DNA from: a virus
Lineage: Duplodnaviria; Heunggongvirae; Uroviricota; Caudoviricetes
Length of the DNA: 64,000 nt
Virus record (IMG/VR): IMGVR_UViG_3300035516_000805
Reading direction: 5' to 3' (one strand)
In this document: positions 1-64,000 of the stretch, in pieces
Position numbering within the stretch: the stretch's first letter is position 1
Layout: the number at the start of each line of letters is the position of its first letter
Notes under the pieces: generated by a model
The model's database searches: none
Seen by the model: only the letters and a program-made list of their open reading frames with translations
Told to the model about the DNA's origin: nothing
Translations under genes and position numbers: made by a program

Positions 1-205
1 TATAGATTCCATTAGCTTCATTTTCAATATTTAAGAAAAAATCAACCAAGTTTCCCTCCATATCAAATGAGCCATAATATTGTTCATTTTTATTTCTAAA
101 CGTAATAGGTAATTCAACTTCATTTGTTCCATCATCAATAACAACACTTAAAGAGTCTGATTCAAAAAAATCTAAATTTAAAGTTTCACTAATTGCGAAT
201 TCCAT
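1..205 (-). CDS. hypothetical protein (partial, continues upstream of window)
   Basis: Minus-strand ORF starting at ATG (plus coords 203-205) with upstream AAGGATAAGGTGG RBS-like; runs to window edge. Confidence 0.4.
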   Translation of the reverse strand, partial: MEFAISETLNLDFFESDSLSVVIDDGTNEVELPITFRNKNEQYYGSFDMEGNLVDFFLNIENEANGIY

Positions 206-699
206 AGCTTGACCACCTTATCCTTTTTACTTAAATATTTTTTTTTAAATAAATTTCCACTTAAATAATGTAAAACTTATCAGTTTAACATTGTTTGGAA
301 AGTAAATTATATATATACACAATTTGTTTTTATTTAAAATGTGTAGGAACATAATTGTATAATTTTCTTTGTTTTAAAACCAAAGGTTTTAAATAAAAAA
401 GAAAAGATTTATTTTTGGAGCTTTTAAAAAGAAAGTGGCTATTATTGTGTCTTTATTCTTTAAAGTTAATTCTTTTTCAGTAAACTTTAAAATAAACTGA
501 TTTTATATACCTTTTAAAGTTTTATCCTTTTAATTTGAGACATTTGTTGTCTTAAAATCTATATTTAACTTAGACAGTAGTTCCTTTATAGCTACTATCT
601 AAGTCAGTACCCTATAAGTTAAATCTTAAAAACTTAATCCTATGGTTAACTTTAAACTTTTAACTCAGCAGTTTCAGTCTTCAACGTATTATTTTTTTT

Positions 700-900
700 A
701 TTGTTCACACCTATATAGTGTGTGTTTTTATTATCACTTTAACGGTTTTACTTTTATTACTGATACTATATAGTGTGTTTTATTTTAAAAGTTTTACTGG
801 CTTAGTTCTTATTCTTTTATTCATTTTACACCTATATAGTGTGTTCTTTTAAAAATTCCTTACTTAATATTTATACCAATATAGTGTGTTTTTATTGTTT
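700..900 (+). repeat. four spaced direct repeats of TATATAGTGTGTT (iteron/operator-like)
   Basis: Copies at about 712, 766, 829 and 877 in the divergent intergenic region. Confidence 0.6.
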
Positions 901-958
901 TAACATTTATTGTAAAACAGCTAAAGTTTTTGCCTTTTAAAGTGTGAATTTCATAGTA

Positions 959-970
959 TTTTACATTATT
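959..970 (+). promoter_or_regulatory. class II motif TTTTACATTATT
   Basis: About 30 nt upstream of the start of gene 1000. Confidence 0.4.
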
Positions 971-999
971 TAATTAAAAGAAGTAAAGGAGATATAAAG

Positions 1000-2274
1000 A
1001 TGAGCTTAATAAATTTACCAAATAAAACAAAGCCACCAAAGAAAACAAAAGCTGAACTAAAACAGGAATTCTTAGACAGTCAGAACCTCAATAGTAAGAC
1101 AAAATATGATGACAGCTTATATGGTCTTGCTTCTGAAGAAGATAATGTAGAAAAAACTACACAGGAAGAAGGAGAAGTAATTAACTGGGATGATGAAGAA
1201 GAAGATACTGCACCAGTTGAAACAAATAAAGTAAAACCTAAAAAGAGTAAACTACCATTGATTATACTAATTGTGTTTATACTTATTGCAGGAATAGGTG
1301 CATATTTTTACCTTACAATTTATTCTAAACAGGAAAGTTATGTAGAACCTGATTATTTAACCATTTTAAATAATCAATTATCACAGTCTTTACAATCTTA
1401 TGAAATAACTATTAAGGAAAATGATAATACATACTCTTATAAAGTTATCAATGATACGGATACTGTGTATTTTGAAAATACATTAGAAACACAAAAAGGT
1501 TATATTGAAAAAATTGATACAAAGAAAGGTATCTATGTAAGTACAGACAATCTAAGTTTTACATTATATTTAAAACCATTTGAGACATTTATAGATGATG
1601 TTTACACAGACTTTATTGAGCAGGATAATGAAAATGAAACAAATGCAATAACAGCGATTGAAGATTTTTATTATTATGATGATGCCAACAGTTCTACCTA
1701 TGAAAGTTCTTACTCAGATGAAGTAGACGAAAAAGGAAATCCAAATCCAAGTGAAGGCTATGTCAGTGGAATTATTGCATATCAAAAAGCATCTGAATAT
1801 TTAGGTGATATTTATGATGTTTACCTGTTAAATAATACTGATATTACAAACTTTTTACAGTTAAATCAAAAAAAGTTAAATGTCAATGTAAACTATACAT
1901 TTGACAATATTAACGGAACTTTAAAAGAAATTCATTATGCAGTTACATCACATAGTTTAAGCGAAGCAATTAATAATTATGATAGAATTGTTAAATTAGA
2001 TACTTTTGAAGTAACAATAAAGCCATTAACTATTAAAGAGGGTGTCACAGAAGTTCATACTCCGGCTAATATTTCACTTCAAACAAATGAAACAATCGAA
2101 ATTTCAACAACTTTTGTAAGTACCGGTGATAAGAAAAACACTTCAAGTGGTGAAGTAAATGAAAATAAAGAAGAAAATTTAAAGCCGGATTATATTACAG
2201 AAGAAACCTTCTTTAGTGAAGACAATGATAGTAACAATGATAGTAACAATGATAGTAACAATGATAGTAATTAA
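1000..2274 (+). CDS. hypothetical membrane-anchored protein with C-terminal DSNN tandem repeats
   Basis: 424-aa ORF, RBS AAGGAG upstream, one predicted TM helix (LPLIILIVFILIAGIGAYFYL), 12-bp tandem DNA repeat at 3' end. Confidence 0.6.
   Translation: MSLINLPNKTKPPKKTKAELKQEFLDSQNLNSKTKYDDSLYGLASEEDNVEKTTQEEGEVINWDDEEEDTAPVETNKVKPKKSKLPLIILIVFILIAGIGAYFYLTIYSKQESYVEPDYLTILNNQLSQSLQSYEITIKENDNTYSYKVINDTDTVYFENTLETQKGYIEKIDTKKGIYVSTDNLSFTLYLKPFETFIDDVYTDFIEQDNENETNAITAIEDFYYYDDANSSTYESSYSDEVDEKGNPNPSEGYVSGIIAYQKASEYLGDIYDVYLLNNTDITNFLQLNQKKLNVNVNYTFDNINGTLKEIHYAVTSHSLSEAINNYDRIVKLDTFEVTIKPLTIKEGVTEVHTPANISLQTNETIEISTTFVSTGDKKNTSSGEVNENKEENLKPDYITEETFFSEDNDSNNDSNNDSNNDSN
2224..2274 (+). repeat. 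12-bp tandem repeat x4 (encodes DSNN repeats)
   Basis: aatgatagtaac x4. Confidence 0.8.
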
Positions 2275-2303
2275 TTTTAAAAGAAAGATAAAAAGGTACA
2301 ATT

Positions 2304-2489
2304 ATGGACGATTATATGAATAATTATACATTTGAAGATTTTTTAAATTCTACAACAGTAGAAGACGTTATAGAACTTGAAAAGACAACCTTATTGGAAG
2401 AAAAACTAATTGATACAATACTTTCACGGTATGACGATAATGGACTTAAAACGCCGGATACATTAAATATTGGAAAACCTATTTATTAA
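2304..2489 (+). CDS. hypothetical protein
   Basis: 61-aa ORF followed by GC-rich hairpin terminator. Confidence 0.4.
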   Translation: MDDYMNNYTFEDFLNSTTVEDVIELEKTTLLEEKLIDTILSRYDDNGLKTPDTLNIGKPIY

Positions 2490-2500
2490 TATTAACGCTC

Positions 2501-2528
2501 CCCGATGCTAAAGCATCGGGTTTGCGTT
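2501..2528 (+). terminator. intrinsic terminator
   Basis: cccgatgc-taaa-gcatcggg hairpin followed by TTTGCGTT. Confidence 0.6.
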
Positions 2529-2661
2529 CTAACGAAAATTTATCACAATCTGAATTAACACAAAAATTAGATAATAATAATTTTAAACTTTTTAAACTTT
2601 TCTATTGACGTTATTAAACTATTTTATTATAATACTGTTGTAAGGATAAAGAGGTGTTAGA

Positions 2662-3021
2662 ATGGCGCAATCAGAACTAAAAACTCGGCTCAAACAAGCT
2701 TTATTATTAAGGAATATGAAGCCTATTGAATTATCAGAAAAAACTGGTATTTCTAAATCCGCAATCAGTCAATACATGTCTGGATATGCGAAGCCGAAGC
2801 AAGATAGAATATATTCAATTTGTAAAATTCTTGATGTAAGCGAAGCTTGGCTAATGGGATTTGATGTTCCTATGGAGGGAGAACAAACAAAAAAAATACA
2901 GCCTAGCATATTAACATACTACAATCAGCTCAATTCACTTGGCAAGCAAGAGGCTGATAAACGCATTGAAGAGCTTACACATTTTTCAAAGTATACTTCA
3001 AGAAAGTATATTTCAAGTTAA
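2662..3021 (+). CDS. XRE-family helix-turn-helix transcriptional regulator
   Basis: N-terminus matches Cro/CI-type HTH (ELSEKTGISKSAISQYMSG). Confidence 0.8.
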   Translation: MAQSELKTRLKQALLLRNMKPIELSEKTGISKSAISQYMSGYAKPKQDRIYSICKILDVSEAWLMGFDVPMEGEQTKKIQPSILTYYNQLNSLGKQEADKRIEELTHFSKYTSRKYISS

Positions 3022-3093
3022 TTGGGAGATTTTTAAACTTTAGATTATGACTCTGACTCCATTCTAATGATAAAGCCCGGGTATATTAATAAT

Positions 3094-3119
3094 GCTGGTA
3101 GTTTTTAAAAACTACCAGC
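3094..3119. terminator. bidirectional hairpin terminator between convergent genes
   Basis: gctggtagttttt-aaaa-actaccagc perfect hairpin between + gene ending 3021 and - gene ending 3130. Confidence 0.55.
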
Positions 3120-3129
3120 TAACTATGTT

Positions 3130-4353
3130 TCACATATCATTGTCATAACCAAATTCTTCATAATCAATTTCTTCGTGAGTAAAATTGAAAATGTCTTGTA
3201 ACTCTTCTTCACTAAAGATGTCACCATATATATATTCAATATCACTTACAAATTCATAATAAGAAAGTGGACTGTAATTGTATGCCATTGTAACTATTTC
3301 TGAATAAATTGCATCCCAGTCTTCATCTGTAATATTATTTGTATCTATATCATTATCAGTTAAACTAAACATAGAATAATAACTGTTAGAATATGAATAT
3401 CCACTTCCGTAATAATCTGAATAAGTTTTAACCGGCAAGTGTATCTCCTTATTCCGTTCCAATAAATATTCCTTAATATGTTTTAATTCTTCACGGTCTT
3501 CTTTTGACGCTGCTAAGTAATATTCCTTTATAAAATGCTCTAATATTAAGGTATATCCTAAAAATGTGGGTTCTTTTACGTCTAATCCATAATTGCTATG
3601 CATAGAGCCATTTGTAGGCAGACAATAAGAAAATTCTGCACAATCATGTTTTCTATAATAAAATGATTCATCCGTCATAGTAAGAGAAGGCTCTATATAT
3701 TCTTCATCAAAAGGAGATGAGTCATTTTTATTATTTTTTATGACACAAAAAGACTGTGACGGTTCTGAACTTAAAAAGCACTCCCGGATATGGTCCGACA
3801 ATAATTTAGGAGCTTTTGAATTCCACCCTTCTACGGATGCCAATAAATTTTTATTAAAGCCTTCATAAGTAACATCCAACGTAATAACAAATGGAAGAAT
3901 ATAGTGGTCTTTAAAAAATTTTAAAGAAGAAGCTGCACCAGACATTCGACCTGTTTCCTCTTCAGCCGTAAAAGTAAAAAATACATTGTCTGGCAGTTCA
4001 TTACGCAGCATTAATGTTGTTGCAACTGCATTAGTTCCTAAATTGTCATAAGTTCCGTGATAAATATTATCTTCACATTTGCTTGATACGTTTGTAATTT
4101 CATTTACGATATCTGCATGTGTTGATACTAAAACAGCATTATTTTGAGGATGATTTTTACCATAAATAACACAATTATTGTCTTTATAGACTATATAATA
4201 TGGAGAATTTACTAAGAGAGCTTCAATCTCAGTCAGTTTTTCTGTATTAGTAAAACCATTTTTGTTTGACCTTGCAGGTTTTGATATTTTATCTAAAACC
4301 ATATCAAGTGTATCTTTTAAAGTATCTAATATTAATTGTTCTTGTTCTGTCAT
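3130..4353 (-). CDS. M42/M28-like metallopeptidase-like protein (divergent)
   Basis: Motifs STHAD, YDNLGTNAVA, FTAEEETGRMSGAAS resemble the HxD / DDxxG / EEvGxxGA blocks of the M42 aminopeptidase fold; second metal-site Asp replaced by Asn. Confidence 0.45.
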   Translation of the reverse strand: MTEQEQLILDTLKDTLDMVLDKISKPARSNKNGFTNTEKLTEIEALLVNSPYYIVYKDNNCVIYGKNHPQNNAVLVSTHADIVNEITNVSSKCEDNIYHGTYDNLGTNAVATTLMLRNELPDNVFFTFTAEEETGRMSGAASSLKFFKDHYILPFVITLDVTYEGFNKNLLASVEGWNSKAPKLLSDHIRECFLSSEPSQSFCVIKNNKNDSSPFDEEYIEPSLTMTDESFYYRKHDCAEFSYCLPTNGSMHSNYGLDVKEPTFLGYTLILEHFIKEYYLAASKEDREELKHIKEYLLERNKEIHLPVKTYSDYYGSGYSYSNSYYSMFSLTDNDIDTNNITDEDWDAIYSEIVTMAYNYSPLSYYEFVSDIEYIYGDIFSEEELQDIFNFTHEEIDYEEFGYDNDM

Positions 4354-4544
4354 CGCTTTAACCTCCGTTTATATTAATAATGTAAAATGGAAGTTTTGTT
4401 TTTTATAAAACTTCCATTACACTACAAGTTCTTTAGAACTTAGATGGTAGTTTTATAAAAACTACCATCAGTAGTGATAGAAGATAAAATCTTCTATCTA
4501 ACTTATAGTAAAATGGAAATTCTTTAGAATTTGTAATAAAATAT

Positions 4545-4558
4545 TTTTTACATTATTT
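4545..4558 (+). promoter_or_regulatory. class II motif
   Basis: ttttttacattatttataataaaag, upstream of gene 4597. Confidence 0.4.
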
Positions 4559-4596
4559 ATAATAAAAGCAGTAATATTAAAATAAGGAGTTTTAAA

Positions 4597-5136
4597 ATGA
4601 ATGATTATAAAACATTAGCAAAGGACTTAGCCGGTTTAACACTTTATGAGTTAAAACAGGGAAAAATTATTTCGAAGGAAAATACTGACCAAGATACTAT
4701 TATAAAAAGAATCATATTAAAAAATAAAATTTTTAAAAAGAATGTCATTTATTTTGAAATTATTAATGGAAAAAAGATACTAGATAAGGAAGAACTTTAT
4801 AAGATTCCCAAAGATAATATTAAGAGAATGAATTACTTAGAGCGTAATTCAACGTTTTTAGAAAATCTTTATCTGTATTCTTTAGAAATGATGGAAGACA
4901 GATTTAATTATGCAGTAAAAGAAAAACAGCTTCAAGATGAAGAATTAATGCTTAAAAAAGACAAAAAAGAATTAAGTAAAACAGGTCAGTTGGAAGTTTT
5001 CAAAAGTTCCAACATTACTCTTTCTTCTTCACCTACGGTTTCAGAAGGTTCTTCGAATTCTTTCTTAACAGAAAATTCTTTGAGTCCTTCTTCGCAAAGC
5101 AATATCAGACCAAGAAGAAAACTTAGAAAAGATTAA
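4597..5136 (+). CDS. hypothetical protein (Ser-rich C-terminus)
   Basis: 179-aa ORF with RBS AAGGAG. Confidence 0.5.
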   Translation: MNDYKTLAKDLAGLTLYELKQGKIISKENTDQDTIIKRIILKNKIFKKNVIYFEIINGKKILDKEELYKIPKDNIKRMNYLERNSTFLENLYLYSLEMMEDRFNYAVKEKQLQDEELMLKKDKKELSKTGQLEVFKSSNITLSSSPTVSEGSSNSFLTENSLSPSSQSNIRPRRKLRKD

Positions 5137-5186
5137 GTCCTCTACCTTAAAGATAGTGGACTTAACACTTTTAGTTTATATTTTTT

Positions 5187-5609
5187 TTAGTTAAAATCAT
5201 CAAATTGTCTACTTTTAAAGTTCTCATAATCTTTATATAATGCAATCATAGAAGAAAAGAATACTTTTAAATTTTTCTCAGAAAGGACCTCTTTGATTGT
5301 TTTTTCCTTTTTAGAAAACTTGTTATATTCAATATTTGGATAAGTAACACCATCAAAGAAATCTGGTAATTCATATCTCCAAATGTTTGCTAATACAATA
5401 CCCTCAGAGGAAAGTTCTTTATTTTGTGGTTGAATTAAAAAAGTTAAATTACAGTTTGATTTCTTAAAAATTTTCAATAAAGATATTATAAAAGCATTTA
5501 CATTACCTGTTTCAAAATTATCTAATGTTAAATAACAGAAAAACGTTCCATCTATGTTATCATAAGTACAGTCAAAGGAAGCTTCGACAGTTAAACGATA
5601 TTCGTTCAT
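5187..5609 (-). CDS. hypothetical protein
   Basis: 140-aa minus-strand ORF. Confidence 0.5.
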   Translation of the reverse strand: MNEYRLTVEASFDCTYDNIDGTFFCYLTLDNFETGNVNAFIISLLKIFKKSNCNLTFLIQPQNKELSSEGIVLANIWRYELPDFFDGVTYPNIEYNKFSKKEKTIKEVLSEKNLKVFFSSMIALYKDYENFKSRQFDDFN

Positions 5610-5867
5610 AATTACAACCTTCTTTCTGTATTATTTTTACTTTTATATAATAAGACAAAAATCATTTAATTAAGTTCCTTATAAAGTTAATAATTTTGGA
5701 CATTTTTATTTATTTTGTTAAAAAAGATAACAAAATAAATAAGTTCTTACACAATGTAAACTTTAAAAGTTATACATACTATAATGGTCTTTAATTTTAA
5801 AGATAATCATATACCGTTCCATTATAATAATTTTTATGTGAAATTACAATAATAGTTTTCATATAAA

Positions 5868-5999
5868 TTATTTAAAAACTGACTGTCCCATTTTTCCTAT
5901 ACAATAAATATTTATAGAAGAAGTGGAACATATATCATTTTTATCATTATTGTAATGTTTTTCTATATAATAGGTATATTGATATGGTATATGATTCAT
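5868..5999 (-). CDS. small conserved ORF inside long direct repeat copy A (43 aa)
   Basis: MNHIPYQYTYYIEKHYNNDKNDICSTSSINIYCIGKMGQSVFK; a near-identical ORF is present in repeat copy B, differing by amino-acid replacements rather than frameshifts. Confidence 0.3.
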   Translation of the reverse strand: MNHIPYQYTYYIEKHYNNDKNDICSTSSINIYCIGKMGQSVFK

Positions 6000-6113
6000 A
6001 TATTTTTACCCTTTAACGCAAAAACTTTATAATGTTTCACTTTTTAAGGTCTTATTTTAAGTTTTTAACTTTTATACATAAAATTTTTATATTTAAAACG
6101 AAAAAACTTATAA
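5884..6113 (+). repeat. copy A of ~230-bp long direct repeat (copy B at 35266-35498)
   Basis: Near-identical sequence by eye (a few mismatches). Confidence 0.85.
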
Positions 6114-6129
6114 TTTTAGGACTTTACAT

Positions 6130-6420
6130 TTATAAAAAACATAAAAGTTAAAATTTTATAAGGTTTAATCATAAAATTCTTTAAATTTCTATTTTATCTA
6201 TAAAAGTTTAACCTTTATAGATTTTAACCTTTAAAGAATAAAACCTTTATAGATTTTACTTTAAAGGTTTTCCATTTTATAGTTTTTCACTTTTATAGTT
6301 TTTCACTTTTATAGTTTTTAACCTTTAAAATATTCAAACTTTTATAGTTTTAAAACTTTTAATTTTCCAAACCTTTATAATTTAAACATTAATATACTTT
6401 CGGCTAAAGTTTTGACTTTT
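6130..6420 (+). repeat. iteron-like array (putative replication origin)
   Basis: Repeated CTTTTATAGTTTTT / ACCTTTATAGATTTTA units, including 3 perfect tandem 16-mers CACTTTTATAGTTTTT. Confidence 0.6.
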
Positions 6421-6464
6421 ATAGTAACTACAAAGTAATTACTATAAATGGTAAAACTTTCATA

Positions 6465-6478
6465 TTTTACATTATTAA
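6465..6478 (+). promoter_or_regulatory. class II motif
   Basis: attttacattattaaagtagaaaacat, upstream of the AAA+ gene. Confidence 0.4.
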
Positions 6479-6507
6479 AGTAGAAAACATAGAAAGGAAA
6501 AACTTTT

Positions 6508-7629
6508 ATGAAACATATTAAGTATTATTTAACATTTTTAGGAAGCTTAGTTGGTTTAGGACTATGTATTTTAAGTGGAGTATTTTTATTTTATAATTTA
6601 CAGTCAGTTATAGATAACCCTGTTAATGGTCTTTTATATATTACTTTTTGTGTAATAGGAATTATTTTAATAAAGATTATGAATGAAATCAGACCTGATT
6701 TACTGCAGTCAATAGAAGTAGACGAATTTGGACATAAAAAAAGTACTGAATATAAACGATTAAGTCAAGAAGAACGAAGCCAAATAGATGTAATGAATAC
6801 ATTATTGGATGAACAGTCATTAAGTGATGCTGAATACCGTAATATTTTAAAAGAAGGATTCCCTAAAAAAGTAAATCCAATAGATGAACTAAACAAATTA
6901 GTCGGACTAGAAAATGTAAAACTAGAAGTTAAAAAATTAGAGGCAAATATGGCTTATACAAAGGCAGAAGACAGACATGCTTATCATATGTGCTTTTTAG
7001 GTAATCCCGGAACCGGTAAAACAACAGTAGTTAAAATTATTACAAGTTTACTATATAAATATGGTTATATTAAGAATAATCAATATATCCAGACAGATGC
7101 AAGTAGCATATTAAGTAGTTCAAATCCTGTAAGAAAGATGCAGCTATTGTTAATGAGAGCACATGGAAAAGTGTTATTTATTGATGAGGCATATGCATTT
7201 ATTTATGACCAAAGTGGTGAAGGACTTGAAGCACTTGCTGTCTTATTAAATACAATGGAAAATGACCGTGACAGTTTAACAATTATCTTAGCCGGTTATA
7301 AAAAGGAAATGTCACAGTTATTAGACTTAAATAGTGGATTACAGTCAAGAATTAATACTTACTTAGAATTTAAAGATTATGAAATGGCTGATTTGTGGCA
7401 GATATTCTGTAATATGGCAAATTCAAAGGGCTTTACTGTAAATAAGAACTGTCAAAGTGAAGTACTAACACAGTTAGGCATAAAACGGTTAAATGCTAAT
7501 TATGCTAATGCAAGAACAGTTAGAACTTTCTTAGAAGATACCATAAAGGAACATAATTATTTATTATATACGAAAGAAATTCCAGAAGAATATCAAAAAG
7601 TTATTGGTGCTTATGATTTTAAGGCTTAA
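6508..7629 (+). CDS. membrane-anchored AAA+ ATPase, SpoVK/CbbX family
   Basis: N-terminal TM helices; Walker A GNPGTGKTTV, Walker B VLFIDEAYAF, motif pattern typical of SpoVK/CbbX. Confidence 0.75.
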   Translation: MKHIKYYLTFLGSLVGLGLCILSGVFLFYNLQSVIDNPVNGLLYITFCVIGIILIKIMNEIRPDLLQSIEVDEFGHKKSTEYKRLSQEERSQIDVMNTLLDEQSLSDAEYRNILKEGFPKKVNPIDELNKLVGLENVKLEVKKLEANMAYTKAEDRHAYHMCFLGNPGTGKTTVVKIITSLLYKYGYIKNNQYIQTDASSILSSSNPVRKMQLLLMRAHGKVLFIDEAYAFIYDQSGEGLEALAVLLNTMENDRDSLTIILAGYKKEMSQLLDLNSGLQSRINTYLEFKDYEMADLWQIFCNMANSKGFTVNKNCQSEVLTQLGIKRLNANYANARTVRTFLEDTIKEHNYLLYTKEIPEEYQKVIGAYDFKA

Positions 7630-7742
7630 ATAGAAAATATTAACGAGTAGAAATTATATAATAAAAATGGTATAATAAAAAAAATGAAAACAACTAGCAT
7701 TACTAATCTCTTAAAAATCATTATCTAAGATTGGAATGAAAA

Positions 7743-8003
7743 ATGAACAATGAAATTTTAAATGTATTACCGGTTGAATTACAAAAAGACCTTATTAAAT
7801 TAATTAATTTAGAAATGAATGGTTGGTCTTTAGAATGGTATTCAAAAGCAAAAGACATTATATATCAAATGAATTTATTAAGAGATGACGGAAAATTACC
7901 AAAAAATGTTTATGATATTATTTATTCAGATTATTTAAAAGAAATGGGAAAATTAGAGAAGATAAATAATAATTTTTTAAACTTTTATTTTAATCGCAAA
8001 TAG
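7743..8003 (+). CDS. hypothetical protein
   Basis: 86-aa ORF downstream of AAA+ gene. Confidence 0.5.
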   Translation: MNNEILNVLPVELQKDLIKLINLEMNGWSLEWYSKAKDIIYQMNLLRDDGKLPKNVYDIIYSDYLKEMGKLEKINNNFLNFYFNRK

Positions 8004-8009
8004 AGAGGG

Positions 8010-8450
8010 TTGGCTATGTCATTAAATGAATTAATAGAATACATAAAAAGTGCAAATATAAATGATAAAAAAGATTATATGCAAATTATTAAGGATACAT
8101 TAGATTCTTTTGTAGATTATTTTAATATTGTTGTAGATATGCAAATTTTTTCACAAACAAATATATCTTGGACTTCTAAGACCGAATATATGTATAAGGT
8201 CAAAGATGAAAATAGACGTGAATCACATAATATTTGTATTTCTTATTGTGAAAAAATTAATCAGCTTGCTAAACTTTTAGATTTTGATTTATACATTGAT
8301 ACAACTGATAGGCATATAGTTGCTTGTTTTATCGGAGATACTATTATGGAAAATTATTCAAAAGGAATTGATAGAACCTTCAATGAAATGGTAATAGACT
8401 ATAGTAAATCTGGCAGAATTTTACAACAAATAGAAATAGAGGATTTATAA
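8010..8450 (+). CDS. hypothetical protein
   Basis: 146-aa ORF, RBS GAGAGGG. Confidence 0.55.
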   Translation: MAMSLNELIEYIKSANINDKKDYMQIIKDTLDSFVDYFNIVVDMQIFSQTNISWTSKTEYMYKVKDENRRESHNICISYCEKINQLAKLLDFDLYIDTTDRHIVACFIGDTIMENYSKGIDRTFNEMVIDYSKSGRILQQIEIEDL

Positions 8451-8452
8451 TT

Positions 8453-8839
8453 ATGATAATGCCTTATAAAAAATATCAAGATGAAAACCAATACATTACT
8501 ATTTATAAAAATTATGGATATGAAGCAAAAATAATACAATTTATCAGCCCACTGGATAATAGTCCATATTTATCAGTTGAAGTAAAATGTGAATATTTGA
8601 ATTTTCACCCGTATCCAATAATTAAATATAATCGTGCCACAAATCAATTAGAAGGAATATTCAATTCTTTTTTTGTGCTAACAGAAAATAACGAACAAGA
8701 ATGGATTCTAGGAATTCAAAATGCAGTTAATTTTATCAAAGAAATGAATGAAGTGATTAAAAAAGATTTGCAAATGGATATAAAAGAACTACAAGAACTA
8801 CAAGAACTACAAGAACTTCAAAATATTCAAGAAAAATAA
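8453..8839 (+). CDS. hypothetical protein with C-terminal ELQ repeats
   Basis: Translationally coupled to the previous ORF; 9-bp tandem repeat gaactacaa at 3' end. Confidence 0.55.
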   Translation: MIMPYKKYQDENQYITIYKNYGYEAKIIQFISPLDNSPYLSVEVKCEYLNFHPYPIIKYNRATNQLEGIFNSFFVLTENNEQEWILGIQNAVNFIKEMNEVIKKDLQMDIKELQELQELQELQNIQEK

Positions 8840-8859
8840 TTTTTCATTAAAATTATGTA

Positions 8860-8960
8860 AAAAACAGAACTTAGATAGTAGTTTTGAAAGGAACTACTAT
8901 CAGTAGTTATTTTATAACTACTGTTTAAGAAATTCTTTAGAACTTCCAACTAACCAAAAT
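8860..8960 (+). repeat. intergenic hairpin-repeat cluster (TAGATAGTAG...CTACTAT / TTCTTTAGAA / CTTCCAACTAACC)
   Basis: cagaacttagatagtagttttgaaaggaactactatcagtagttattttataactactgtttaagaaattctttagaacttccaactaacc. Confidence 0.7.
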
Positions 8961-8982
8961 TTTTATTAAAATAAAAATTTTG

Positions 8983-9030
8983 GTTTTACATTATTAATAG
9001 TAGAAACATTAATTGTTTCTACTATTTTTA
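8983..9030 (+). promoter_or_regulatory. class II motif + AGTAG...CTACT hairpin
   Basis: ggttttacattattaatagtagaaacattaattgtttctactattttta. Confidence 0.5.
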
Positions 9031-9049
9031 TTTAAAAGGAGAAATTACT

Positions 9050-18437: not shown

Positions 18438-18457
18438 TTGTAGAGCATATATTAATA

Positions 18458-18492
18458 CTGACATTATTAGTAATACATTGTCATATTCAGAG
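18458..18492 (+). promoter_or_regulatory. class I promoter/operator
   Basis: ctgacattattagtaatacattgtcatattcagag. Confidence 0.55.
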
Positions 18493-18511
18493 TAAAAACA
18501 GGTGATAAAGT

Positions 18512-18868
18512 ATGGAAATAACATTATTCATGTTAAAGATTTGTTGTATACAATTAGGTATCTTATTAATAGCTATTATAGGATATAAATTTTTAACTCA
18601 CCTTGCTTTTCCGAGAGAGGGAAAAGCTCAAGGAATCTGTAAAGAAGTCCGTGTTGAATTAACTTCTGAGATAGATGATTATTTGTACCCTCATAGAGCA
18701 GATAGAAGGTCATACCGGGTCTATATCCAGTACGAATATAAAGGCGTACCGTATATGGCAAAGTCCTACCGGATGTATTCTGCAGCAAAATACTTTCCGG
18801 GGAATACCGTTATGGTCTGGGTAAATAAAAATAATAAAAATATTGTTGATATAATATCTAATTCTTAA
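18512..18868 (+). CDS. hypothetical membrane protein
   Basis: N-terminal TM helix; downstream of class I promoter 18458. Confidence 0.5.
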   Translation: MEITLFMLKICCIQLGILLIAIIGYKFLTHLAFPREGKAQGICKEVRVELTSEIDDYLYPHRADRRSYRVYIQYEYKGVPYMAKSYRMYSAAKYFPGNTVMVWVNKNNKNIVDIISNS

Positions 18869-18894
18869 CAATATATTTTTTTTATTTAAGATTG

Positions 18895-18925
18895 TTGACA
18901 TTAATAATAATACAATGTCATATTT
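18895..18925 (+). promoter_or_regulatory. class I promoter/operator
   Basis: ttgacattaataataatacaatgtcatattt. Confidence 0.6.
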
Positions 18926-18954
18926 ACAATAGAAAAAATCTGAGGTGAATAGAT

Positions 18955-19116
18955 ATGAAAAGTAATTATAAAGAAAAGAAAAAAGATAAGGCAGTAAAAC
19001 CATTGTATTATGACGATACCGAAGTATTTATTATCCAGTGCATCTGTGGAAATACAATGGACAGCAGAACTTTTAAAAAGCGATGTACTGCTTGTGGACA
19101 AAAACTAAAAGTATAG
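18955..19116 (+). CDS. small zinc-ribbon protein (53 aa)
   Basis: CxC...CxxC; RBS TGAGGTG; downstream of class I promoter 18895. Confidence 0.4.
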   Translation: MKSNYKEKKKDKAVKPLYYDDTEVFIIQCICGNTMDSRTFKKRCTACGQKLKV

Positions 19117-19200
19117 GAGAAAAGTATAAAAAACTTATTTTATCGTAGTTTCTTTAGAACTACTATCTAAACAACTTTAACAAAAATAGGAGGAAAGGAT

Positions 19201-20004
19201 ATGTTACAAATCGTAAACAATTTTGATGTTGCTGAAATAAAAAAGACTATAGCAGATTTCGTTCATACAGAATCATTTCACGGACTATGCGATAACTTTG
19301 ATAGTAATTCTGAAATATTTTCAATGGATAGTGATTATGAAAAAAAAGATGATATTTATATAAAAATGTCATTGTTAGTTTACACGGTTCTATGGGTAAT
19401 TTCTACTGTTTTTATTATATGGGAAATTTCTCCTATAGCAATACAATGGTATCCAACGACAAGAGTAGAAAAGGCTGCATTTATCGTTATTATGGGAGGT
19501 ATTACTGCAATTATTTTTCTTGTATTGTATTTATTTTTTAATTTTTTGCAAAATGAGAAATACACAAAGCAGCTTCGAGTATACACACTGGATAAATTAA
19601 GCAAAATAAAAGACAATAGTATTGCAATTAATGATTATCAAGAATTGGCAACATTAATAGATTTTCTTATCAAACATTGCAGTCGTAATATTTCCGAATA
19701 TTATCATTTGCTTGAACGTGTGAAAGGTAACTTACAGAATTATATTTGGATTACAAATATCATACAAAACAACATCATCACTGATACACAGGAACATATT
19801 CGAATTGTTGAAATACAGGAAGATATCAATAAACCTTTGCCTAATATTTATGTTACATACGAAAGAAGTAACGGTGACGTGGAAAAGCATTATATTCCGG
19901 GCTTAATTGATGAAGTTGTTGAAAATATGAATATTGAAACATCACACTTGATTTGTTCGAATGAAAAAGTTATATTAAAAGTGCCATATAAAAAAGAAAC
20001 TTAG
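19201..20004 (+). CDS. hypothetical membrane protein
   Basis: RBS AGGAGG; two long hydrophobic segments. Confidence 0.6.
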   Translation: MLQIVNNFDVAEIKKTIADFVHTESFHGLCDNFDSNSEIFSMDSDYEKKDDIYIKMSLLVYTVLWVISTVFIIWEISPIAIQWYPTTRVEKAAFIVIMGGITAIIFLVLYLFFNFLQNEKYTKQLRVYTLDKLSKIKDNSIAINDYQELATLIDFLIKHCSRNISEYYHLLERVKGNLQNYIWITNIIQNNIITDTQEHIRIVEIQEDINKPLPNIYVTYERSNGDVEKHYIPGLIDEVVENMNIETSHLICSNEKVILKVPYKKET

Positions 20005-20056
20005 ATAGTAGTTTCTTTTAGGACTTGTAATTAAATTTTGAAAGAAGGTTAGTAAT

Positions 20057-20251
20057 ATGAGCCAAAAAGAATTACAGCGATTATATGATTTACTTGAAAA
20101 AGTGACAGACGAAGATGAAAAAGCGGCATTAAAACATGCTATATTTATTATTGAAGGGCAACAACAGAAAGTAATACATAAAATATGGAAGTATATAGAA
20201 ATTAAAAGTCTTAGAGAAGCAAAGAAAGATGAAAAATCACTTTTTACATAG
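20057..20251 (+). CDS. hypothetical protein
   Basis: 64-aa ORF. Confidence 0.4.
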   Translation: MSQKELQRLYDLLEKVTDEDEKAALKHAIFIIEGQQQKVIHKIWKYIEIKSLREAKKDEKSLFT

Positions 20252-20266
20252 CGGGAGATTAGAAAA

Positions 20267-20686
20267 ATGAAAAAAGAAGAAATTATATTTTACGCAGAAA
20301 GAAAAGGCTTTTGTATATATGAAGTGCCAGAGGGAAGAAAGCTTTTTTATAAGATAAGGATACCGACGTTTACAGAGGGAAAAGTAACACCGACGGGGTA
20401 CAAAGATATGCTTGTAGGAAATATAAAAGAAGTAAAAAAGAAAACAGATGAAATATGGGAAAATGACGAGTTTAGACAGAAAGCAGCCGCATGGGTTAGG
20501 ACGTGGTAAAAAGGTTATAAAAGCGTCAAGAAATGGGTGCGACATAAGGTAAGACCGAAAGGCACGGAATGTAAACAGAGACATTACAAGCAGGCTGGTA
20601 ATAGTATACCCGTACCGATATTTGAGAGCTTGTTTAGAAAAATAATACTGAATGAAACGAAAGAAAGTGAGGCGCAGTATGAGTAA
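20267..20686 (+). pseudogene. remnant 3' fragment of a DNA (cytosine-5) methyltransferase, interrupted by an in-frame stop
   Basis: After an in-frame TAA at 20507 the frame continues to HYKQAGNSIPVPIFESLFRKII, which matches C5-MTase motif X (QxGNSV); no upstream catalytic motifs. Confidence 0.5.
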
Positions 20687-20789
20687 AAGCACATACCATA
20701 TAAAGGAAACAAAGGACAGCTACAGCTTTTCATATAGTGGAGATTTAAAAGAGGCTTTGGAAAAGGCACTTAAGGATGCAAAGGCAGGT

Positions 20790-20870
20790 CAGTTGGTAGT
20801 TCTCTGAGAGAACTACCAACACTACTGATAGTAGTTATAAAATAACTACTATCTAAGAAAGTGTAAACTC
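20790..20870 (+). repeat. hairpin-repeat cluster
   Basis: gttggtagttctctgagagaactaccaacactactgatagtagttataaaataactactatctaag. Confidence 0.7.
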
Positions 20871-20925
20871 CTAATATGGAGAGAAGTTGAAGACGAAAAT
20901 GATAGAAATTTTTTATCTAATCTTA

Positions 20926-20952
20926 TTGACATTAATAGTAATACAATGTCAA
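20926..20952 (+). promoter_or_regulatory. class I promoter/operator
   Basis: ttgacattaatagtaatacaatgtcaa. Confidence 0.55.
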
Positions 20953-20997
20953 AATTAAAATAGAAATTCACACACTAAAAGGGGGAACAATGGTATT

Positions 20998-21210
20998 ATG
21001 ACAACAACAGAAATTTTAAGTATAATTCATAAAGAACATGCAGAATTAGAAATATATGAAGCTTTACATACATGGTTGTTAAATGACAGGGTAGAATGGA
21101 TTAATAAAGCAATGGAAAATAAAGCTACTGTGAAAGCAATTAAAAAGTTAGCAAATAATTCTAATAATAAAAATGCAGCATTAGAAGGTATTACGAATTT
21201 GTGCAATTAA
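20998..21210 (+). CDS. hypothetical protein
   Basis: Downstream of class I promoter 20926; RBS GGGGGA. Confidence 0.45.
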   Translation: MTTTEILSIIHKEHAELEIYEALHTWLLNDRVEWINKAMENKATVKAIKKLANNSNNKNAALEGITNLCN

Positions 21211-21280
21211 TAACCCAAAAGCAAATAAAGAAGCTGAGTTATAAAATAATTAATGATAATACAAGAAAGGATAATGTTAT

Positions 21281-21442
21281 ATGAAAATGAAGCCAGAAGT
21301 AGAATTAGGAGAAATCAAATTACTTTGCCCGAAGTGCGGAGAAGAACTCACAACTCACGTATGTTCTAAATGTGGTTGTGAAATAGATATGAGTGAAATT
21401 ACCATAGATATTCAACCGGAAGAAATTTTAGGATATGAATAA
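21281..21442 (+). CDS. small zinc-ribbon protein (53 aa)
   Basis: CPKCG...CSKCGC. Confidence 0.35.
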   Translation: MKMKPEVELGEIKLLCPKCGEELTTHVCSKCGCEIDMSEITIDIQPEEILGYE

Positions 21443-21472
21443 ATGGTGAATTTTATATAAGAAGGTGGAAAT

Positions 21473-21802
21473 ATGGATTATAAAGAATTACTCAAATCAA
21501 AAGGATTTTCTTTAAATGAATATCCAGAAGGAAAATTTTGGGAACTTGTAGTAGAAAATGATGAACAGTTAAAAGAAAAACTTTGTAATATTTTTAATGC
21601 AGAGATTGATTTGTTTACCAATGGAACTGACATTGACACACTTATTTTACAATGTACAGAAGATTTTACTGGGTGTATATTCTATTATGATTGTAACCCA
21701 TTTGATATGGGTACAAAAGAATTTATGAATTGTATAACAAGAATACCAGAAGAAAAATGTCATATTATTAAAACAAATAATGAAGATATATTAATAAAGT
21801 GA
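21473..21802 (+). CDS. hypothetical protein
   Basis: RBS AGGTGG. Confidence 0.5.
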   Translation: MDYKELLKSKGFSLNEYPEGKFWELVVENDEQLKEKLCNIFNAEIDLFTNGTDIDTLILQCTEDFTGCIFYYDCNPFDMGTKEFMNCITRIPEEKCHIIKTNNEDILIK

Positions 21803-21922
21803 GGTAATATTCTTATGGGAGATTATGTAGCTGCTTATTGTAATCCTGATGAAAATTCATTTTCTGAAAACGAATCATATATAGAAGATGCAGGATATAC
21901 AATTAGATAGGAGGAAAAATAT

Positions 21923-22162
21923 ATGGACACACCAACACTTGATAAAATGTTAGAGATTAAGGAACAATCACAGCTTTGTGGTGAGTTTTTAGAGTGGCTG
22001 CAAAGTAAATATGCAATGTTTAAACTAAAAACTCCAAGTACTGACCTATATTATGGAACAGGCGATTATATTAATACAGAAAAATTATTAGCTGAATTTT
22101 TCGGGATTGACTTAGAAGAAGCCGAAAAAGAAAGAGCTGCTTTGCTGAAAGAGGTGAAATGA
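21923..22162 (+). CDS. hypothetical protein
   Basis: RBS AGGAGG. Confidence 0.5.
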   Translation: MDTPTLDKMLEIKEQSQLCGEFLEWLQSKYAMFKLKTPSTDLYYGTGDYINTEKLLAEFFGIDLEEAEKERAALLKEVK

Positions 22163-22474
22163 ATGAAATATGTAACACAACTATCAGATGAAGAACTAAC
22201 CGAAATCTACAAAATGTTTATGGGTGAAGGTGCTGATTTTGTATCATTAGACATTACAAGATTTGATGACAGTATTTCACTTGACGGATACATTAAAATT
22301 CCAGATGACGAAGAAGAAGCTGAGAATGGAATGATTGAAGTAGAGGATAACTATGAAATCACTGATTATAATGTAAAAGTGTATTGTCATTCTGGTTACG
22401 TAACAAAGGAATTTCGAGAATTTATGTATAAAAAATTCGGTGATGAATATGCAAAGGATTATTTGTTTTTATAG
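22163..22474 (+). CDS. hypothetical acidic protein
   Basis: Start overlaps the stop of the previous ORF (translational coupling). Confidence 0.5.
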   Translation: MKYVTQLSDEELTEIYKMFMGEGADFVSLDITRFDDSISLDGYIKIPDDEEEAENGMIEVEDNYEITDYNVKVYCHSGYVTKEFREFMYKKFGDEYAKDYLFL

Positions 22475-22516
22475 ATTTATAATCATATGATGGATTAAAA
22501 GAAGAGGTTCATATAA

Positions 22517-22762
22517 ATGGAACAGTTGAAATGCTTAATACATTCTGACGAATTTGGTTCATATTCGGCAAAGGAAGTATTAAAACAAATTCAAAATAAA
22601 AATTTAGGAATAGAATTCCCTAACAAACCAATAGATGAAACTTGTCTACAAGATTTGATGTATAAAGGCAAACAGTGTTGCGACTCTATTTCTATTGGTA
22701 AAATATGGAACGAAAAACTTTGTACATATACAGAAAGAGAAATACTTTTGCGATTTGCATAA
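22517..22762 (+). CDS. hypothetical protein
   Basis: RBS AGAGG. Confidence 0.45.
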   Translation: MEQLKCLIHSDEFGSYSAKEVLKQIQNKNLGIEFPNKPIDETCLQDLMYKGKQCCDSISIGKIWNEKLCTYTEREILLRFA

Positions 22763-22807
22763 GATATGAAATCTAAGTTTTATGGTGAATCAGAAGGGAG
22801 AATTATT

Positions 22808-23029
22808 ATGGCAAAGAAAATAATATACACAGATGAATTTGGTAATAAAATTGATGTAAATACTATTGAAGGAATTCATAAAATATTCAATGATATTTTG
22901 TCTGTATGCGAAACGGAAAATTCTTGTATGTGCGTGAAAGAAAACGTGAAAGCTAGTATAAATAAGTGTTACAATACAAGAATTAAAGAATTAGAAACTG
23001 GCAAAGAACAAGATAAAAGTATTTGGTAA
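22808..23029 (+). CDS. hypothetical protein
   Basis: ATG after GAAGGGAG RBS; the track's alternative start is 22766. Confidence 0.45.
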   Translation: MAKKIIYTDEFGNKIDVNTIEGIHKIFNDILSVCETENSCMCVKENVKASINKCYNTRIKELETGKEQDKSIW

Positions 23030-23087
23030 ATATAGAATATAATTTTTTATGAAATTGACCGATTTTGTAATAACAATGTAATACACA

Positions 23088-23116
23088 GTATTGATAATGT
23101 TTATATTTGATGCTAT
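23088..23116 (+). promoter_or_regulatory. sigma-A-type promoter for TA operon
   Basis: TTGATG-N-TATAAT-like tttgatgctataattt. Confidence 0.45.
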
Positions 23117-23142
23117 AATTTAACCAAAAAGGAGTTGATTAT

Positions 23143-23436
23143 ATGGCAAATACAACTATTACAATGCGAATTGACGAAGATATAAAAATCCAATTGCAAG
23201 AGTTAACAACAAAATTAGGTATGGATGTTTCAACATACCTTTTAATGGCAGTAAAACAAGGAATAAGAGAGCAGGCATTACCATTTCATCCTAATTTAGG
23301 AGTAAATAGAAATTTAAAGAAGGAAGAAGCGTTTGAGTCTATGGAGGAAATAGTAAATAATAAAGTTATTTTAAATTCTAATATAGATTATGATGCGGAG
23401 TTAGCTTCTTATAGGGATGAAAAATATGGAAAATAA
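23143..23436 (+). CDS. RelB/DinJ-family antitoxin (ribbon-helix-helix)
   Basis: MRIDEDIKIQLQELTTKLGMDVSTYLLMAV is typical of DinJ/RelB; overlaps the downstream PIN gene. Confidence 0.65.
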   Translation: MANTTITMRIDEDIKIQLQELTTKLGMDVSTYLLMAVKQGIREQALPFHPNLGVNRNLKKEEAFESMEEIVNNKVILNSNIDYDAELASYRDEKYGK

Positions 23437-23848
23437 AATTTTAATAGATACAAATATTTTACTTGATTATTTTCTAAAACGAGAGCCATTCTATCAATAT
23501 GCAAAAAAAATAATTTCTTTATGTAAAAGTGATGAAATACAGGGGTGTATCGCTTCTCATTCCATTTCTAATATGTTTTTTATTTTGAGAAAAGAATATT
23601 CATCAAAAGAAAGAAGAATATTATTATTGGATTTGTGTTTGATTTTTACAGTTATTGATATTAATAAAAGTAAACTAATAAATAGTCTTAAAAATGAAGA
23701 TTTCACTGATTTTGAAGATTGTTTACAAATGGAATGTGCAAAAGAATTTGATGCAAAATATATTATAACAAGAAATATAGACGATTATAAAACTTCTGAG
23801 ATTCCGTCAATTACACCAAAAGAATATTTAGAAATTATAGAAAGATAA
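23417..23848 (+). CDS. PIN-domain (VapC-like) toxin
   Basis: ILIDTNILLDY N-terminal PIN motif; later acidic residues; start overlaps the antitoxin gene. Confidence 0.7.
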   Translation: MKNMENKILIDTNILLDYFLKREPFYQYAKKIISLCKSDEIQGCIASHSISNMFFILRKEYSSKERRILLLDLCLIFTVIDINKSKLINSLKNEDFTDFEDCLQMECAKEFDAKYIITRNIDDYKTSEIPSITPKEYLEIIER

Positions 23849-24123
23849 AATGATGTTAGCTAGTAGTCCTTTTAGGACTATTTAAACAATAGTTATTTAT
23901 AACTACTATCTAAGATATAAAGAAATTTTAAATAGTTTATCAAAAGAGCAGCTAATATATTTAATAATATAGGCAGTAGTTTTAAATTACTGTCTATTTT
24001 TTTATTTTCCATTTTACTATAAATTCTAAAGAATTTACGGTGTATAGAAGTTCTAAAAGAACTTCTATTAAACAAAACATTATTTATAATGTTTTAGGGA
24101 AATTCTATAAAAACAGAACTTCC

Positions 24124-24137
24124 ATTTTACATTATTT
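24124..24137 (+). promoter_or_regulatory. class II motif
   Basis: ccattttacattatttttatagaaataaat, upstream of gene 24169. Confidence 0.4.
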
Positions 24138-24168
24138 TTATAGAAATAAATAATAAAGGAGAACTTCT

Positions 24169-24828
24169 ATGGATAAGAAATATGAATTGACAGATGAAAC
24201 AATAAAAATTGATAGCGGTGAAGTATTACATAGAATTAAAGCTTTAAAAGACTTTGCAGACATTAAAGCAGGCGACATTGGAGGATTTGTAGAGTCAGAA
24301 GATAATTTATCCCAAGAAGGTAATTGTTGGATATATAATGAAGCTAAAGTATATAATAACGCTAGAATTTCAGATAATGCTTTAGTTTATGATAATGCTA
24401 AAATAACAGGTAATGCCATAATTTATGGCAATGCTAAAATTTATGAATATGCACATGTCTATGATAATGTTATAATATCCGGTAATGCCATAATTAGTGG
24501 CAATGCTAAAGTTTATGATAATGCTAAAGTTTCATATAATGCACAAGTCTATGGTAATGCTATAATTTCAAATGATGTTAAAATTTGGGGTAATGCAATT
24601 ATTTATGATAATGCCAGAATTTATGATTTAGCTAGAATTTATGATGATGCGAAAATTTTTGGTCACGCTAAAATTTATGGTAACACTAAAATTTTAGGCA
24701 AATCAAAAATTTGCAACAACACTGAAATTCATGGTAATTTCTTTATCTGTGATAATGTAAAGTTTGATGCTAATATGTCTGTCATTGAAAATTTTAATAA
24801 AGATGAACAAATAAATGAAGAACGATAA
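24169..24828 (+). CDS. hexapeptide-repeat (left-handed beta-helix) protein
   Basis: About 20 consecutive 6-residue repeats [YF]xNAx[IV] (18-bp DNA periodicity). Confidence 0.7.
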   Translation: MDKKYELTDETIKIDSGEVLHRIKALKDFADIKAGDIGGFVESEDNLSQEGNCWIYNEAKVYNNARISDNALVYDNAKITGNAIIYGNAKIYEYAHVYDNVIISGNAIISGNAKVYDNAKVSYNAQVYGNAIISNDVKIWGNAIIYDNARIYDLARIYDDAKIFGHAKIYGNTKILGKSKICNNTEIHGNFFICDNVKFDANMSVIENFNKDEQINEER

Positions 24829-24859
24829 AAATTTATAAAAAAATAAAGATATAAAAGAT

Positions 24860-24930
24860 GGAAGGTCAGTTAGTAGTCCTTTAGGACTACTAACACTACT
24901 AATGGTAGTTTTACCTTCCATCAAAGTTAA
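24860..24930 (+). repeat. long composite hairpin repeat
   Basis: tggaaggtcagttagtagtcctttaggactactaacactactaatggtagttttaccttccatc. Confidence 0.7.
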
Positions 24931-24970
24931 TATTACTACTACTTATATCTTTATTTTAACTTAAATTTAT

Positions 24971-25228
24971 TTAACTACGATTGTTATTACGTTGAAGTTT
25001 AAATTTTGCCATTGAAGAATCCGGGAAATCTCGTTCAATTTTTTCATTAATTGCAGTCCTAATAAATTTTCCTACCGGCATATTTGATAAATCTGCTGCC
25101 GGTTTTATCTTTTCATTATATTCTTCGTTTACAAAGGGAATTAATACCCTATGTGTATTTGTCTTTATATACTGCTTCGTCTTTTCATTCCATTCTTTCG
25201 TATATCTTCCTGTTCTTGAATCCGCCAT
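24971..25228 (-). CDS. hypothetical protein sharing its N-terminal motif with the + ORF at 26245
   Basis: N-terminus MADSRTGRYTKEWNEK is encoded by the left arm of an inverted repeat. Confidence 0.4.
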   Translation of the reverse strand: MADSRTGRYTKEWNEKTKQYIKTNTHRVLIPFVNEEYNEKIKPAADLSNMPVGKFIRTAINEKIERDFPDSSMAKFKLQRNNNRS

Positions 25229-25230
25229 AA
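25183..25230. repeat. left arm of ~33-bp inverted repeat (partner at 26317-26349 and its tandem copy)
   Basis: The reverse complement encodes SRTGRYTKEWNEK, as does the right arm; 3 mismatches over 33 nt. Confidence 0.7.
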
Positions 25231-25334
25231 TATTTTCTTCCTTTCTATATTTTTTTAATACTTATACATTCAAATTTTATCTTATTTACAGTATGTCTTT
25301 CATTATTAATAATGTCAAATAAAAATTTTTATGT

Positions 25335-25349
25335 TTTTTACATTATTTA
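25335..25349 (+). promoter_or_regulatory. class II motif
   Basis: ttttttacattatttatatataaaatgg. Confidence 0.35.
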
Positions 25350-25482
25350 TATATAAAATGGAAGTTCTTTAGAACTTTTTAAATAGTAGTTATAAAATAA
25401 TTACTCTGATAGTAGTTATAAAGGAACTACTGTCTAAGATGGAAGGTTCAGACTTGGCTTTTAAAGATGAAAGGAAGAAAAA

Positions 25483-26220
25483 ATGATTGATTTTGCTATA
25501 ATTATTCCCTGTTACAATGAAGAAGCTGCCATAGAAGACGTTTTGAAAAATCTTATTTATGTTATTACACATGAGTTTACTGATAATAGTGTAAAAATTT
25601 TTGTATATGATAATAATTCTACTGATAATAGTGCAAAAATTGTAACAGACTTTATTGCTCAAAATTCATATGAAAATTTATCTGTAGAGTTAAGACATAC
25701 ATATAAACAGGGAAAGGGTTACGTTATCCGGCAGGCTTTTAAGGAAATTAATGCCAGATGCTATTGTATGATTGACGGTGATGATACTTACAGTGTAAGT
25801 AAACTTAAAACTATGTATGACCTTATAATCAATAAAAAAACTGATATGGTTATAGGTGACAGACTTTCTACAAGTTATTTTACTGAAAATAAGAGAATAT
25901 TTCACAATTTTGGAAATAAACTGGTAAAAAATATGATAAACAATATGTTTAATACATCATATAATGATATACTGTCAGGTTTTAGAACATTTTCATATAA
26001 TTTTGTAAAAACTTTTCCAGTTACTTCCAATGGTTTTACACTTGAAACAGAGATGAATATTTACGCAGCAAGTCATAACATGTCTGTTTTAGATATACCA
26101 GTGGATTATAAAGACCGTAAAAATGGCAGTAAATCCAAAGTGAAAACAATTCCTGATGGTATCCGTATTATTTTTAAAATTTTAGATATGTTCAGACTAT
26201 ATAATCTTCCAACTAACTAA
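25483..26220 (+). CDS. family-2 glycosyltransferase (GtrB/CsbB/DPM1-like)
   Basis: IIIPCYNEE...VYDNNSTDNS...MIDGDD are signature GT2 motifs. Confidence 0.8.
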   Translation: MIDFAIIIPCYNEEAAIEDVLKNLIYVITHEFTDNSVKIFVYDNNSTDNSAKIVTDFIAQNSYENLSVELRHTYKQGKGYVIRQAFKEINARCYCMIDGDDTYSVSKLKTMYDLIINKKTDMVIGDRLSTSYFTENKRIFHNFGNKLVKNMINNMFNTSYNDILSGFRTFSYNFVKTFPVTSNGFTLETEMNIYAASHNMSVLDIPVDYKDRKNGSKSKVKTIPDGIRIIFKILDMFRLYNLPTN

Positions 26221-26244
26221 GTCTAAAGAAAGGAACAACTTATT

Positions 26245-26346
26245 ATGCTTTATCAGAAGATATATTCAAAAACAGGTAGATATACAAAAGAATGTATGCT
26301 TTATCAGAAGATATATTCAAAAACAGGTAGATATACAAAAGAATGG
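26245..26346 (+). repeat. 51-bp perfect tandem duplication at the 5' end of the membrane-protein gene
   Basis: atgctttatcagaagatatattcaaaaacaggtagatatacaaaagaatgt x2. Confidence 0.85.
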
Positions 26347-27228
26347 AACGAAAAAGAGAATACTTCAACAGCTATATGCTGGCGTATAACAATATGGTCA
26401 ATTTTTATAATCACCCTTTTATATTTATCATTTCAATTTAACGATACAGATTTATACTATATTATTCCAACAGGACGTTATATTTTACAAAATGGAATCC
26501 CTTATGAAAATCCATTTATAACAACAGCCGGACAAAATATTGTTATTCAAAATTGGCTGTATTGTGTAATTGTAGCATTTATTTATAATCATTTACACAG
26601 TGTAGGTTTGTGGCTATTACAATTAATAATTATAACTGCAATGGTAACTATAATCTTTAAATTCTTTGATTTTAAACATTCAGAGAATAAACTTATGGTT
26701 ATTATTTTTTCACTTATTATTATAAAATTATTTAGTTATATAAATTTAAGACCTGAAATACTTACTTTTATTTTAATTATATTAGAAATTCTAGGTTTGG
26801 AAAAATATATTACTACTGAGAAAGCATACTGGCTGTGTTTATTACCACTAACTACATTACTTGAGATTAACTGTCACGCAAGCTATTGGATAATGCATTT
26901 TATTGTAATTTTACCTTATTGTGTTCCAACTTTACCTGCAATTTCACGCAGTAAAAATACTTATATTAAAAACATAAAAAAATTAATCCTGCCAGTTTTT
27001 TCAATGATAGTAACATTATTTATTAATCCGTATAAAGTTAAAGCAATTCGGTATGTTTTTGATGCATTAAAATCCGGAATAATAAAATATAATGAAATTT
27101 GGGAACAACAGCCATTTACAATGTCAGATATATATACATATATATATATGTATATTAATTATTTTTATTATTATGTGGTATCAAAAGAAGTTGACTTCAA
27201 CAGAAACTTATATGTTTATTGGGTTTAA
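26245..27228 (+). pseudogene. polytopic membrane protein, 5' part (GtrC/YfhO-like candidate); frame breaks at a (TA)n tract
   Basis: Multiple TM segments; N-terminus carries a 51-bp tandem duplication; frame continues in the overlapping ORF 27092-27910. Confidence 0.5.
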
Positions 27229-27910
27229 TACATTATTTGTATTTGCTATAAAATGGACAGCTTTTTATGTAATTGCAGTAATGTTTTTATTTAGAGCAAT
27301 TCACAGACAGGTTAAGGAGAAAAATAAAATTGAAAACATTAAAGCTTCTAAAATTAATATTTATCTGCTTTTGATATCCTATACAGTAACATTTTTAGGC
27401 TATATGCTTACAGAAAATTCGTTTAAATGTTTTGATTTTACGGATACATATATGAATACATGTCTAAATAAAAAGAGTCTGCAGCCACTTAATGATATTG
27501 CTGATTATCTTGATGAGAATGACCCTGATGCATCAATATTTGCAATTTTTGAACAGTCAAACTATTTTGAATTTAGAGGCTATAAAGTTTATAGTGATGC
27601 AAGACCGGAACTTTATACAAAAGAAATTGCCGGTTCAGATGATATATCCGTAAATGTTTTGTGTATACAAAAAGGTTATAATGTCTTTTTATATAAAGAA
27701 AATACTGGTATATTTTCATCTTCAGATGAAAATAATTTAGTTAATTCTCTTATAGATTTAAAAACTTATAAAGCTGTAATTGACAGTATTAACACAGATT
27801 ATTTTGTAGTTAATAAGTTTAATACGGCATTTTGGTATTATTTAGAAACATCAGATGATTATACTTTCATTATGGATTCCGGACAATTTGCATTATATTT
27901 AAGGCAGTAG
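27092..27910 (+). pseudogene. polytopic membrane protein, 3' part (same gene as 26245-27228 after a frameshift)
   Basis: The frames overlap around atatatatacatatatatatatgtatat (about 27126-27158); TM helices continue. Confidence 0.5.
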
Positions 27911-27936
27911 TATAAGTACTACTGCCTGTTTATTTA
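27903..27936 (+). terminator. intrinsic terminator
   Basis: ggcagtagta-taag-tactactgcc hairpin followed by tgtttattta. Confidence 0.6.
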
Positions 27937-28016
27937 TAAAATATATCTATTAACTAATGATTTTATACAAATCTATGCTATACTTATAAAAAAAAGAAAA
28001 GAGGTTTTTATAATTA

Positions 28017-28709
28017 ATGACAACAAACCTAAATAAAATAAAAGAAACTGCAAAACAGTTGTTATATGCTGTTCCGGTTGAACCTATTATTATAGAAGAA
28101 AAAATTTTTCCAATATGTTCTCATCCCTTTACAAATTCAACAACGATGGTTATAAATAAGAATTTTATAAATATAACACAAAATAAACGTGATTTTTACA
28201 AATATATAGGAGATAAAATAAACAATGCAAAAGATTTAGGTGAAATTTATAGACTTATCAATAATCCATACAAACTGACATTTTTTAAATATATCAGTAA
28301 TTTTTTATCTGAAAAAGATTATGCCAATTATCTGGAAAATGTCTGGATTTCGCAGGAAAATCCTAATATGGACATTAATTGTCCGCCAAAAGAATCAGTA
28401 AAATTATTTCGTAAAGCAAATAAGGAATATCTTATGAATAAAGAAGATTATGAAGTTTATAAAAACTTTCCGGAAGAAATGGTTGTTTACCGTGGTGTTG
28501 GCATTGGTAGAACTCCGGCAGGATTATCATGGACAGTTAATCTTGAAAAGGCAGAATGGTTTGCACACCGTTTTGATACTGAAAATGAAAAAGGATATAT
28601 TCAGAAACTTACAGTTAAAAAAGAAAATATACTGGCTTACTTTAATACCAGAGGCGAAGATGAAGTAGTAGTAGATATTTTTAAAAGTCCTAAGATAAAA
28701 AGAATATAA
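28017..28709 (+). CDS. hypothetical protein
   Basis: 230-aa ORF. Confidence 0.55.
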   Translation: MTTNLNKIKETAKQLLYAVPVEPIIIEEKIFPICSHPFTNSTTMVINKNFINITQNKRDFYKYIGDKINNAKDLGEIYRLINNPYKLTFFKYISNFLSEKDYANYLENVWISQENPNMDINCPPKESVKLFRKANKEYLMNKEDYEVYKNFPEEMVVYRGVGIGRTPAGLSWTVNLEKAEWFAHRFDTENEKGYIQKLTVKKENILAYFNTRGEDEVVVDIFKSPKIKRI

Positions 28710-28725
28710 TTATTTTTCTTTACTA

Positions 28726-28752
28726 TTGATTTTTCATTATTAGTAATGTCAG
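28726..28752 (+). promoter_or_regulatory. class I variant TTGATTTTTCATTATTAGTAATGTCA
   Basis: Same variant present 3 times (28726, 29737, 29913). Confidence 0.5.
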
Positions 28753-28787
28753 AATTAATAATAAAGAAAAATAAAGGAGGAGCAATT

Positions 28788-29678
28788 ATGACATACCAAT
28801 TATTTATTTCAGAAATTGAACAGAACGTAAAAAAGAGGGGATACATAGCAGAAATCCGTCAAGTGACAAAAAATAATGATATTATTCTTGATGGTCTTGT
28901 AATAAGAGAAGAAAACGATAATATAGCTCCGGTTATATATCTGAATGATTTTTATAAGAAATTTACAGATGATGCCGTAACTTTAGAGGAAATAACTGAT
29001 AAATTAATATCTATTTATAAAAAGAATAAGTCTGAACATATTGATGCAGAAAAATTGATTGCTTTTAATTCTGTTAAAAATAATATTTGTTATAAATTAA
29101 TTAACACAAAAAGTAATCAGGCATTGTTAGACACAATTCCGCATAGACATTTTTTAGATTTATCCATTGTTTATTATATTAATATGAAAGAAATACTAGG
29201 ACGAAATGCAGAAGGTACAATACTAATTAATAATCAAATTTTAAAGAACTGGAATAAAACTGAAGCAGACCTTTATGAGTTAAGTTCAAGTAATACAAAA
29301 AAGAATTTTCCAGTAGAAATAAAGAAATTTTCATCTATTTTAGAAAATGATTTAGTAGATACTTCGGAAAATCCGGCATATAATTGTATGTATATTCTTT
29401 CCAATAAAACCGGTATAAATGGCAGTGCTGTTATCCTTTATCCGGATATATTAAAAGAGTTTGCGGATAAAGTAAACTCAAACCTTTTACTTATTCCGTC
29501 TTCTACACATGAATGGATTTTATATACTGACGTAGTATATATATATGAATCAGATATAAAGGAATGGACTACAATGATAAAAGATGTAAATAATACAATT
29601 CTTGAAAAGGAAGAAATATTATCAGACCATCCATATTTTTACTACAGAGAAACACGCAAGATAGTCAGTTTATCGTAA
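28788..29678 (+). CDS. hypothetical protein
   Basis: ATG after AAAGGAGG RBS; the track start 28746 lies inside the promoter motif; followed by a strong terminator. Confidence 0.6.
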   Translation: MTYQLFISEIEQNVKKRGYIAEIRQVTKNNDIILDGLVIREENDNIAPVIYLNDFYKKFTDDAVTLEEITDKLISIYKKNKSEHIDAEKLIAFNSVKNNICYKLINTKSNQALLDTIPHRHFLDLSIVYYINMKEILGRNAEGTILINNQILKNWNKTEADLYELSSSNTKKNFPVEIKKFSSILENDLVDTSENPAYNCMYILSNKTGINGSAVILYPDILKEFADKVNSNLLLIPSSTHEWILYTDVVYIYESDIKEWTTMIKDVNNTILEKEEILSDHPYFYYRETRKIVSLS

Positions 29679-29686
29679 TTTTTAAA

Positions 29687-29716
29687 AGCTCCTGTTTTTT
29701 TCAGGAGCTTTTTTAT
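29687..29716 (+). terminator. intrinsic terminator
   Basis: agctcctg-ttttttt-caggagct hairpin followed by a T run. Confidence 0.8.
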
Positions 29717-29736
29717 TATATTTTTTATATAAAATA

Positions 29737-29765
29737 TTGATTTTTTATTATTAGTAATGTCATAT
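29737..29765 (+). promoter_or_regulatory. class I variant promoter/operator
   Basis: ttgattttttattattagtaatgtcatattt. Confidence 0.5.
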
Positions 29766-29799
29766 TTACTTTATAAAAAATATAAGGAGAAAAATTTTT

Positions 29800-29907
29800 A
29801 TGAAAAAACGAGACAAATACCTTAAATATGAAATTACCTTTAAAGTGTTAAACATTTTCAGTTATTTTTTATTGTTTATTTTTGTTATTTTAATGTATTT
29901 TATATAA
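29800..29907 (+). CDS. small hydrophobic peptide (35 aa)
   Basis: MKKRDKYLKYEITFKVLNIFSYFLLFIFVILMYFI; RBS AAGGAGA; bracketed by two copies of the class I promoter variant. Confidence 0.3.
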   Translation: MKKRDKYLKYEITFKVLNIFSYFLLFIFVILMYFI

Positions 29908-29912
29908 ACTAT

Positions 29913-29940
29913 TGATTTTTCATTATTAGTAATGTCATAT
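29913..29940 (+). promoter_or_regulatory. class I variant promoter/operator
   Basis: ttgatttttcattattagtaatgtcatatt. Confidence 0.5.
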
Positions 29941-30030
29941 TTATTTTGTAAATAAATTTTATAAAATATATTTTATTTATAATTCTTATAATGTTTATAA
30001 ATCTTATAAATCCAATAAGGTGAAGAAAGG

Positions 30031-30261
30031 ATGATTTTTATGAAGGTTAAAAAGATTATTAAAAAATTAAAGAAAATGCAGGATGAAGATTATGAACTGG
30101 ATTTTGAATTAGCAAAAGAGCAGGATGAAATTATATCAGAAGCGATTAAAAAGTTAAATCATTTGTCAAAAGAAAACAAGGAATTAAAGGAAAAATTAAA
30201 AGAAAGAACAGAAAAATTAGAAGCAAGAGAAATACCTTTTGAGGATTTACCTTTCGAGTAA
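30031..30261 (+). CDS. hypothetical coiled-coil protein
   Basis: 76-aa charged ORF. Confidence 0.45.
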   Translation: MIFMKVKKIIKKLKKMQDEDYELDFELAKEQDEIISEAIKKLNHLSKENKELKEKLKERTEKLEAREIPFEDLPFE

Positions 30262-30281
30262 AATTTAAGGAGAAAAGACAT

Positions 30282-30497
30282 ATGGCGTTTTTAAACAGAT
30301 GTAAAAATAAAAATAATGCAAACCATTCCTGTTTTGCTGACAAAGAAGGATACTGTAATTTATTGACTAATTGTGATTTTAAATGTAATGTTTGTCCGTT
30401 TTATAAAACAGAGGAAGCTTATTTTAATTCAGATAAAAAAGCACATTGGAAGAATACAGATGGAACTTTAATGAATATTGACAAAGATATCAAATAA
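30282..30497 (+). CDS. hypothetical Cys-rich protein
   Basis: RBS AAGGAG; CxxxxxC...CNVC. Confidence 0.45.
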   Translation: MAFLNRCKNKNNANHSCFADKEGYCNLLTNCDFKCNVCPFYKTEEAYFNSDKKAHWKNTDGTLMNIDKDIK

Positions 30498-30503
30498 GGA
30501 GAA

Positions 30504-31121
30504 ATGATTATGAAGATAACAATTGAAAATTTAACAGCAAAGGCAAATAATAACTATTTTCCAAGTAAGAAATATAAGAATATTTGTGCTGACCTTGAAA
30601 GTTTAGACGATATTTCTTTTAAAGAAGGTGATACAGACAATGTTGTACACTTTATTAAGAAATTTTTTAAGGAAAAGAAGTCAGACCAGATTATTATTTT
30701 AACAAAGTTTATTCATTCTTATGTAAATCAGAAAGAGGACTTAAAAGAAGCTCAGGAACAAAATTTTATTTTAACAAAGAAGTTCTTAGAACAAGCTCAG
30801 GAACAGTCTATTTCAGTAACAACTGAAAATGTTACTTCACCGGATTTTATAACATTACCGATTATTAAGGAAGTAACACTGGTTAATAATACTTTGACAG
30901 CACTCTTTAAGGACGGAGATACAACAACATCAACGTGTATGAAATGTGATACATTTGATTATGAAAAGGGTTTGTTGTTATGTGTACTTCGTAAGATACT
31001 GGGTGAGAAGAACTTTAAAAAGTTATATTATCGTAATATTTTTAAGCTGACAAAGAAATACAATCAGAGTCAGTCAGAAGATGATGAAACAGAAAGATGT
31101 AATATTGATTTGTTTGAATAA
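30504..31121 (+). CDS. hypothetical protein
   Basis: RBS AAGGAG. Confidence 0.55.
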   Translation: MIMKITIENLTAKANNNYFPSKKYKNICADLESLDDISFKEGDTDNVVHFIKKFFKEKKSDQIIILTKFIHSYVNQKEDLKEAQEQNFILTKKFLEQAQEQSISVTTENVTSPDFITLPIIKEVTLVNNTLTALFKDGDTTTSTCMKCDTFDYEKGLLLCVLRKILGEKNFKKLYYRNIFKLTKKYNQSQSEDDETERCNIDLFE

Positions 31122-31225
31122 ATTATAAATTATATATATTTAAAGGGTAAAATTATCTAATTTTACCCTTTAAGATGAATTAACTAATAACGATTAAAAT
31201 ACAACAGCAAAGGAGAAAAAAGGAA

Positions 31226-32821
31226 ATGGAAAATGTATTAATAATTGGAGGAATTATTGTTGCTGCGTTAGTTATACTGGGGATGCTTTTTTCAATGTGT
31301 TACCGAAAATGCCCGCCAAATAAAGCAATGGTAATTACCGGAATGACAGGGACAACCACTGTGATTGGAAGGGCAAGGATTGTCATTCCATTTATTCAGC
31401 GAGTAGATTATATGTCCTTGGAAAATATTCAGGTGGATTTTACGTCAAGGGATGAAATTCCAACGAAGGATGCCATCAATGTAATGGTAGATGCAGTTGC
31501 AAATATGGCAATTTCACAGGAGCCGGAAGTATTAAAAATTGCATCTTCAAAATTTCTTGGTTATTCAATAAAGGATATTCAGGAAATTGTAACTCCGGTA
31601 TTGGAAGGTAATATCCGAGAGATTATTTCCCAGACAACCTTAAAGGAACTCATTCAGGGGGATAAAAAAGCATTTGCAGAAAAAGTTGTTGAAAATGTAA
31701 GTCCAAATTTAAGAGATATGGGTCTTACACTTACCACGTTTAATATTCAGAACTTTAAAGATAAAAACGGTGTAATTGAAAACTTGGGTATTGAAAATAC
31801 GGTTCAGATTTCTAAGGATGCCGCAACTGCAAAGGCAGCCGCAGAATCCGAAATTGCCATTGCACAGGCAAAGGCAGCGAAACTTGCAAATGACGCTCAG
31901 GTAGAATCAGACCTTGAAATTGCAAAGGCGAGAGCAAGGGCAAAACAGGAAAGTGAAGCAGCAAAGATTGATGCAGATACTAGTATTGCATTAAAGCAGA
32001 ATGAGTTGAATGTAAAACGAGCAGAACTTCAGCAGGAAGTTGATACAAAGCAGGCAATTGCAGAAGCCGCAAAAGGTATTCAGGCGGAAGAACAACGTAA
32101 GTTACTAGAAATTAAGACAGCAGATGCAAACCTTGCCAGACAGGAAAAAGCAATTGAATTGCAGGCTCGTGAAGTAGAAATCCGTGAGAAGCAGTTAGAT
32201 GCGGAGATTAAGAAGAAAGCAGAAGCAGAAAAGTTTGCTGTTCAGCAGGAAGCAGATGCAAAGCTTTACGAAACACAAAGACAGTCTGAAGCTCAACTTT
32301 TTGAGAGACAGCGTAAGGCAGAAGCAGAAAAATTTGAAGCAGAACAGCAGGCAGAAGCACAAAAGGCGAGAGCTGCTGCAGATAAGTTTTCAAAGGAACA
32401 GGCTGCTGAAGCTGTAAAGGTACAGGGACTTGCAGATGCAGAAGCAATCAGGGCAAAGGGACTTGCAGAATCGGAAGCAATTAAGGCAAAAGCATTGGCA
32501 GAAGCAGAAGGACTTCGTGAAAAAGCAAATGCAATGAAGGAATACGGTGATGCTGCAAAACAGCAGATGCAGTTGGATACGTTAAAAGTTTACTTTGAAC
32601 AGTTGCCAGCCATTGCAAAAGCAATTGGAGAAGGATATACCAATGTAGACAGTATCTATATGTATGGTGGAGAGTCTTCAAAACTTGCAGGTGATATGAT
32701 GACGAACATTTCACAGATTTCCGAAGGACTTTCAAAGTCACTTGGCATTGATGCAAAGGCGTTGCTTGCAGGATTTGTTGGTGGTTCCCTTGGAAATAAA
32801 ATAACTAAAGAAGAAAAATAA
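31226..32821 (+). CDS. flotillin (SPFH/band-7 domain, FloT-like)
   Basis: N-terminal membrane hairpin, SPFH domain, then Ala/Glu-rich EA repeats (AEAEKFEAEQQAEAQKA) typical of flotillins. Confidence 0.8.
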   Translation: MENVLIIGGIIVAALVILGMLFSMCYRKCPPNKAMVITGMTGTTTVIGRARIVIPFIQRVDYMSLENIQVDFTSRDEIPTKDAINVMVDAVANMAISQEPEVLKIASSKFLGYSIKDIQEIVTPVLEGNIREIISQTTLKELIQGDKKAFAEKVVENVSPNLRDMGLTLTTFNIQNFKDKNGVIENLGIENTVQISKDAATAKAAAESEIAIAQAKAAKLANDAQVESDLEIAKARARAKQESEAAKIDADTSIALKQNELNVKRAELQQEVDTKQAIAEAAKGIQAEEQRKLLEIKTADANLARQEKAIELQAREVEIREKQLDAEIKKKAEAEKFAVQQEADAKLYETQRQSEAQLFERQRKAEAEKFEAEQQAEAQKARAAADKFSKEQAAEAVKVQGLADAEAIRAKGLAESEAIKAKALAEAEGLREKANAMKEYGDAAKQQMQLDTLKVYFEQLPAIAKAIGEGYTNVDSIYMYGGESSKLAGDMMTNISQISEGLSKSLGIDAKALLAGFVGGSLGNKITKEEK

Positions 32822-32877
32822 AATTTTTAAAAATATTTTTGTTAAAAATTTATACATTAGGTAATAATTATACATTT

Positions 32878-32914
32878 GGTGTATGGCTAATGCCATACAC
32901 CTCTTTCTTTTTAT
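32878..32914 (+). terminator. intrinsic terminator (cassette copy 1)
   Basis: ggtgtatggc-taat-gccatacacc hairpin followed by tctttcttttt. Confidence 0.75.
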
Positions 32915-32988
32915 GTCAGTTGGAAGTTTTTATAAAACTTACAACACTACTGTTAGTAGTGCTTTTAGCACTACTAACTAAGGAGGTT

Positions 32989-33045
32989 TTTATGTCATAC
33001 TATTGATATTACTATTAATGTGATGTCATATTTTAAGTGAAAAAA
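32989..33045 (+). promoter_or_regulatory. class I promoter/operator (cassette copy 1) with extra ATGTCATACTATTGACAT palindrome
   Basis: ttatgtcatactattgatattactattaatgtgatgtcatattttaagtgaaaaaaaa. Confidence 0.6.
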
Positions 33046-33069
33046 AATATGGGAGGAATTTAGAAATAA

Positions 33070-33082
33070 TTTTACATTATTT
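33070..33082 (+). promoter_or_regulatory. class II motif
   Basis: aattttacattattttaatagaat, upstream of the topo gene. Confidence 0.4.
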
Positions 33083-33116
33083 TAATAGAATATTTGCTAT
33101 TTAAAGGAGAAAACGT

Positions 33117-35129
33117 ATGATAGGTATATTAAATGAGAAACCAAGCCAGATGCGTAATTTTGCAAAAGCATTAGGCGGCAATGAGGGCAGTTATAATGGA
33201 GAAAATTATATATTAACTGCTGCACATGGACATTTATTTGAGTTTAAAGACCCTAAAGAACAAGTAGATAGTCATATTCAAGGACAGTATGCTTCATGGG
33301 CATTAACTAACTTACCTTGGGATGAAAAGGATATGAAATGGCTATATCAACAGAAACCGGATGCGGCTGAAACATTAAAAAAGATTAGAGATACACTGTC
33401 AAAGTGTACTGAAATAGTTATTGCAACAGATGATGACCCTACCGGAGAAGGTGAACTTCTTGCGTGGGAAATTTTATCAGAACTTAAACTAAGTCCTAAA
33501 AAGTGGTCAAGAATGTACTTTGAAGATGAATCTGCTGCAGAAATTCAAAAAGCATTTAAAAATCGTAAAACTATACAGGATATGGAACACGATAATGATT
33601 ACATCAAAGCTAAATATCGTGCCTGTTGGGATTTTATGTCAATGCAGTTTACAAGGATTGCTACAAAGTATGGCGGAGAAGTTTTACGACAGGGCAGGCT
33701 TAAATCTTATATGGTTGTTCTTGTAGGGGACCAGTTAAAAGCTATTAATGAATATAAAAAGATTCCGTATTATCAGAATCGGTTTAAGGATGAAAATGAT
33801 GTTATTTACATTAATCCAAATGAAAAACAGTATCCTACAAAAGAAGAAGTTCCACAAGATTATAAAAATTCAGATGTTGTAATAGACAGTATTGAAGATA
33901 AAGCAGCTCCACCGCCAAAGTTATTAGACTTAGCCGGTCTTGCTTCAATTTTAGCACCAAGAGGAATTTCTTCAAAAACTGTAACCGCAACATATCAGAA
34001 GATGTATGAGGCACAGGTAGTGTCTTATCCAAGAACAGAAGATAAATGTATTACAATTGAACAATTTAATCAGTTATTGCCATTGGTAGATAAAATTGCA
34101 GATGTAGTAGGCGTTGACAAAAAACTGTTAACTCATAAAAAGCCAAGACCAACCCATGTTAAAGCAGGAATGGCTCACGGTGCTAACAGACCGGGTATTA
34201 ACGTTCCAAAGTCATTAAATGGATTGGATGCAATTTATGGGCAAGGTGCTGCTGCCATTTATGAATTACTTGCAAAGAATTATCTTGCAATATTAGGTGA
34301 AGATTATATTTATGAACAGCAAAAAGGACATATTAAGGATTATCCTAAATTTGTAGGAAGCGTTAATATTCCAAAAGAATTAGGTTATAAAAAAATTTTC
34401 TGTGATGAAGATGAAAAAGACTTAAATGAATCCGTAAAAGGTCTTGGCAAATCTGCAAATCCATTTATTCATGAAGGATTTCCACAGAAGCCTCAGCAGC
34501 CTACAATGAAATGGTTAATGAAACAGCTAGAAAAATATGATGTTGGAACCGGTGCAACCAGAACAAGTACATATACTGAAGTAACAAGCAAAACAAGTAA
34601 AACTTCTTTACTTACTGATACAAAAGGCAAAATTAATATGACACAGGCAGGACAAAAGAGTTATTATCTGCTTCCAAATACAAACATTGGAAGTCCTACT
34701 ATAACTGAGTCCGTTATGAGTGATATGAAGGCTATTGCAAAGGGAGAAAAGAACTTTGAGGAATGTTTGCATAATATACAGCGTTTAGTTTGTGAAGATA
34801 TGGAAACTATGCGTAAAAATGCCTTAGAAATGCCAAAGGAATTACAGACTAAAGATGTTCAAAAGCCGACAGATTATATACCAAAAGAAAAATTCGAAGG
34901 AAAATTCGGCAAAAAACAGATTTCTTTTAACCGTACATGGAGTGGTCATACTTTTACTGATGAAGAATGTGAAAAATTACTTGCCGGAGAAGAAATAACA
35001 GTTACAGCCGTATCAAGTAAATCTGGTAAGGAATTTACCTGTTATGGAAAATTGGAACAGCAAACCTTTAATGGCAATAAATTTTACGGATTCAAAAGTT
35101 TAGGCTTTGTAAATCAACGTGAAAGATAG
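33117..35129 (+). CDS. type IA DNA topoisomerase-family protein (TopoIII/TraE-like)
   Basis: Toprim motifs AAHGHLFEF and ATDDDPTGEGELLAWEI; active-site-like VVSYPRTEDKCI (compare YPRTDS in TopA/TopB). Confidence 0.75.
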   Translation: MIGILNEKPSQMRNFAKALGGNEGSYNGENYILTAAHGHLFEFKDPKEQVDSHIQGQYASWALTNLPWDEKDMKWLYQQKPDAAETLKKIRDTLSKCTEIVIATDDDPTGEGELLAWEILSELKLSPKKWSRMYFEDESAAEIQKAFKNRKTIQDMEHDNDYIKAKYRACWDFMSMQFTRIATKYGGEVLRQGRLKSYMVVLVGDQLKAINEYKKIPYYQNRFKDENDVIYINPNEKQYPTKEEVPQDYKNSDVVIDSIEDKAAPPPKLLDLAGLASILAPRGISSKTVTATYQKMYEAQVVSYPRTEDKCITIEQFNQLLPLVDKIADVVGVDKKLLTHKKPRPTHVKAGMAHGANRPGINVPKSLNGLDAIYGQGAAAIYELLAKNYLAILGEDYIYEQQKGHIKDYPKFVGSVNIPKELGYKKIFCDEDEKDLNESVKGLGKSANPFIHEGFPQKPQQPTMKWLMKQLEKYDVGTGATRTSTYTEVTSKTSKTSLLTDTKGKINMTQAGQKSYYLLPNTNIGSPTITESVMSDMKAIAKGEKNFEECLHNIQRLVCEDMETMRKNALEMPKELQTKDVQKPTDYIPKEKFEGKFGKKQISFNRTWSGHTFTDEECEKLLAGEEITVTAVSSKSGKEFTCYGKLEQQTFNGNKFYGFKSLGFVNQRER

Positions 35130-35209
35130 TGAAAATTTTTACAGACGATAGCAAAAAAAACTATCGTCTGTAAAAACTAATAAGTTTTATTACAAATTTT
35201 GTATTCATA

Positions 35210-35223
35210 TTTTACATTATTAT
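35210..35223 (+). promoter_or_regulatory. class II motif
   Basis: attttacattattataacac. Confidence 0.35.
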
Positions 35224-35245
35224 AACACAAAGGTAATTATTTTTT

Positions 35246-35372
35246 TTTAAAAAAAGTGTCCCATTTTTCCTATACAATAAATATTTATAGAAGAAGTGAA
35301 GCATATATCATTTTTATCATTATTGTAATGTTTTTCTATATAATAGGTATATTGATATGGTATATAATTCAT
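35246..35372 (-). CDS. small conserved ORF inside long direct repeat copy B (42 aa)
   Basis: MNYIPYQYTYYIEKHYNNDKNDICFTSSINIYCIGKMGHFF, a paralog of the ORF at 5868-5999. Confidence 0.3.
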
Positions 35373-35498
35373 ATATTTTTACCTTTTAACGCAAAAACTT
35401 TATAATGTTTCACTTTTTAAGGTCTTATTTTTTAAATTTTTAACTTTTTTTTACATAAAATTTTTATATTTAAAACGAAAAAACTTATAATTTCAAGA
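35266..35498 (+). repeat. copy B of ~230-bp long direct repeat
   Basis: Near-identical to 5884-6113. Confidence 0.85.
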
Positions 35499-35499
35499 C

Positions 35500-35600
35500 T
35501 TTATACTTTAAAAAACTATAATTTTAAAGCATAAATAATAAAAAACTTTATATTTTTAAAACTTAAATAACAAAAATTTTAATTTTTAAAACTTATAAGG
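35500..35600 (+). repeat. iteron-like AAAACTTATA repeats
   Basis: At least 5 spaced copies of AAAACT[TA]TA between the long repeat and the PIF1-like gene. Confidence 0.5.
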
Positions 35601-35608
35601 AGAAAACT

Positions 35609-37600
35609 ATGGCAAAAAGAACTTTATATCCTTCACTTATAACGAATATAACAAAAGAATATTACGCTTTATGGTCATCTTCAAAAGTAATTACTTTAAA
35701 TGAACTCATGGATATACAAGACTTTATAGAAAATAAACATATATCGGATGACATTGATAATGTAGTTATTAGAAAGTATGTAAATGAAATAAATGATATT
35801 TGTCAGGAAAGAGTGTCAAAAGATATAAGACTTTCGGCTTTAGTTTTATCAATAAATCAGTCTTATAACGAAAAATTCTTTGCACCAATGAAGCATAGAA
35901 CTGAATTATTAATGGATATTGCAAGAAACCGTTTAATGATAAAAGGATGTGAAAGAAGAAATTTTATTTTTGCTTTATATAATACAACTTTAGCTTATCT
36001 TCCTCCAAAAGACCGGTTAAAACTTGTTTATGAAATGAATTGCAATTTTAATACTCCATTATCTGATAGTGAAGTTTTATGTGAAATTGCAAATGCAGAA
36101 TATAAATATCAGACCAGTGGACGTTATTGGAAATGGTCTAATGAAAAATTAGTAACATATTTAGGATTAACAGCAGATGAAATTATGACATATTTCCCTG
36201 AATTGTTACAGAAAGAGGAGAAAAAACAGAATAAGGAATTAAGAAATATACTGATTATGGAATATTTCAATCAAGGCAACAGTTACCGTCAGATTGCAGA
36301 AAAATTAAAGGCAAAGGATATAGACTGCAGTAAAAACACTGTTATGCGTGTTATTCAGACTAATATTGTCAATAGGAAGCAGATAGAAAATCAGAATAAG
36401 GAAATCATTAATTTAGACAATGTACAGTTTACAGGGAAAAATATGATTTCTTATGAAAATTTTAAGGAAATTGTATTAAGTGGTTATAACATTAAAGTAA
36501 TCGGTATGGCAGGAACAAGTAAAACTTTATATATTAAGCATTTAGAAGAAGATTTAAGAGAAACAACAGGGTATAAACAAAAAAATCGTATTAAAATATG
36601 TGCTTTTACAGGAAAAGCTAGTGAAGTTTTCAAAGAAGGCTCAACACTGCATTTAATGATGGGAATTAAAAATGAGGAAATGATAAAAAATCATCAGTTT
36701 GATGAAAATGCTTTAAATAATTTCAAAAAAACAAAGCTTATTATCATTGATGAGATTTCCCTAGTAGGGAAAAAGCTTTTTGATTACTTTATTGAGTTTT
36801 ACAAAAAGTCCGGATGTAAAGGTAATATTGTAATTGTTGGTGACTTTTTACAGTCAAAACCTGTAAAAGATGATTTTTGCTTTAATTCAAAATATTTTGA
36901 TGAATTAAATTTTAAGACAATTCTTTTAAAGAAAAATACAAGACAAACTGATAAAGGGCAGCAGGCAACATTAATGGACTTAGAATGGGGTAAAAACAAA
37001 ATGCAGACTATTCATAATTTAAATCTGCTTGTTAAGAGTAAAACAATAAAGGATTTTAATTATGATGCATTTAGTGTCTGCTTAACAAAGGAACAGGTCC
37101 GTTACATTAATGCTTTACAGGTACAGCATCGTTTTAAAGATGATAAACCGGTTTATTATAATAAAAAGGCATATTATTTAGGGATGCGTGTAATGATTAC
37201 AGCTAATAATACTAAAAAATGTTATTTTAATGGCAATTTAGGTACAATTAAGGCATTTAATAAAAATTCTATTCGTGTCATCTTGGATAATGGCAGGGTT
37301 GTAAACGTGGAATATATTATGAATAAAAATAATATAATTATGCCATTAGAATACGGATATGCTGCAACTGTACAAAAGTGTCAAGGAATGACGTTTAACA
37401 GAATGAACCTTATTGCTATGGATTTACATAATAATGAAACAAATAATGTCTTTATGGAAGGACAGCTATATACGGCTCTCTCAAGATGTGTAGATTTAAA
37501 GAAAATTAACTTAATCGGACAACCTTTTAAAGAAAGCGACATTAAAGTTAATCCTTATGCATTACGTTTTCAGTTTAACTTATATCAATGCGTTAGTTAG
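35609..37600 (+). CDS. PIF1/RecD-like SF1B DNA helicase
   Basis: Walker A GMAGTSKT, Walker B IIIDEISLV, motif TVQKCQGMTF (helicase motif V-like); RBS AAGGAG. Confidence 0.75.
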   Translation: MAKRTLYPSLITNITKEYYALWSSSKVITLNELMDIQDFIENKHISDDIDNVVIRKYVNEINDICQERVSKDIRLSALVLSINQSYNEKFFAPMKHRTELLMDIARNRLMIKGCERRNFIFALYNTTLAYLPPKDRLKLVYEMNCNFNTPLSDSEVLCEIANAEYKYQTSGRYWKWSNEKLVTYLGLTADEIMTYFPELLQKEEKKQNKELRNILIMEYFNQGNSYRQIAEKLKAKDIDCSKNTVMRVIQTNIVNRKQIENQNKEIINLDNVQFTGKNMISYENFKEIVLSGYNIKVIGMAGTSKTLYIKHLEEDLRETTGYKQKNRIKICAFTGKASEVFKEGSTLHLMMGIKNEEMIKNHQFDENALNNFKKTKLIIIDEISLVGKKLFDYFIEFYKKSGCKGNIVIVGDFLQSKPVKDDFCFNSKYFDELNFKTILLKKNTRQTDKGQQATLMDLEWGKNKMQTIHNLNLLVKSKTIKDFNYDAFSVCLTKEQVRYINALQVQHRFKDDKPVYYNKKAYYLGMRVMITANNTKKCYFNGNLGTIKAFNKNSIRVILDNGRVVNVEYIMNKNNIIMPLEYGYAATVQKCQGMTFNRMNLIAMDLHNNETNNVFMEGQLYTALSRCVDLKKINLIGQPFKESDIKVNPYALRFQFNLYQCVS

Positions 37601-37636
37601 TAGTAACAAAGCTGGGTAAAAAAAATTACCGGAAAT

Positions 37637-37673
37637 ATTGACATTATTAATAATTCAATGTCATAGTTTAATT
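37637..37673 (+). promoter_or_regulatory. class I promoter/operator
   Basis: ttgacattattaataattcaatgtcatag. Confidence 0.55.
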
Positions 37674-37704
37674 AAAGAAAACAATAAAGTGTGTAATTTT
37701 AACA

Positions 37705-37745
37705 GTTTTTTACATTATTAAAGTAGAAATTCTTTTTTCAAAGAA
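37705..37745 (+). promoter_or_regulatory. class II motif + hairpin
   Basis: ttttttacattattaaagtagaaattcttttttcaaagaacttctact. Confidence 0.45.
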
Positions 37746-37790
37746 CTTCTACTATCTAAGAAAGTTTATTTTTAAAAAAGGAGAATTGAT

Positions 37791-38354
37791 ATGAGTGATA
37801 TTTTAATGGTATGTCCAAAGTGTGGAAAGAACATTGTTGAAAACAATAAGGCTTATGGCTGTGAAGGCTGGAAGGATGACCCAAAATGTAATGTTACTAT
37901 TTTTAAGGAATTTATAGGAGCAACTATTACAAGAAATGAAGCAATTGCTTTATTTGAGGGTAAGGAAGTCGAAAAGGAATTAACAAGTAAAGCAGGAAAT
38001 ACTTGGAAGCAGAAGATAGCATTTAACCGTGAAACCGGAAAGCTTGAGTTCGTAAAGACTGCAGGTGCGACATTAAATACTCAGGAGCCTAATATAACAA
38101 GTTTTGAATGTCCGGCTTGTCATAAGAATTTGATGAGGGATGGATATAAGCTTATTTGTGATTGCGGTCAGAGTTTTTGGACAAAGTTTTGCGGAAATGA
38201 GTTATCTGATTATCAGTTAGACAAGATTTTCAGAACTGGCAGCAGTGATGGCTTTATTGAAGGCTTCGTTAAAAAGGATGGACGAGAGTTTTCTGCAAAG
38301 CTTGAATTAAAGGAAAATGAAAACGGTAAGTGGTCTATTGGATTTGACTTTTAG
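37791..38354 (+). CDS. protein with two topoisomerase-type C4 zinc ribbons
   Basis: CPKCGKN...GCEGW...PKC and CPACHKN...CDCG resemble the zf-C4 topoisomerase-type ribbon. Confidence 0.6.
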   Translation: MSDILMVCPKCGKNIVENNKAYGCEGWKDDPKCNVTIFKEFIGATITRNEAIALFEGKEVEKELTSKAGNTWKQKIAFNRETGKLEFVKTAGATLNTQEPNITSFECPACHKNLMRDGYKLICDCGQSFWTKFCGNELSDYQLDKIFRTGSSDGFIEGFVKKDGREFSAKLELKENENGKWSIGFDF

Positions 38355-38363
38355 GAGAAATAT

Positions 38364-38852
38364 ATGAAAAAGATAAAAATAATTGGTCAAATATTACTAC
38401 CTATTATAATTATCACGCCAATTATTATGTGGCTAAAAATATATTATAATCCGATTACTGTTTTCGGAAGCAGTATGTATCCAACATATTCAAACTTAGA
38501 AAAAGTTCATGGAACGCAAATCATAGATAATATTGACCGGAATATGGTAATCATAGCTGATATTCCGGAAAGTGTAAACTATAATGAAACCGTTGTAATT
38601 AAGCGGATTGTTGGAATTGCAGGCGACCATATTCAGATAAAAGGAAATACATTTTTTGTAAACGAAGAAGAATATGCAGTCCATGAGTCTTTTTTAGAAT
38701 ACGATGGACTTGATATTACTTTAAAAGAAAATGAAATCTTTTTATTAGGTGATAATTATGGATACAGTGCAGACAGCAGAATATATGGACCAATTTTAGT
38801 TTCTGATATTAAGTATATTGTTAAAGAACAAAAAGATAGAAAGGAAAATTAA
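38364..38852 (+). CDS. signal peptidase I (S26 family)
   Basis: GSSMYPT (box B, Ser), KRIVGIAGD (box D, Lys), GDNYGYSADSR (box E). Confidence 0.8.
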   Translation: MKKIKIIGQILLPIIIITPIIMWLKIYYNPITVFGSSMYPTYSNLEKVHGTQIIDNIDRNMVIIADIPESVNYNETVVIKRIVGIAGDHIQIKGNTFFVNEEEYAVHESFLEYDGLDITLKENEIFLLGDNYGYSADSRIYGPILVSDIKYIVKEQKDRKEN

Positions 38853-38854
38853 TT

Positions 38855-40063
38855 ATGGGAGTAGTATTTAATACAACGAATGTTTCAAGTCAGGAATATA
38901 CTAATAAATTTCGAACAAAGACATATTTAATTGAACGTCCTAATATTACATATGAAGGGAAATGGGGTATTGCAATGGATGTCGGATATAGTTCAACAAA
39001 GATATTCAGTCCTAATATGGTAGCAAGTTTCCCAACCTTTGTAAAAAAAGTTGCAGAAGGAACAATTGATAGTGCTTTTGGCGGATTAACAAGGTCCATT
39101 ATTGCTTATAAGGATGAAACCGGAGAGTATCTTGTAGGTGAAGCTGCTCAGGATAGAGTATCTATGAGGGAAACAGATAATATTGCGGAATCTGCAATCA
39201 GAAATCGTTATTACAGTATTGAATTTTTAGTAAGCAGCCGTGTAGGAATGGCTCTGGGTATGCAGGATAATCAATATGGTTATGTCGGCGACAGTGAGAT
39301 TTATTTACAGACAGGACTTCCACCGGAATATATGGCAGATAAGGCTGATTTAATTGATGCATTAGCCGGAACACATACATTTAAGATTAAGATTGGTAAC
39401 GGAGCTTGGCAGTCATATGATTTTACTTTACCGGAAGACCATATCAGAGTAATGCCACAGCCAATGGGAACATTAATTAGTATTGCAACAAACAAAGATG
39501 GTACAACCCATAAGTCTGCAAAGGATTATTTTTCAAAGAAGATGTTAATATTTGATGCCGGATATGGAACATTGGATGTATTTTATCTAAATAAGCATAC
39601 ATTGGATGCTCCAAAATGTAAGACATTTTCTCATTATGGGATGCTTGCGGTAATGCAGGAATGTGTTAAGATTTTAAAAGAAGCTCCTTATGAAAAGGAA
39701 ATCTCTCTTACAGCTTTGCAGCAGGTTTTAGAAGACGGCAGTTTCCGTGGAAAATTTGACAGAAAGACAAGAAGCTCAGGCATATTGGATTTTGCACCTA
39801 TTTTAAAGGAAGCAAATGAAAAGATTGCAAGAGAAGCATTAAATACAATTGATGAAGTATATAATTGCTTGACTGATGAAGATTACCTTGTTGTAACTGG
39901 CGGTACAGGAATTGCGTGGCTTCCATTTATTAAGGAATATTATGGAAACATTGAAGGCTTGACAATCCTTATCGGTTCACAGGGAGATGACTTACCGGAA
40001 ATATTTGCAAATGTAAGAGGTTATTACTTTAATTTACTAAATAGTTTTCGTAGTAAGGCGTAG
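38855..40063 (+). CDS. actin-like ATPase (ParM/Alp family)
   Basis: Phosphate-1 AMDVGYSSTKIF, phosphate-2 LIFDAGYGTLDVF, adenosine motif VVTGGTGIAW. Confidence 0.7.
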   Translation: MGVVFNTTNVSSQEYTNKFRTKTYLIERPNITYEGKWGIAMDVGYSSTKIFSPNMVASFPTFVKKVAEGTIDSAFGGLTRSIIAYKDETGEYLVGEAAQDRVSMRETDNIAESAIRNRYYSIEFLVSSRVGMALGMQDNQYGYVGDSEIYLQTGLPPEYMADKADLIDALAGTHTFKIKIGNGAWQSYDFTLPEDHIRVMPQPMGTLISIATNKDGTTHKSAKDYFSKKMLIFDAGYGTLDVFYLNKHTLDAPKCKTFSHYGMLAVMQECVKILKEAPYEKEISLTALQQVLEDGSFRGKFDRKTRSSGILDFAPILKEANEKIAREALNTIDEVYNCLTDEDYLVVTGGTGIAWLPFIKEYYGNIEGLTILIGSQGDDLPEIFANVRGYYFNLLNSFRSKA

Positions 40064-40094
40064 TAAGGCTTAGAACTAAGGTTAAGGTGATTTT

Positions 40095-40916
40095 ATGGGA
40101 AATACAAGAAAGTTATCAATACGGTTATACCGAATTCATGATATTGATTTATTAACTTTTTATAAAAATCCTGATATTGATTTTAAAAAGACACTATTAG
40201 ATACCCTTGAAAATTATGCTACGGGAAATATATATATTCTTTCCCGTAGAGGTTCAAATTATTATATCAATCCGGACCTTTTAAATTCAAAGTATAAAAT
40301 AGATATTACGTTTAATATAGCTGAATATCCTCATTTATATGAAATGTTAAAGCATATACGTCCAAAGTGGCAAAATGCTCTGATTAAAAACGTATTACGA
40401 ATGTATCTGGCAGGTGATGGATTTTATCCTTGTTGGTCATCAGAAGATTATATTGACCAAAGTAAACTTTATCAGACCAAGTTTGAATCTATTTTAGAAA
40501 CAGACGATTTAATAAGAAAACCGGTTTATCGTAAGAGTGTTCAGAAGAAATTAGAGCTTGAAGAACGGAAAAAGGATAGAGAACTTAGAAAACAGACTTC
40601 TAAGGAAAAAATAAAGAATACTTTAGCTGATTTACAGGAAAAGTCATCATTTATAAAGAATACTGATACAGTTGGCAGTTTAAAAGAACTTTCAACAAAA
40701 GTTTCCAGTACAGATGAAAATACAACATTTATTGAAATTATAGATAATCACAATGAAGAAATAAATAAAAAAGTAGCATTAAATGTTGATACTGTTAAAG
40801 TTACCGAACAGACCATTACTACTGATGAAAAACAGAATCAAACTAATGAAGCTGAACTGACAGAATCAAATTATGATATTTTTGGTGATATAAATTCAAT
40901 GCTTGCTAATTTTTAA
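40095..40916 (+). CDS. hypothetical protein (possible segregation adaptor)
   Basis: Immediately downstream of the actin-like ATPase. Confidence 0.5.
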   Translation: MGNTRKLSIRLYRIHDIDLLTFYKNPDIDFKKTLLDTLENYATGNIYILSRRGSNYYINPDLLNSKYKIDITFNIAEYPHLYEMLKHIRPKWQNALIKNVLRMYLAGDGFYPCWSSEDYIDQSKLYQTKFESILETDDLIRKPVYRKSVQKKLELEERKKDRELRKQTSKEKIKNTLADLQEKSSFIKNTDTVGSLKELSTKVSSTDENTTFIEIIDNHNEEINKKVALNVDTVKVTEQTITTDEKQNQTNEAELTESNYDIFGDINSMLANF

Positions 40917-41042
40917 AGTATATTTTATTTTTCTATAAAATGATATATATTATATATATTACAAATATACAATTATTACTTTAATAGTAGTTCTGAAAAA
41001 CTACTATTTAAGTAATAAAAAAAAGAGAAAGGGAGATTTACT

Positions 41043-41324
41043 ATGGCTGCTGAAAAATATAATGTAAATGATGAAGATTTTCAGGTTTTTCAAAACAAAA
41101 TAGCTCCGATATTGATTAAACTTAGACATATTTGTGAAGATAATCATTACACATTTTATGCAATAATTTCAATGGATGATAACCCGGACACAGAGAAATA
41201 TGAATCTCAATTTCTCTTGCCGTCAAATGAAGGTATCATAAAGCCGAGTCTTGTTAGAAAAATGTTACAGGCACAATTAGGTTTAACTAATAACAATATA
41301 GATGAATTAATTGATAACGATTAA
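41043..41324 (+). CDS. hypothetical protein
   Basis: RBS AGGGAG. Confidence 0.5.
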   Translation: MAAEKYNVNDEDFQVFQNKIAPILIKLRHICEDNHYTFYAIISMDDNPDTEKYESQFLLPSNEGIIKPSLVRKMLQAQLGLTNNNIDELIDND

Positions 41325-41395
41325 AATACAACAGATAAGCACAAAAGGAGAACGATTATAATAAGAGATTTACACATTAAGTAATAATTATACAT

Positions 41396-41432
41396 TTGGT
41401 GTATGGCTAATGCCATACACCTCCTTCTTTTT
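41396..41432 (+). terminator. intrinsic terminator (cassette copy 2)
   Basis: Same hairpin as at 32878. Confidence 0.75.
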
Positions 41433-41442
41433 ATAGAGGTTT

Positions 41443-41497
41443 TTTATGTCATACTATTGACATTACTATTAATGTGATGTCATATTTTAAGTGAAAA
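41443..41497 (+). promoter_or_regulatory. class I promoter/operator (cassette copy 2)
   Basis: ttatgtcatactattgacattactattaatgtgatgtcatattttaagtgaaaaaa. Confidence 0.6.
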
Positions 41498-41517
41498 AAT
41501 ATGGGAGGAATTTAGAA

Positions 41518-43662
41518 ATGGTTATATATGGTATGGTTTCCGGAGATAATAAAAAATCTGCAATCCTTTATCGTAATGAATTGAATGGCTATACCATATT
41601 TACGATTGATGTTGATGATACTAAGGTTGTCTGTAAAGGTAAAATTCTTACAATACAGGATGAAATGTATTTATCTTTAACAGGTAATTGCTATATAGAT
41701 TCTCAGAGAAGAACATGTTTTGTTTTTGACAGTTATGAAATTATTATAAATGCCAATACTTTAAAGGCTTCTTTTTTAAAGAAATTAAATATTAAAGGTT
41801 TAACGATTGCAAAAATCAATAAAATCTTAGAAAAATTACCAACAAATGAAGAATTTAACAAAATAAGTGAAGCTAAGTTTTTAAACTTATTTGAAAACAC
41901 TAAGGGTATTGATAACTATACTTTGCATACATTATACGAAGTATTAAGGAACTTAAACGAAGAACCGGAAATTGCTAATGAAATTTTAAAATATGGTGGT
42001 ACATATCATATTTTAACACAGATAAAGGATAATTTAAAGAAATATAGAGAAAATCCATATTTGTCTTTTATCCCTTTTAAGGTAGCAGACGGAGTTGCAA
42101 AAGATAGAAATTATTCTTTTAACAACGAACAAAGAGTAGAACGGATTGTTTTTGATATTTTTAATAACAGTTTACAAAATGGCAATACGTGTTTAACCTA
42201 TGATGAAATTAACAGGGCTTATGAACATTTTAAAAAATATGGAGAACGACATATTAAGGAATTACCGTCTATTCAATATATTTTTGCCATTATTGAAAAT
42301 TCTCCATTATTTACTGTCAAAGAATTAGATGGTGAAAATTATTATTATCTAACATATGTGGCAGAACAGGAAAACAATGTTGTTGAAGATGTTATAAGAC
42401 TTACACGATATGCAACAACAAATGTTATTAAAGTAGATACACCGGATTATTTAGGACCATCACAGAGAATTGCATTTGAGGGTATTTTTAAAAATAGTGG
42501 AATTACAAGCGGCATTTATATTATAACAGGTGGTCCCGGTACTGGTAAAACAACTTTGACAAAAGCTTTAATAGATAATTTCAGTAAGTATTATGACCCT
42601 GAAAGAATTGTACTTTGTAGTCCAACCGGATGCGCTGCACAAAATATGGAAAAGAAATGTCAAAAGGAAGCATTTACAATTCATAAAACATTAGGAATTT
42701 GTCCATCAAGCAGTAATCAGCAAAAATTAACCAGAAGCAAGAACTTAAAAGCAGATGTTATCATTGTTGATGAAGCATCTATGCTTGACTTGGAATTAAC
42801 TTCACTTTTGTTCTCAGCGGTTAAAACAGGTGGAATTTTAATTTTAATAGGAGATGTCAACCAGTTACCATCTGTTCGTTATGGAAGAGTGTTAAAAGAT
42901 TTAATTGACAGCCATAAAATTCCTACATTTTATTTAAGGGAAACATATCGTCAGGCTGAAGGAAGTTTAATCATTACTAATGCAAACAATATACTAGAAG
43001 AAAAAGACTTATTTACTGGAAATGATTTCAAAATTCAATATTTTGAAAATGATACTGCACTTTTAAATGCAACTATGGAATTTGTTAAATTATATAAGAA
43101 TAATATGGTTTTAACGCCAAACAGACAATTTTTAACAGGAAGTGTTGAATTAAGTTATCAGATTCAGGAACAAAAAAAGTTAGAGGAATGTAGTAAAATT
43201 AACACAAATAAGGTATTTTACGATTATAATGAACGTCCATTGTTTTATATTGGAAGCAGAATCATAGCAACTTCAAACAGCTATGAGTATGGCTATTATA
43301 ATGGAGATATGGGAGTTATAACAGATATATGCCCAAGTGGTATTGAAATTGTTTTTGATAAGAATAAAAACTCAATAGAAAGGACAACCTTTATTCCTAC
43401 AAGTATTGTTATTACCGATATTGAACTTGCTTATGCAATTTCTATTCATAAATCACAGGGCAGTGAGTACAATGAAATTTTAATTATCTTATCAGATGAC
43501 AGTAAAAGCTTATGTAATAAGAACTTACTATATACAGGCGTTACAAGGGCAAAAGAAAAAGTAACAATTTATGTTACTGGAAATGAAAAAGTAAACTGGC
43601 TGCAACGAGCAATTCATACAGAGGAAAGTAAAAGGAACTCTATTTTGTCTCATTTGATTTAA
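41518..43662 (+). CDS. RecD-like SF1B helicase 1
   Basis: Walker A GGPGTGKTT, Walker B IIVDEASMLD, GDVNQLPSV, IHKSQGSEY; start ATG after GGGAGG RBS (track start 41491 lies in the promoter). Confidence 0.8.
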   Translation: MVIYGMVSGDNKKSAILYRNELNGYTIFTIDVDDTKVVCKGKILTIQDEMYLSLTGNCYIDSQRRTCFVFDSYEIIINANTLKASFLKKLNIKGLTIAKINKILEKLPTNEEFNKISEAKFLNLFENTKGIDNYTLHTLYEVLRNLNEEPEIANEILKYGGTYHILTQIKDNLKKYRENPYLSFIPFKVADGVAKDRNYSFNNEQRVERIVFDIFNNSLQNGNTCLTYDEINRAYEHFKKYGERHIKELPSIQYIFAIIENSPLFTVKELDGENYYYLTYVAEQENNVVEDVIRLTRYATTNVIKVDTPDYLGPSQRIAFEGIFKNSGITSGIYIITGGPGTGKTTLTKALIDNFSKYYDPERIVLCSPTGCAAQNMEKKCQKEAFTIHKTLGICPSSSNQQKLTRSKNLKADVIIVDEASMLDLELTSLLFSAVKTGGILILIGDVNQLPSVRYGRVLKDLIDSHKIPTFYLRETYRQAEGSLIITNANNILEEKDLFTGNDFKIQYFENDTALLNATMEFVKLYKNNMVLTPNRQFLTGSVELSYQIQEQKKLEECSKINTNKVFYDYNERPLFYIGSRIIATSNSYEYGYYNGDMGVITDICPSGIEIVFDKNKNSIERTTFIPTSIVITDIELAYAISIHKSQGSEYNEILIILSDDSKSLCNKNLLYTGVTRAKEKVTIYVTGNEKVNWLQRAIHTEESKRNSILSHLI

Positions 43663-43679
43663 AAAAAGGAGAAAATTTT

Positions 43680-46091
43680 ATGGTATTTCAGTTAAAAACT
43701 AAGGAATATGTAAAACCTGTAACAGTTGAAAAGACTTATTCCGGTACAATTAAAGCTATTCCATTTTATGATGAAGCAAGTGGATATATTATCGCAAAAA
43801 TGGAAGTAAATAATAGTGATGTATATTTTTCAATGAGCTTAAAGGGATACTATACAGGTTTATGCGTTAATGATAAGGTTATAGTAACCGGAGAAGTTAA
43901 AAATGATAAATATGGTAATTATATCCAGTTTGATAATCTATCCGTACAAAGTGATGAAAGTGAAAATGGAATTTGCCGTTATCTGGTTGACTGTATTAAA
44001 GGCATTGGAGAAAAATCCGTAAAAGAAATTTATCATAAATTAAAACTTTCTGCGTCAACCTTGGATATATTAGGAAGCAAGGATTTGAAAGACATAAAAG
44101 GATTTAAGACAAAGTATAAAAATATAAATAAGACTTATAAAAGTACAAAGCATTTAATTCCTTTATATCTTTATACAAATGGTTTAATTACAAAAAATAA
44201 GATTACTGCAATTTATGATAAATATAAAGAAGATGCCGTAAAAGTTTTAAGCGAAAATCCATATTTATTAATTTCTATGAACGGAATCAGTTTTAAGACA
44301 GCAGATAAAATTGCATTAAAACTTGGCATTGATGTCTATAGTGAATCTCGTTTAAATTATGGAATAAGCTTTATATTGGAAACTTTAACAGAAAAATATG
44401 GAAGTACGGTTTATGGTTTAGAGGAGGTCTTAAATAATTATAACTTATTATTAAATGAAGATGTATTGATTTCTCTTTATTATAAGAACATAAAAGGTTT
44501 TGATAAGCTTCCGGCGGATATTTCTGAGTATATTGCAATGAATAATACTTTTAAAGACGGCATTGCATTTATAACTGATAAGGAACTTAGTACACTTTAT
44601 GAAAATTATAAGCAGTATTTAAAGGAACACTTACAAAGTATTATCTTAAATAATGCTTTAAAGATACCTACTGAAGACTTAATAAAATTAAATGTTGAAA
44701 CTTTAGCATTATCAGAATATCAGTATATTTATTTTACGGATACTAATAAGGTAATAACGAAGTATTATTTATCCTTAGAGCTTAGAAGTGCAGCATTTTT
44801 GAATCAGTTAAATCATGAGAATCATTTTTCGTTAGACTTTGATAATATTTTACAAAATTTCAGGACTTCAAAAGGTTATACATTGGATGATGACCAAAAA
44901 AGAGCTGTTAAGAATGTTATCTGTAATAATTTAAGTATTATAACAGGTGGTCCGGGAACCGGTAAAACAACAATCTTAGAGTGTGTATTGTATATATTAA
45001 AAGAAATTTTAAGAAAAGATGTAATTTTATTAGCACCAACAGGAAAAGCTGCAAAAAGGATGTCACAGTGTACAGGTATAGAAGCAAGTACTATTCACAG
45101 ATATGTTTTTAGCAATAAAGGAAAATATATTAGGAATAATAATACGTGGTATATTATTGATGAGGCTTCAATGCTTGATATTAAGATATTAGAGTGGATG
45201 CTTAGAGAAGTTGACCCAAAGCATCTTATATTTATCGGAGATATATACCAGTTACCTAGCATTGGTGCAGGAGCCGTACTTAGGGATATGTTAATCAGCA
45301 ACATTCCGAGTGTAAGACTGGAACATTGTCATAGAAATGCAGGCTCTATCAGTAAAAATGCTGAGAAAATCAATCAGGGAAGCAGAATATCTGATTTAAT
45401 TGAGGATAATCATTTTGAGACATATTTTTATGGTAAAGACACTGATTATGAAATAATGATGCAGAAAATCATTGATTTATATATGGAAAATTTAAGCACA
45501 TATGGTGTAAATGAAATGGTAGTACTTGCACCAATGAAAGAACGCTGTGTTTGTACAAGAGAAATTAATAAGAGACTGCAGAATATTTTACATCCGGATG
45601 AAATAATCAAAAAGGTTAATAGCAAGGAATTTCGTAGAGGTGACAGAGTTATTCAGTTGACAAATAATTACAAAGCTGACATTTCGGAAACTTATCCTAT
45701 GATGAATGGTGAATTGTTTACAATATTAGATTTTGAAACAGTGGAAGATGAAGAATTTGTAATTTTGAAAGCTGATGAAAGTTATGAAGATGGCACAACA
45801 GTTATTAAAAGAAAATTGACTGATATGTGTGAAATGGACTTAGCATATGCCTTAACTATTCATAAATCACAGGGTAGTGAGTACAAATTTGTTATTGTAG
45901 CATTAACAAAAGCTGATTATATGTTATTGCAGCGAAACTTATTATATACTGCCGTTACAAGAGCAAAGGAAAAGATTGCCTTAATTGGACAGCCATATGT
46001 AATGCAGATTGCAATTGACGATACAAGTAAGGCAATTAATAGAGATACTACGTTAAATAAATTAATCATAACAGGTCAGCTAGTAGCTTAG
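43680..46091 (+). CDS. RecD2-like SF1B helicase 2 (with HhH-like N-terminal region)
   Basis: GGPGTGKTT, IIDEASMLD, GDIYQLPSIGAG, IHKSQGSEY; HhH-like GIGEKSVKEI. Confidence 0.8.
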   Translation: MVFQLKTKEYVKPVTVEKTYSGTIKAIPFYDEASGYIIAKMEVNNSDVYFSMSLKGYYTGLCVNDKVIVTGEVKNDKYGNYIQFDNLSVQSDESENGICRYLVDCIKGIGEKSVKEIYHKLKLSASTLDILGSKDLKDIKGFKTKYKNINKTYKSTKHLIPLYLYTNGLITKNKITAIYDKYKEDAVKVLSENPYLLISMNGISFKTADKIALKLGIDVYSESRLNYGISFILETLTEKYGSTVYGLEEVLNNYNLLLNEDVLISLYYKNIKGFDKLPADISEYIAMNNTFKDGIAFITDKELSTLYENYKQYLKEHLQSIILNNALKIPTEDLIKLNVETLALSEYQYIYFTDTNKVITKYYLSLELRSAAFLNQLNHENHFSLDFDNILQNFRTSKGYTLDDDQKRAVKNVICNNLSIITGGPGTGKTTILECVLYILKEILRKDVILLAPTGKAAKRMSQCTGIEASTIHRYVFSNKGKYIRNNNTWYIIDEASMLDIKILEWMLREVDPKHLIFIGDIYQLPSIGAGAVLRDMLISNIPSVRLEHCHRNAGSISKNAEKINQGSRISDLIEDNHFETYFYGKDTDYEIMMQKIIDLYMENLSTYGVNEMVVLAPMKERCVCTREINKRLQNILHPDEIIKKVNSKEFRRGDRVIQLTNNYKADISETYPMMNGELFTILDFETVEDEEFVILKADESYEDGTTVIKRKLTDMCEMDLAYALTIHKSQGSEYKFVIVALTKADYMLLQRNLLYTAVTRAKEKIALIGQPYVMQIAIDDTSKAINRDTTLNKLIITGQLVA

Positions 46092-46140
46092 ATGGTAGTC
46101 TTCATATTAGTTGGAAGATTTTATCTTCCATCAGAGTAGT
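46085..46140 (+). repeat. hairpin-repeat cluster
   Basis: cttagatggtagtcttcatattagttggaagattttatcttccatcagagtagtgttggtag. Confidence 0.6.
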
Positions 46141-46196
46141 GTTGGTAGTAATTTAGATTGAACTCGTAGTTCACTCGTTTAAAAAGGAGGCAGATT

Positions 46197-46373
46197 ATGA
46201 ATATTAATATTGGAGATATCTTAATGATAGAGACAGAAGTTGTAGATTACAATGAGAAAATGGGAAAAATTAAAATAAGAATAGTTGGCTATCAAGAGGA
46301 CAAACGGAATTTTAAAGAAAGTTATATCTGGGTTGACGATAAAGATATAAGAAGTATAGAACCTTCTATCTAA
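46197..46373 (+). CDS. small hypothetical protein (58 aa)
   Basis: RBS AAAAGGAGG. Confidence 0.4.
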   Translation: MNINIGDILMIETEVVDYNEKMGKIKIRIVGYQEDKRNFKESYIWVDDKDIRSIEPSI

Positions 46374-46475
46374 GAAGTTCTTTTAGAGAACTTTCAACTA
46401 ACTTAGCTAGTAGTCCTAAAAGGACTACTAGCTAAGTTAAGATTTCAAAACGATATAGTGGTTATTTTTGTATTA

Positions 46476-47084
46476 TTATAATTTAAAATATAAATCTTTA
46501 ATTGTTTTTGTTGAAATATCTTCAAAAATATCATTAAGCAATTCATCACCAGAAATATATTTTGTACTTTCAAGATTTGTTGTTATAAGTTTTTTAATTA
46601 TATTATCATATTTAAAATCTTTTTGTATAAATCGTTCCATTTGTTGCAAAATAACTAATAATTCTTTTGCTGTTACAATATAAGAATCATTTGGAATAGG
46701 ATAATCATTAATATTACCTGTGACAAGCATAGATTCAAATTCCTGAGAACTTTCTTTAACTTCAAAAAACGGAATATCATCTTTATCAGGCATTATATTA
46801 TATAATTCTTGTTTTATTATTTTTACATCATTTATAAATATTCCATTTTTTATAAGTATATAAAGTGTATTTTGAAGCATCTCATCTGTTATAAGATGTC
46901 GAGGGTCCTTAAATTTATTATAATGGAATACTTTATAATATTCTTTTAATATTCTTTTATCAAATATTGGAATTAAATTTCCTTTTTCAACTAATTCTAA
47001 AACACTAAATGGAGCATTTGAACTAGATAACATAGCAGAAACCAAAACATTAGTATCAATTATAACAAATGCTTTAATTTTCAT
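46476..47084 (-). CDS. PIN-domain protein (putative toxin)
   Basis: N-terminal VIIDTNVLVSA PIN motif. Confidence 0.6.
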   Translation of the reverse strand: MKIKAFVIIDTNVLVSAMLSSSNAPFSVLELVEKGNLIPIFDKRILKEYYKVFHYNKFKDPRHLITDEMLQNTLYILIKNGIFINDVKIIKQELYNIMPDKDDIPFFEVKESSQEFESMLVTGNINDYPIPNDSYIVTAKELLVILQQMERFIQKDFKYDNIIKKLITTNLESTKYISGDELLNDIFEDISTKTIKDLYFKL

Positions 47085-47256
47085 TTATATTTTCTTCTTT
47101 CTTTAATTCTTTTCTAATATCAAATGTAAGTTTTATAGCTTCATCTTCAGTTAATAATCTGCCATATGCATTTTTAAATCTTTCTCTTGCTTCATTCATT
47201 GTCTCAGTAATAGATTTTGTAGAATTATAAGTAAATTCCATAATTAACACCTCCAT
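47074..47256 (-). CDS. putative cognate antitoxin
   Basis: 60-aa ORF overlapping the PIN gene start by about 11 nt. Confidence 0.45.
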   Translation of the reverse strand: MEVLIMEFTYNSTKSITETMNEARERFKNAYGRLLTEDEAIKLTFDIRKELKKEENINEN

Positions 47257-47355
47257 TATTGATATTATATTATTCTTCTTATATATATTATATATAATAC
47301 CTCTTCATAAATCAATAATTACAAAATTATTTTATTTTTCCCAAATTTTATTAAA

Positions 47356-47370
47356 TTTTACATTATTATA
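47356..47370 (+). promoter_or_regulatory. class II motif
   Basis: aattttacattattataagtagaaaatg. Confidence 0.4.
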
Positions 47371-47434
47371 AGTAGAAAATGTTTTTTATAATTTGATTAT
47401 ATAAAAATTTTAAAAATAATAGAGAGGTATATTT

Positions 47435-48253
47435 ATGATTGAGAAATTTGAAAGTGCTGTACCAGAAATATCAGAACCACAAAATTCAGTAATGTTAACA
47501 GGTGTCATCAAAGGAAATATATTATATAAAGACAATCGGGTTTCATTTAATATGGAAGTTTTTAAAGGACCTGTTAATAAATTTAATGATAAAGATTTTC
47601 ATATTCCAGAATATGTTTATCCAATTATTTCAACAGAGAATAAAGAATTAATTAATGAAATTAAACATTATCAGTTAAAAGATGGAGATGTTGTTTTAGT
47701 AACAGGTATTTTAACTACACGTAAAGGAATTAAAATGTCAGAATGTCCACAATGTCATTCAATTCAAAGTTCTATGTGTGTTTATACTTATATTGAACCT
47801 GTATATGTTCATCCAATGCCGGTTACAAAAAAGAAAAAGACTAAAGAAGAATATTCAGATACTACTTATGACAAACTCAGAGAATACTGGGATATAAGTA
47901 ATAGTGTAACCGTTTTATTTGGTCGTATATTTGATAATCCAGTACAAAAAGGTGAAAACATTGTAAGTTATAATGTTTCTCTACCAAAACCGTGCGGTAT
48001 TACAGGAGATTTAGACGTTTCAAAGGAAAAACAGGATAATATTCATATTGAAACATCTGTAAAAGAGAATAATTTACATAAAAATGATTTAGTAGTTATA
48101 TCAGGATATATTAATGTAAAAAAATCTACGGTAAAACATAAATGTACGGATTGTAATACTGATTTTCATATTCCGGTATCAGTAACAGAAATAATTGGTA
48201 AAACTGACATAGTAGAAGATGAAGAAAAACAGTTAATTAACTATAAATTCTAA
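47435..48253 (+). CDS. hypothetical protein with two CxxC pairs
   Basis: CPQCHS and CTDCNTDF; RBS GAGAGG. Confidence 0.55.
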   Translation: MIEKFESAVPEISEPQNSVMLTGVIKGNILYKDNRVSFNMEVFKGPVNKFNDKDFHIPEYVYPIISTENKELINEIKHYQLKDGDVVLVTGILTTRKGIKMSECPQCHSIQSSMCVYTYIEPVYVHPMPVTKKKKTKEEYSDTTYDKLREYWDISNSVTVLFGRIFDNPVQKGENIVSYNVSLPKPCGITGDLDVSKEKQDNIHIETSVKENNLHKNDLVVISGYINVKKSTVKHKCTDCNTDFHIPVSVTEIIGKTDIVEDEEKQLINYKF

Positions 48254-48374
48254 AGAATTTGTAGTTTTCATCAATTTTTCATTAAAAATGAAAAATTTGA
48301 TTTTACCGTAAATTCTAAAGAATTTGCGGTGTAATGGAATTTCTATTTTAAAAATGTAAAAAATAGAATTTCCA

Positions 48375-48390
48375 TTTTACATTATTATAG
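48375..48390 (+). promoter_or_regulatory. class II motif
   Basis: ccattttacattattatagtagagc. Confidence 0.45.
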
Positions 48391-48448
48391 TAGAGCTTAA
48401 ATATTGCTAAGTTTAATATTATATTTTATTTTAATGGAGGACAATAAT

Positions 48449-49180
48449 ATGTTATCAGCAGAGAAATTAACAAACGTTGAATTTAGTTCAACAAAGACAG
48501 AAGAAGGATTACCACAGTATATGAGGATTTCTTTTGAAAGTGGTAAACAGACAACGGTTTCCTTACAGAATGATAAGTTTGGTCAGAATAAGAAGATTTA
48601 TGACAGACTTAAGAATTATAAGGATGGCAGCAAGTTTCCTGTAATTGTAAAGGAAAATGTTTTAACCAGAGATGGACAGGAATTGAAGTTTTTGAATAGT
48701 ATTAAGCCTTATTCCGGTCAGATGCTTGAGTGTGAGCAGCAGAATTTTCATGGAGTAAAGGTTCCAATTCCAAAGGAAGCTGCTATTTTAGGTAAGATTG
48801 TGGAAAATGAAGATAAGACGGCTCTTATAATCAGAACAACCTTTTATAACGCAAAGGAAAAGAAGAATGAAAAAGCAGATATTCCATTTACTGTTGTCAA
48901 TGAAGGTAAAAATATTACCATTACAGCCGATATTGGAGCTGATATGATTGGACATGATGTATGTGTTATCGTTCCGGTTGATAAGTGTACTATGATTGGC
49001 GACCAGATTGTAGAAAAGAGAGTTACGGCGATTGACGGTATCGACTCATCTCTTGAAATGGAAGACCTTGGTAAGACAGAAAGAGCATCATTTGATTTTA
49101 TTTCTGCAAATAATTATCGTGAACAGGCTGCGGAAAAGACGGAACCGGATTCTCCCAGTCAGGATGAACCAGAAAAGTAA
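48449..49180 (+). CDS. hypothetical protein
   Basis: ATG after GGAGG RBS; the track's alternative start is 48404; followed by terminator. Confidence 0.55.
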   Translation: MLSAEKLTNVEFSSTKTEEGLPQYMRISFESGKQTTVSLQNDKFGQNKKIYDRLKNYKDGSKFPVIVKENVLTRDGQELKFLNSIKPYSGQMLECEQQNFHGVKVPIPKEAAILGKIVENEDKTALIIRTTFYNAKEKKNEKADIPFTVVNEGKNITITADIGADMIGHDVCVIVPVDKCTMIGDQIVEKRVTAIDGIDSSLEMEDLGKTERASFDFISANNYREQAAEKTEPDSPSQDEPEK

Positions 49181-49217
49181 TTAAGATGGAAGTTCTTTTA
49201 GAACTATAAATAAAAAA

Positions 49218-49256
49218 AAGACATCTAAGTTATTAGCTAAGATGTCTTTTTTATTT
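49218..49256 (+). terminator. intrinsic terminator
   Basis: agacatcttagc...gctaagatgtct hairpin followed by tttttt. Confidence 0.75.
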
Positions 49257-49260
49257 ACTA

Positions 49261-49290
49261 TTGAAATTATTAGTAATACAATGTCATATT
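49261..49290 (+). promoter_or_regulatory. class I promoter/operator
   Basis: ttgaaattattagtaatacaatgtcatatt. Confidence 0.5.
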
Positions 49291-49315
49291 AAAAGTGAAA
49301 TAAAAATGGTAACAA

Positions 49316-49328
49316 TTTACATTATTTA
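49316..49328 (+). promoter_or_regulatory. class II motif
   Basis: caatttacattatttatatataaaaat. Confidence 0.4.
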
Positions 49329-49358
49329 TATATAAAAATAATATAAGGAGACTTTATT

Positions 49359-49802
49359 ATGGCAGAAAATATTAAAAATAAGAAAAATTATATGGAATTT
49401 TCATTTCGACTGACACCTTTAAAGAATAAGGCAGATGGACAGTATTATGTTAATTATAGAGATTTTGCATTTGCTATTTATTTTAAACAGCCAATGGAAT
49501 TAAAAAGACAGTTAAACTTTATTTGTCCCGGTTTAGTACTGCAGGGTACAAAAGAAAATAAATATAAAGAAACAATGTATATTCGTGAAAAGGGAGAACG
49601 AGGAGATGTACCTTATTATAATATTGCAAAGTTATATGAGGTATTTTCATCTTCAAAGTCTAACTTATTAAAGTCAAACTCAAAGACGGTAAAAGAATAT
49701 CATAATAAGAAAACCTGCTATGATGTGGATGCAGTAAGAGCTTTTTTAAGATTTGTTGAAGAAAATTATTCAGAATATATTAGTGAAAGAGAAGAGAGAT
49801 AA
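49359..49802 (+). CDS. hypothetical protein
   Basis: Translationally coupled to the phosphatase gene. Confidence 0.5.
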   Translation: MAENIKNKKNYMEFSFRLTPLKNKADGQYYVNYRDFAFAIYFKQPMELKRQLNFICPGLVLQGTKENKYKETMYIREKGERGDVPYYNIAKLYEVFSSSKSNLLKSNSKTVKEYHNKKTCYDVDAVRAFLRFVEENYSEYISEREER

Positions 49803-50711
49803 ATGGTATATGTATGCAGCGATATTCACGGTCATTATGAAACTTTTCTTAAAATGTTAGAAATTTTAAATTTAAAGAAAAAGGATAAACTTTACATTTT
49901 AGGAGATGTAATTGACAGAGGACCTGATGGAATTAAAATTTTAGAGTGGTGTATGGAAGATAATAATATTGAACTATTACTGGGAAACCATGAAATTTTT
50001 TTGATAGATTATCTGACAAATCTTTTAAAGGAAAATCATTCAGAGAAGAATTTTAATGAAATTTTTAATATATTTGACTTTAGAAGGTTAAACGGAGATT
50101 GGATATATAATGGTGGAATGGAAACATTTTATGGCTTACAAGAGCTTTCACTTGATAAAATACACCAGTTATATGAATATCTCTTGGATTTACCTTTTAT
50201 GAAAATTATTACGGTAAACGGAAAACGTTTTTATCTGACACATTCAATACCTTTTAATGAATCTTTGATGGGAAGTGAACCTTTTCATTTAAATAATACA
50301 GTTATCACTATGAGGGAATGTTTAAAAGATAAAAATTTAAGGTTTTACTATGAAAATTCACTCTGGTATAGGATAAATGACCCGGAAAATATAGTTTTAA
50401 AAGGTGCAGATACCTTAATTAGTGGACATACGCCGGTTCCATTATTAATAAGTAGAAACTATCCTAGTTTAACTATAGAGGATATATTAGTATTGATTCA
50501 TAAAAAAACAGGAGAAAAAATTTCTCAATCAGACATTTTTAATTATGAACCGGATGAGCTTTCAAATACAATCAAAATTTTTCATAATCAGAAGAAAACG
50601 TATTATGATATTGACTGTGGAATGGCAATGGCAAGCAATCTTTCATCCATAGGTGTCTTAGAATTAGAGACTGGAAAAGAACAATATGTTAAATTAACCA
50701 CTTTTATGTAA
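49803..50711 (+). CDS. PPP-family Ser/Thr protein phosphatase / metallophosphoesterase
   Basis: DIHG, GDVIDRGPDG, GNHE motifs (lambda PPase/PrpE-like). Confidence 0.8.
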   Translation: MVYVCSDIHGHYETFLKMLEILNLKKKDKLYILGDVIDRGPDGIKILEWCMEDNNIELLLGNHEIFLIDYLTNLLKENHSEKNFNEIFNIFDFRRLNGDWIYNGGMETFYGLQELSLDKIHQLYEYLLDLPFMKIITVNGKRFYLTHSIPFNESLMGSEPFHLNNTVITMRECLKDKNLRFYYENSLWYRINDPENIVLKGADTLISGHTPVPLLISRNYPSLTIEDILVLIHKKTGEKISQSDIFNYEPDELSNTIKIFHNQKKTYYDIDCGMAMASNLSSIGVLELETGKEQYVKLTTFM

Positions 50712-50713
50712 AA

Positions 50714-50758
50714 GAAAAGAGGAATTCTTATTAAAATAAGAATTCCTCTTTTACTTTA
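50714..50758 (+). terminator. intrinsic terminator
   Basis: aagaggaattcttatt-aaaa-taagaattcctctt hairpin followed by ttactttaaa. Confidence 0.7.
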
Positions 50759-50879
50759 AATCTTAAAAAATCTTATTTTTATCATTTTTTTATTAAAAAT
50801 GAAAAATTCCATTTTACTACGAATTCTAAAGAATTTGTAGTTTTCATCAATTTTTTCATTAAAAATGAAAAATTTGATT

Positions 50880-50893
50880 TTACATTATTATAG
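50880..50893 (+). promoter_or_regulatory. class II motif
   Basis: gattttacattattatagtaaataaa. Confidence 0.45.
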
Positions 50894-50927
50894 TAAATAA
50901 AATTTTATATAGAAGGTAGGGATTAAT

Positions 50928-51128
50928 ATGTCTGAACGGGAGTATATTACCAAAAGAGATTTATCAACAATATTTGACCGAATTGATAATCAAACGCTTG
51001 ATTATATAGAAAGAGAACAATTCAGGGTTAAGAGGGTATTAAAAGAGTTGAATATGGATAGAATGGAAGCAATAAGAAATTACTATGCAAATACAGCCTT
51101 ACTTCAAAATGAAGGCTATAGCAGATAA
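50928..51128 (+). CDS. hypothetical protein
   Basis: RBS GGTAGGGA. Confidence 0.45.
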   Translation: MSEREYITKRDLSTIFDRIDNQTLDYIEREQFRVKRVLKELNMDRMEAIRNYYANTALLQNEGYSR

Positions 51129-51166
51129 CTATTTTAACTTTTTAAAAATTAAGGGAGGAACTAATT

Positions 51167-52687
51167 ATGGCAAAGACGGAAGATATGGTAAAACAATTAA
51201 GAGAAGTAGCAACAAATGTAGAAAAAAACTCAAGGTATTTAACAACAAGTATTGACAAAAGAAGAAAAGAATTAAATTATGAAATGGATAAATTGAGTAA
51301 AAATATACAAGACTATTCATCAAAATTAAAAGATTCTAAAGCTTTGCAAGCAGAACTAGAAGCTTTTAAAAAAGATGCCAGTATAGAAACACCTATTATA
51401 GATAGACTTGCAAAGGCTAGTAATATTGATGTTGATAAATTAAATCCACTTGAAAAGGTACATACTTACCATAAGATAGCAGAAAAAGAAATTAAAAAAT
51501 TAGATAGTCTTGCTTATAAGATAACACATTTAAAGCAATTTATTATTGATAAGGCAAATAAAGAATTATCAGACTGGCAAAATACGAACAAAAAAGATAA
51601 AACAATGTCTGTTAAAATATCAGAAATTATTCATGATATTTCTGTTAAACAAGATGTTAAAGACAGAGGAGAAGCTGCTTTAGAATCTATAGCATTAAGA
51701 GCTTTTAACTCAAATAATATGGTTGTGCGACAGGTTGTTGGTAATAATATTAATGAAATGTTAGATTATTCAGAAAAAATTAATAAAATTTTAGAGATAA
51801 CTGCCAAAGAAGCAGGAAAAGGTGAATATACTCCAAGAGAGTCTGACCTTTATACGGCAGCAGATAAAGGTTTTTCTCTTGTAGACTTAAATAAGATAAA
51901 AAAATCATTTACAAAGAATTTAAGAGATGCAGCTTATGATTTATCCGATTTAAAAGCTGAAAGAGCTAATCTTTCTCAGCAGATGAATGATATAATAAAA
52001 GCTGAAGCAGCTAAACCAATATATAATAATCAAAAATTTAGTGAGGCTGATGTAAAAGCCTATTTATCAAAGCATAACAGAGCTTTTAAAAATTTAGAGA
52101 AAAAAATAAATTCACTTGATGATGATATTTTATTGTCAGTACAGAACATTAATGATTTAACCCTTGAACTTGAATCAATTAAAGCACAAGAGTTAAATGC
52201 ATTAAATGAAACATTAAAAGATATGCATAATTATGATGTTGATATTTATGAACTTACTGACGAGAAAAATGAAGATACAAAAATTTTTAAAGAGGTCTTT
52301 GAGATTTTGTCAACTGCAACAGACACTCAGTCAAGAGATGACAGGTCACTACCTATAAAAGACAGTATTGCAACTACTTTTGGTTCAATTGTTCAAAGTA
52401 TAACAAATCTGAATATTGCTGATAATATTAAAAACTTTATTAAAAATGATGTTGCTCGTGCAGGTATTAAAAGTTTTAACGGATTACTTAATGTATCCGC
52501 AAAAATTAATAATAAGATAATTGAAAATGCACAGAAAAAGATTAATTACATTGAGTCACAGCAGGAAATTAATAAAGCTGCAATAGAAAAAATTAATGAA
52601 CAGCGTCAAAAGCGTGAAGAAATAGATAAGAATATGGATGACAAAGCTAAAGATAATAAAGCTAAAAATGGTGACGAAAGAGTTTAA
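51167..52687 (+). CDS. hypothetical coiled-coil protein
   Basis: 506 aa; RBS AAGGGAGG; heptad-rich, no NTPase motifs. Confidence 0.6.
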   Translation: MAKTEDMVKQLREVATNVEKNSRYLTTSIDKRRKELNYEMDKLSKNIQDYSSKLKDSKALQAELEAFKKDASIETPIIDRLAKASNIDVDKLNPLEKVHTYHKIAEKEIKKLDSLAYKITHLKQFIIDKANKELSDWQNTNKKDKTMSVKISEIIHDISVKQDVKDRGEAALESIALRAFNSNNMVVRQVVGNNINEMLDYSEKINKILEITAKEAGKGEYTPRESDLYTAADKGFSLVDLNKIKKSFTKNLRDAAYDLSDLKAERANLSQQMNDIIKAEAAKPIYNNQKFSEADVKAYLSKHNRAFKNLEKKINSLDDDILLSVQNINDLTLELESIKAQELNALNETLKDMHNYDVDIYELTDEKNEDTKIFKEVFEILSTATDTQSRDDRSLPIKDSIATTFGSIVQSITNLNIADNIKNFIKNDVARAGIKSFNGLLNVSAKINNKIIENAQKKINYIESQQEINKAAIEKINEQRQKREEIDKNMDDKAKDNKAKNGDERV

Positions 52688-52708
52688 ATTTACCGTAAAT
52701 TTAATAAA

Positions 52709-52755
52709 TTTTACATTATTAATAGTAGATAGAAAAATTTTCTATCTACTATTTT
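52709..52755 (+). promoter_or_regulatory. class II motif + hairpin
   Basis: aattttacattattaatagtagatagaaaaattttctatctactattttt. Confidence 0.5.
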
Positions 52756-52777
52756 TAGTTATACGAGGAACATATTT

Positions 52778-53086
52778 ATGATTAAGTTTAATTATACAAC
52801 AGAAAAAGAAGGCTTTCGCTTTGTATTTCATAAAGAACCAGACTTTGACAGTTCTGTTTTAGTTGAAGCTCAGTATTTTAATGAAGAAACAAGTAACAGT
52901 GCCGCAATTTTTATTTCAAAATGTCAGGACCAGTATTGTTATAAAATGATAAGTAACAACAATACGGAATCCGGATTATATAATGATTTATTTCAAAAGG
53001 ACTTAAATTTAAGTTCTAAAGAAGTATTATCTAAAAAAGATTTTATGCTTGAAATATATAATTATTTAAGAAACATAACTTTATAG
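52778..53086 (+). CDS. hypothetical protein
   Basis: RBS CGAGGAA. Confidence 0.5.
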   Translation: MIKFNYTTEKEGFRFVFHKEPDFDSSVLVEAQYFNEETSNSAAIFISKCQDQYCYKMISNNNTESGLYNDLFQKDLNLSSKEVLSKKDFMLEIYNYLRNITL

Positions 53087-53097
53087 GAGGCAGAATA

Positions 53098-53289
53098 ATG
53101 GATAATCGAAATCGTATGGATAGAGCTTTATTAGATAAAAACGGAAAAGGTTCAGGTGGACTTGGAGGCATTTCTTTACTTGAAAAGATACCGTGGCTTG
53201 AAGACCTTATTATGCAGCCTTGGTTTGCTTATATTTTAATAGGTTTAATTATAATATTAGCAATATTTGTGTTTGTTTTTCTTGTTTAG
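53098..53289 (+). CDS. small membrane protein (C-terminal TM; holin-like candidate)
   Basis: RBS GGAGG; C-terminal hydrophobic helix. Confidence 0.45.
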   Translation: MDNRNRMDRALLDKNGKGSGGLGGISLLEKIPWLEDLIMQPWFAYILIGLIIILAIFVFVFLV

Positions 53290-53321
53290 AAATTATAAAA
53301 AGTGAAAATAGGAGAAAATTT

Positions 53322-54125
53322 ATGGGGAAAAATAAAAAAGGTGTTTTTTATATATATTTTACAATCCTTTATTTTTTATTGTTATTTTTAGTTCTATTTC
53401 TTTTCTTTTGGATACTGTCACAGAAAAAAAATACATCTATCGGAGATTATCCGGATGACGATAAGGTTTATTACACCAATTCAGGTAGTAACTTAGAAGA
53501 GTTATTATCTGAATCAGTAATTGACAGAGCTACTAACTTAGATAGTAGTGCTTTTAGCACTACTGATTCAGATAATAACTCTGAAATCACTACTGTTCAA
53601 AATACAAAAGAAAAAGATAATTATTTATTAGTAATCGGTGACAGTAGAACTGTAGGAATGGAATTAACAGTAAATGAAAATGACAATATTCAATATATTG
53701 CTGTTCCCGGAGAAGGTTATAACTTATTAAAGGAAAACTTAGATAATATAAAAAACTTTTATCAGCAGTATGAAACAGACATAACTTCTGCCAAAATTGT
53801 ATGTAATTTGGGAGTAAATGATTTATCTCAGGTAAATACTTATAAAGAAACTTATGAAAATTTACTAAAAGAAGGTATTTTAATTGCTTTTATGACGGTA
53901 AATCCGGTAGAAGATTCATTGTCAGATTATACTTATACTGTTACAAATGAAGAAATAGATAATTTTAATGATATTATAAAGGCGTTGGACATAGAAGTTT
54001 TAGACACTAATAAATATTTAAAAGACATTTCTTTTGAAACCACAGATGGTTTACATTATACGGATGATACTTATAATAAATTATATCAATATTTGTGTGA
54101 ATATTATGAAATAACTGTTATTTAA
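53322..54125 (+). CDS. secreted/membrane-anchored SGNH (GDSL-like) hydrolase
   Basis: N-terminal TM helix; block I VIGDSRT, block III GVNDLS, block V DGLHYTDD; the linker contains an in-frame hairpin-repeat copy. Confidence 0.65.
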   Translation: MGKNKKGVFYIYFTILYFLLLFLVLFLFFWILSQKKNTSIGDYPDDDKVYYTNSGSNLEELLSESVIDRATNLDSSAFSTTDSDNNSEITTVQNTKEKDNYLLVIGDSRTVGMELTVNENDNIQYIAVPGEGYNLLKENLDNIKNFYQQYETDITSAKIVCNLGVNDLSQVNTYKETYENLLKEGILIAFMTVNPVEDSLSDYTYTVTNEEIDNFNDIIKALDIEVLDTNKYLKDISFETTDGLHYTDDTYNKLYQYLCEYYEITVI

Positions 54126-54168
54126 ACCACTTAATTTTACATAAGTGGCTTTTATTTTTTTTTAATAT
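54126..54168 (+). terminator. intrinsic terminator
   Basis: ccactta-attttaca-taagtgg hairpin followed by a long T run. Confidence 0.7.
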
Positions 54169-54195
54169 AATTTTTATTAAAATAAAAATTTCGAT

Positions 54196-54209
54196 TTTAC
54201 ATTATTTAT
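54196..54209 (+). promoter_or_regulatory. class II motif (upstream of sigma factor gene)
   Basis: gattttacattatttatataaataag. Confidence 0.45.
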
Positions 54210-54237
54210 ATAAATAAGAGAAAACGAGGTAATTTAT

Positions 54238-55266
54238 ATGAATAATGTAAATGAAACAATATTGAATGAAGATAAAATATTGGAAGAATATATTTTGGCA
54301 GAAAATGAAGATGCTTTATATAATAAAGAAACTGCCGTTCAAGACGCTGAAGATATAACAGACAATGAAATGTCATATGATAAAATGATGAAATATATTG
54401 CAAAATCGCAAAGAACAGGCAATTTAAAAGATAATTCAACATTGTTTCAGGAATATAATGATTTAATAAAAAATAATGCTGCACCGGAGGATATTAAGAA
54501 AAAGAAAGAAGAAATTTTAATCCGGAATTTAGGTTTAATTTCAACTGCTATAAAGCAATTAGGTTTAAGTAGTGTAAGTCGTAATGATAAAGCAGATTAT
54601 ATGCAGGAAGGCACATTTGGATTAATAACTGCCATTGATAAATTTGATAGTACAAAGAACGTTCAATTTTCTACTTATGCAATGATTTGGATTAAACATC
54701 ATATAACAAGATATATATATAACTGTAAAAACAGCATTAGAATTCCTGTTTGTAAAAGGCAGCATATCTTAAAAGTAAATAAGACTGTCCGTGAAATGGA
54801 AAAAGAAGGATGGAGTACTGAGGCAGCTTATAATGATATAGATGAACTTAAAAAGAGAACAGGATATAGTCAACAGATTATTGAATCTGCCATTGAAGGT
54901 ATGACAATGGCAGATAACAATGCCAGTTTGGATAAATCAACCAGTACAGACAACGAAGAACTTTCCATTGCCAGTGTAATTCCTTCTAATATAAACATTG
55001 AAAAAGATTATGTTAATTCTGTATATAATGAAAAAATTATGTCGCAATTAATGTCAGGATTAAAAGTAAGGGAAATAGACGTTATTAATTTACGTTTCGG
55101 TTTTACAGGGAATGGTTGTGAAACCTTAGAAAGTGTCGGACAGAAGTATGGTCTTTCCAGAGAACGTGTCCGTCAAATAGAATTAACGGCAATTAGAAAA
55201 ATGAAAGCAAATGCAGTTAAATATCATATTTCAAGATACGAAGTAGACGAAAGCTTAGAAAGATAA
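54238..55266 (+). CDS. sigma-70 family RNA polymerase sigma factor
   Basis: Region 2 DYMQEGTFGLITAIDKFD...FSTYAMIWIKHHI; region 4 HTH LESVGQKYGLSRERVRQIELTAIRKM. Confidence 0.8.
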   Translation: MNNVNETILNEDKILEEYILAENEDALYNKETAVQDAEDITDNEMSYDKMMKYIAKSQRTGNLKDNSTLFQEYNDLIKNNAAPEDIKKKKEEILIRNLGLISTAIKQLGLSSVSRNDKADYMQEGTFGLITAIDKFDSTKNVQFSTYAMIWIKHHITRYIYNCKNSIRIPVCKRQHILKVNKTVREMEKEGWSTEAAYNDIDELKKRTGYSQQIIESAIEGMTMADNNASLDKSTSTDNEELSIASVIPSNINIEKDYVNSVYNEKIMSQLMSGLKVREIDVINLRFGFTGNGCETLESVGQKYGLSRERVRQIELTAIRKMKANAVKYHISRYEVDESLER

Positions 55267-55360
55267 GGTGTATGTATGAATTATTATTTAGTAGATTGTG
55301 AAAACGTAGGAATAGATGGAGTTAAAAAGCTTATAGAAGGAAAAAAAAGTTAATAAAAAC

Positions 55361-55933
55361 TTGAAGGCTTCTACTTTAGATTCAATCATTATGTTTTATT
55401 CAGATAAATGTAAAAATATTACGCTTGATGTTATTGATAGTATAACAAAATTAGGATTTCAATTAACTGCATATAAAGTAACAGTCGAGACAAAGAACGC
55501 ACTTGACTTTCAATTATCTTCTTATCTGGGATTTTTAATCGGTAAAGGTGGAACAAATACTGATTATTATATTATATCGAATGATAAAGGATATGACTGT
55601 TTATCGAAATATTGGAAGGAACGTAATATCAAACTTACTAGGATATCAGTAGAAGAACCTTCCGCCAATAAAGCACCGGTAAAAGTAAATCCATCTTCTG
55701 AGTCAAATAAAAAGAAAAATAAAGTAAAATCAACTAATATTGCTACTTTAGATGAAATAAAAATGTTTTTATCTAAAGCAGATAATCCTGAATTTGTATT
55801 AACGATATTTAATCAATATAATAAAAAATGTGAAATTTGTAATGCTTTAAGCAAACATTTTAGAAATAATAAAAAGACAAGTGTTGTATATAAAAAATTG
55901 AAGCCTCTTTTAAAAGAGAAGAATAAAACTTGA
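55361..55933 (+). CDS. hypothetical protein (possibly fused to the 25-aa ORF 55276-55353 via an A8 tract)
   Basis: TTG-start ORF; a -1 shift in A8 (55341-55348) would join it to the upstream ORF MNYYLVDCENVGIDGVKKL. Confidence 0.5.
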   Translation: MKASTLDSIIMFYSDKCKNITLDVIDSITKLGFQLTAYKVTVETKNALDFQLSSYLGFLIGKGGTNTDYYIISNDKGYDCLSKYWKERNIKLTRISVEEPSANKAPVKVNPSSESNKKKNKVKSTNIATLDEIKMFLSKADNPEFVLTIFNQYNKKCEICNALSKHFRNNKKTSVVYKKLKPLLKEKNKT

Positions 55934-55988
55934 GATTAGCAATCCAATGGAATATAATATAATATATTATAGAAATATAGGTGATTAA

Positions 55989-64000: not shown

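Follow-up and report, generated by a model that had tools for sequence, protein, structure and literature searches.

A REP/BIME-like family of interspersed palindromic units, probably mobile or recombinogenic, on a large plasmid-like replicon

The replicon and its palindromic repeats

Positions 4380-4535 of the stretch of DNA analysed here (64 kb in all, hereafter the window) form an intergenic locus of short palindromic hairpins, including a twin-hairpin composite (4439-4502) that lies in an untranscribed gap, upstream of both divergent promoters. With 10 kb of flanking sequence on each side (L149, L150), we examined at least about 83 kb of a large, AT-rich, plasmid-like replicon of uncultivated bacteria, which by their Firmicutes-like ribosome-binding sites look like a Firmicute-type source. 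The replicon encodes a MOBV relaxase, a ParM-like protein, its own sigma factor, topoisomerase III, several RecD2-like helicases, HTH proteins and many uncharacterised proteins; small, unknown or toxin-antitoxin genes (RelB/PIN, HipA-like, Fic) are numerous, and nearly all genes have the same orientation. IS200/IS605-family relics are represented by TnpB genes and an orphan HEARO/IscB RNA, the HEARO at 17401-17611 being the only Rfam match in the window to reach its threshold. The sequences compared were strain L135 (98.85% identity across 15.4 kb), two further strains, a 5.4-kb sister element (protein identity 67-71%), a 13-kb cousin and, as a control without the family, a 22-kb relative (L003).

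An earlier note had described the 4380-4535 locus as the exemplar of a dense family of hairpin repeats with conserved arms. Its motifs, or recognisable remnants of them, are present at the exemplar and at all 17 of the other loci listed there. A covariance model (R1) confirmed the family, matching 28 distinct loci in the window (E<0.01) with ~14 further ones at E<1, compared with a single weak match in the control relative. R1 units are also found outside the window, in both flanks, and the arms remain conserved when the copies are aligned. By simple counts, the window contains 15 copies of TTCTWWAGAA (1.2 expected), 17 of ATAGTAGT (2.9 expected) and, on the + strand, 45 of the arm core TRGWAGT (~20 expected). 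Fourteen copies of this core have an exact reverse-complement partner no more than 30 nt away, against 0.03 expected and at most one partnered core in any of 100 Markov simulations. The inner stems vary yet stay complementary, as had been noticed, and taking inner and outer stem positions together, both-side changes keep the pairing in 8 of 12 pairs, with 96% of cells paired; this covariation figure is biased because the seeds were hand-picked as hairpins, and the partner test is the unbiased measure.

Other details of the early description had to be redrawn. What had appeared to be separate motifs, GTTGGAAG... and CTTAGATAGTAGT..., belong to one continuous family with arms [G/A][A/T/C][T/C][A/G]G[T/A]AGT, and the loops, given as mostly TTTA/TAAA, are mainly AAA, TTT, TTTT or ATA. 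The excess of TTCTWWAGAA over chance stands, but its copies are heterogeneous instead of one class: some sit at the tip of family hairpins (GGAAGTTCT-WW-AGAACTTCC), six form a distinct palindrome module, ACYRYAAATTCTWWAGAATTTRYRGT, upstream of promoters, and part are coding. The density is indeed high, at ~1 array per 2 kb and not ~1 per 3 kb; ~40 copies in 64 kb, or ~0.65 units per kb, account for 2.7% of the replicon sequence and ~12% of its non-coding DNA. The intergenic location also holds: 25 of the 28 strong units are clear of any ORF of 80 aa or more (P = 4e-14).

The family is built from palindromes of 23-33 nt, each with (TTAG)-WTRGWAGT arms, a stem of 10-13 bp and a loop of 2-9 nt. 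Invariant positions alternate along the arm (T3, G5, A7, G8), and the distance from half-arm to half-arm varies from 5 to 15 nt. Twin-hairpin composites of ~66 nt have the form GTYA-[hairpin]-ACTACT-[hairpin]-TAAG, with fixed linkers and GTAG/CTAC within the linker, and fold into two hairpins with z = -6 to -8.6. They are sometimes nested inside the loop of another unit and occur in orientations A and B (~6-7 each), though nearly all genes point one way. Flanks and linkers are limited to CTTA/TAAG, GTYA/TRAC and AGTAGT/ACTACT, the last of these lying beside ~26 of the 44 units tabulated and forming the linker of every twin composite; single units end in CTTA/TAAG or TAAC, and many stems contain GTAG internally. 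The ends of the composite are asymmetric (GTYA...TAAG), with sub-terminal hairpins at both, and match at 10 of 13 positions (GTCAGTTGGAAGT and, as the reverse complement, CTTAGTTAGTAGT) because its two hairpins resemble each other.

Particular variants recur at different loci. The hairpin AGTAGTTAT-AAA-ATAACTACT has five copies and AGTAGTCC-TTT(T)-GGACTACT about five, the loop CTGAAA(G) is found in four copies, and the A·C mismatch in GAAATTCT..AGAACTTC in at least five; that of the unit at 58539-58571 is common to at least four other copies. Identical loops and imperfections between loci point to shared ancestry and copy-paste spread. The array at 13478-13569 (Table 1) can alternatively be read as a unit nested within a 16-bp outer hairpin. 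Perfect palindromes interrupt short-read assemblies of the replicon at fixed positions, and several short-read contigs break within the array at 46344-46445.

Table 1. Family units, composites, arrays and remnants in the window, with matches to covariance model R1 and z values where available
Positions	Strand	Feature	R1 match	z
568-604		Single palindromic unit ACTTA-GACAGTAGTTCC..AGCTACTATC-TAAGT	E=0.003	
3094-3123	-	Single unit GCTGGTAGTTTT-TA-AAAACTACCAGC with TAAC end, between convergent genes	E=1e-6	
4386-4418		Hairpin AATGGAAGTTTT..AAAACTTCCATT; adjoins minus-strand TTTTACATTATT promoter motif of gene 3130-4353	R1	
4426-4441		Palindrome AAGTTCTTTAGAACTT, apex-type remnant of GGAAGTTCT..AGAACTTCC unit		
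4439-4502	-	Exemplar twin composite, orientation A: CTTA-[GATGGTAGTTTT..]-AGTAGT-[GATAGAAGAT..]-TAAC	R1	-7.6
4513-4533		Partial unit ATGGAAATTCTTTAGAATTTG, upstream of promoter motif		
4985-5019	+	In-ORF unit GTCA-GTTGGAAGTTT..AAAGTTCCAAC-ATTACT, ORF 4597-5136	R1	
8866-8954	-	Three-unit array, orientation A start, ..CTTCCAAC-TAAC end; between stop 8839 and promoter	R1	
8996-9026	+	Leader-hairpin sub-class AATAGTAGA..TCTACTATT then T-run, directly 3' of TTTTACATTATT promoter motif	R1	
13203-13232		Two 3'-arm remnants (AACTACTATC, x2) and TAAG; overlaps stop of 12218-13207; canonical terminator next		
13478-13569	+	Array GTTA-[GTTGGAAGTTTT..]-ACTACT-[..ATAGTTAT..]-TAAG-[AAGTTCT..AACTTCCAAC]-TGAC	R1	
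15775-15836		Two-unit 5' UTR array; between sigma-70-type promoter 15702-15731 and ribosome-binding site of 15852	R1	
16710-16748	+	Decayed in-ORF composite GTTA-[GTTGGAAGGT..ACCTTCCAAC]-ACTACT-ATC, ORF 15852-17141	R1	
18283-18349	-	Twin composite, orientation A; between stop 18259 and canonical terminator 18347-18385	R1	-6.8
19141-19171		Degenerate single unit, between cistrons	E=0.07	
19995-20030		Unit with decayed 3' arm; overlaps stop of 19201-20004		
20788-20857	+	Twin composite, orientation B: GTCA-[GTTGGTAGTTCTC..]-ACTACT-[GATAGTAGTTAT..]-TAAG	R1	-8.6
23855-23915	+	Two-unit array 7 nt past stop 23848; first unit with truncated 3' arm	R1	
24043-24069		Unit TATAGAAGTTCT-AAA-AGAACTTCTATT	E=2e-5	
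24856-24925	+	Nested array: outer hairpin GATGGAAGGT..ACCTTCCATC with 43-nt insert (24867-24909); between convergent genes		-7.7
25357-25450		5' UTR array; between promoter motif 25335 and ribosome-binding site of 25483		
27902-27927		Unit AGGCAGTAGTA-TAAG-TACTACTGCCT across stop of 27092-27910		
32915-32980	+	66-nt twin composite, orientation B	R1	-7.8
37722-37760		Hairpin AGTAGAAATTCTTT..AAAGAACTTCTACT and ATCTAAG, directly past promoter motif	E=0.03	
40973-41018		Single unit, stem lengthened to 20 bp	R1	
46085-46160	-	Degenerate array overlapping stop of helicase gene 43680-46091	R1	
46344-46445		Array ending in perfect 19-bp-stem unit (46399-46439)	R1	
48333-48376		Hairpin AATGGAATTTCT..AGAATTTCCATT adjoining promoter motif	E=0.5	
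49185-49207		Unit with truncated 3' arm, 4 nt past stop 49180; canonical terminator next		
53498-53582		In-ORF unit within perfect 22-nt inverted repeats, forming an 85-nt palindrome, ORF 53322-54125	R1	
58539-58571		Hairpin AATGGAAATTCTGT..ACAGAACTTCCATT adjoining promoter motif	R1	
59374-59392		5'-arm-only remnant GTTGGAAGTTCT, immediately past stop 59373		
63771-63790		5'-arm remnant AACTTAGATAGTAA		
52721-52753, 58582-58611, 61344-61371, 63808-63838		Leader-hairpin sub-class, more copies		

Placement relative to genes and transcription signals

Most often, units stand after a stop codon and ahead of the real terminator, the usual order being stop codon, array, canonical terminator and promoters; others lie in UTRs, with 5' UTR arrays at 15775-15836 and about 25357-25450, and occasionally (three) within ORFs. 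Hairpins that stand mostly downstream of genes, with two arrays between convergent genes (3094-3123, 24856-24925), could be diverged intrinsic (Rho-independent) terminators, and termination had been among the functions first suggested for them. However, a T-run, taken as five or more T among the 8 nt past the stem, is missing from all 23 strong non-leader units, and a terminator-pattern scan of 8000-27000 passed one of ~20 units, marginally, while separate canonical terminators stand next to the arrays. Moreover, arrays occupy 5' UTRs, directly before ribosome-binding sites, as well as an untranscribed gap, and the units have a conserved arm sequence that is not expected of independent terminators. 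The terminator reading is largely refuted, and we regard it as highly improbable.

Most arrays do lie in transcribed spacers (past stops before the terminator, between cistrons, in 5' UTRs), and most unit positions are compatible with an RNA-level function. The hairpins might then be selected RNA cis-elements, i.e. RNase III/RNase Y processing sites, or 3'/5' stabilisers uncoupling the expression of neighbouring genes, for which the conserved RNase III hairpins of T7 or SP82 are a model. The stems are stable, pairing is kept through changes on both sides, and long transcripts are likely because nearly all genes share one orientation. Against this, G·T (G·U in RNA) mismatches do not exceed A·C mismatches in family stems (11 of each), so that neither strand is favoured, the asymmetric composites are equally frequent in both orientations relative to transcription, and the exemplar precedes both of its divergent promoters. 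Units are also gained, lost and swapped between 98.9% identical strains, missing from a paralogous spacer whose promoters match, and not seen in 5.4 kb of the sister element although its promoters are kept. No standard family unit had an Rfam match even at E up to 5, the sole Rfam overlap being a chance-level mir-4637 (E=0.085) on the 85-nt in-ORF palindrome at 53498-53582. Balanced orientation, equal mismatches and the sister element thus leave the dedicated RNA-processing role raised in the earlier note without positive support; selection as RNA elements seems to us rather unlikely.

The alternation of invariant arm positions is what base-specific recognition would give, and the units are symmetric and strand-independent. 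This pattern raises the possibility that they are duplex palindromes or cruciforms bound by a DNA-binding protein of the replicon, forming a regulatory or structural network, or serving as helicase or topoisomerase III loading sites; mycobacteriophage stoperators and the IHF and gyrase sites in BIMEs provide models. The motif ATAGTAG also occurs within the conserved promoter module TTTTACATTATT-N-ATAGTAGA, and the own sigma factor, HTH proteins and many uncharacterised proteins of the replicon fit such a network. The variable half-arm distance, on the other hand, is at odds with a dimeric duplex operator of fixed geometry, truncation or decay affects many copies, the units are dispensable between strains and not seen in the 5.4 kb of the sister element, and no candidate protein was found. 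A binding-site role is therefore clearly unlikely in our estimation.

Two further candidates were rejected. A CRISPR-repeat mimic, in view of the likeness of ACTACT-GTT-AGTAGT to the Cas12a repeat stem, yielded no Rfam CRISPR-DR match. Single-strand promoters or priming sites of a conjugative leading region are at odds with the lack of strand asymmetry and the short stems; the promoter idea was dropped because these stems cannot hold -35 and -10 boxes.

Turnover of units and possible modes of spread

The composite at 32915-32980 (66 nt) is absent from the paralogous spacer at 41435, which is otherwise 89-97% identical and has the same promoters, and comparison of the filled (TTTTTAT[66 nt]AGGAGG) with the empty site (TTTTTATAGAGG) reveals no target-site duplication. 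In strain L135, the 43 nt at 24867-24909 are missing, with only a 2-nt GT ambiguity or microhomology and flanking ATGG(A/T)AG repeats, and the 5' UTR array at about 25357-25452 is wholly replaced by a different nested composite between identical flanks. Strain-specific DNA of L144 carries four additional units, and the A·C at 23889 (array 23855-23915) becomes a pair in strain L156. Presence/absence differences end at unit edges, both between paralogous spacers and between the 98.9% identical strains, and rearrangement breakpoints are located in palindrome loops. More distantly, R1 had no match in the 5.4 kb of the sister element, where the promoter motif is retained, or in the 13-kb cousin. 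The two or three indels could be deletions between repeated arms instead of insertions. An inversion between the GATGRAAGGT hairpins that flank the minus-strand gene 24971-25228, considered as an explanation for the apparent move of the insert, was rejected, the segment being collinear in both strains.

Taken with the census, these observations lead us to favour, at somewhat better than even confidence, the reading of the hairpins as a replicon-private, REP/BIME-like family of mobile or recombinogenic interspersed palindromic units. The REP/BOX/Correia-type affinity proposed in the earlier note is borne out in kind, by interspersed, mostly extragenic palindromes with conserved arms, mosaic arrays, shared imperfections and unit-edge indels. 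Negative pattern scans are the ground for calling the family private. Phage and plasmid collections gave no match in megablast searches with 13-20 kb of the window, nor did plasmids in a distant blastn search with one array; pattern scans of viral contigs returned single chance matches only, and one metagenome pattern scan a chance match in L125 only. Across 185,579 species genomes, a strict pattern had 0 matches and a relaxed one 4, about chance level. One of these four, Granulicatella L133, matches R1 at three loci, but the match is part of an element of 190 nt that has inverted-repeat ends of its own and a chromosomal setting; we treated it as a pattern-driven coincidence.

A REP/BIME-like family of this kind would turn over and spread at the DNA level, as whole units and by copy-paste. 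The agent would be either a single-strand DNA enzyme that recognises hairpins and is provided in trans, or recombination, template switching or centre-break repair where palindromes occur. The near-perfect stems would be maintained by this DNA-level process and not by selection on RNA. Where transcribed, the hairpins would probably act like E. coli REPs, as passive stem-loops at the 3' side that slow the progress of 3' exonucleases, and the units may also be rearrangement hot spots.

As to an enzyme, Pfam gave no RAYT/Y1 or other transposase and no integrase among the 61 ORFs of 80 aa or longer in the window, and the precomputed Pfam annotation of 20 kb of flanks contained no transposase, RAYT or integrase; the cognate RAYT envisaged earlier thus has no match in either set. 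Nothing relevant emerged from NCBIfam for ten unknown proteins or from a PDB sequence search with the 407-aa minus-strand protein that is flanked by units. The resident TnpB element was rejected as a source of the hairpins, its end hairpins being unrelated; no autonomous insertion sequence with matching ends was found, and variant IS607-like and HNH insertions are unrelated.

Breakpoints within palindrome loops, palindromes at the 3' ends of ORFs and co-oriented genes, many of them small, unknown or toxin-antitoxin, also bring to mind a cassette system, with mobile gene modules bounded by units at which recombination takes place, much as at pdif/Xer sites or at integron attC sites, which recombine as folded single strands. 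The attC architecture is R''-L''...L'-R' with a GTTRRRY core, and Xer sites have a fixed 11-6-11 spacing. The ends GTTAG.../...CTAAC loosely resemble the attC core GTTRRRY/RYYYAAC, but GTTAGTT violates GTTRRRY at position 6, and units of 23-33 nt compare poorly with attC sites of at least 57 nt, as does their variable spacing with the fixed 6-8 bp of Xer. The genes moreover have their own promoters, junctions hold several units, pointing either way, and the window encodes no tyrosine or serine recombinase. We consider cassette sites very unlikely.

A more specific form of the mobile-family reading, which we put forward as doubtful, is that the ~43-70 nt twin composite is an active miniature single-strand DNA transposon that prefers apical loops of its own family's hairpins and has expanded on a giant Firmicute-type plasmid. 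AG|GTCA is found at 5 of 7 GTCA-type left ends; GTTA-type ends vary, upstream flanks are heterogeneous, and no consistent target sequence or target-site duplication was found. If true, this would be the first plasmid-borne REPIN-like population, whose RAYT-like enzyme is encoded elsewhere, or else a substrate for some hairpin-specific enzyme not yet recognised among the many proteins of the replicon that lack annotation.

With 2.7% of its sequence in one such family and turnover visible between ~99% identical strains, the replicon itself would offer a tractable natural system for the birth, spread and decay of palindromic repeats and for the enzyme or repair pathway that moves them.

Comparison with known repeat systems

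Dense repeats that are specific to one mobile replicon and occupy the short gaps in its runs of co-oriented genes recall the promoter-stem-loop regulatory cassettes (PeSLs) of T4-type phages, which also mark recombination and module boundaries, and the stoperators of cluster A mycobacteriophages. PeSLs, however, contain a promoter and have a fixed orientation, whereas promoters here are separate and the hairpins are indifferent to orientation; stoperators, the targets of a repressor, are asymmetric duplex sites of 13-14 bp that all point the same way.

The MITEs of the Correia/NEMIS, BOX, RUP and ERIC type are likewise short, non-coding interspersed repeats with inverted-repeat ends and hairpin folding, co-transcribed with their neighbours and polymorphic in presence/absence between strains. 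They differ in size (100-200 nt, compared with units of 23-33 nt and arrays of 43-90 nt here), and Correia elements duplicate TA, whereas for the present family we saw no target-site duplication and found no autonomous insertion sequence related to it; the composite's 13-nt 'terminal inverted repeats' may simply mirror the likeness of its two hairpins. Closer in some respects are the PATEs of IS200/IS605 elements, mobilised by Y1 HUH enzymes: the composite likewise consists of little beyond left-end and right-end hairpins, has asymmetric ends and both insertion orientations, makes no target-site duplication and shares its replicon with IS200/IS605 relics. In contrast to PATEs, no Y1 transposase was found here, the resident TnpB end hairpins are unrelated, and we see neither a conserved tetranucleotide target nor the orientation bias that lagging-strand targeting would give.

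Published REPs have stems of 6-13 bp and loops of 2-4 nt, form dimers and clusters, lie downstream of ORFs, with some in genes, and carry a GTAG motif, which in GTAG-tagged REPs is an unpaired (or degenerate) tetranucleotide at one end of >90% of units (PMC3733652). The present GTAG instead lies in the shared linker and inside stems and is not consistently an unpaired terminal tag of the units, and composites are nested in other units' loops. The family is carried by an AT-rich plasmid-like replicon with Firmicutes-like ribosome-binding sites; the text of the GTAG/CGTC REP survey does not name Firmicutes (PMC3733652). REP genomes typically have a RAYT flanked by REPs, whereas none is found in the about 83 kb here; RAYT genes are almost never plasmid-borne (PMC5581495). 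The likeness to REPs and BIMEs nevertheless extends over many features: palindromic units in the 20-40 nt range with small loops and many copies (28 strong and ~14 weak), sub-families whose stem changes are complementary, singletons, dimers and clusters joined by defined linker motifs, GTAG/CTAC beside the stem, and a location mainly 3' of ORFs, between co-directional or convergent genes, with few units in genes. The density of units on this replicon is what we take to be roughly five times that of REPs in E. coli.

A family of hairpin units

Motif counts, a partner test and a covariance-model census confirm that the hairpin family described in the earlier note is real, with its motifs or their remnants at every locus named there. 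The palindrome TTCTWWAGAA is indeed in excess (15 copies against 1.2 expected), as are ATAGTAGT (17 against 2.9) and, on the + strand, the 7-nt arm core TRGWAGT (45 against about 20). Without pre-selection of hairpins, 14 of these 45 cores could be matched to an exact complement no more than 30 nt away; the expectation was 0.03, and none of 100 simulations gave more than one. The covariance model R1, built on 23 units, found 28 distinct loci in the window below E=0.01, to which relaxing the cut-off to E=1 added about 14, with additional units on both flanking contigs and a single weak match in a distant 22-kb relative. Strong units lie outside ORFs in 25 of 28 cases (P = 4e-14).

The first two motifs of the earlier note form a single family with the arm consensus [G/A][A/T/C][T/C][A/G]G[T/A]AGT, in which T3, G5, A7 and G8 are almost invariant and each variable position is mirrored by the partner arm. 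TTAG often prolongs the arm outward; stems are 10-13 bp (maximum 20 bp) and loops 2-9 nt. Only three motif pairs flank the hairpins. From them follows a composite about 66 nt long that contains two hairpins, GTYA-[hairpin]-ACTACT-[hairpin]-TAAG, with about 6-7 copies apiece in this orientation (B) and its reverse complement (A). The composite folds as two independent hairpins (z from -6 to -8.6), frequently has a third module appended (TAAG-AAGKTCT..AGAMCTT-CCAAC-TAAC, D17), and in four places is nested in the loop of another hairpin, G[A/T]TGRAAGGT..ACCTTCCAWC or GTTGGAAGTTTT..AAAACTTCCAAC.

TTCTWWAGAA belongs to the family only in part: some copies form the apex of family hairpins, while six lie in a separate 26-nt palindrome, ACYRYAAATTCT-WW-AGAATTTRYRGT (D10), a possible operator upstream of TTTTACATTATT promoters. 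Within the uninterrupted ORF 53322-54125, an 85-nt palindrome (53498-53582) carries a family unit between perfect 22-nt inverted repeats, which duplicate the adjacent coding sequence in inverted form; it looks like a recent DNA-level event resembling a template switch or fold-back.

Locations of repeats, promoters and other features (window coordinates unless a contig is named)
Feature	Location	Strand
Composite, orientation B	13478, 20788, 24866, 32915	
Composite, orientation A	4439, 8866, 18283; also flanks L149, L150	
Nested composite	13478-13569	
Nested composite	24856-24925	
Nested composite	L149, around 5000-5105	
Nested composite	strain contig L135, around 1264-1350	
D10 palindromes	24011-24044, 48235-48268, 48300-48333, 50811-50844, 58506-58539, 61268-61301	
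TTTTACATTATT motif, examples of about 21 window sites	961, 4545, 8984, 13297, 17788, 24127, 33070, 52709, 58570, 61333, 63796	
TTTTACATTATT motif	4376-4389	minus
TTGACAT promoter class, examples of about 14 sites	10626, 13626, 15702, 18458, 18895, 20926, 33000, 37638, 41455, 49262	
Sigma-70-type factor gene	54238-55266	
HEARO RNA, full-length	17401-17611	+
Iteron-like array	6196-6345	
Duplicated segment, about 280 bp	5863-6144, 35236-35521	
Paralogous spacers	32835-33048, 41355-41502	
Repeat of about 190 nt, Granulicatella contig L133	4100-4200, 4300-4400, 6320-6420	

The replicon and its promoters

The replicon is large and plasmid-like. The window has a G+C content of 27%, no tRNA genes, ORFs almost all on the + strand and a steadily climbing GC skew, and contigs from other samples continue the element past both ends, with a DnaE-type polymerase and a TnpB gene in the 10 kb upstream and a nuclease, a TnpB fragment and a MOBV (Mob_Pre) relaxase in the 10 kb downstream. 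Window genes identified by Pfam and PHROGs encode topoisomerase III, a distinct Toprim C-terminal protein, three RecD2/Dda-like helicases, an SNF2 helicase, a ParM-like actin, a signal peptidase, a DUF5688 protein, the sigma-70-type factor and many toxin-antitoxin-like proteins (RelB/PIN, PIN_3, PIN7, three HipA_C, two Fic). Phage and plasmid collections gave no close relatives of the element, and the closest homologue of one window helicase is only 33-45% identical. Iteron-like direct repeats of about 16 nt (TTTNACYTTTATAGNT) upstream of an AAA+ ATPase gene, and the segment duplicated at 88-93% identity, its second copy upstream of helicase gene 35609-37600, are candidates for a replication origin or partition site.

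The replicon is also a mosaic of mobile elements. In three strain contigs (L156, L157, L160) a small ORF is split at 18982 by an inserted gene for a 229-aa HNH protein, and L161 (sample 3300035499) carries after 41352 an IS607-like unit of a MerR-resolvase and a TnpB-like ORF. The HEARO RNA (Rfam, 97 bits, E=1e-18), an IscB-type omega RNA, has no adjoining IscB ORF. Strain contig L144 has an intact 335-aa gene and an 85-aa gene at this site, and the HEARO-bearing segment 17405-17733 therefore displaced them in the window strain; its right breakpoint is the centre (slash) of the palindrome AAATTCT/AAAGAATTT (17731-17740).

Two promoter-like motifs point to two promoter classes, temporal or regulatory, on the element. 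The conserved motif TTTTACATTATT, followed after 1-3 nt by (A/T)AGTAGA, lies directly upstream of ribosome-binding sites and may be read by the replicon's own sigma factor. It often has an AATGGAA..TTCCATT hairpin before it and the leader hairpin AATAGTAGAnnn..nnnTCTACTATT with a T-run straight after, which looks like a leader terminator or 5' stabiliser, and it is kept in the sister element (in L154, and in L165 as TTTTACATTTTT). The second class, TTGACAT-N12-ATGTCATAT, combines a sigma-70 -35 box, an 18-nt spacer and a TG-extended -10 (CATATT), and embeds an operator-like palindrome, TGACAT..ATGTCA.

Turnover and spread of the units

The paralogous spacers are 89-97% identical, and the 66-nt composite 32915-32980 is present in only one of them; compared with the empty spacer, its target shows no duplication. 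This duplicated regulatory spacer, a terminator-like GGTGTATGGC..GCCATACACC plus promoter, precedes topoisomerase III and the tandem RecD2-like helicase paralogues (genes 41491-43662, 43680-46091). Strain contig L135, 98.85% identical to the window across 15.4 kb, lacks exactly 43 nt (24867-24909), leaving the simple hairpin GATGGAAGGT-TTT-ACCTTCCATC, and has another nested composite between identical flanks in place of the 5' UTR array 25357-25452. In L156, 23889 A>G restores a pair and another point difference falls in a loop; strain-specific DNA of L144 carries four additional units. The sister element, from another sample and with proteins 67-71% identical, keeps leader hairpins as well as the promoter motif TTTTACATT[A/T]TT and has no units in 5.4 kb, against about 3.5 expected at window density; 13 kb of a 59% cousin is likewise free of them. 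Given this presence and absence between spacers, strains and relatives, the units are recent, dispensable additions to the lineage. They also break assemblies: independent short-read assemblies (L001, L002, L168, L169) end within the perfect 19-bp-stem palindrome 46399-46439, at 46403 and 46428.

Each indel may be an insertion or may have arisen by deletion between repeated arms. Neither a consistent target sequence nor a duplication was seen at units, and no Y1 transposase/RAYT, DDE transposase or integrase was detectable in the window or annotated flanks; the end hairpins of the resident TnpB element differ from the units, which rejects it as their source. The 24867 event has GT microhomology, and rearrangement breakpoints recur at palindrome apices, as would fit either the action of a single-strand DNA enzyme on extruded loops or centre-break repair of hairpins.

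Probable DNA-level units and known systems

The termination signals proposed as one reading in the earlier note did not hold up. All 23 strong non-leader units lack a following T-run, and a terminator scan of 8000-27000 detects separate canonical terminators adjoining the arrays, with a single family unit passing marginally. Arrays 15775-15836 and 25357-25450 lie between promoter and ribosome-binding site, and the exemplar composite (4439-4502) lies between two divergent promoter-motif copies, upstream of both, positions that exclude termination altogether. Rfam families, CRISPR repeat models included, gave no match to units.

The same imperfections and loops recur: at least five copies have the A·C mismatch in GAAATTCT..AGAACTTC, four the loop CTGAAA(G), five AGTAGTTAT-AAA-ATAACTACT and about five AGTAGTCC-TTT(T)-GGACTACT. 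This means that units were copied whole and that stems were not each maintained in place, so that the apparent covariation has two possible causes: it may reflect a few amplified master variants together with template-switching correction of arm against arm, or it could come from selection for pairing. Stem mismatches are equally G·T and A·C (11 each), and the asymmetric composite shows no orientation bias although transcription is almost uniformly rightward; together with the common loops and imperfections, these results tell against selection acting on the + strand transcript. The chief rival, that the units are selected RNA stability or processing elements, we consider unlikely.

The family lacks a defining property of terminators, of attC or Xer sites and of MITEs with target-site duplication. 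In an uncultured, chromosomal Granulicatella MAG contig (L133), a repeat of about 190 nt with inverted-repeat ends GACTTTRTCTATAGTAGCA / TGCTACTATGAAAAGTC holds the hairpin ATAGAAGTCGG..CGACTTCTAT followed by ACTACT, and scores 26-31 bits with R1; the match probably arose by chance from the search pattern, although the repeat may be distantly related.

The closest known system is REP/BIME, and a REP-like reading finds support. Surveyed GTAG-/CGTC-tagged REPs combine 6-13 bp stems and 2-4 nt loops with an unpaired GTAG tag, fall into sub-families with complementary changes, form dimers and clusters, and lie downstream of ORFs, some inside genes (PMC3733652). Here every twin composite has GTAG/CTAC in its linker, but not every unit bears it as a terminal tag. 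The window and annotated flanks yielded no RAYT; RAYTs hardly ever occur on plasmids (PMC5581495), yet this family sits on a plasmid-like element. Judged by its defining features, the family behaves like REP/BIME, without being a proven member of the RAYT-associated GTAG superfamily. The family is real and dense, and its turnover can be demonstrated; with moderate confidence we regard it as an element-private set of palindromic units of REP/BIME-like type, unusual in lying on a plasmid-like element and in the nesting of its twin hairpins.

Follow-up and report, generated by a model that had tools for sequence, protein, structure and literature searches.

The Frpo and ssi elements in the leading regions of F and ColIb-P9 are homologous repeats of ~300 nt that lie in the same orientation before early conjugative-plasmid genes and act as long hairpins of single-stranded DNA (ssDNA) mimicking a duplex promoter. 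Centromeres of the parC kind and replication origins (oriV) are normally single loci beside parM or rep, and a type II parC is normally found directly upstream of parM. Regulatory sequences repeated ahead of several operons have a precedent on Gram-positive conjugative plasmids (PMC8708921), and repeat arrays overlapping several promoters have one as well (PMC9499535). By analogy, the closest described systems to the locus reported here are the establishment gene regulatory sequences (EGeRS) of the pLS20 plasmid family (PMC8708921). EGeRS2 (p576, pLS20 family clade II) is a conserved sequence repeated before several operons of a conjugative plasmid, with copies 50-68% identical; it consists of a σA promoter flanked by repeated operators for a plasmid repressor, the operators being TTATCCCnnTTATCCC dual heptamers bound by the ribbon-helix-helix (RHH) protein Reg, and it defines a regulon (PMC8708921). 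EGeRS1 (pLS20 / pBS72) is 420-750 bp long and occurs in about five copies of 62-95% identity, each just upstream of an RBS and operon, with some copies lacking one part; it is GC-rich relative to its own plasmid, contains inverted repeats in large number, folds as ssDNA with about -110 kcal/mol and has no σA promoter (PMC8708921). On pSM19035, the RHH ParB protein omega binds arrays of 7-10 short contiguous repeats (7 bp, WATCACW) in both orientations, which lie over the promoters of several operons and double as operators and centromeres (PMC9499535).

The sequence studied here is a dispersed repeat in the window, i.e. the whole 64,000-nt stretch of DNA that was analysed. It is read as a dispersed promoter/operator cassette that would be bound by a putative plasmid protein, analogous to the EGeRS and omega sites without homology to them, and a probability of roughly one half is attached to this reading. 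The window has a GC content of 28% and carries almost all of its genes on the plus strand, among them genes for a type IA topoisomerase, three SF1B helicases, an actin-like ParM/ALP_N protein, a sigma-70 family factor, an SNF2 helicase, HipA-like, Fic and RelB-PIN proteins and a flotillin. Beyond the window end the contig encodes PrgI, a VirB4 (CD1110-family) ATPase, a lysozyme-like protein and a Mob_Pre relaxase. Since VirB4 and ParM are only ~40% identical to plasmid proteins of Clostridium, Ruminococcus albus and Butyrivibrio, and type IV secretion system (T4SS) and relaxase genes are present, the element is, judged from its genes, an isolated lineage of uncultured Clostridia-type conjugative plasmid. 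Its length, inferred from contig coordinates, is probably more than 110 kb, and most of its genes are without known function. The plasmid also carries two other families of plasmid-wide upstream motifs, and repeated modular control regions are thus its general style.

A repeat search of the window returned two gap-free pairs of matching pieces, 5863-6058 with 35236-35431 (93% identity) and 6070-6144 with 35447-35521 (88%). The gapped alignment of 5884-6144 with 35257-35521 showed ~93% identity with two small indels, and the two copies, A and B, start 29,373 bp apart and have the same 41-nt core, whereas 100 shuffles yielded no such core. The junctions on either side of each copy recur in independent assemblies: a 36.8-kb contig from JGI sample 3300035515 (L001) covers copy A plus both flanks at 100% identity, and a contig from sample 3300035498 (L004) covers copy B plus both flanks at 99.6%. 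Other contigs have their first base in the repeat or at its edge (L005 at 35244, L002 and L003 at 6139, L006 at 35473), which is the usual behaviour of assemblers at a genuine dispersed repeat. The ~7% divergence of the copies, together with the presence of both junctions of each in independent samples, excludes collapse or duplication during assembly; an assembly artefact behind copies A and B is unlikely. The two direct copies noted in a preliminary description of the window are accordingly real, whereas the ~230 bp and the count of two given there are superseded by a unit of ~620 bp and more than two copies.

The additional copies came to light through three database "proteins" related to a 43-aa open reading frame (ORF) in copy A, all from JGI metagenomes, whose contigs contain the module. 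One such copy (L011, L012) heads the T4SS operon, where the next gene encodes a 643-aa protein and those after it PrgI and VirB4; it lies on the same contig as window positions 35244-64000, at the window equivalent of ~77.5-78.1 kb and in the same orientation. Another (L007-L010) follows an RNase_T gene and precedes a PASTA-domain gene, downstream of which two orphan DNA methyltransferases and a PIF1-like helicase are encoded. The copies on L007, L008, L010 and L011 match copy A at 81-98% over 520-650 bp, from 5882 almost to 6508. The module was thereby seen in at least four genomic contexts, always intergenic, in the same orientation and reaching the ribosome-binding site (RBS) of the next gene, with at least three full or partial copies on one molecule. 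A profile search of the window with nhmmer returned the two known heads and no more diverged copies.

From 5' to 3', a full module is composed of a 260-bp head, 10-14 units of 16 bp, a block of ~85 bp and a generic gene-proximal signal with the RBS (Table 1), and the family spans ~0.35-0.63 kb (355-627 bp), copy B being a truncated member with the head and a degenerate array only. The left boundary (…CTGTCCCATTTTTCC) is common to all copies in four different contexts and follows directly after the terminator hairpins of the preceding gene. The GC content of the module is 16-18%, against 28% for the window and as plasmid mean.

Table 1. Coordinates of the two modules, their parts and the adjoining genes in the window.
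Feature	Position	Strand	Remarks
Module copy A, full length	5882..6507	+	Ends at RBS of AAA+ gene; homology to L007, L008, L010, L011
Head of copy A	5884..6144	+	89-98% identity among all copies
Promoter-like P1, copy A	6005..6033	+	TTTACC-17-TATAAT, predicted; hexamers invariant in 7/7 aligned rows
Promoter-like P2, copy A	6086..6114	+	TTTATA-17-TATAAT, predicted; hexamers invariant, only the spacer varies
Array, copy A	6207..6387	+	~11 phased 16-bp units, consensus tTTtAACyTTTATAgt (TRF, unit map)
Conserved 3' block	6337..6421	+	80-86% identity among long copies; missing from copy B
Generic plasmid motif TTTTACATTATTA, copy A	6465..6477	+	43 nt 5' of AAA+ start codon
43-codon ORF in head A	5868..5999	-	Judged no conserved gene
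Module copy B, truncated	35254..35608	+	Ends at RBS of SF1B helicase gene
Head of copy B	35257..35521	+	Alignment and profile search
Promoter-like P1, copy B	35378..35406	+	TTTACC-17-TATAAT, predicted
Promoter-like P2, copy B	35463..35491	+	TTTATA-17-TATAAT, predicted
Short degenerate array, copy B	35509..35595	+	~15/30-bp period; a single unit at ≥12 bits
41-codon ORF in head B	35247..35372	-	Start codon gone in orthologous copy of L004
Generic TTTTACATTATTA motif near copy B	35210..35222	+	Upstream of the module, unlike copy A (downstream)
AAA+ ATPase gene after copy A	6508..7629	+	SpoVK/CbbX/EccA clade; hydrophobic N-terminus (by eye)
SF1B helicase gene after copy B	35609..37600	+	RecD2 / TraA-helicase-like

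Functionless repeated DNA, be it the scar of a duplication, a selfish or mobile (MITE-like) element or an artefact of assembly, could produce a family limited to one plasmid lineage and a site at which assemblers break, and the copies could be so alike through recent duplication and conversion, selection playing no part. Still, the module is placed and oriented in the same manner towards the downstream RBS in the four contexts, the consensus and phasing of the array units are kept despite sequence turnover, and the independently recovered junctions and the 7% divergence described above weigh against the artefact. Terminal inverted repeats and target-site duplications were sought and none were found, the flanks being unrelated and the inverted matches of 7-9 nt being of the kind expected by chance, and a MITE or other IS-derived element is thereby ruled out. 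Functionless DNA is consequently considered improbable, third in likelihood among the alternatives, after the centromere and origin readings taken up below.

The copies probably exchange sequence, since they are direct repeats of 89-98% identity. A comparison of L004 with the window along 13.8 kb gave 58 differences, 13 of them in the 355-bp module B (P = 2e-9), and in 9 of the 15 changed alignment columns of this module L004 carries the state of another copy, mainly in an A-like tract equivalent to 5993-6069. Similarly, L010 shows 33 consecutive informative sites of L007 type followed by ~75 of A type, with the switch between 6074 and 6101, and its sequence is that of a chimera with one clean crossover. 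Gene conversion and recombination among the copies agree with both patterns, which could also be effects of short-read assembly inside the repeat. The earlier proposal of repeats bounding an excisable 29-kb segment is in this respect too specific, A and B being two of several copies, whereas the exchange that it implied is indicated. Breaks in assembly and the seeming shuffling of operons among metagenomic contigs of plasmids also find a concrete explanation in the module family.

Of the functions suggested in the preliminary description, a control region is the best supported: the module is intergenic, faces the downstream operon, ends at its RBS and combines promoter-like sites with a phased array. 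In both window copies P1 and P2 have a perfect TATAAT and each scores 10/12, and while 42 of the 261 head columns are variable, none of these is among the 24 hexamer positions of P1 and P2 (hypergeometric P = 0.012). In DNA of 18% GC, 16 promoter-like matches were counted against 9.8 ± 3.5 expected from shuffles, and 7 against 6.3; because such matches are not enriched in DNA this rich in AT, the case for P1 and P2 is suggestive. The array that had been noted after each copy was found in both, strong in A and short and degenerate in B. Its core, CTTTAWAG, is near-palindromic, and units occur in both orientations. The arrays of the long copies differ through whole-unit indels, and their consensus and spacing of 15-17 / 30-32 bp are all kept, though they align at only ~50%. 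A position weight matrix trained on the out-of-window copies gave eight plus-strand matches of ≥14 bits in the 64 kb, and 8/8 fall in module A. Three array-type units at 6004-6049 overlap P1, from the -35 element to ~+10, and the layout of units over and after P1 is, as far as sequence can tell, of the operator- or centromere-array type.

In the promoter/operator reading, the cassette, which sits after the terminator hairpins of the preceding gene, faces the next operon and ends at its RBS, has a 260-bp head that would supply one or two promoters of σ70/σA type (P1 and P2). P1 is overlapped by the 16-bp repeats, and both P1 and P2 are followed by them. A plasmid-encoded DNA-binding protein, the existence of which we infer, would coat these repeats cooperatively, and binding would switch the AAA+, helicase/ParM, T4SS and PASTA/methyltransferase operons in common, while the copies probably also exchange sequence through gene conversion and recombination. 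Candidates for this protein are the small proteins encoded at 7743-8003, 8010-8450, 8453-8839, 2662-3021 (XRE) and 40095-40916. Several observations count against this reading. The left 120 bp of the head are highly conserved and have no part in it, and copy B has almost no good array units. Moreover, a TTTTACATTATTA signal is already found close to every plasmid gene, and signal and module stand in a different order in copies A and B, so that the module is possibly not the main promoter.

Phased direct repeats that overlap a promoter-like site are also known from centromeres, and the foremost alternative, although itself unlikely, is that the arrays are partition sites of parC/parS type bound by the adaptor of an actin-like (ParM/Alp) system, in which case the dispersed copies may also auto-regulate adjacent promoters. 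The ParM/ALP_N gene (38855-40063) lies in the operon headed by copy B and is followed by a gene for a 273-aa protein (40095-40916) with an N-terminus that is, by eye only, possibly RHH, and on pSM19035 several parS arrays are located in promoter regions (PMC9499535). Tandem phased direct repeats with a promoter in or beside the array are shared by type II ParR-parC centromeres and iteron origins, and the plasmid has a ParM homologue. However, no array was found directly upstream of parM: copy B, the nearest, lies 3.2 kb and three genes away and has the weakest, degenerate array, the full arrays precede unrelated operons, and the 273-aa adaptor is an unannotated candidate. The recurrence of several copies before unrelated operons likewise sets the module apart from the single loci that are usual for parC and oriV.

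Less likely again is an iteron-type origin at copy A, with B and the other clusters controlling copy number through handcuffing. Here ~11 direct repeats of 16 bp stand in tandem within the 1 kb that is richest in AT in the region (array GC 18%), beside an AT-rich stretch as in iteron origins, and module A is located at the right edge of a 6-kb valley in cumulative GC skew where gene orientation flips, one point that favours an origin-proximal position of copy A. Conversely, the valley extends over 6 kb, skew and direction of transcription are confounded, and copies B and C (the T4SS-operon copy) lie inside a uniformly plus-strand block, only copy A being near a switch in strand bias. At least three full or partial copies share one molecule, and two of the full arrays are remote from skew switches. 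No Rep family was recognised among the ~55 window ORFs scanned, adjacent to the array or elsewhere, and DnaA-box-like sites numbered 16 in the window against 23 expected, with 0 in the module. The two adjoining genes had been taken for replication-type genes. The AAA+ protein is a presumably membrane-anchored ATPase of SpoVK/CbbX/EccA type and the "PIF1-like helicase" a generic SF1B enzyme matching RecD2 and the helicase part of TraA relaxases, neither of them a replication initiator, and the AAA+ protein is not a loader either. Two contigs whose AAA+ homologues are 45-51% identical (L013, L014) lack both the module and any dispersed repeats. A duplicated origin, as once proposed, is hence unlikely.

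An element active as ssDNA after conjugative entry, such as a Frpo-like promoter, an ssi/sso priming site or an EGeRS1-like region, would be repeated along the transferred strand, and the same-orientation copies at operon heads of a conjugative plasmid with almost entirely co-oriented genes agree with such an arrangement. The full-length modules A and L011 do fold better than shuffled sequences (z = -4.9 and -4.75), but the values for L007 (-1.8) and B (-0.13) are far weaker and the hairpins differ copy by copy; the whole-module signal arises because near-palindromic units lie in both orientations, with no fold conserved. The head itself shows no excess ssDNA structure (z = +0.15 on the plus and -0.45 on the minus strand) and, unlike Frpo, no long hairpin, and structures of the Frpo, sso or EGeRS1 type, which are not common to the copies, are ruled out for it. 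The GC content of 16-18%, below the 28% plasmid mean, is the opposite of that of EGeRS1 (PMC8708921). An ssDNA-active element is therefore rated very unlikely, and so, to the same degree, is a cis-acting RNA leader (an antitermination element, riboregulator or sRNA) transcribed from P1 or from the generic signal upstream. Copy B, preceded by the generic motif and ending at the RBS, would then be a 5' UTR, the many intergenic hairpins of the plasmid could be overridden by a processive antiterminator, and the leader RNA of copy A folds with z = -4.6. Against an RNA function, the best match in Rfam reached 24.7 bits (a plant miRNA model; gathering score 83), which is noise, and the consensus fold of six copies amounted to -4.85 kcal/mol with 0 compensatory pairs. 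Conservation peaks upstream of P1, and the array varies by whole-unit indels.

The small minus-strand ORF in each head (43 aa in A, 41 aa in B) has exactly the translations given in the preliminary description, where it was suggested to encode a small regulatory protein and its two versions were said to differ by substitutions rather than frame disruptions. The latter holds for the two window copies; beyond them it does not, as the start ATG has become ACA in the copy B orthologue from another sample (L004) and a 1-nt insertion shifts the frame in L011. The stop codon lies outside the shared DNA, which results in five different tails (e.g. SVFK, HFF, LEVFNF, LVDEIYQ…), and of 11 variable sites before the frameshift 1 is synonymous and 10 are non-synonymous or destroy the start. 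With the start lost, the frame shifted, the stop outside the repeat and no purifying selection, the ORF is, on sequence grounds, a chance reading frame of 41-43 codons and no conserved gene, and a regulatory protein is not upheld. A Shine-Dalgarno-like AAAGG(G) does lie 9 nt 5' of the ATG, the frame is open in most copies and a gene caller predicted it; even so, no minus-strand promoter-like site was found upstream, Pfam gave no family, the only relatives among 5.8 billion proteins were three from the same lineage, and an open frame of 40 codons is not rare at this base composition (an estimated ~3% per frame start). A real micro-protein is accordingly the least probable of all the alternatives, and only a slight chance is left to it. 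A 392-aa member of the protein cluster of the ORF was considered as parent gene and rejected as a GC-rich chorismate synthase placed there by a clustering artefact. "Hypothetical proteins" of 41-68 aa called inside these repeats are annotation noise.

Relatives of the module were sought outside the lineage with negative results. Neither blastn (word 11) of 5600-6520 against 72,556 PLSDB plasmids, a collection that may lack pLS20 and p576 themselves, nor blastn of the repeat against phages, nor a search for exact cores of 21-36 nt in viral, genome and metagenome contigs gave a match. A degenerate two-unit array pattern met, in the genome and metagenome contigs, only single chance matches, an unrelated iteron array from soil that is rich in GC (L058) and a match within a coding region (L015). 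Scanning the viral contigs with the helicase and the 643-aa protein yielded no relatives, and a protein search with the helicase returned nothing, the query itself included. The module family is confined to one plasmid lineage.

Set beside the described systems, EGeRS2 is about five-fold smaller than the module, which has 16-bp units in arrays of 10-14 in place of dual heptamers; the Reg operator occurs 0 times in or near the modules, and its 11 loose matches in the window compare with 7.1 expected. Where EGeRS2 has a strong σA promoter, the module has the two conserved predicted matches, the count of such matches being not above the shuffle background. In copy number, length and position at the RBS the module resembles EGeRS1, and the truncation of copy B recalls the EGeRS1 copies without one part, but its GC lies below rather than above the plasmid mean, it has no very stable structure common to all copies and its promoters are predicted to be σ70-like. 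Identity above 60% to EGeRS1 or EGeRS2 was not found by blastn among the 72,556 plasmids, with pLS20 and p576 perhaps not among them. The arrays of pSM19035 share the contiguous short repeats and their two orientations with the module; they differ in a unit of 7 bp against 16 bp and in having no conserved 260-bp head, show no homology to it, and belong with a ParA-type partition ATPase, in contrast to the actin-type protein on the plasmid described here.

As a proposed control cassette, the module is a lineage-restricted example of a known design principle, outside any named family. More tentatively, and with less confidence than is placed in the promoter/operator reading as such, it may be an operon-head control element that acts plasmid-wide and is of a third kind, not described before, among the conjugative plasmids of Gram-positive bacteria: a host-σA promoter wrapped in an array of 10-14 units of 16 bp through which one plasmid protein would silence or release the transfer, helicase/partition and accessory operons and perhaps pair or segregate plasmids, the cassette serving, by its high identity, as a recombination hinge for swaps of whole operons between plasmid variants. 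If the promoter/operator reading is right, one short sequence would mark the regulon of a large, otherwise unannotatable plasmid of rumen/gut-type Clostridia, and it was by the same approach that the establishment regulons of pLS20 and p576 were defined. Repeated operon-head cassettes would then extend beyond Bacillus plasmids to an AT-rich, unstructured and iteron-bearing type of sequence.

The TTTTACATTATTA/T motif occurs 30 times in the window, against an expectation of 2.2, and most sites lie on the plus strand, with distances to the downstream start codons of mostly 41-87 nt. In the usual layout, an AT-rich hairpin is followed by TTTTACATTATTA/T, TAGTAGA, a second hairpin and the RBS. The motif appears to serve the plasmid as a generic promoter or processing signal, and it could possibly be used by the plasmid's own sigma factor (54238-55266). 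The window also holds at least 11 copies, ~60 nt each, of TTGACATTAnTAnTAATACAATGTCATA, which is made up of a consensus -35 and then the inverted repeat TGACATT-N12-AATGTCA; these copies look like a second promoter/operator regulon across the plasmid. A second duplicated upstream region, with ~95% identity between its copies, carries a strong terminator hairpin and a TTGACAT-type promoter, and the genes downstream encode a topoisomerase (33117) and a RecD2-like helicase (41491), respectively.

Between genes, hairpins of the ACTACTnnnAGTAGT, GGAAGTTCTAAAGAACTTCC and CCGTAAATTCTTTAGAATTTACGG families are found at 2-4 per cluster, and their stems display compensatory variation from site to site. 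Repeats are likewise present within genes, as a perfect 51-bp tandem duplication at the extreme start of one ORF, and as an 18-bp coding repeat of ~20 copies in a hexapeptide / YdcK beta-solenoid gene. Directly upstream of copy C of the module, the repeated non-coding operon-head cassette, lie two paralogues of the latter gene (L011 10227-11734).

Coordinates of recurrent sequence elements, repeats and paralogous genes (window positions)
Feature	Positions	Remark
TTTTACATTATTA/T	959, 4546, 6465, 8984, 17783, 24125, 33070, 35210, 37708, 47356, 48375, 50878, 52709, 54195, 61332	example sites
TTGACATTAnTAnTAATACAATGTCATA	10607, 13610, 15683, 18439, 18879, 20910, 29896, 32987, 37619, 41441, 49245	
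Duplicated upstream region	32848-33067, 41368-41519	
ACTACTnnnAGTAGT/GGAAGTTCTAAAGAACTTCC/CCGTAAATTCTTTAGAATTTACGG hairpins	8893-8959, 13508-13574, 15774-15840, 20821-20887, 25383-25448, 48265-48361, 58471-58567	also on related contigs L007 and L011
51-bp tandem duplication	26244-26345	ORF 26245-27228
18-bp coding repeat	24343-24694	
Paralogous accessory genes	35609-37600, 41491-43662, 43680-46091; 11203-13207, 62033-62836; 60217-61266, 62841-63770; 23143-23848	groups separated by semicolons

Two apparent relatives were set aside. The segment 4672-4775 of L058, with seven perfect 16-bp iterons CACACTTTTATAGCGT, was rejected as a relative of the module, the contig being an unrelated GC-rich one from soil, and the match of these iterons to the core of the module's 16-bp unit is a coincidence. 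A 90%-identity protein cluster (P0001, P0124, P0125) groups a 392-aa chorismate synthase with the module's 43-45 aa ORFs; kinship was rejected here too, the shared cluster being a database clustering artefact.

One hot spot of differences between the two samples compared lies at 30763-31215, a stretch that takes in the 3' terminus of ORF 30504-31121 as well as the spacer after it; among these differences is a 24-nt indel at 31073. One variant of the plasmid has the RNase_T-module locus inverted and adjoining the window's 4597-5268 segment (L008 2045-2289 compared with window 5022-5268), an arrangement unlike that of the window itself and suggestive of structural variation around the modules. 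Just beyond the window, ~0.6-1.8 kb upstream of its position 1, related contig L001 carries a minus-strand TnpB / IS605 OrfB (Cas12f-like) gene (1655-2905).

The ParM-like gene is followed by a gene for a 273-aa protein (40095-40916), whose N-terminus, KLSIRLYRIHDIDLLTFY, could form a ribbon-helix-helix. The protein is a candidate for two roles, ParR-like adaptor and binder of the 16-bp units. Paralogy is marked among the window's accessory genes, which include three SF1B helicases (two in tandem), three HipA_C-like kinases, two Fic proteins, and a RelB-PIN pair with two further PIN genes. Such a set is reminiscent of the anti-defence and establishment genes in a plasmid leading region.

Follow-up and report, generated by a model that had tools for sequence, protein, structure and literature searches.

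The stretch of DNA analysed here (hereafter the window) is 64 kb long, has a GC content of 26% and contains 55 ORFs of at least 100 aa. Within it, a gene for a GT2 glycosyltransferase is followed on the same strand by a gene for a polytopic membrane protein of GT-C type, which is broken between two frames, and a small divergent gene lies upstream of the pair. The features of this locus are as follows:

24971-25228, minus strand: gene for an 85-aa solitary ribbon-helix-helix (RHH) protein, RelB/DUF6290-like with weak HMM matches, divergent from the GT2 gene
25182-25221, no strand assigned: left arm of an inverted repeat, spanning RHH codons 3-16
25229-25482, no strand assigned: intergenic region separating the divergent RHH and GT2 genes, in which a 23-nt sequence is directly repeated (25383-25405 and 25409-25431) and a small palindromic repeat has a copy
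25483-26220, plus strand: gene for a GT2 (GtrB/CsbB/AglJ-like) polyprenyl-phosphate glycosyltransferase, catalytic domain only, 245 aa
26244-26345, plus strand: perfect in-frame 2 x 51-bp tandem duplication (copies 26244-26294 and 26295-26345, 100% identical, 2.0 copies)
26245-27150, plus strand: 5' part of the GT-C gene, frame 1, encoding TM1, the DTD motif (external loop 1), NLRPE and EINxHASYW
26315-26354, no strand assigned: right arm of the inverted repeat, in the codons for YSKTGRYTKEWNEK, codons 7-20 from the second-copy ATG of the GT-C gene
27139-27148, plus strand: (TA)5 run at which the frame breaks, within ATATATATACATATATATATATGTATAT (27128-27155), in the context ACA(TA)5TG
27151-27910, plus strand: 3' part of the GT-C gene, frame 2, encoding the remaining TM helices and an extracytoplasmic C-terminal domain with the invariant G..D.RPE.Y
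27902-27927, plus strand: hairpin and T run resembling an intrinsic terminator (1 found, 0.4 expected), located where the GT-C gene ends

The GT2 protein matches Pfam PF00535 (6e-20, residues 6-158) and the PHROG family 'GtrB-like O-antigen conversion' (4.8e-17). Its best NCBIfam match is AglJ (1.1e-40), at 139.9 bits against a cut-off of 325, and none of the curated equivalog cut-offs (AglJ, PpgS, ArnC and others) was reached. The DGDD motif, conserved with homologues, supplies the DxD of a GT-A catalytic domain. Through residue 240 the protein is 55-71% identical to GT2s that neighbour GT-C genes, yet these extend about 85 aa further, and 117 of the 120 best GT2 homologues have a length of at least 286 aa. 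The window protein stops at residue 245, just past the interface helix, and so lacks the C-terminal two-helix membrane anchor, of which tblastn detected no remnant in the window. This C-terminal truncation was overlooked in the first-pass annotation of the locus. A truncated GT2 of this kind need not be dead, because GT2 enzymes without TM helices can be active with a membrane partner, as in the case of GacI/GacJ (PMC8035078).

The membrane protein belongs to a family of 120 clusters for which no Pfam or NCBIfam model exists. Neither of the two ORFs in the window has a Pfam match at E<=0.01 or an NCBIfam match, none of 53 homologues matches YfhO (Pfam PF09586) at E<=0.1, and the only Pfam matches seen among these homologues are PMT_2 (1/53, 0.0094) and DUF6541 (3/53, 0.0016). 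Membership of YfhO or GtrC, which had been proposed from a first reading of the sequence, is consequently not supported by HMM searches of either the window ORFs or the 53 homologues. However, when the AF2 model of homologue P0002 (50% identical to the window protein with its frame repaired; pLDDT 93.2, pTM 0.91) was compared to the PDB with Foldseek, it matched STT3/OST, DPY19, AglB, AftA, ArnT and AftD at a probability of 1.00, with E-values down to 2.5e-07 and TM-scores of about 0.5. On the basis of this model, the family has a GT-C glycosyltransferase fold. Fold comparison alone linked the family to GT-C; a profile search of PDB sequences gave no match. Among the structural neighbours, STT3, AglB, AftD and ArnT are those reviewed for such enzymes (PMC8035078). 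The DTD motif, which directly follows TM1 and is present in the window protein as FNDTDLYY, has an invariant D52 and a D50 that is at least 90% conserved (n=53 homologues), and R152/P153, E190/N192/H194 and D441/R443/E445 are likewise invariant or at least 90% conserved across the 53 homologues.

A GT2 of about 325-337 aa lies directly upstream of GT-C in related loci (L015-L024, L029 and L032). This conserved order, in combination with the HMMs, structure prediction and Foldseek, bears out the original description of a GtrB/CsbB-like GT2 followed by a polytopic membrane glycosyltransferase. By analogy with known pairs, the GT-C protein is predicted to take a sugar from its polyprenyl-phosphate carrier and attach it to an extracytoplasmic acceptor. 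A GtrA-type flippase (PF04138) is encoded by none of the 55 window ORFs of at least 100 aa, nor is one listed in homologous loci, and it is possible that the host provides this component.

Known multi-component transmembrane glycosylation systems in Firmicutes include CsbB/YfhO, GtlA/GtlB, CsdAB/CD/EF and GacI-J/GacL, each of which has a GtcA/CflA flippase (PMC8035078). The locus resembles these systems in its adjacent GT-A/GT2 and GT-C pair, in the DxD-type motif in an external loop of the GT-C protein, and in its Firmicutes hosts. It differs from them in that its GT-C has no sequence match to YfhO or another named family, the window holds no GtrA-type flippase, the GT2 is without an anchor, and the cassette is frame-shifted and carried on a mobile element. 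Similarly, it shares with the phage gtrABC modules of Salmonella and Shigella the character of a horizontally carried accessory module in which a GtrB-like GT2 feeds an outward-facing transferase, but gtrA is absent, neither the phage collection nor the viral structures contain a relative of the GT-C, the element is plasmid-like, and the host is Gram-positive. In Clostridia of the gut and rumen, a sizeable unannotated GT-C family is found paired with GtrB-like GT2s, both on chromosomes and on large mobile elements. This extends the known scheme of multi-component surface glycosylation to plasmid-like cargo in these Clostridia, and glycosylation cargo of this kind could change phage receptors or host-facing glycans.

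The phage origin assumed in the first-pass annotation is not supported by the phage collection or by viral structures. Megablast of the region gave no match to phages or to plasmids, tblastn of GT-C against 50,697 phage records returned zero matches, and a search of the BFVD viral structures yielded nothing at E<=0.001 for GT-C. Moreover, the window holds genes of plasmid type, namely those for an actin-like partition protein, a topoisomerase, RecD-like helicases and DUF5688. In a related-loci search of the GT-C family, based on an alignment of 11 closer sequences, relatives were found in Bacillota/Clostridia MAGs from rumen and gut. The element itself was found in JGI and Logan contigs by protein look-up; exact-pattern scans (for the tract with a variable gap, and for the outer flank of the right arm) of metagenome and viral contig collections, which evidently lack it, found nothing and therefore carry no information on other alleles or on inversion junctions.

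The RHH protein scores below cut-off both for DUF6290 (23.6 bits against 27; 5.9e-05) and for the RelB antitoxin (20.9 against 50; 3.3e-04), and a word-indexed protein search with it returned only itself. With phmmer against the full database, 28 small RHH homologues with a consistent strand-helix-helix pattern were recovered. No toxin gene adjoins the RHH gene, and the protein is probably a small DNA-binding regulator. Its remote homologues (64-100 aa) natively carry the N-terminal motif, for example GTYTKKGNETAKKY in P0126 and GRYNAEWGKK in P0142.

The inverted repeat that brackets the GT2 gene had been described as a 33-bp repeat encoding the same peptide in both arms. The repeat is real and, like the other two irregularities, recurs in independent metagenome assemblies, but it covers 40 nt with 36/40 positions complementary (90%; longest identical run 11 nt), and the arm peptides, SRTGRYTKEWNEK in the minus ORF 24971-25228 and SKTGRYTKEWNEK in the plus ORF from 26245, are one residue apart. 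The arms differ at four nucleotides, three of them synonymously, and a T at 25199 in lineage B brings the arms of that lineage to 37/40. The 32-nt core of the arms (<=3 mismatches) occurs at only these two places in the 64 kb, and 100 shuffles gave 0 matches. The patch forming the right arm is length-preserving in comparison with GT-C homologues, the conserved Trp being preceded by 29 residues in both, and its residues match the RHH homologue P0126 at 6/10 positions against 2/10 for the GT-C homologues. Because the patch fits the RHH homologue better than the GT-C homologues, its donor appears to have been the RHH gene. No inverted repeat is present around GT2 in five related loci. We considered and rejected a transposon or MITE as the source of the repeat: the left arm is native RHH coding sequence, and the arms have no target-site duplication.

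The 51-bp unit of the tandem duplication consists of the GT-C start codon plus 16 codons, with ATG microhomology at its borders, and it is duplicated in all contigs that span the region, in both lineages. The right arm, earlier placed within this duplication, does start in the second copy but extends 9 nt beyond it, and the first copy contains a 31-nt partial arm (26264-26294). Since both duplication and patch are in frame, and the patch is length-preserving, there is a hint that they originated under selection. Logan contigs L003 and L025 break inside the duplication. The two lineages diverge most in the intergenic region 25229-25482, and a promoter scan of the AT-rich region was uninformative (34 found against 29.5 expected).

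Frame 1 of the GT-C gene spans 26245-27228, with a stop at 27228, and the open stretch in frame 2 extends from about 27086 to 27910. Close homologues all comprise 520-575 aa in a single frame, and their full length places the switch at ACA(TA)5TG, confirming that the gene changes frame in a (TA)n tract. Tract lengths of (TA)6 or (TA)3 would be in frame, whereas (TA)5 and (TA)4 are not. Reconstruction with (TA)6 gives a gap-free alignment that keeps 10/10 invariant and 24/24 near-invariant residues, and inactivation of the GT-C gene, which has no damage other than TA loss, therefore seems recent. The (TA)5 state is found in the window, L002 and L025, and (TA)4 in L001, L013 and L026, such that tract state follows lineage and is fixed within each (3/3 and 3/3 sample sets), as counted on consensus contigs, where minority in-frame alleles stay invisible. 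Over a divergence of about 1% the tract has changed length at least twice, as expected of a hot spot. Slippage in the tract, as first suggested, is thus consistent with the difference in length between the two lineages and with the restoration of the frame by one more TA, but we found no in-frame allele among 5.8 billion protein clusters, and no full-length GT-C cluster at >=90% identity. Runs of (TA)5 are not rare in DNA of this composition, since the window has 4 such sites (the other three at 308, 29536 and 54712) against 0.97 expected, a number reached by 4/100 shuffles, and the tract is absent at the equivalent site in GT-C homologues. Contig L014 begins inside the TA tract, which could reflect heterogeneity within that sample.

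In our view the locus is probably a recently inactivated accessory cassette of two glycosylation genes, carried by a large, plasmid-like mobile element in Clostridia of the gut or rumen. When intact, the GT2 would have drawn on a nucleotide sugar to charge undecaprenyl phosphate with a sugar on the inner side of the membrane, a flippase not encoded here would have turned the lipid-linked sugar outward, and the GT-C protein, with the DxD motif in its first external loop, would have handed it to an extracytoplasmic acceptor such as teichoic acid, wall polysaccharide or protein, a surface or receptor modification that may have benefited the element or its host. The GT-C gene would then have lost one TA from an ancestral (TA)6 coding for Tyr-Ile-Tyr-Ile, with the loss of a second unit in the sister lineage, and the membrane anchor of the GT2 may have been lost via an internal deletion, presumably leaving the cassette non-functional. 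The 5' end of the GT-C gene would have acquired, in inverted orientation, a 40-nt copy of part of the adjacent RHH gene, and a microhomology-bounded 51-bp tandem duplication would have followed at the same end. Changes of all these kinds would be typical of DNA with a very high AT content in which replication slips or switches template. Decay of the cassette is recurrent in a related element, where 8 contigs show a 1739-bp microhomology deletion that takes out the GT2 anchor together with GT-C, and where the GT2 is broken in another sample by a separate 1-nt deletion. The repeats around the cassette look like scars of replication slippage rather than a working on/off switch. As a whole, the irregularities do not resemble a new regulatory device but seem to record how such cargo decays in AT-rich DNA, with units lost by slippage, a segment duplicated in tandem, patches introduced by template switching and stretches deleted at microhomologies.

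An alternative explanation, which we consider unlikely, is that of a contingency locus, in which slipped-strand mispairing in (TA)n reversibly toggles GT-C, (TA)6 and (TA)3 being on and (TA)5 and (TA)4 off. The frame break falls exactly in a dinucleotide run, one extra unit produces a perfect GT-C gene, all conserved GT-C residues are intact, near-identical elements show two tract lengths, and the break in contig L014 falls within the tract. However, both known tract alleles are off, and each is fixed in its lineage (3/3 and 3/3); such a lineage-fixed state fits a single slow mutation rather than rapid switching, the contigs show no mixture of in-frame and out-of-frame alleles, and the proposal of phase-variable expression is weakly supported. 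Furthermore, the protein collection holds no on allele of GT-C, the tract consists of plain Tyr/Ile codons in DNA of 26% GC, where four such runs occur in the window, the GT-C homologues have no tract at this site, and related cassettes are inactivated by ordinary deletions. Five units are also short for a hypermutable dinucleotide tract. The locus does resemble simple-sequence contingency loci, such as Neisseria lgtA/lgtC, Haemophilus lic2A and the poly-G genes of Campylobacter, in that the length of a short repeat inside the gene determines the frame in which a surface glycosyltransferase is read, but differs in having 4-5 units, two natural alleles that are both off and lineage-bound, and a tract that is not conserved in homologues. 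Phase variation of gtr is known to run via Dam/OxyR epigenetics and not via a repeat tract. An extended version, in which hidden minority (TA)6 or (TA)3 alleles accompany a second control through the duplication and the RHH-derived patch (as operator or recombination site), seems to us slightly less likely again. If reads showed on alleles, the locus would represent a rare case in which a repeat mediates phase variation on a mobile element of Firmicutes.

There is only a slim chance, in our estimation, that the cassette is still functional, with GT-C produced either in two separate polypeptides or through ribosomal frameshifting, and with a host membrane partner serving the GT2 that lacks an anchor. 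Both GT-C halves retain all conserved residues, frame 2 contains ATG codons at 27092, 27173 and 27212, and GT-A enzymes that lack TM helices and have separate membrane partners are known (PMC8035078). Yet sequence inspection revealed no Shine-Dalgarno before any frame-2 ATG and no known slippery or stimulatory frameshift signal, and the (TA)4 allele of the sister lineage would require a different shift and stops at once. We know of no split GT-C enzymes.

A slimmer chance attaches to the idea that the 40-nt patch, partly doubled, is a copied operator carrying a putative RHH binding site, through which GT-C would share the autoregulation of RHH. RHH proteins do bind repeated operator half-sites, the patch derives from the RHH gene's own 5' end, and the arm differences are mainly synonymous (3/4). 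The putative sites, however, lie within coding sequence and not at a promoter, and the arrangement is seen in none of the five related loci.

The recombination-switched expression that had been inferred from the inverted repeat strikes us as highly improbable. Under this hypothesis, a recombinase would flip the 1.1-kb segment between the arms, swapping the promoters, starts and N-termini of RHH and GT-C and uncoupling GT2 from GT-C. The repeat is far beyond chance, and because its arms encode a near-identical peptide in the same frame, an inversion would leave both genes open. The locus is also similar to invertons which, together with intragenic inversions, are known from gut bacteria, in that inverted repeats bracket promoters and 5' gene ends beside surface-structure genes. 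Nevertheless, arm-spanning contigs from 9 samples all show a single orientation, and the arms, unlike those of invertons, are imperfect (36/40), differing at 4/40 positions with an identical run of <=11 nt. A recombinase or invertase is encoded by 0/55 window ORFs of at least 100 aa, with the remainder of the element (92 kb or more) and the host lying outside the window, and a comparable repeat is missing from the five related loci. We also rejected a past inversion, given that the N-termini of RHH and GT-C each suit their own family, including in length, in the present orientation.

Finally, assembly is prone to errors at low-complexity TA runs and at tandem repeats, but we give next to no credence to an assembly or sequencing artefact, because the duplication and frame-shifted tracts recur in independent JGI and Logan assemblies, from two pipelines and several samples, at 100% identity over up to 7972 nt.

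The pair of genes at the centre of this region was first annotated as a surface-glycosylation module combining a family-2 glycosyltransferase (GT2) with a membrane protein, and as a prediction this description is essentially right. The features concerned are as follows.

24169-24828, hexapeptide-repeat gene
24849-24913 and 25360-25450, palindromic repeat
24971-25228, minus strand, gene for an 85-aa ribbon-helix-helix-like (RHH) protein
25182-25221 and 26315-26354, arms of the inverted repeat
25483-26220, plus strand, GT2 gene
26244-26345, tandem duplication
26245-27228 (frame 1) and about 27086-27910 (frame 2), plus strand, membrane-protein gene
28017-28709, gene for a 230-aa protein
28746-29678, gene for a DUF5688 protein
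30504-31121, 205-aa ORF
31140-31173, palindrome or inverted self-match
11203-13207, 23417-23848, 46476-47084, 55361-55933, 60217-61266 and 62033-63770, toxin/defence-type genes

The GT2 matches PF00535 (6e-20) and the PHROG 'GtrB-like O-antigen conversion', while its nearest named models (AglJ, dolichyl-phosphate hexose transferase and PpgS) all fall below curated cut-offs. The membrane protein has no match in Pfam or NCBIfam, and its 120 homologous clusters are nearly all 480-575 aa long and unannotated. In an alignment of 53 homologues, a DTD right behind the first helix is invariant or near-invariant, and the motifs NLRPE, EINxHASYW and a C-terminal D-x-RPE-x-Y are also conserved. A confident AlphaFold model (pLDDT 93.2) of the homologue P0002, a protein sharing 50% identity with the repaired window protein, retrieves GT-C glycosyltransferases in Foldseek (STT3/OST, DPY19, AglB, AftA, ArnT, AftD, Emb and PMT). 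The GT-C assignment comes from fold and not from HMM searches, in which the family shows no match to the YfhO model proposed in the first-pass annotation, and PMT_2 matches weakly in just 1 of 53 members. In the closest relatives the GT-C gene is directly preceded by a GT2, the same arrangement as in multi-component transmembrane glycosylation systems (see the review PMC8035078); neither the window nor the listed content of these related GT2-GT-C loci includes a GtrA-type flippase. Although GT-C enzymes are a known kind, this family is so far undescribed.

On balance, the pair is probably an accessory cassette that was recently inactivated and is carried by a plasmid-like element of Clostridia; its irregularities would then be scars left by slippage during replication and by template switching. 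The module had been attributed to a phage, yet no phage structural gene was recognised in the window, and nothing resembling the membrane protein was found in deposited phages or predicted viral structures; deposited plasmids yielded one remote match. The window (25-30% GC) instead carries plasmid-type functions, namely an actin-like partition protein, a type IA topoisomerase and three RecD/PIF1-like helicases, with which an S26 peptidase, DUF5688 and a sigma factor are grouped. A SNF2 helicase and an RlaP-type nucleotidyltransferase are likewise present, as are many toxin/defence-type genes, including three HipA_C-like kinases, three PIN-domain proteins (one with a RelB-like partner, seen in contig L002) and two Fic/DOC proteins. 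Rumen and gut MAGs of Bacillota/Clostridia contain GT-C relatives, as do similar large elements in human gut metagenomes.

The frame break in the GT-C gene lies, as first noted, at a TA tract, and given that homologues are read in a single frame, sequence comparison indicates that it is a disruption. Inserting an extra TA into ACA(TA)5TG yields YTYIYICILIIFIIMWYQKKLTSTE, which aligns without gaps to the homologues' YAWAYILALFVFLTMWWKKKLTSTE, and the repaired 539-aa protein retains 10/10 invariant and 24/24 near-invariant residues, so that the gene is intact except for two missing bases. Assembly error does not account for this, since the region recurs at 99-100% identity in JGI and Logan contigs from several samples, and these independent contigs reproduce both the 51-bp duplication and a shifted tract. 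The element exists in two lineages whose genes are ~99% identical and whose intergenic DNA is far more diverged: lineage A (window, L002, L025) has (TA)5, and lineage B (L013, L001, L026) has (TA)4 and stops at once. Both alleles are out of frame, each tracks its lineage across three sample sets, and no full-length GT-C allele occurs among the protein clusters searched. The tract consists of codons for Tyr and Ile within AT-rich DNA, where (TA)5 occurs at four window sites, and is a mutational hot spot; homologues lack the repeat at this position. Under the simplest history, one TA unit would have been lost before the lineages split, and lineage B would later have lost another, neutrally.

The expression switching first proposed would, at this tract, take the form of phase variation of the GT-C gene. 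Minority alleles are invisible in consensus contigs, and one contig (L014, JGI 3300043093) starts at window position 27131, inside the TA-rich tract, which may point to a tract of mixed length in that sample, or simply to poor coverage or low sequence complexity. However, these consensus data contain no positive sign of reversible switching, and with both alleles off and lineage-bound we regard phase variation as improbable.

The inverted repeat and tandem duplication are likewise present in the sequence, and the duplication is perfect (2 x 51 bp). The repeat, first described as 33 bp, spans 40 nt, with 36/40 positions complementary; its 32-nt core has no further site in the 64 kb, and none in 100 shuffles. 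Its arms fall within the opening codons of two outward-facing genes and, although not identical, encode similar peptides (SRTGRYTKEWNEK in the 85-aa RHH protein and SKTGRYTKEWNEK in the membrane protein), with 3/4 nucleotide differences synonymous. The RHH gene is most probably the source of the patch, which would have been copied into the GT-C gene inverted and without a change in length, given that the motif is native in remote RHH homologues (P0126, GTYTKKGNETAKKY; P0142, GRYNAEWGKK), whereas GT-C homologues carry unrelated sequence of equal length there. A template-switch or gene-conversion event could have produced it. The 51-bp unit is in frame, has ATG microhomology at its bounds, and extends the cytoplasmic N-terminus of the GT-C by 17 residues. 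A transposon reading of the repeat is rejected, as its left arm belongs to native coding sequence and no target duplication accompanies it. An inversion switch between the arms is very improbable: every contig has one orientation, the arms share at most 11 identical bases in a row, no recombinase occurs among the 55 window ORFs of at least 100 aa, five related loci lack the repeat around GT2, and both proteins already have family-typical N-termini as presently oriented.

C-terminal truncation of the GT2 did not feature in the first-pass annotation. The protein is 55-71% identical through residue 240 to GT2s preceding GT-C homologues, but ends after LYN-LPTN, whereas homologues continue for ~85 residues comprising two membrane helices (117 of its 120 best homologues are at least 286 aa). 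The final codons of the gene, its stop and the ribosome-binding region are similar to their counterparts in L024, making internal deletion the likely route by which the anchor was lost. Two further short forms share this end boundary, P0169 (251 aa) and P0172 (243 aa). P0169 originates from a 1739-bp microhomology deletion (TTAA/AATT) in a related element (L048 3733 versus L020 7758-9496; 8 contigs, 21 member sequences), which removes the anchor and nearly all of the GT-C gene. Its left breakpoint lies within a few codons of the window GT2's end point, and such recurring anchor-less ORFs might mean that selection retains the soluble domain alone. In the same related element, L019 lacks one G (~7693, outside any repeat) relative to L020/L021, breaking GT2 in one sample and leaving the downstream GT-C intact. 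Together with the 1739-bp deletion, this indicates that cassette loss recurs in nature.

Upstream, the hexapeptide-repeat gene encodes a beta-solenoid or hexapeptide-repeat protein (YdcK repeat, Hexapep) with an 18-nt periodic array of ~19.6 copies. It holds 29 of the 35 within-gene differences between lineages and so evolves much faster than its neighbours. Between it and the RHH gene lies a small palindromic repeat, GATGGAAGG...TAGTAGT...CCTTCCATC (also at L004 9811-9877 and L013 1256-1322), with a related copy in the RHH-GT2 intergenic region; in lineage B that copy is 92.5% identical to 24849-24913, and 200/235 lineage differences fall in intergenic DNA. The repeat is possibly a small hairpin element that moves or recombines. 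Directly downstream of the cassette, the 230-aa protein (PHROG 4776, unknown function, 1.4e-43; no Pfam match) and then the DUF5688 protein (2.4e-79) are conserved in both lineages, and just beyond the 205-aa ORF, BLAST self-hits mark the 34-nt perfect palindrome or inverted self-match.

Follow-up and report, generated by a model that had tools for sequence, protein, structure and literature searches.

The palindromes that lie in frame inside several genes of the replicon analysed here are real, and they probably belong to a REP/BIME-like repeat family, private to the replicon lineage, in which palindromic units are assembled into mosaic modules and in-frame copies are tolerated by the proteins that carry them. 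The phenomenon itself is already known from intragenic REPs and Rickettsia palindromic elements. The replicon is large, AT-rich (27% GC), plasmid-like and metagenome-derived; the stretch that was analysed, 64 kb in length, is called the window, and together with about 19 kb of flanks it gives the 83 kb considered below. Nearly all genes lie on the + strand, no tRNAs were found, and the host is probably of Gram-positive type. The replicon encodes an actin-like partition protein, a type IA topoisomerase, RecD2-like and SNF2 helicases, a sigma factor, a Mob_Pre relaxase, Pol III alpha, toxin-antitoxin-type genes, several HTH proteins, and IS605-family TnpB genes with HEARO/omega RNA, while its relatives carry PrgI and VirB4-like genes.

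The 83 kb hold 34 perfect family hairpins, about one per 2.4 kb. The unit is a hairpin of 19-41 nt with the conserved stem base G-W-T-R-G-W-A-G…C-T-W-C-Y-A-W-C and an apex that is variable yet complementary, and the copies fall into subfamilies with identical apices. Thirty of these hairpins are in the window, against a mean of 0.78 and a maximum of 5 in Markov simulations; the arm words, the 12-mer CTTCCAACTAAC and the 14-mer CTTCCAACACTACT, occur in 7 copies each where 0.01-0.03 are expected (0.01 for the 12-mer in the window). A profile search with nhmmer returned about 24 family loci at E<1e-3, including three in-ORF hairpins at E = 1e-5 to 6e-5, and the folding z-scores of family copies range from -4 to -8. 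Pairing at stem-base positions 1-3 was not imposed by the search; it is Watson-Crick in 91-94% of cases with 2-4 pair types. Of 49 core pairs, 35 enclose fully complementary sequence, where 8.6 would be expected (maximum 15), at half-site spacings of 4-28 nt. GTAG stands at stem positions 5-8 in 24/34 units and GAAG in the other 10/34; since GTAG is paired with CTAC on the opposite arm, it is a two-sided feature within the stem and not a one-sided tail. Only 3/20 independent loci are coding, against a coding density of 82% (P=1.6e-10). The hairpins are far beyond chance and strongly excluded from genes. No Rfam family matched them.

Many hairpins are joined in a module of about 66-70 nt, GTYA-[GTTGGWAG…CTWCCAAC]-ACTACT-[GAYAGTAGT…ACTACTRTC]-TAAGTT, the two hairpins of which we call H1 and H2 (Table 1). 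Modules are found in either orientation (the 12 longest nhmmer matches comprise 5 forward and 7 reverse copies), three-hairpin clusters occur besides them, and copies are present in every kind of intergenic context. One extended copy, 13478-13568, is the only one with terminal inverted repeats and folds as one long hairpin enclosing an inner hairpin, as REPINs do. The clearest view of the module as a unit comes from the paralogous regions 32840-33048 and 41360-41502, which differ by a single clean 66-nt gap that is exactly the module; its empty counterpart lies at about 41434. No target-site duplication or conserved target was seen at the filled site, and the left flanks of 11 modules showed no conserved target tetranucleotide. 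We infer mobility from this one empty site; it belongs to the only filled/empty pair found, and a deletion is equally possible.

Table 1. Copies of the hairpin family, with their sequences, surroundings and scores (nhmmer E, folding z).
Feature	Position	Strand	Sequence	Context and scores
Single hairpin	3094..3123		GCTGGTAGTTTTTAAAAACTACCAGC then TAAC	Between convergent gene ends
Three-hairpin cluster	4386..4502	-	AATGGAAG.., GATGGTAG.., GATAGAAG..	Includes one reverse-orientation module; between divergent genes; E 1.5e-14
Degenerate H1 in ORF	4985..5019		GTCA-GTTGGAAGTTTTcAAAAGTTCCAAC-ATTACT, one mismatch	Encodes GQLEVFKSSNIT in low-complexity C-terminal tail of ORF 4597-5136; E 1.1e-5
Cluster/mosaic unit	8869..8954	-	GATAGTAGTT.., CAGTAGTTAT.., ..AGAACTTCCAACTAAC	Past stop of ORF 8453-8839; E 4e-10
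Subclass A hairpin	8996..9026	+	AATAGTAG..CTACTATT then T-run	Between leader motif ATTTTACATTATT and RBS
Decayed module in ORF	10292..10332		CCTTCCAAC-ACTACT-AA-GATGGAAAGtgaaaCCTTTCATC	H1 3' arm, connector, bulged H2; encodes PSNTTKMESETFH in ORF 9050-10585
Extended module	13478..13568	+	12-nt terminal inverted repeats GTTAGTTGGAAG...CTTCCAACTGAC	E 2e-16; folding z -6.9
Two hairpins	15780..15835	-		5' UTR of ORF 15852, promoter-like site 15702-15731 to RBS
Copy in ORF	16710..16751	(forward)	GTTA-GTTGGAAGGTagaACCTTCCAAC-ACTACT-ATC-CAAGTT	H1 + collapsed H2; encodes VSWKVEPSNTTIQV in HTH protein ORF 15852-17141; E 6.2e-5
Full module	18283..18349	- (reverse)		3' UTR, stop codon 18259 to intrinsic terminator 18347-18373; E 1.8e-19
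Full module	20788..20858	+		Upstream of promoter-like site 20926-20955; E 2.5e-18
Module variant	24865..24922	+	Outer helix GATGGAAG...CTTCCATC	Past stop of ORF 24169-24828; E 6e-8
Hairpin	25404..25445		GATAGTAGTTataaaggAACTACTGTC then TAAG	About 50 nt upstream of ORF 25483; E 1e-4
Arm fragment in ORF	26206..26220		Exact CTTCCAACTAAC (26206-26217) then TAA	End residues (NLPTN) and stop codon of glycosyltransferase ORF 25483-26220
Hairpin	27902..27927		AGGCAGTAGTAtaagTACTACTGCCT	Overlaps stop codon of ORF 27092-27910; terminator-like
Full module, filled site	32915..32980	+	GTCA-[GTTGGAAG..CTTACAAC]-ACTACT-[GTTAGTAGTGCTtttAGCACTACTAAC]-TA	Between terminator (32878-32901) and promoter-like site (33003-33032); E 5e-20
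Subclass A hairpin	40983-41008
Empty site	41430..41440	+		Paralogous terminator-promoter region without the 66-nt module; flanks 89-97% identical
Copy near the next pair	46086-46153
Hairpin pair	46374..46439		Includes 19-bp stem TAACTTAGCTAGTAGTCCTaaaAGGACTACTAGCTAAGTTA	Downstream of minus-strand PIN gene; E 1.7e-8
Subclass A hairpin	52721-52753
Copy in ORF	53535..53567	(module reverse)	AACTTA-GAT-AGTAGTGCTtttAGCACTACT-GAT	H2 + TAAGTT flank; encodes NLDSSAFSTTD in linker of SGNH-like protein, ORF 53322-54125; E 5.6e-5
Subclass A hairpin	58582-58611
Arm fragment in ORF	59782..59801		GAACTTCCAACTAAC	Encodes ELPTN in ORF 59409-59828
Subclass A hairpin	61344-61371
Subclass A hairpin, imperfect	~63808-63837

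The gene at 53322-54125, called identically by JGI, encodes a protein of 267 aa, in which residues 5-37 are predicted as a TM helix and residues 99-261 make up an alpha/beta domain. The SGNH blocks G106-D-S-R, G132, G164-V-N-D and D242-G-L-H (GDS / G / GxND / DxxH) are invariant in 9 homologues, the top PDB matches in Foldseek are GDSL/SGNH enzymes (E~1e-6), and the Pfam GDSL match is below threshold; judged by these blocks and the predicted fold, the label of a putative SGNH/GDSL hydrolase holds. The preliminary description had placed a palindrome inside this gene, as the linker between the membrane anchor and the catalytic domain, and this is what we find: cttagatagtagtgcttttagcactactga at 53537-53566 encodes N72-D84 (NLDSSAFSTTDSD), in a segment with pLDDT<50 between the predicted helix and the alpha/beta domain. 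The inner hairpin does recur intergenically at 32955, as had been claimed. Exact copies of the 21-mer AGTAGTGCTTTTAGCACTACT lie at 53544-53564 and 32955-32975, and the filled-site module holds the exact twin of the 53544 hairpin. Four other copies carry 2-3 mismatches in which the stem changes are compensatory; a search with the 21-mer gave 8 hits, against 0 expected (100 shuffles).

A second in-frame copy, reported at 16715-16750 in ORF 15852, was confirmed as a perfect 10-bp hairpin at 16714-16736 that encodes SWKVEPSNTTIQ. The linker at this site ranges from 10 to 45 residues across 17 homologues. Conservation of the peptide among homologues, raised beforehand as an argument against an insertion, was not observed (0/17 homologues). 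A 6-residue gap in a 4-sequence alignment was considered as a clean insertion and rejected, as 18 sequences show a linker of hypervariable length; the site therefore supports tolerance and not precise insertion boundaries. A relative at 95-97% identity keeps both hairpins unchanged, with about 2.4 substitutions expected over those bases, too few for this to be informative, and no relative of intermediate distance was found in which an insertion polymorphism at the ORF sites could show.

Three other sites cited earlier, in ORFs 9050, 59409 and 25483, proved to be arm fragments or decayed copies. The copy in ORF 9050 is present, but as a decayed module slightly off the reported 10270-10300, with the exact 14-mer CTTCCAACACTACT at 10292-10309 followed by a bulged second hairpin. 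The endings LPTNT and LPTN*, reported at 59775-59800 and 26196-26215, do derive from exact copies of CTTCCAACTAAC (the former at 59790-59801, encoding ELPTNT); these are, however, arm fragments and not hairpins. Upstream of ORF 59409-59828, at 59374-59388, stands GTTGGAAGTTCTAAA, which may be the partner arm of a hairpin split around this ORF. Two copies had been missed: one is at 4985-5019, the other makes up the final ~17 codons of the gene for DNA polymerase III alpha, which lies immediately upstream of the window.

Only two frames of the module are free of stops, namely reverse frame 0 and, as far as the terminal TAA, forward frame 0. A check of the reading frames, as had been proposed, showed that all in-ORF copies use the stop-free frames alone, and in ORF 15852 the terminal TAAGTT of the module has been changed to CAAGTT. 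The copies carry the family flanks as well as the stem, and they sit in tolerant places: a disordered linker, a hypervariable linker and C-terminal tails (ORF 4597, Pol III alpha). As they are confined to open frames and tolerant segments, unrelated proteins share the module-derived peptides LDSS..TT, PSNTT and LPTN. The earlier proposal of miniature repeats that colonise ORFs as tolerated linker insertions is thus supported by the family flanks, the coding depletion, the 66-nt indel, the open frames and the tolerant segments.

One would argue that the hairpins are functional RNA structures, such as 3'-end barriers, attenuators or terminators, 5' stabilisers or RNase sites, and that the in-ORF copies are intragenic signals which pause ribosomes or set the stability of an mRNA segment. 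With nearly all genes on one strand, most hairpins are probably transcribed; the copies at 18288, 23862 and 27902 lie directly past stop codons or ahead of terminators, and stems are perfect with compensatory variation, in ORFs too. REPs are known to act on mRNA in such ways (PMC3733652; bioRxiv 10.64898/2026.03.23.713779). The subclass A hairpins have a fixed position, always preceded by the invariant leader motif ATTTTACATTATT and followed by the RBS, some with a T-run after them. Leaders with and without this hairpin have ATAGTA in common; they differ by scattered small indels and no single block, so that subclass A gave no second filled/empty pair. Given the fixed placement, the shared ATAGTA and the lack of a clean indel, subclass A hairpins may have arisen in situ or may be functional. 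However, three full modules (13482, 20792 and 32919) follow a terminator and precede the next promoter-like site, other copies are in 5' UTRs or between convergent genes, the paralogous region works without its module, the in-ORF copies have no common location except tolerant protein segments, and related elements do without the family altogether. Since the placement of the copies with respect to promoters, terminators and start codons is not fixed and either orientation is found, they are unlikely to be a dedicated RNA signal, and the structured signals within genes suggested earlier did not find support.

Somewhat less probable still is a role of the hairpins as single-stranded DNA elements in conjugative transfer or replication of the plasmid (ssi-like priming, single-strand promoters, nuclease protection, or loading of RecD2, SNF2 or the topoisomerase). 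The Mob_Pre relaxase, the PrgI and VirB4-like genes of the relatives, the almost uniform gene orientation, the many helicases and the topoisomerase, the very high hairpin density and the apparently private family all agree with it. The ssi and Frpo elements that are known occur in small numbers, are long and depend on orientation, in contrast to the 34 short palindromes here, which stand in both orientations; moreover, related conjugative elements have none of the family, and the indel pair indicates that a copy is locally dispensable.

It is very improbable that the palindromes are double-stranded operators for an HTH regulator or sigma factor, with intragenic operators in the ORFs. Several HTH proteins and a sigma-70-family gene are present, the half-sites AGTAGT/ACTACT are conserved and also found singly, and leaders share ATAGTA after the ATTTTACATTATT motif. 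But the variable half-site spacing rules out a fixed-spacing operator, the spacer is itself complementary, which would be needless for a B-DNA operator, many copies are far from any promoter-like site, and the recurrent promoter already has another palindrome (TTGACATTA..TAATGTCA) lying across it. The least credible reading likens the hairpins to integron attC sites (core GTTRRR / YYYAAC, with RYYYAAC as the 5' arm) and takes them for folded recombination sites at the borders of gene cassettes. The genes are unidirectional with hairpins between many of them, GTTGGA / TCCAAC resembles the core and the possibly split hairpin brackets ORF 59409. This reading was rejected because the arm order is mirrored (GTT..., GTTGGAAG, is the 5' arm here) and no integrase was found in the 83 kb; moreover, most genes come with a promoter-like site and a terminator of their own, hairpins also occur clustered in tandem, within ORFs and in either orientation, and the arms of each hairpin match perfectly and are thus not hybrids.

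The preferred reading, a REP/BIME-like family, would call for an enzyme. No Y1/HUH transposase, RAYT, IscB or TnpA was found in the 83 kb (window ORFs of at least 80 aa and called flank genes), and no integrase or tyrosine recombinase in the same 83 kb. A link to the resident IS605 TnpB/HEARO elements was ruled out by their end hairpins, CTTCCACC..GGTGGAAG and CCCACTT..AAGTGGTGGG, which are unrelated to the family. The family is absent from relatives at 30% and 55-71% protein identity, and a megablast of 24 kb against phage and plasmid collections gave no match. Pattern scans of viral contigs (TTACATTATTAATAGTAG; GTTGGAAG..CTTCCAACTAAC) returned single chance matches with no family nearby, and a metagenome scan (GTTGGAAGN{5,15}CTTCCAACACTACT) two chance matches that are not hairpins, in a collection evidently without the source contig. 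A scan of genome collections (GTTGGAAGTTN{3,8}AACTTCCAAC) gave 26 matches, all single; they come from unrelated phyla with unrelated GC contents and are thus due to chance. From these sequence comparisons the family appears private to the replicon lineage.

As no transposase is encoded in the 83 kb, we infer how the family would spread. A pair of units, with ACTACT between them and GTYA and TAAGTT at the outer ends, would be gained or lost as one block. Copies would spread as non-autonomous elements, most likely in the form of single-stranded DNA hairpins on which an HUH/Y1-type transposase encoded elsewhere acts in trans, possibly one that is RAYT- or IS200/IS605 TnpA-like. An insertion in an ORF would survive only where it keeps the frame, brings no stop and falls in a tolerant segment. 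Individual intergenic copies may take on a secondary role, as is known of REPs, by acting as barriers at mRNA 3' ends or as stabilisers at 5' ends; such a role would not be what defines the family.

Among known systems REPs, BIMEs and REPINs come closest, with 20-40 nt stem-loops in many copies that are overwhelmingly extragenic, with dimers, clusters and mosaics that have conserved linkers, with some pairs that form one long hairpin, and with evidence of gain or loss as a unit, here the one filled/empty pair. For GTAG REPs, dimers and clusters are described, as are stop codons supplied by the repeat and copies inside ORFs, dnaE among them (PMC3733652); here too the termini donate stop codons, and the occasional ORF copies include one in a Pol III alpha gene. 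The classical GTAG tag is one-sided (PMC3733652), whereas here GTAG at the stem foot is mirrored. Described REP families are mostly proteobacterial and chromosomal, and RAYTs and REPIN-RAYT systems are almost never plasmid-borne (PMC5581495); the present family differs by its AT-rich stems, its plasmid-like replicon of low GC, its much higher density and the lack of a repeat-flanked RAYT in the 83 kb.

In-frame palindromic repeats in unrelated genes, with tolerated peptides, are described for intragenic REPs and Rickettsia palindromic elements, RPEs (PMC3733652). The copies in ORFs 4597, 9050, 15852, 53322 and Pol III alpha resemble RPEs in being in frame, in modular or terminal regions, and in the peptides shared between proteins. 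The palindromic elements of Rickettsia were reportedly found in frame in unrelated protein-coding genes by Ogata et al. in 2000. RPE-1 is about 100-150 nt long, related short Rickettsia units are CGTC-tagged, and the host is an obligate intracellular alpha-proteobacterium. Our sequences are unrelated to these: the units measure 19-41 nt, their stems carry GTAG or GAAG and they do not end in CGTC, and the in-ORF share is far higher in Rickettsia than here (about 4/24 loci).

The family shares with IS200/IS605 PATEs the hairpin-defined ends, the lack of a terminal duplication at the filled site and the coexisting TnpB and HEARO/omega RNA, but it differs in that the TnpB end hairpins are unrelated and there is no conserved target tetranucleotide, no strand bias and no TnpA. 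Correia elements, which the preliminary description named next to REP, are about 100-155 bp long with 26-bp terminal inverted repeats and a TA duplication. Like them and other MITEs, our repeats are small, non-autonomous, mostly intergenic and able to alter transcript structure, and one extended copy has terminal inverted repeats, of 12 nt; yet they are single short hairpins with a variable apex, and the filled site has no target-site duplication. The comparison with REP thus stands, while Correia is a poorer analogue than REP and Rickettsia RPE.

There is also a small chance that we are dealing with a plasmid-borne, self-contained hairpin system, driven by an unrecognised enzyme or made of single-stranded DNA elements needed for transfer or replication. 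In the first version it would be a family mobilised without a nearby RAYT or TnpA, with a symmetric GTAG/CTAC foot, on a transmissible replicon of a low-GC host. In both versions the leader motif ATTTTACATTATT-ATAGTA would be its evolutionary source, and the hairpin that may be split around ORF 59409 would point to genes being captured in hairpin loops. Should a dedicated enzyme be found, the family would offer a compact system for studying how hairpin repeats spread on a mobile replicon; failing that, it is a well-documented case of something already known.

For annotation, the shared peptides LDSS..TT, PSNTT and LPTN would be read as repeat-derived and not as functional motifs, and several gene C-termini, including those of Pol III alpha and the glycosyltransferase, as repeat-encoded. 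As a REP/BIME-like family, these repeats would show that the REP/BIME lifestyle, with its dense short hairpins, mosaic assembly, stop-codon donation and occasional in-frame copies within genes, extends beyond the chromosomes of proteobacteria and can be very dense on an AT-rich plasmid-like replicon.

The hairpins flagged inside coding sequences belong to a family with the stem base G-W-T-R-G-W-A-G. With the search pattern R-G-W-A-G … C-T-W-C-Y and a complementary inner sequence, 30 of them were found in the window, whereas Markov simulations gave 0.78 on average and never more than 5; window and flanks together (83 kb) hold 34. The three outermost stem-base positions, which lie outside the search constraints, show 91-94% Watson-Crick pairing and use two to four types of pair, and the apex is variable yet complementary (subfamilies …CC-TTTTA-GG…, …GC-TTTTA-GC…, …TA-TAAAA-TA… and …TC-TAAAG-GA…): of 49 core pairs, 35 are complementary all the way to a loop of at most 6 nt, where 8.6 would be expected. 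Two hairpins form the module GTYA-[H1 GTTGGWAG…CTWCCAAC]-ACTACT-[H2 GAYAGTAGT…ACTACTRTC]-TAAGTT; an nhmmer profile built from six modules gave about 24 loci at E<1e-3, the 12 longest matches being 5 forward and 7 reverse. An extended copy (13478-13568), with inverted repeats at its termini, folds into one long hairpin enclosing the inner hairpin (z = -6.9). All sequences quoted in the preliminary description are present in the window, and the recurrence that it claimed at 32955 for the inner hairpin of ORF 53322 is exact: the 21-mer AGTAGTGCTTTTAGCACTACT, of which no copy is expected by chance, occurs at 53544 and 32955, and four further copies differ through compensatory stem changes (GTGC/GCAC versus GTCC/GGAC or GTTC/GGAAC).

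Three of 20 independent loci fall within ORFs, one of them a doubtful 60-aa antisense ORF, against a coding density of 82% (P = 1.6e-10). Relative to a recurrent promoter-like site (TTGACATTA…TAATGTCATATT), terminators and start codons, the family has no fixed transcriptional context (see table). The terminator-promoter region 32840-33048, upstream of the topoisomerase gene, is a filled site, and its paralogue 41360-41502, upstream of a helicase gene, is an empty one with flanks 89-97% identical; apart from a single clean gap of 66 nt, exactly the module, the two show no large difference, and no target duplication is visible at this indel. The alignment suggests that the module is gained or lost as one block. 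The family is lineage-private: its hairpins are absent from the related elements L005-L008 (about 30% protein identity) and L059-L061 (55-71%), and its specific patterns gave chance matches only in viral, genome and metagenome collections.

The in-ORF copies occupy tolerant protein sites. In ORF 53322-54125 the hairpin (quoted 30-mer at 53537-53566) encodes residues 72-84, NLDSSAFSTTDSD, within a disordered stretch (37-96, pLDDT<50) that lies between a TM helix (5-37) and a confident alpha/beta domain in the AlphaFold model; the SGNH blocks of this domain are invariant and its structure matches are GDSL/SGNH structures. The proposed role as a linker between TM anchor and SGNH domain agrees with both the model and the blocks. 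Among the other cited copies, the hairpin in ORF 15852-17141 stands, with a perfect 10-bp stem (16714-16736), and the rest are arm fragments or a decayed copy: CTTCCAACACTACT at 10293 (ORF 9050) is followed by a bulged second hairpin, and the arm fragment CTTCCAACTAAC occurs at 59790 and at 26206, there followed by the TAA stop of a glycosyltransferase ORF. There are two further in-ORF copies: ORF 4597-5136 contains a degenerate unit (4985-5019), and in the Pol III alpha gene, which lies immediately upstream of the window, the final ~17 codons are a copy, followed directly 3' of the stop by additional family units. We also observed that GTTGGAAGTTCTAAA (59374-59388, 5' arm plus loop) and GAACTTCCAACTAAC (59782-59801, 3' arm plus flank), ~390 nt apart around an RBS and most of ORF 59409-59828, make when joined a perfect family hairpin identical to that in flanking DNA (L056:6333-6358); they are either two decayed copies or one hairpin split by a loop insertion.

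The canonical module has one stop-free frame of six, reverse frame 0 (NLDSSYFITTISSVGSFIKLPTN), and forward frame 0 is open until the terminal TAA (VSWKFYKTSNTTDSSYKITTI*). Every in-ORF copy is read in one of these two frames. In the ORF 15852 copy CAAGTT replaces the terminal TAAGTT, so the stop is gone, and H2 appears collapsed between two ACTACT direct repeats. Comparison with homologues supports tolerance at this site: it falls in a linker that follows a conserved coiled coil and varies from about 10 to 45 residues among 17 homologues, none of which conserves the repeat-encoded peptide. Therefore, the gap in the first small alignment reflects tolerance and not exact insertion boundaries. 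Besides these two linkers, the in-ORF sites are C-terminal tails. Two ORFs also contain in-frame short tandem repeats: CAATGATAGTAA, a 12-nt unit present about four times (2222-2270), at the C-terminal end of ORF 1000-2274, and AAGAACTAC, a 9-nt unit present three times (8784-8810), in ORF 8453-8839.

Subclass A hairpins may form a case of their own. Each is placed after the invariant leader motif ATTTTACATTATT and ahead of the RBS. They add about 25-30 nt to this spacer compared with seven hairpin-less leaders, share ATAGTA with the latter and are not clean indels in the leader comparison; they could have arisen in situ as 5'-leader structures. The leader motif precedes many start codons by 30-50 nt, has a similar counterpart, TTTTTTACATTTTTA, in the 71%-identity relative L059 (85-100, 520-535), and may be recognised by the sigma factor that the element itself encodes (54238-55266). 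The recurrent, strand-specific promoter-like site TTGACATTAnTAnTAATACAATGTCATATT consists of TTGACA, 18 nt and CATATT preceded by TG; since the site also forms an inverted repeat (TGACATTA…TAATGTCA), it probably combines a shared promoter with an operator that overlaps it. A second intergenic hairpin family, ATTTTACCGTAAATTCTAAAGAATTTACGGTGTA, unrelated to the main one, has six copies and is often trailed by another AT-rich hairpin (AAAATTTTTATTAAAATAAAAATTTT) and then the leader motif, an order which indicates that intergenic regions are assembled from several reused blocks. A long intergenic stretch at 5863-6144 recurs at 35236-35521, matching over 196 nt (93% identity) and a further 75 nt (88%). 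The two copies precede an AAA ATPase gene and a helicase gene, and suggest that regulatory regions were copied from operon to operon.

Positions of hairpins, modules and intergenic motifs, and reading frames of in-ORF copies
Feature	Position or ORF	Strand or frame
Subclass A hairpins	8996, 40983, 52721, 58582, 61344, about 63808	
Modules between terminator and next promoter	13482, 20792, 32919	
Module in 5' UTR	15780	
Module in 3' UTR ahead of terminator	18288	
Copies between convergent or divergent genes	3094, 4386	
NLDSSAFSTTD	ORF 53322	reverse frame 0
LDSSLKTTISTV…*	Pol III alpha	reverse frame 0
ELPTN / NLPTN*	ORFs 59409 / 25483, respectively	reverse frame 0
VSWKVEPSNTTIQV	ORF 15852	forward frame 0
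PSNTT	ORF 9050	forward frame 0
Leader motif ATTTTACATTATT	959, 4546, 6465, 8984, 17783, 24125, 33070, 48375, 52709, 54195, 58570, 61332, 63796	+
Promoter-like site TTGACATTAnTAnTAATACAATGTCATATT	10623, 13626, 15702, 18458, 18895, 20926, 28726, 29737, 29912, 33003, 37638, 41457, 49261	all +
Second family ATTTTACCGTAAATTCTAAAGAATTTACGGTGTA	24011-24044, 48235-48268, 48300-48333, 50811-50844, 58506-58539, 61268-61301	

The window has a GC content of 27%, and 66 of its 74 retained ORFs lie on the + strand. It encodes two RecD2-like, one PIF1/RecD-like and one SNF2 helicase, a sigma-70-family factor, a type IA topoisomerase, an actin-like (ALP/ParM-type) partition protein, a signal peptidase, DUF5688 and several HipA-like, Fic and PIN proteins. 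Flanks from the same metagenomic replicon add a Pol III alpha subunit, a nuclease, a Mob_Pre relaxase and IS605-type TnpB, one full-length and one truncated; PrgI and VirB4-like genes adjoin distant relatives of one window gene. No phage structural genes were seen in the window and recovered flanks, and phage and plasmid collections held no near match to the replicon. Given this gene content, the element is treated as a large plasmid-like mobile replicon (>90 kb) of a low-GC host, probably Gram-positive in type. The replicon's own Pol III alpha subunit (L056:853-5016, 1387 aa) is unusual plasmid cargo. Just outside the window lie the full-length TnpB (L056:7163-8413, - strand, 416 aa), which has end hairpins of its own, and the truncated one (L052:12825-13295, + strand, 156 aa); no TnpA was seen. 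The three RecD2/PIF1-type helicase genes (41491-43662, 43680-46091 and 35609-37600, two being adjacent paralogues), the SNF2 gene (55989-58454) and two HipA-like kinase pairs form dense defence- or anti-defence-like cargo. A full-length HEARO RNA, an IscB-type omega RNA (Rfam RF02033, 97 bits, E 1e-18), lies at 17401-17611 (+); as no IscB or HNH ORF adjoins it and the next ORF (17834-18259, 141 aa) has no Pfam match, it looks like an orphan omega-RNA-like gene.

The preliminary description had offered two readings of the in-ORF copies. One, structured RNA signals placed within genes, is not supported, and a dedicated RNA signal is disfavoured for the family, because the transcriptional context and orientation of the copies vary; individual copies likely have secondary RNA effects. 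That the hairpins serve in single-stranded-DNA form during transfer or replication we consider unlikely. A fixed-spacing operator is ruled out by the 4-28 nt spacing and complementary spacers, and an attC-like role by arm order and the absence of an integrase from the 83 kb. The other reading, miniature repeats tolerated inside ORFs, is supported by gene exclusion, the 66-nt block indel, the stop-free frames and the tolerant sites.

In-frame palindromic insertions are the hallmark of the Rickettsia RPEs. As the family's properties match REP/BIME/REPIN-type repeats, the hairpins can be read as a new, private REP/BIME-like family. GTAG-tagged REPs form dimers and clusters, and a neighbouring ORF often takes its stop codon from one; some species have them within ORFs, where they encode 20-30 residues, notably in genes for replication and repair, dnaE included (PMC3733652). 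Here, in contrast, GTAG lies within the stem and is mirrored, so that the family may fall outside the GTAG-REP superfamily in the strict sense. RAYTs are rare on plasmids (PMC5581495). No Y1/HUH transposase, RAYT or IscB was found in the 83 kb, and the end hairpins of the resident TnpB element are unrelated to the family. The mechanism of spread is one that we infer. In-ORF copies would be the survivors of insertion at tolerant, in-frame, stop-free positions. The family adds a new member to a kind already known and does not represent a novel type of system; what gives it some modest further interest is that it sits on a plasmid-like replicon at very high density, has a symmetric GTAG/CTAC foot and lacks a transposase nearby.
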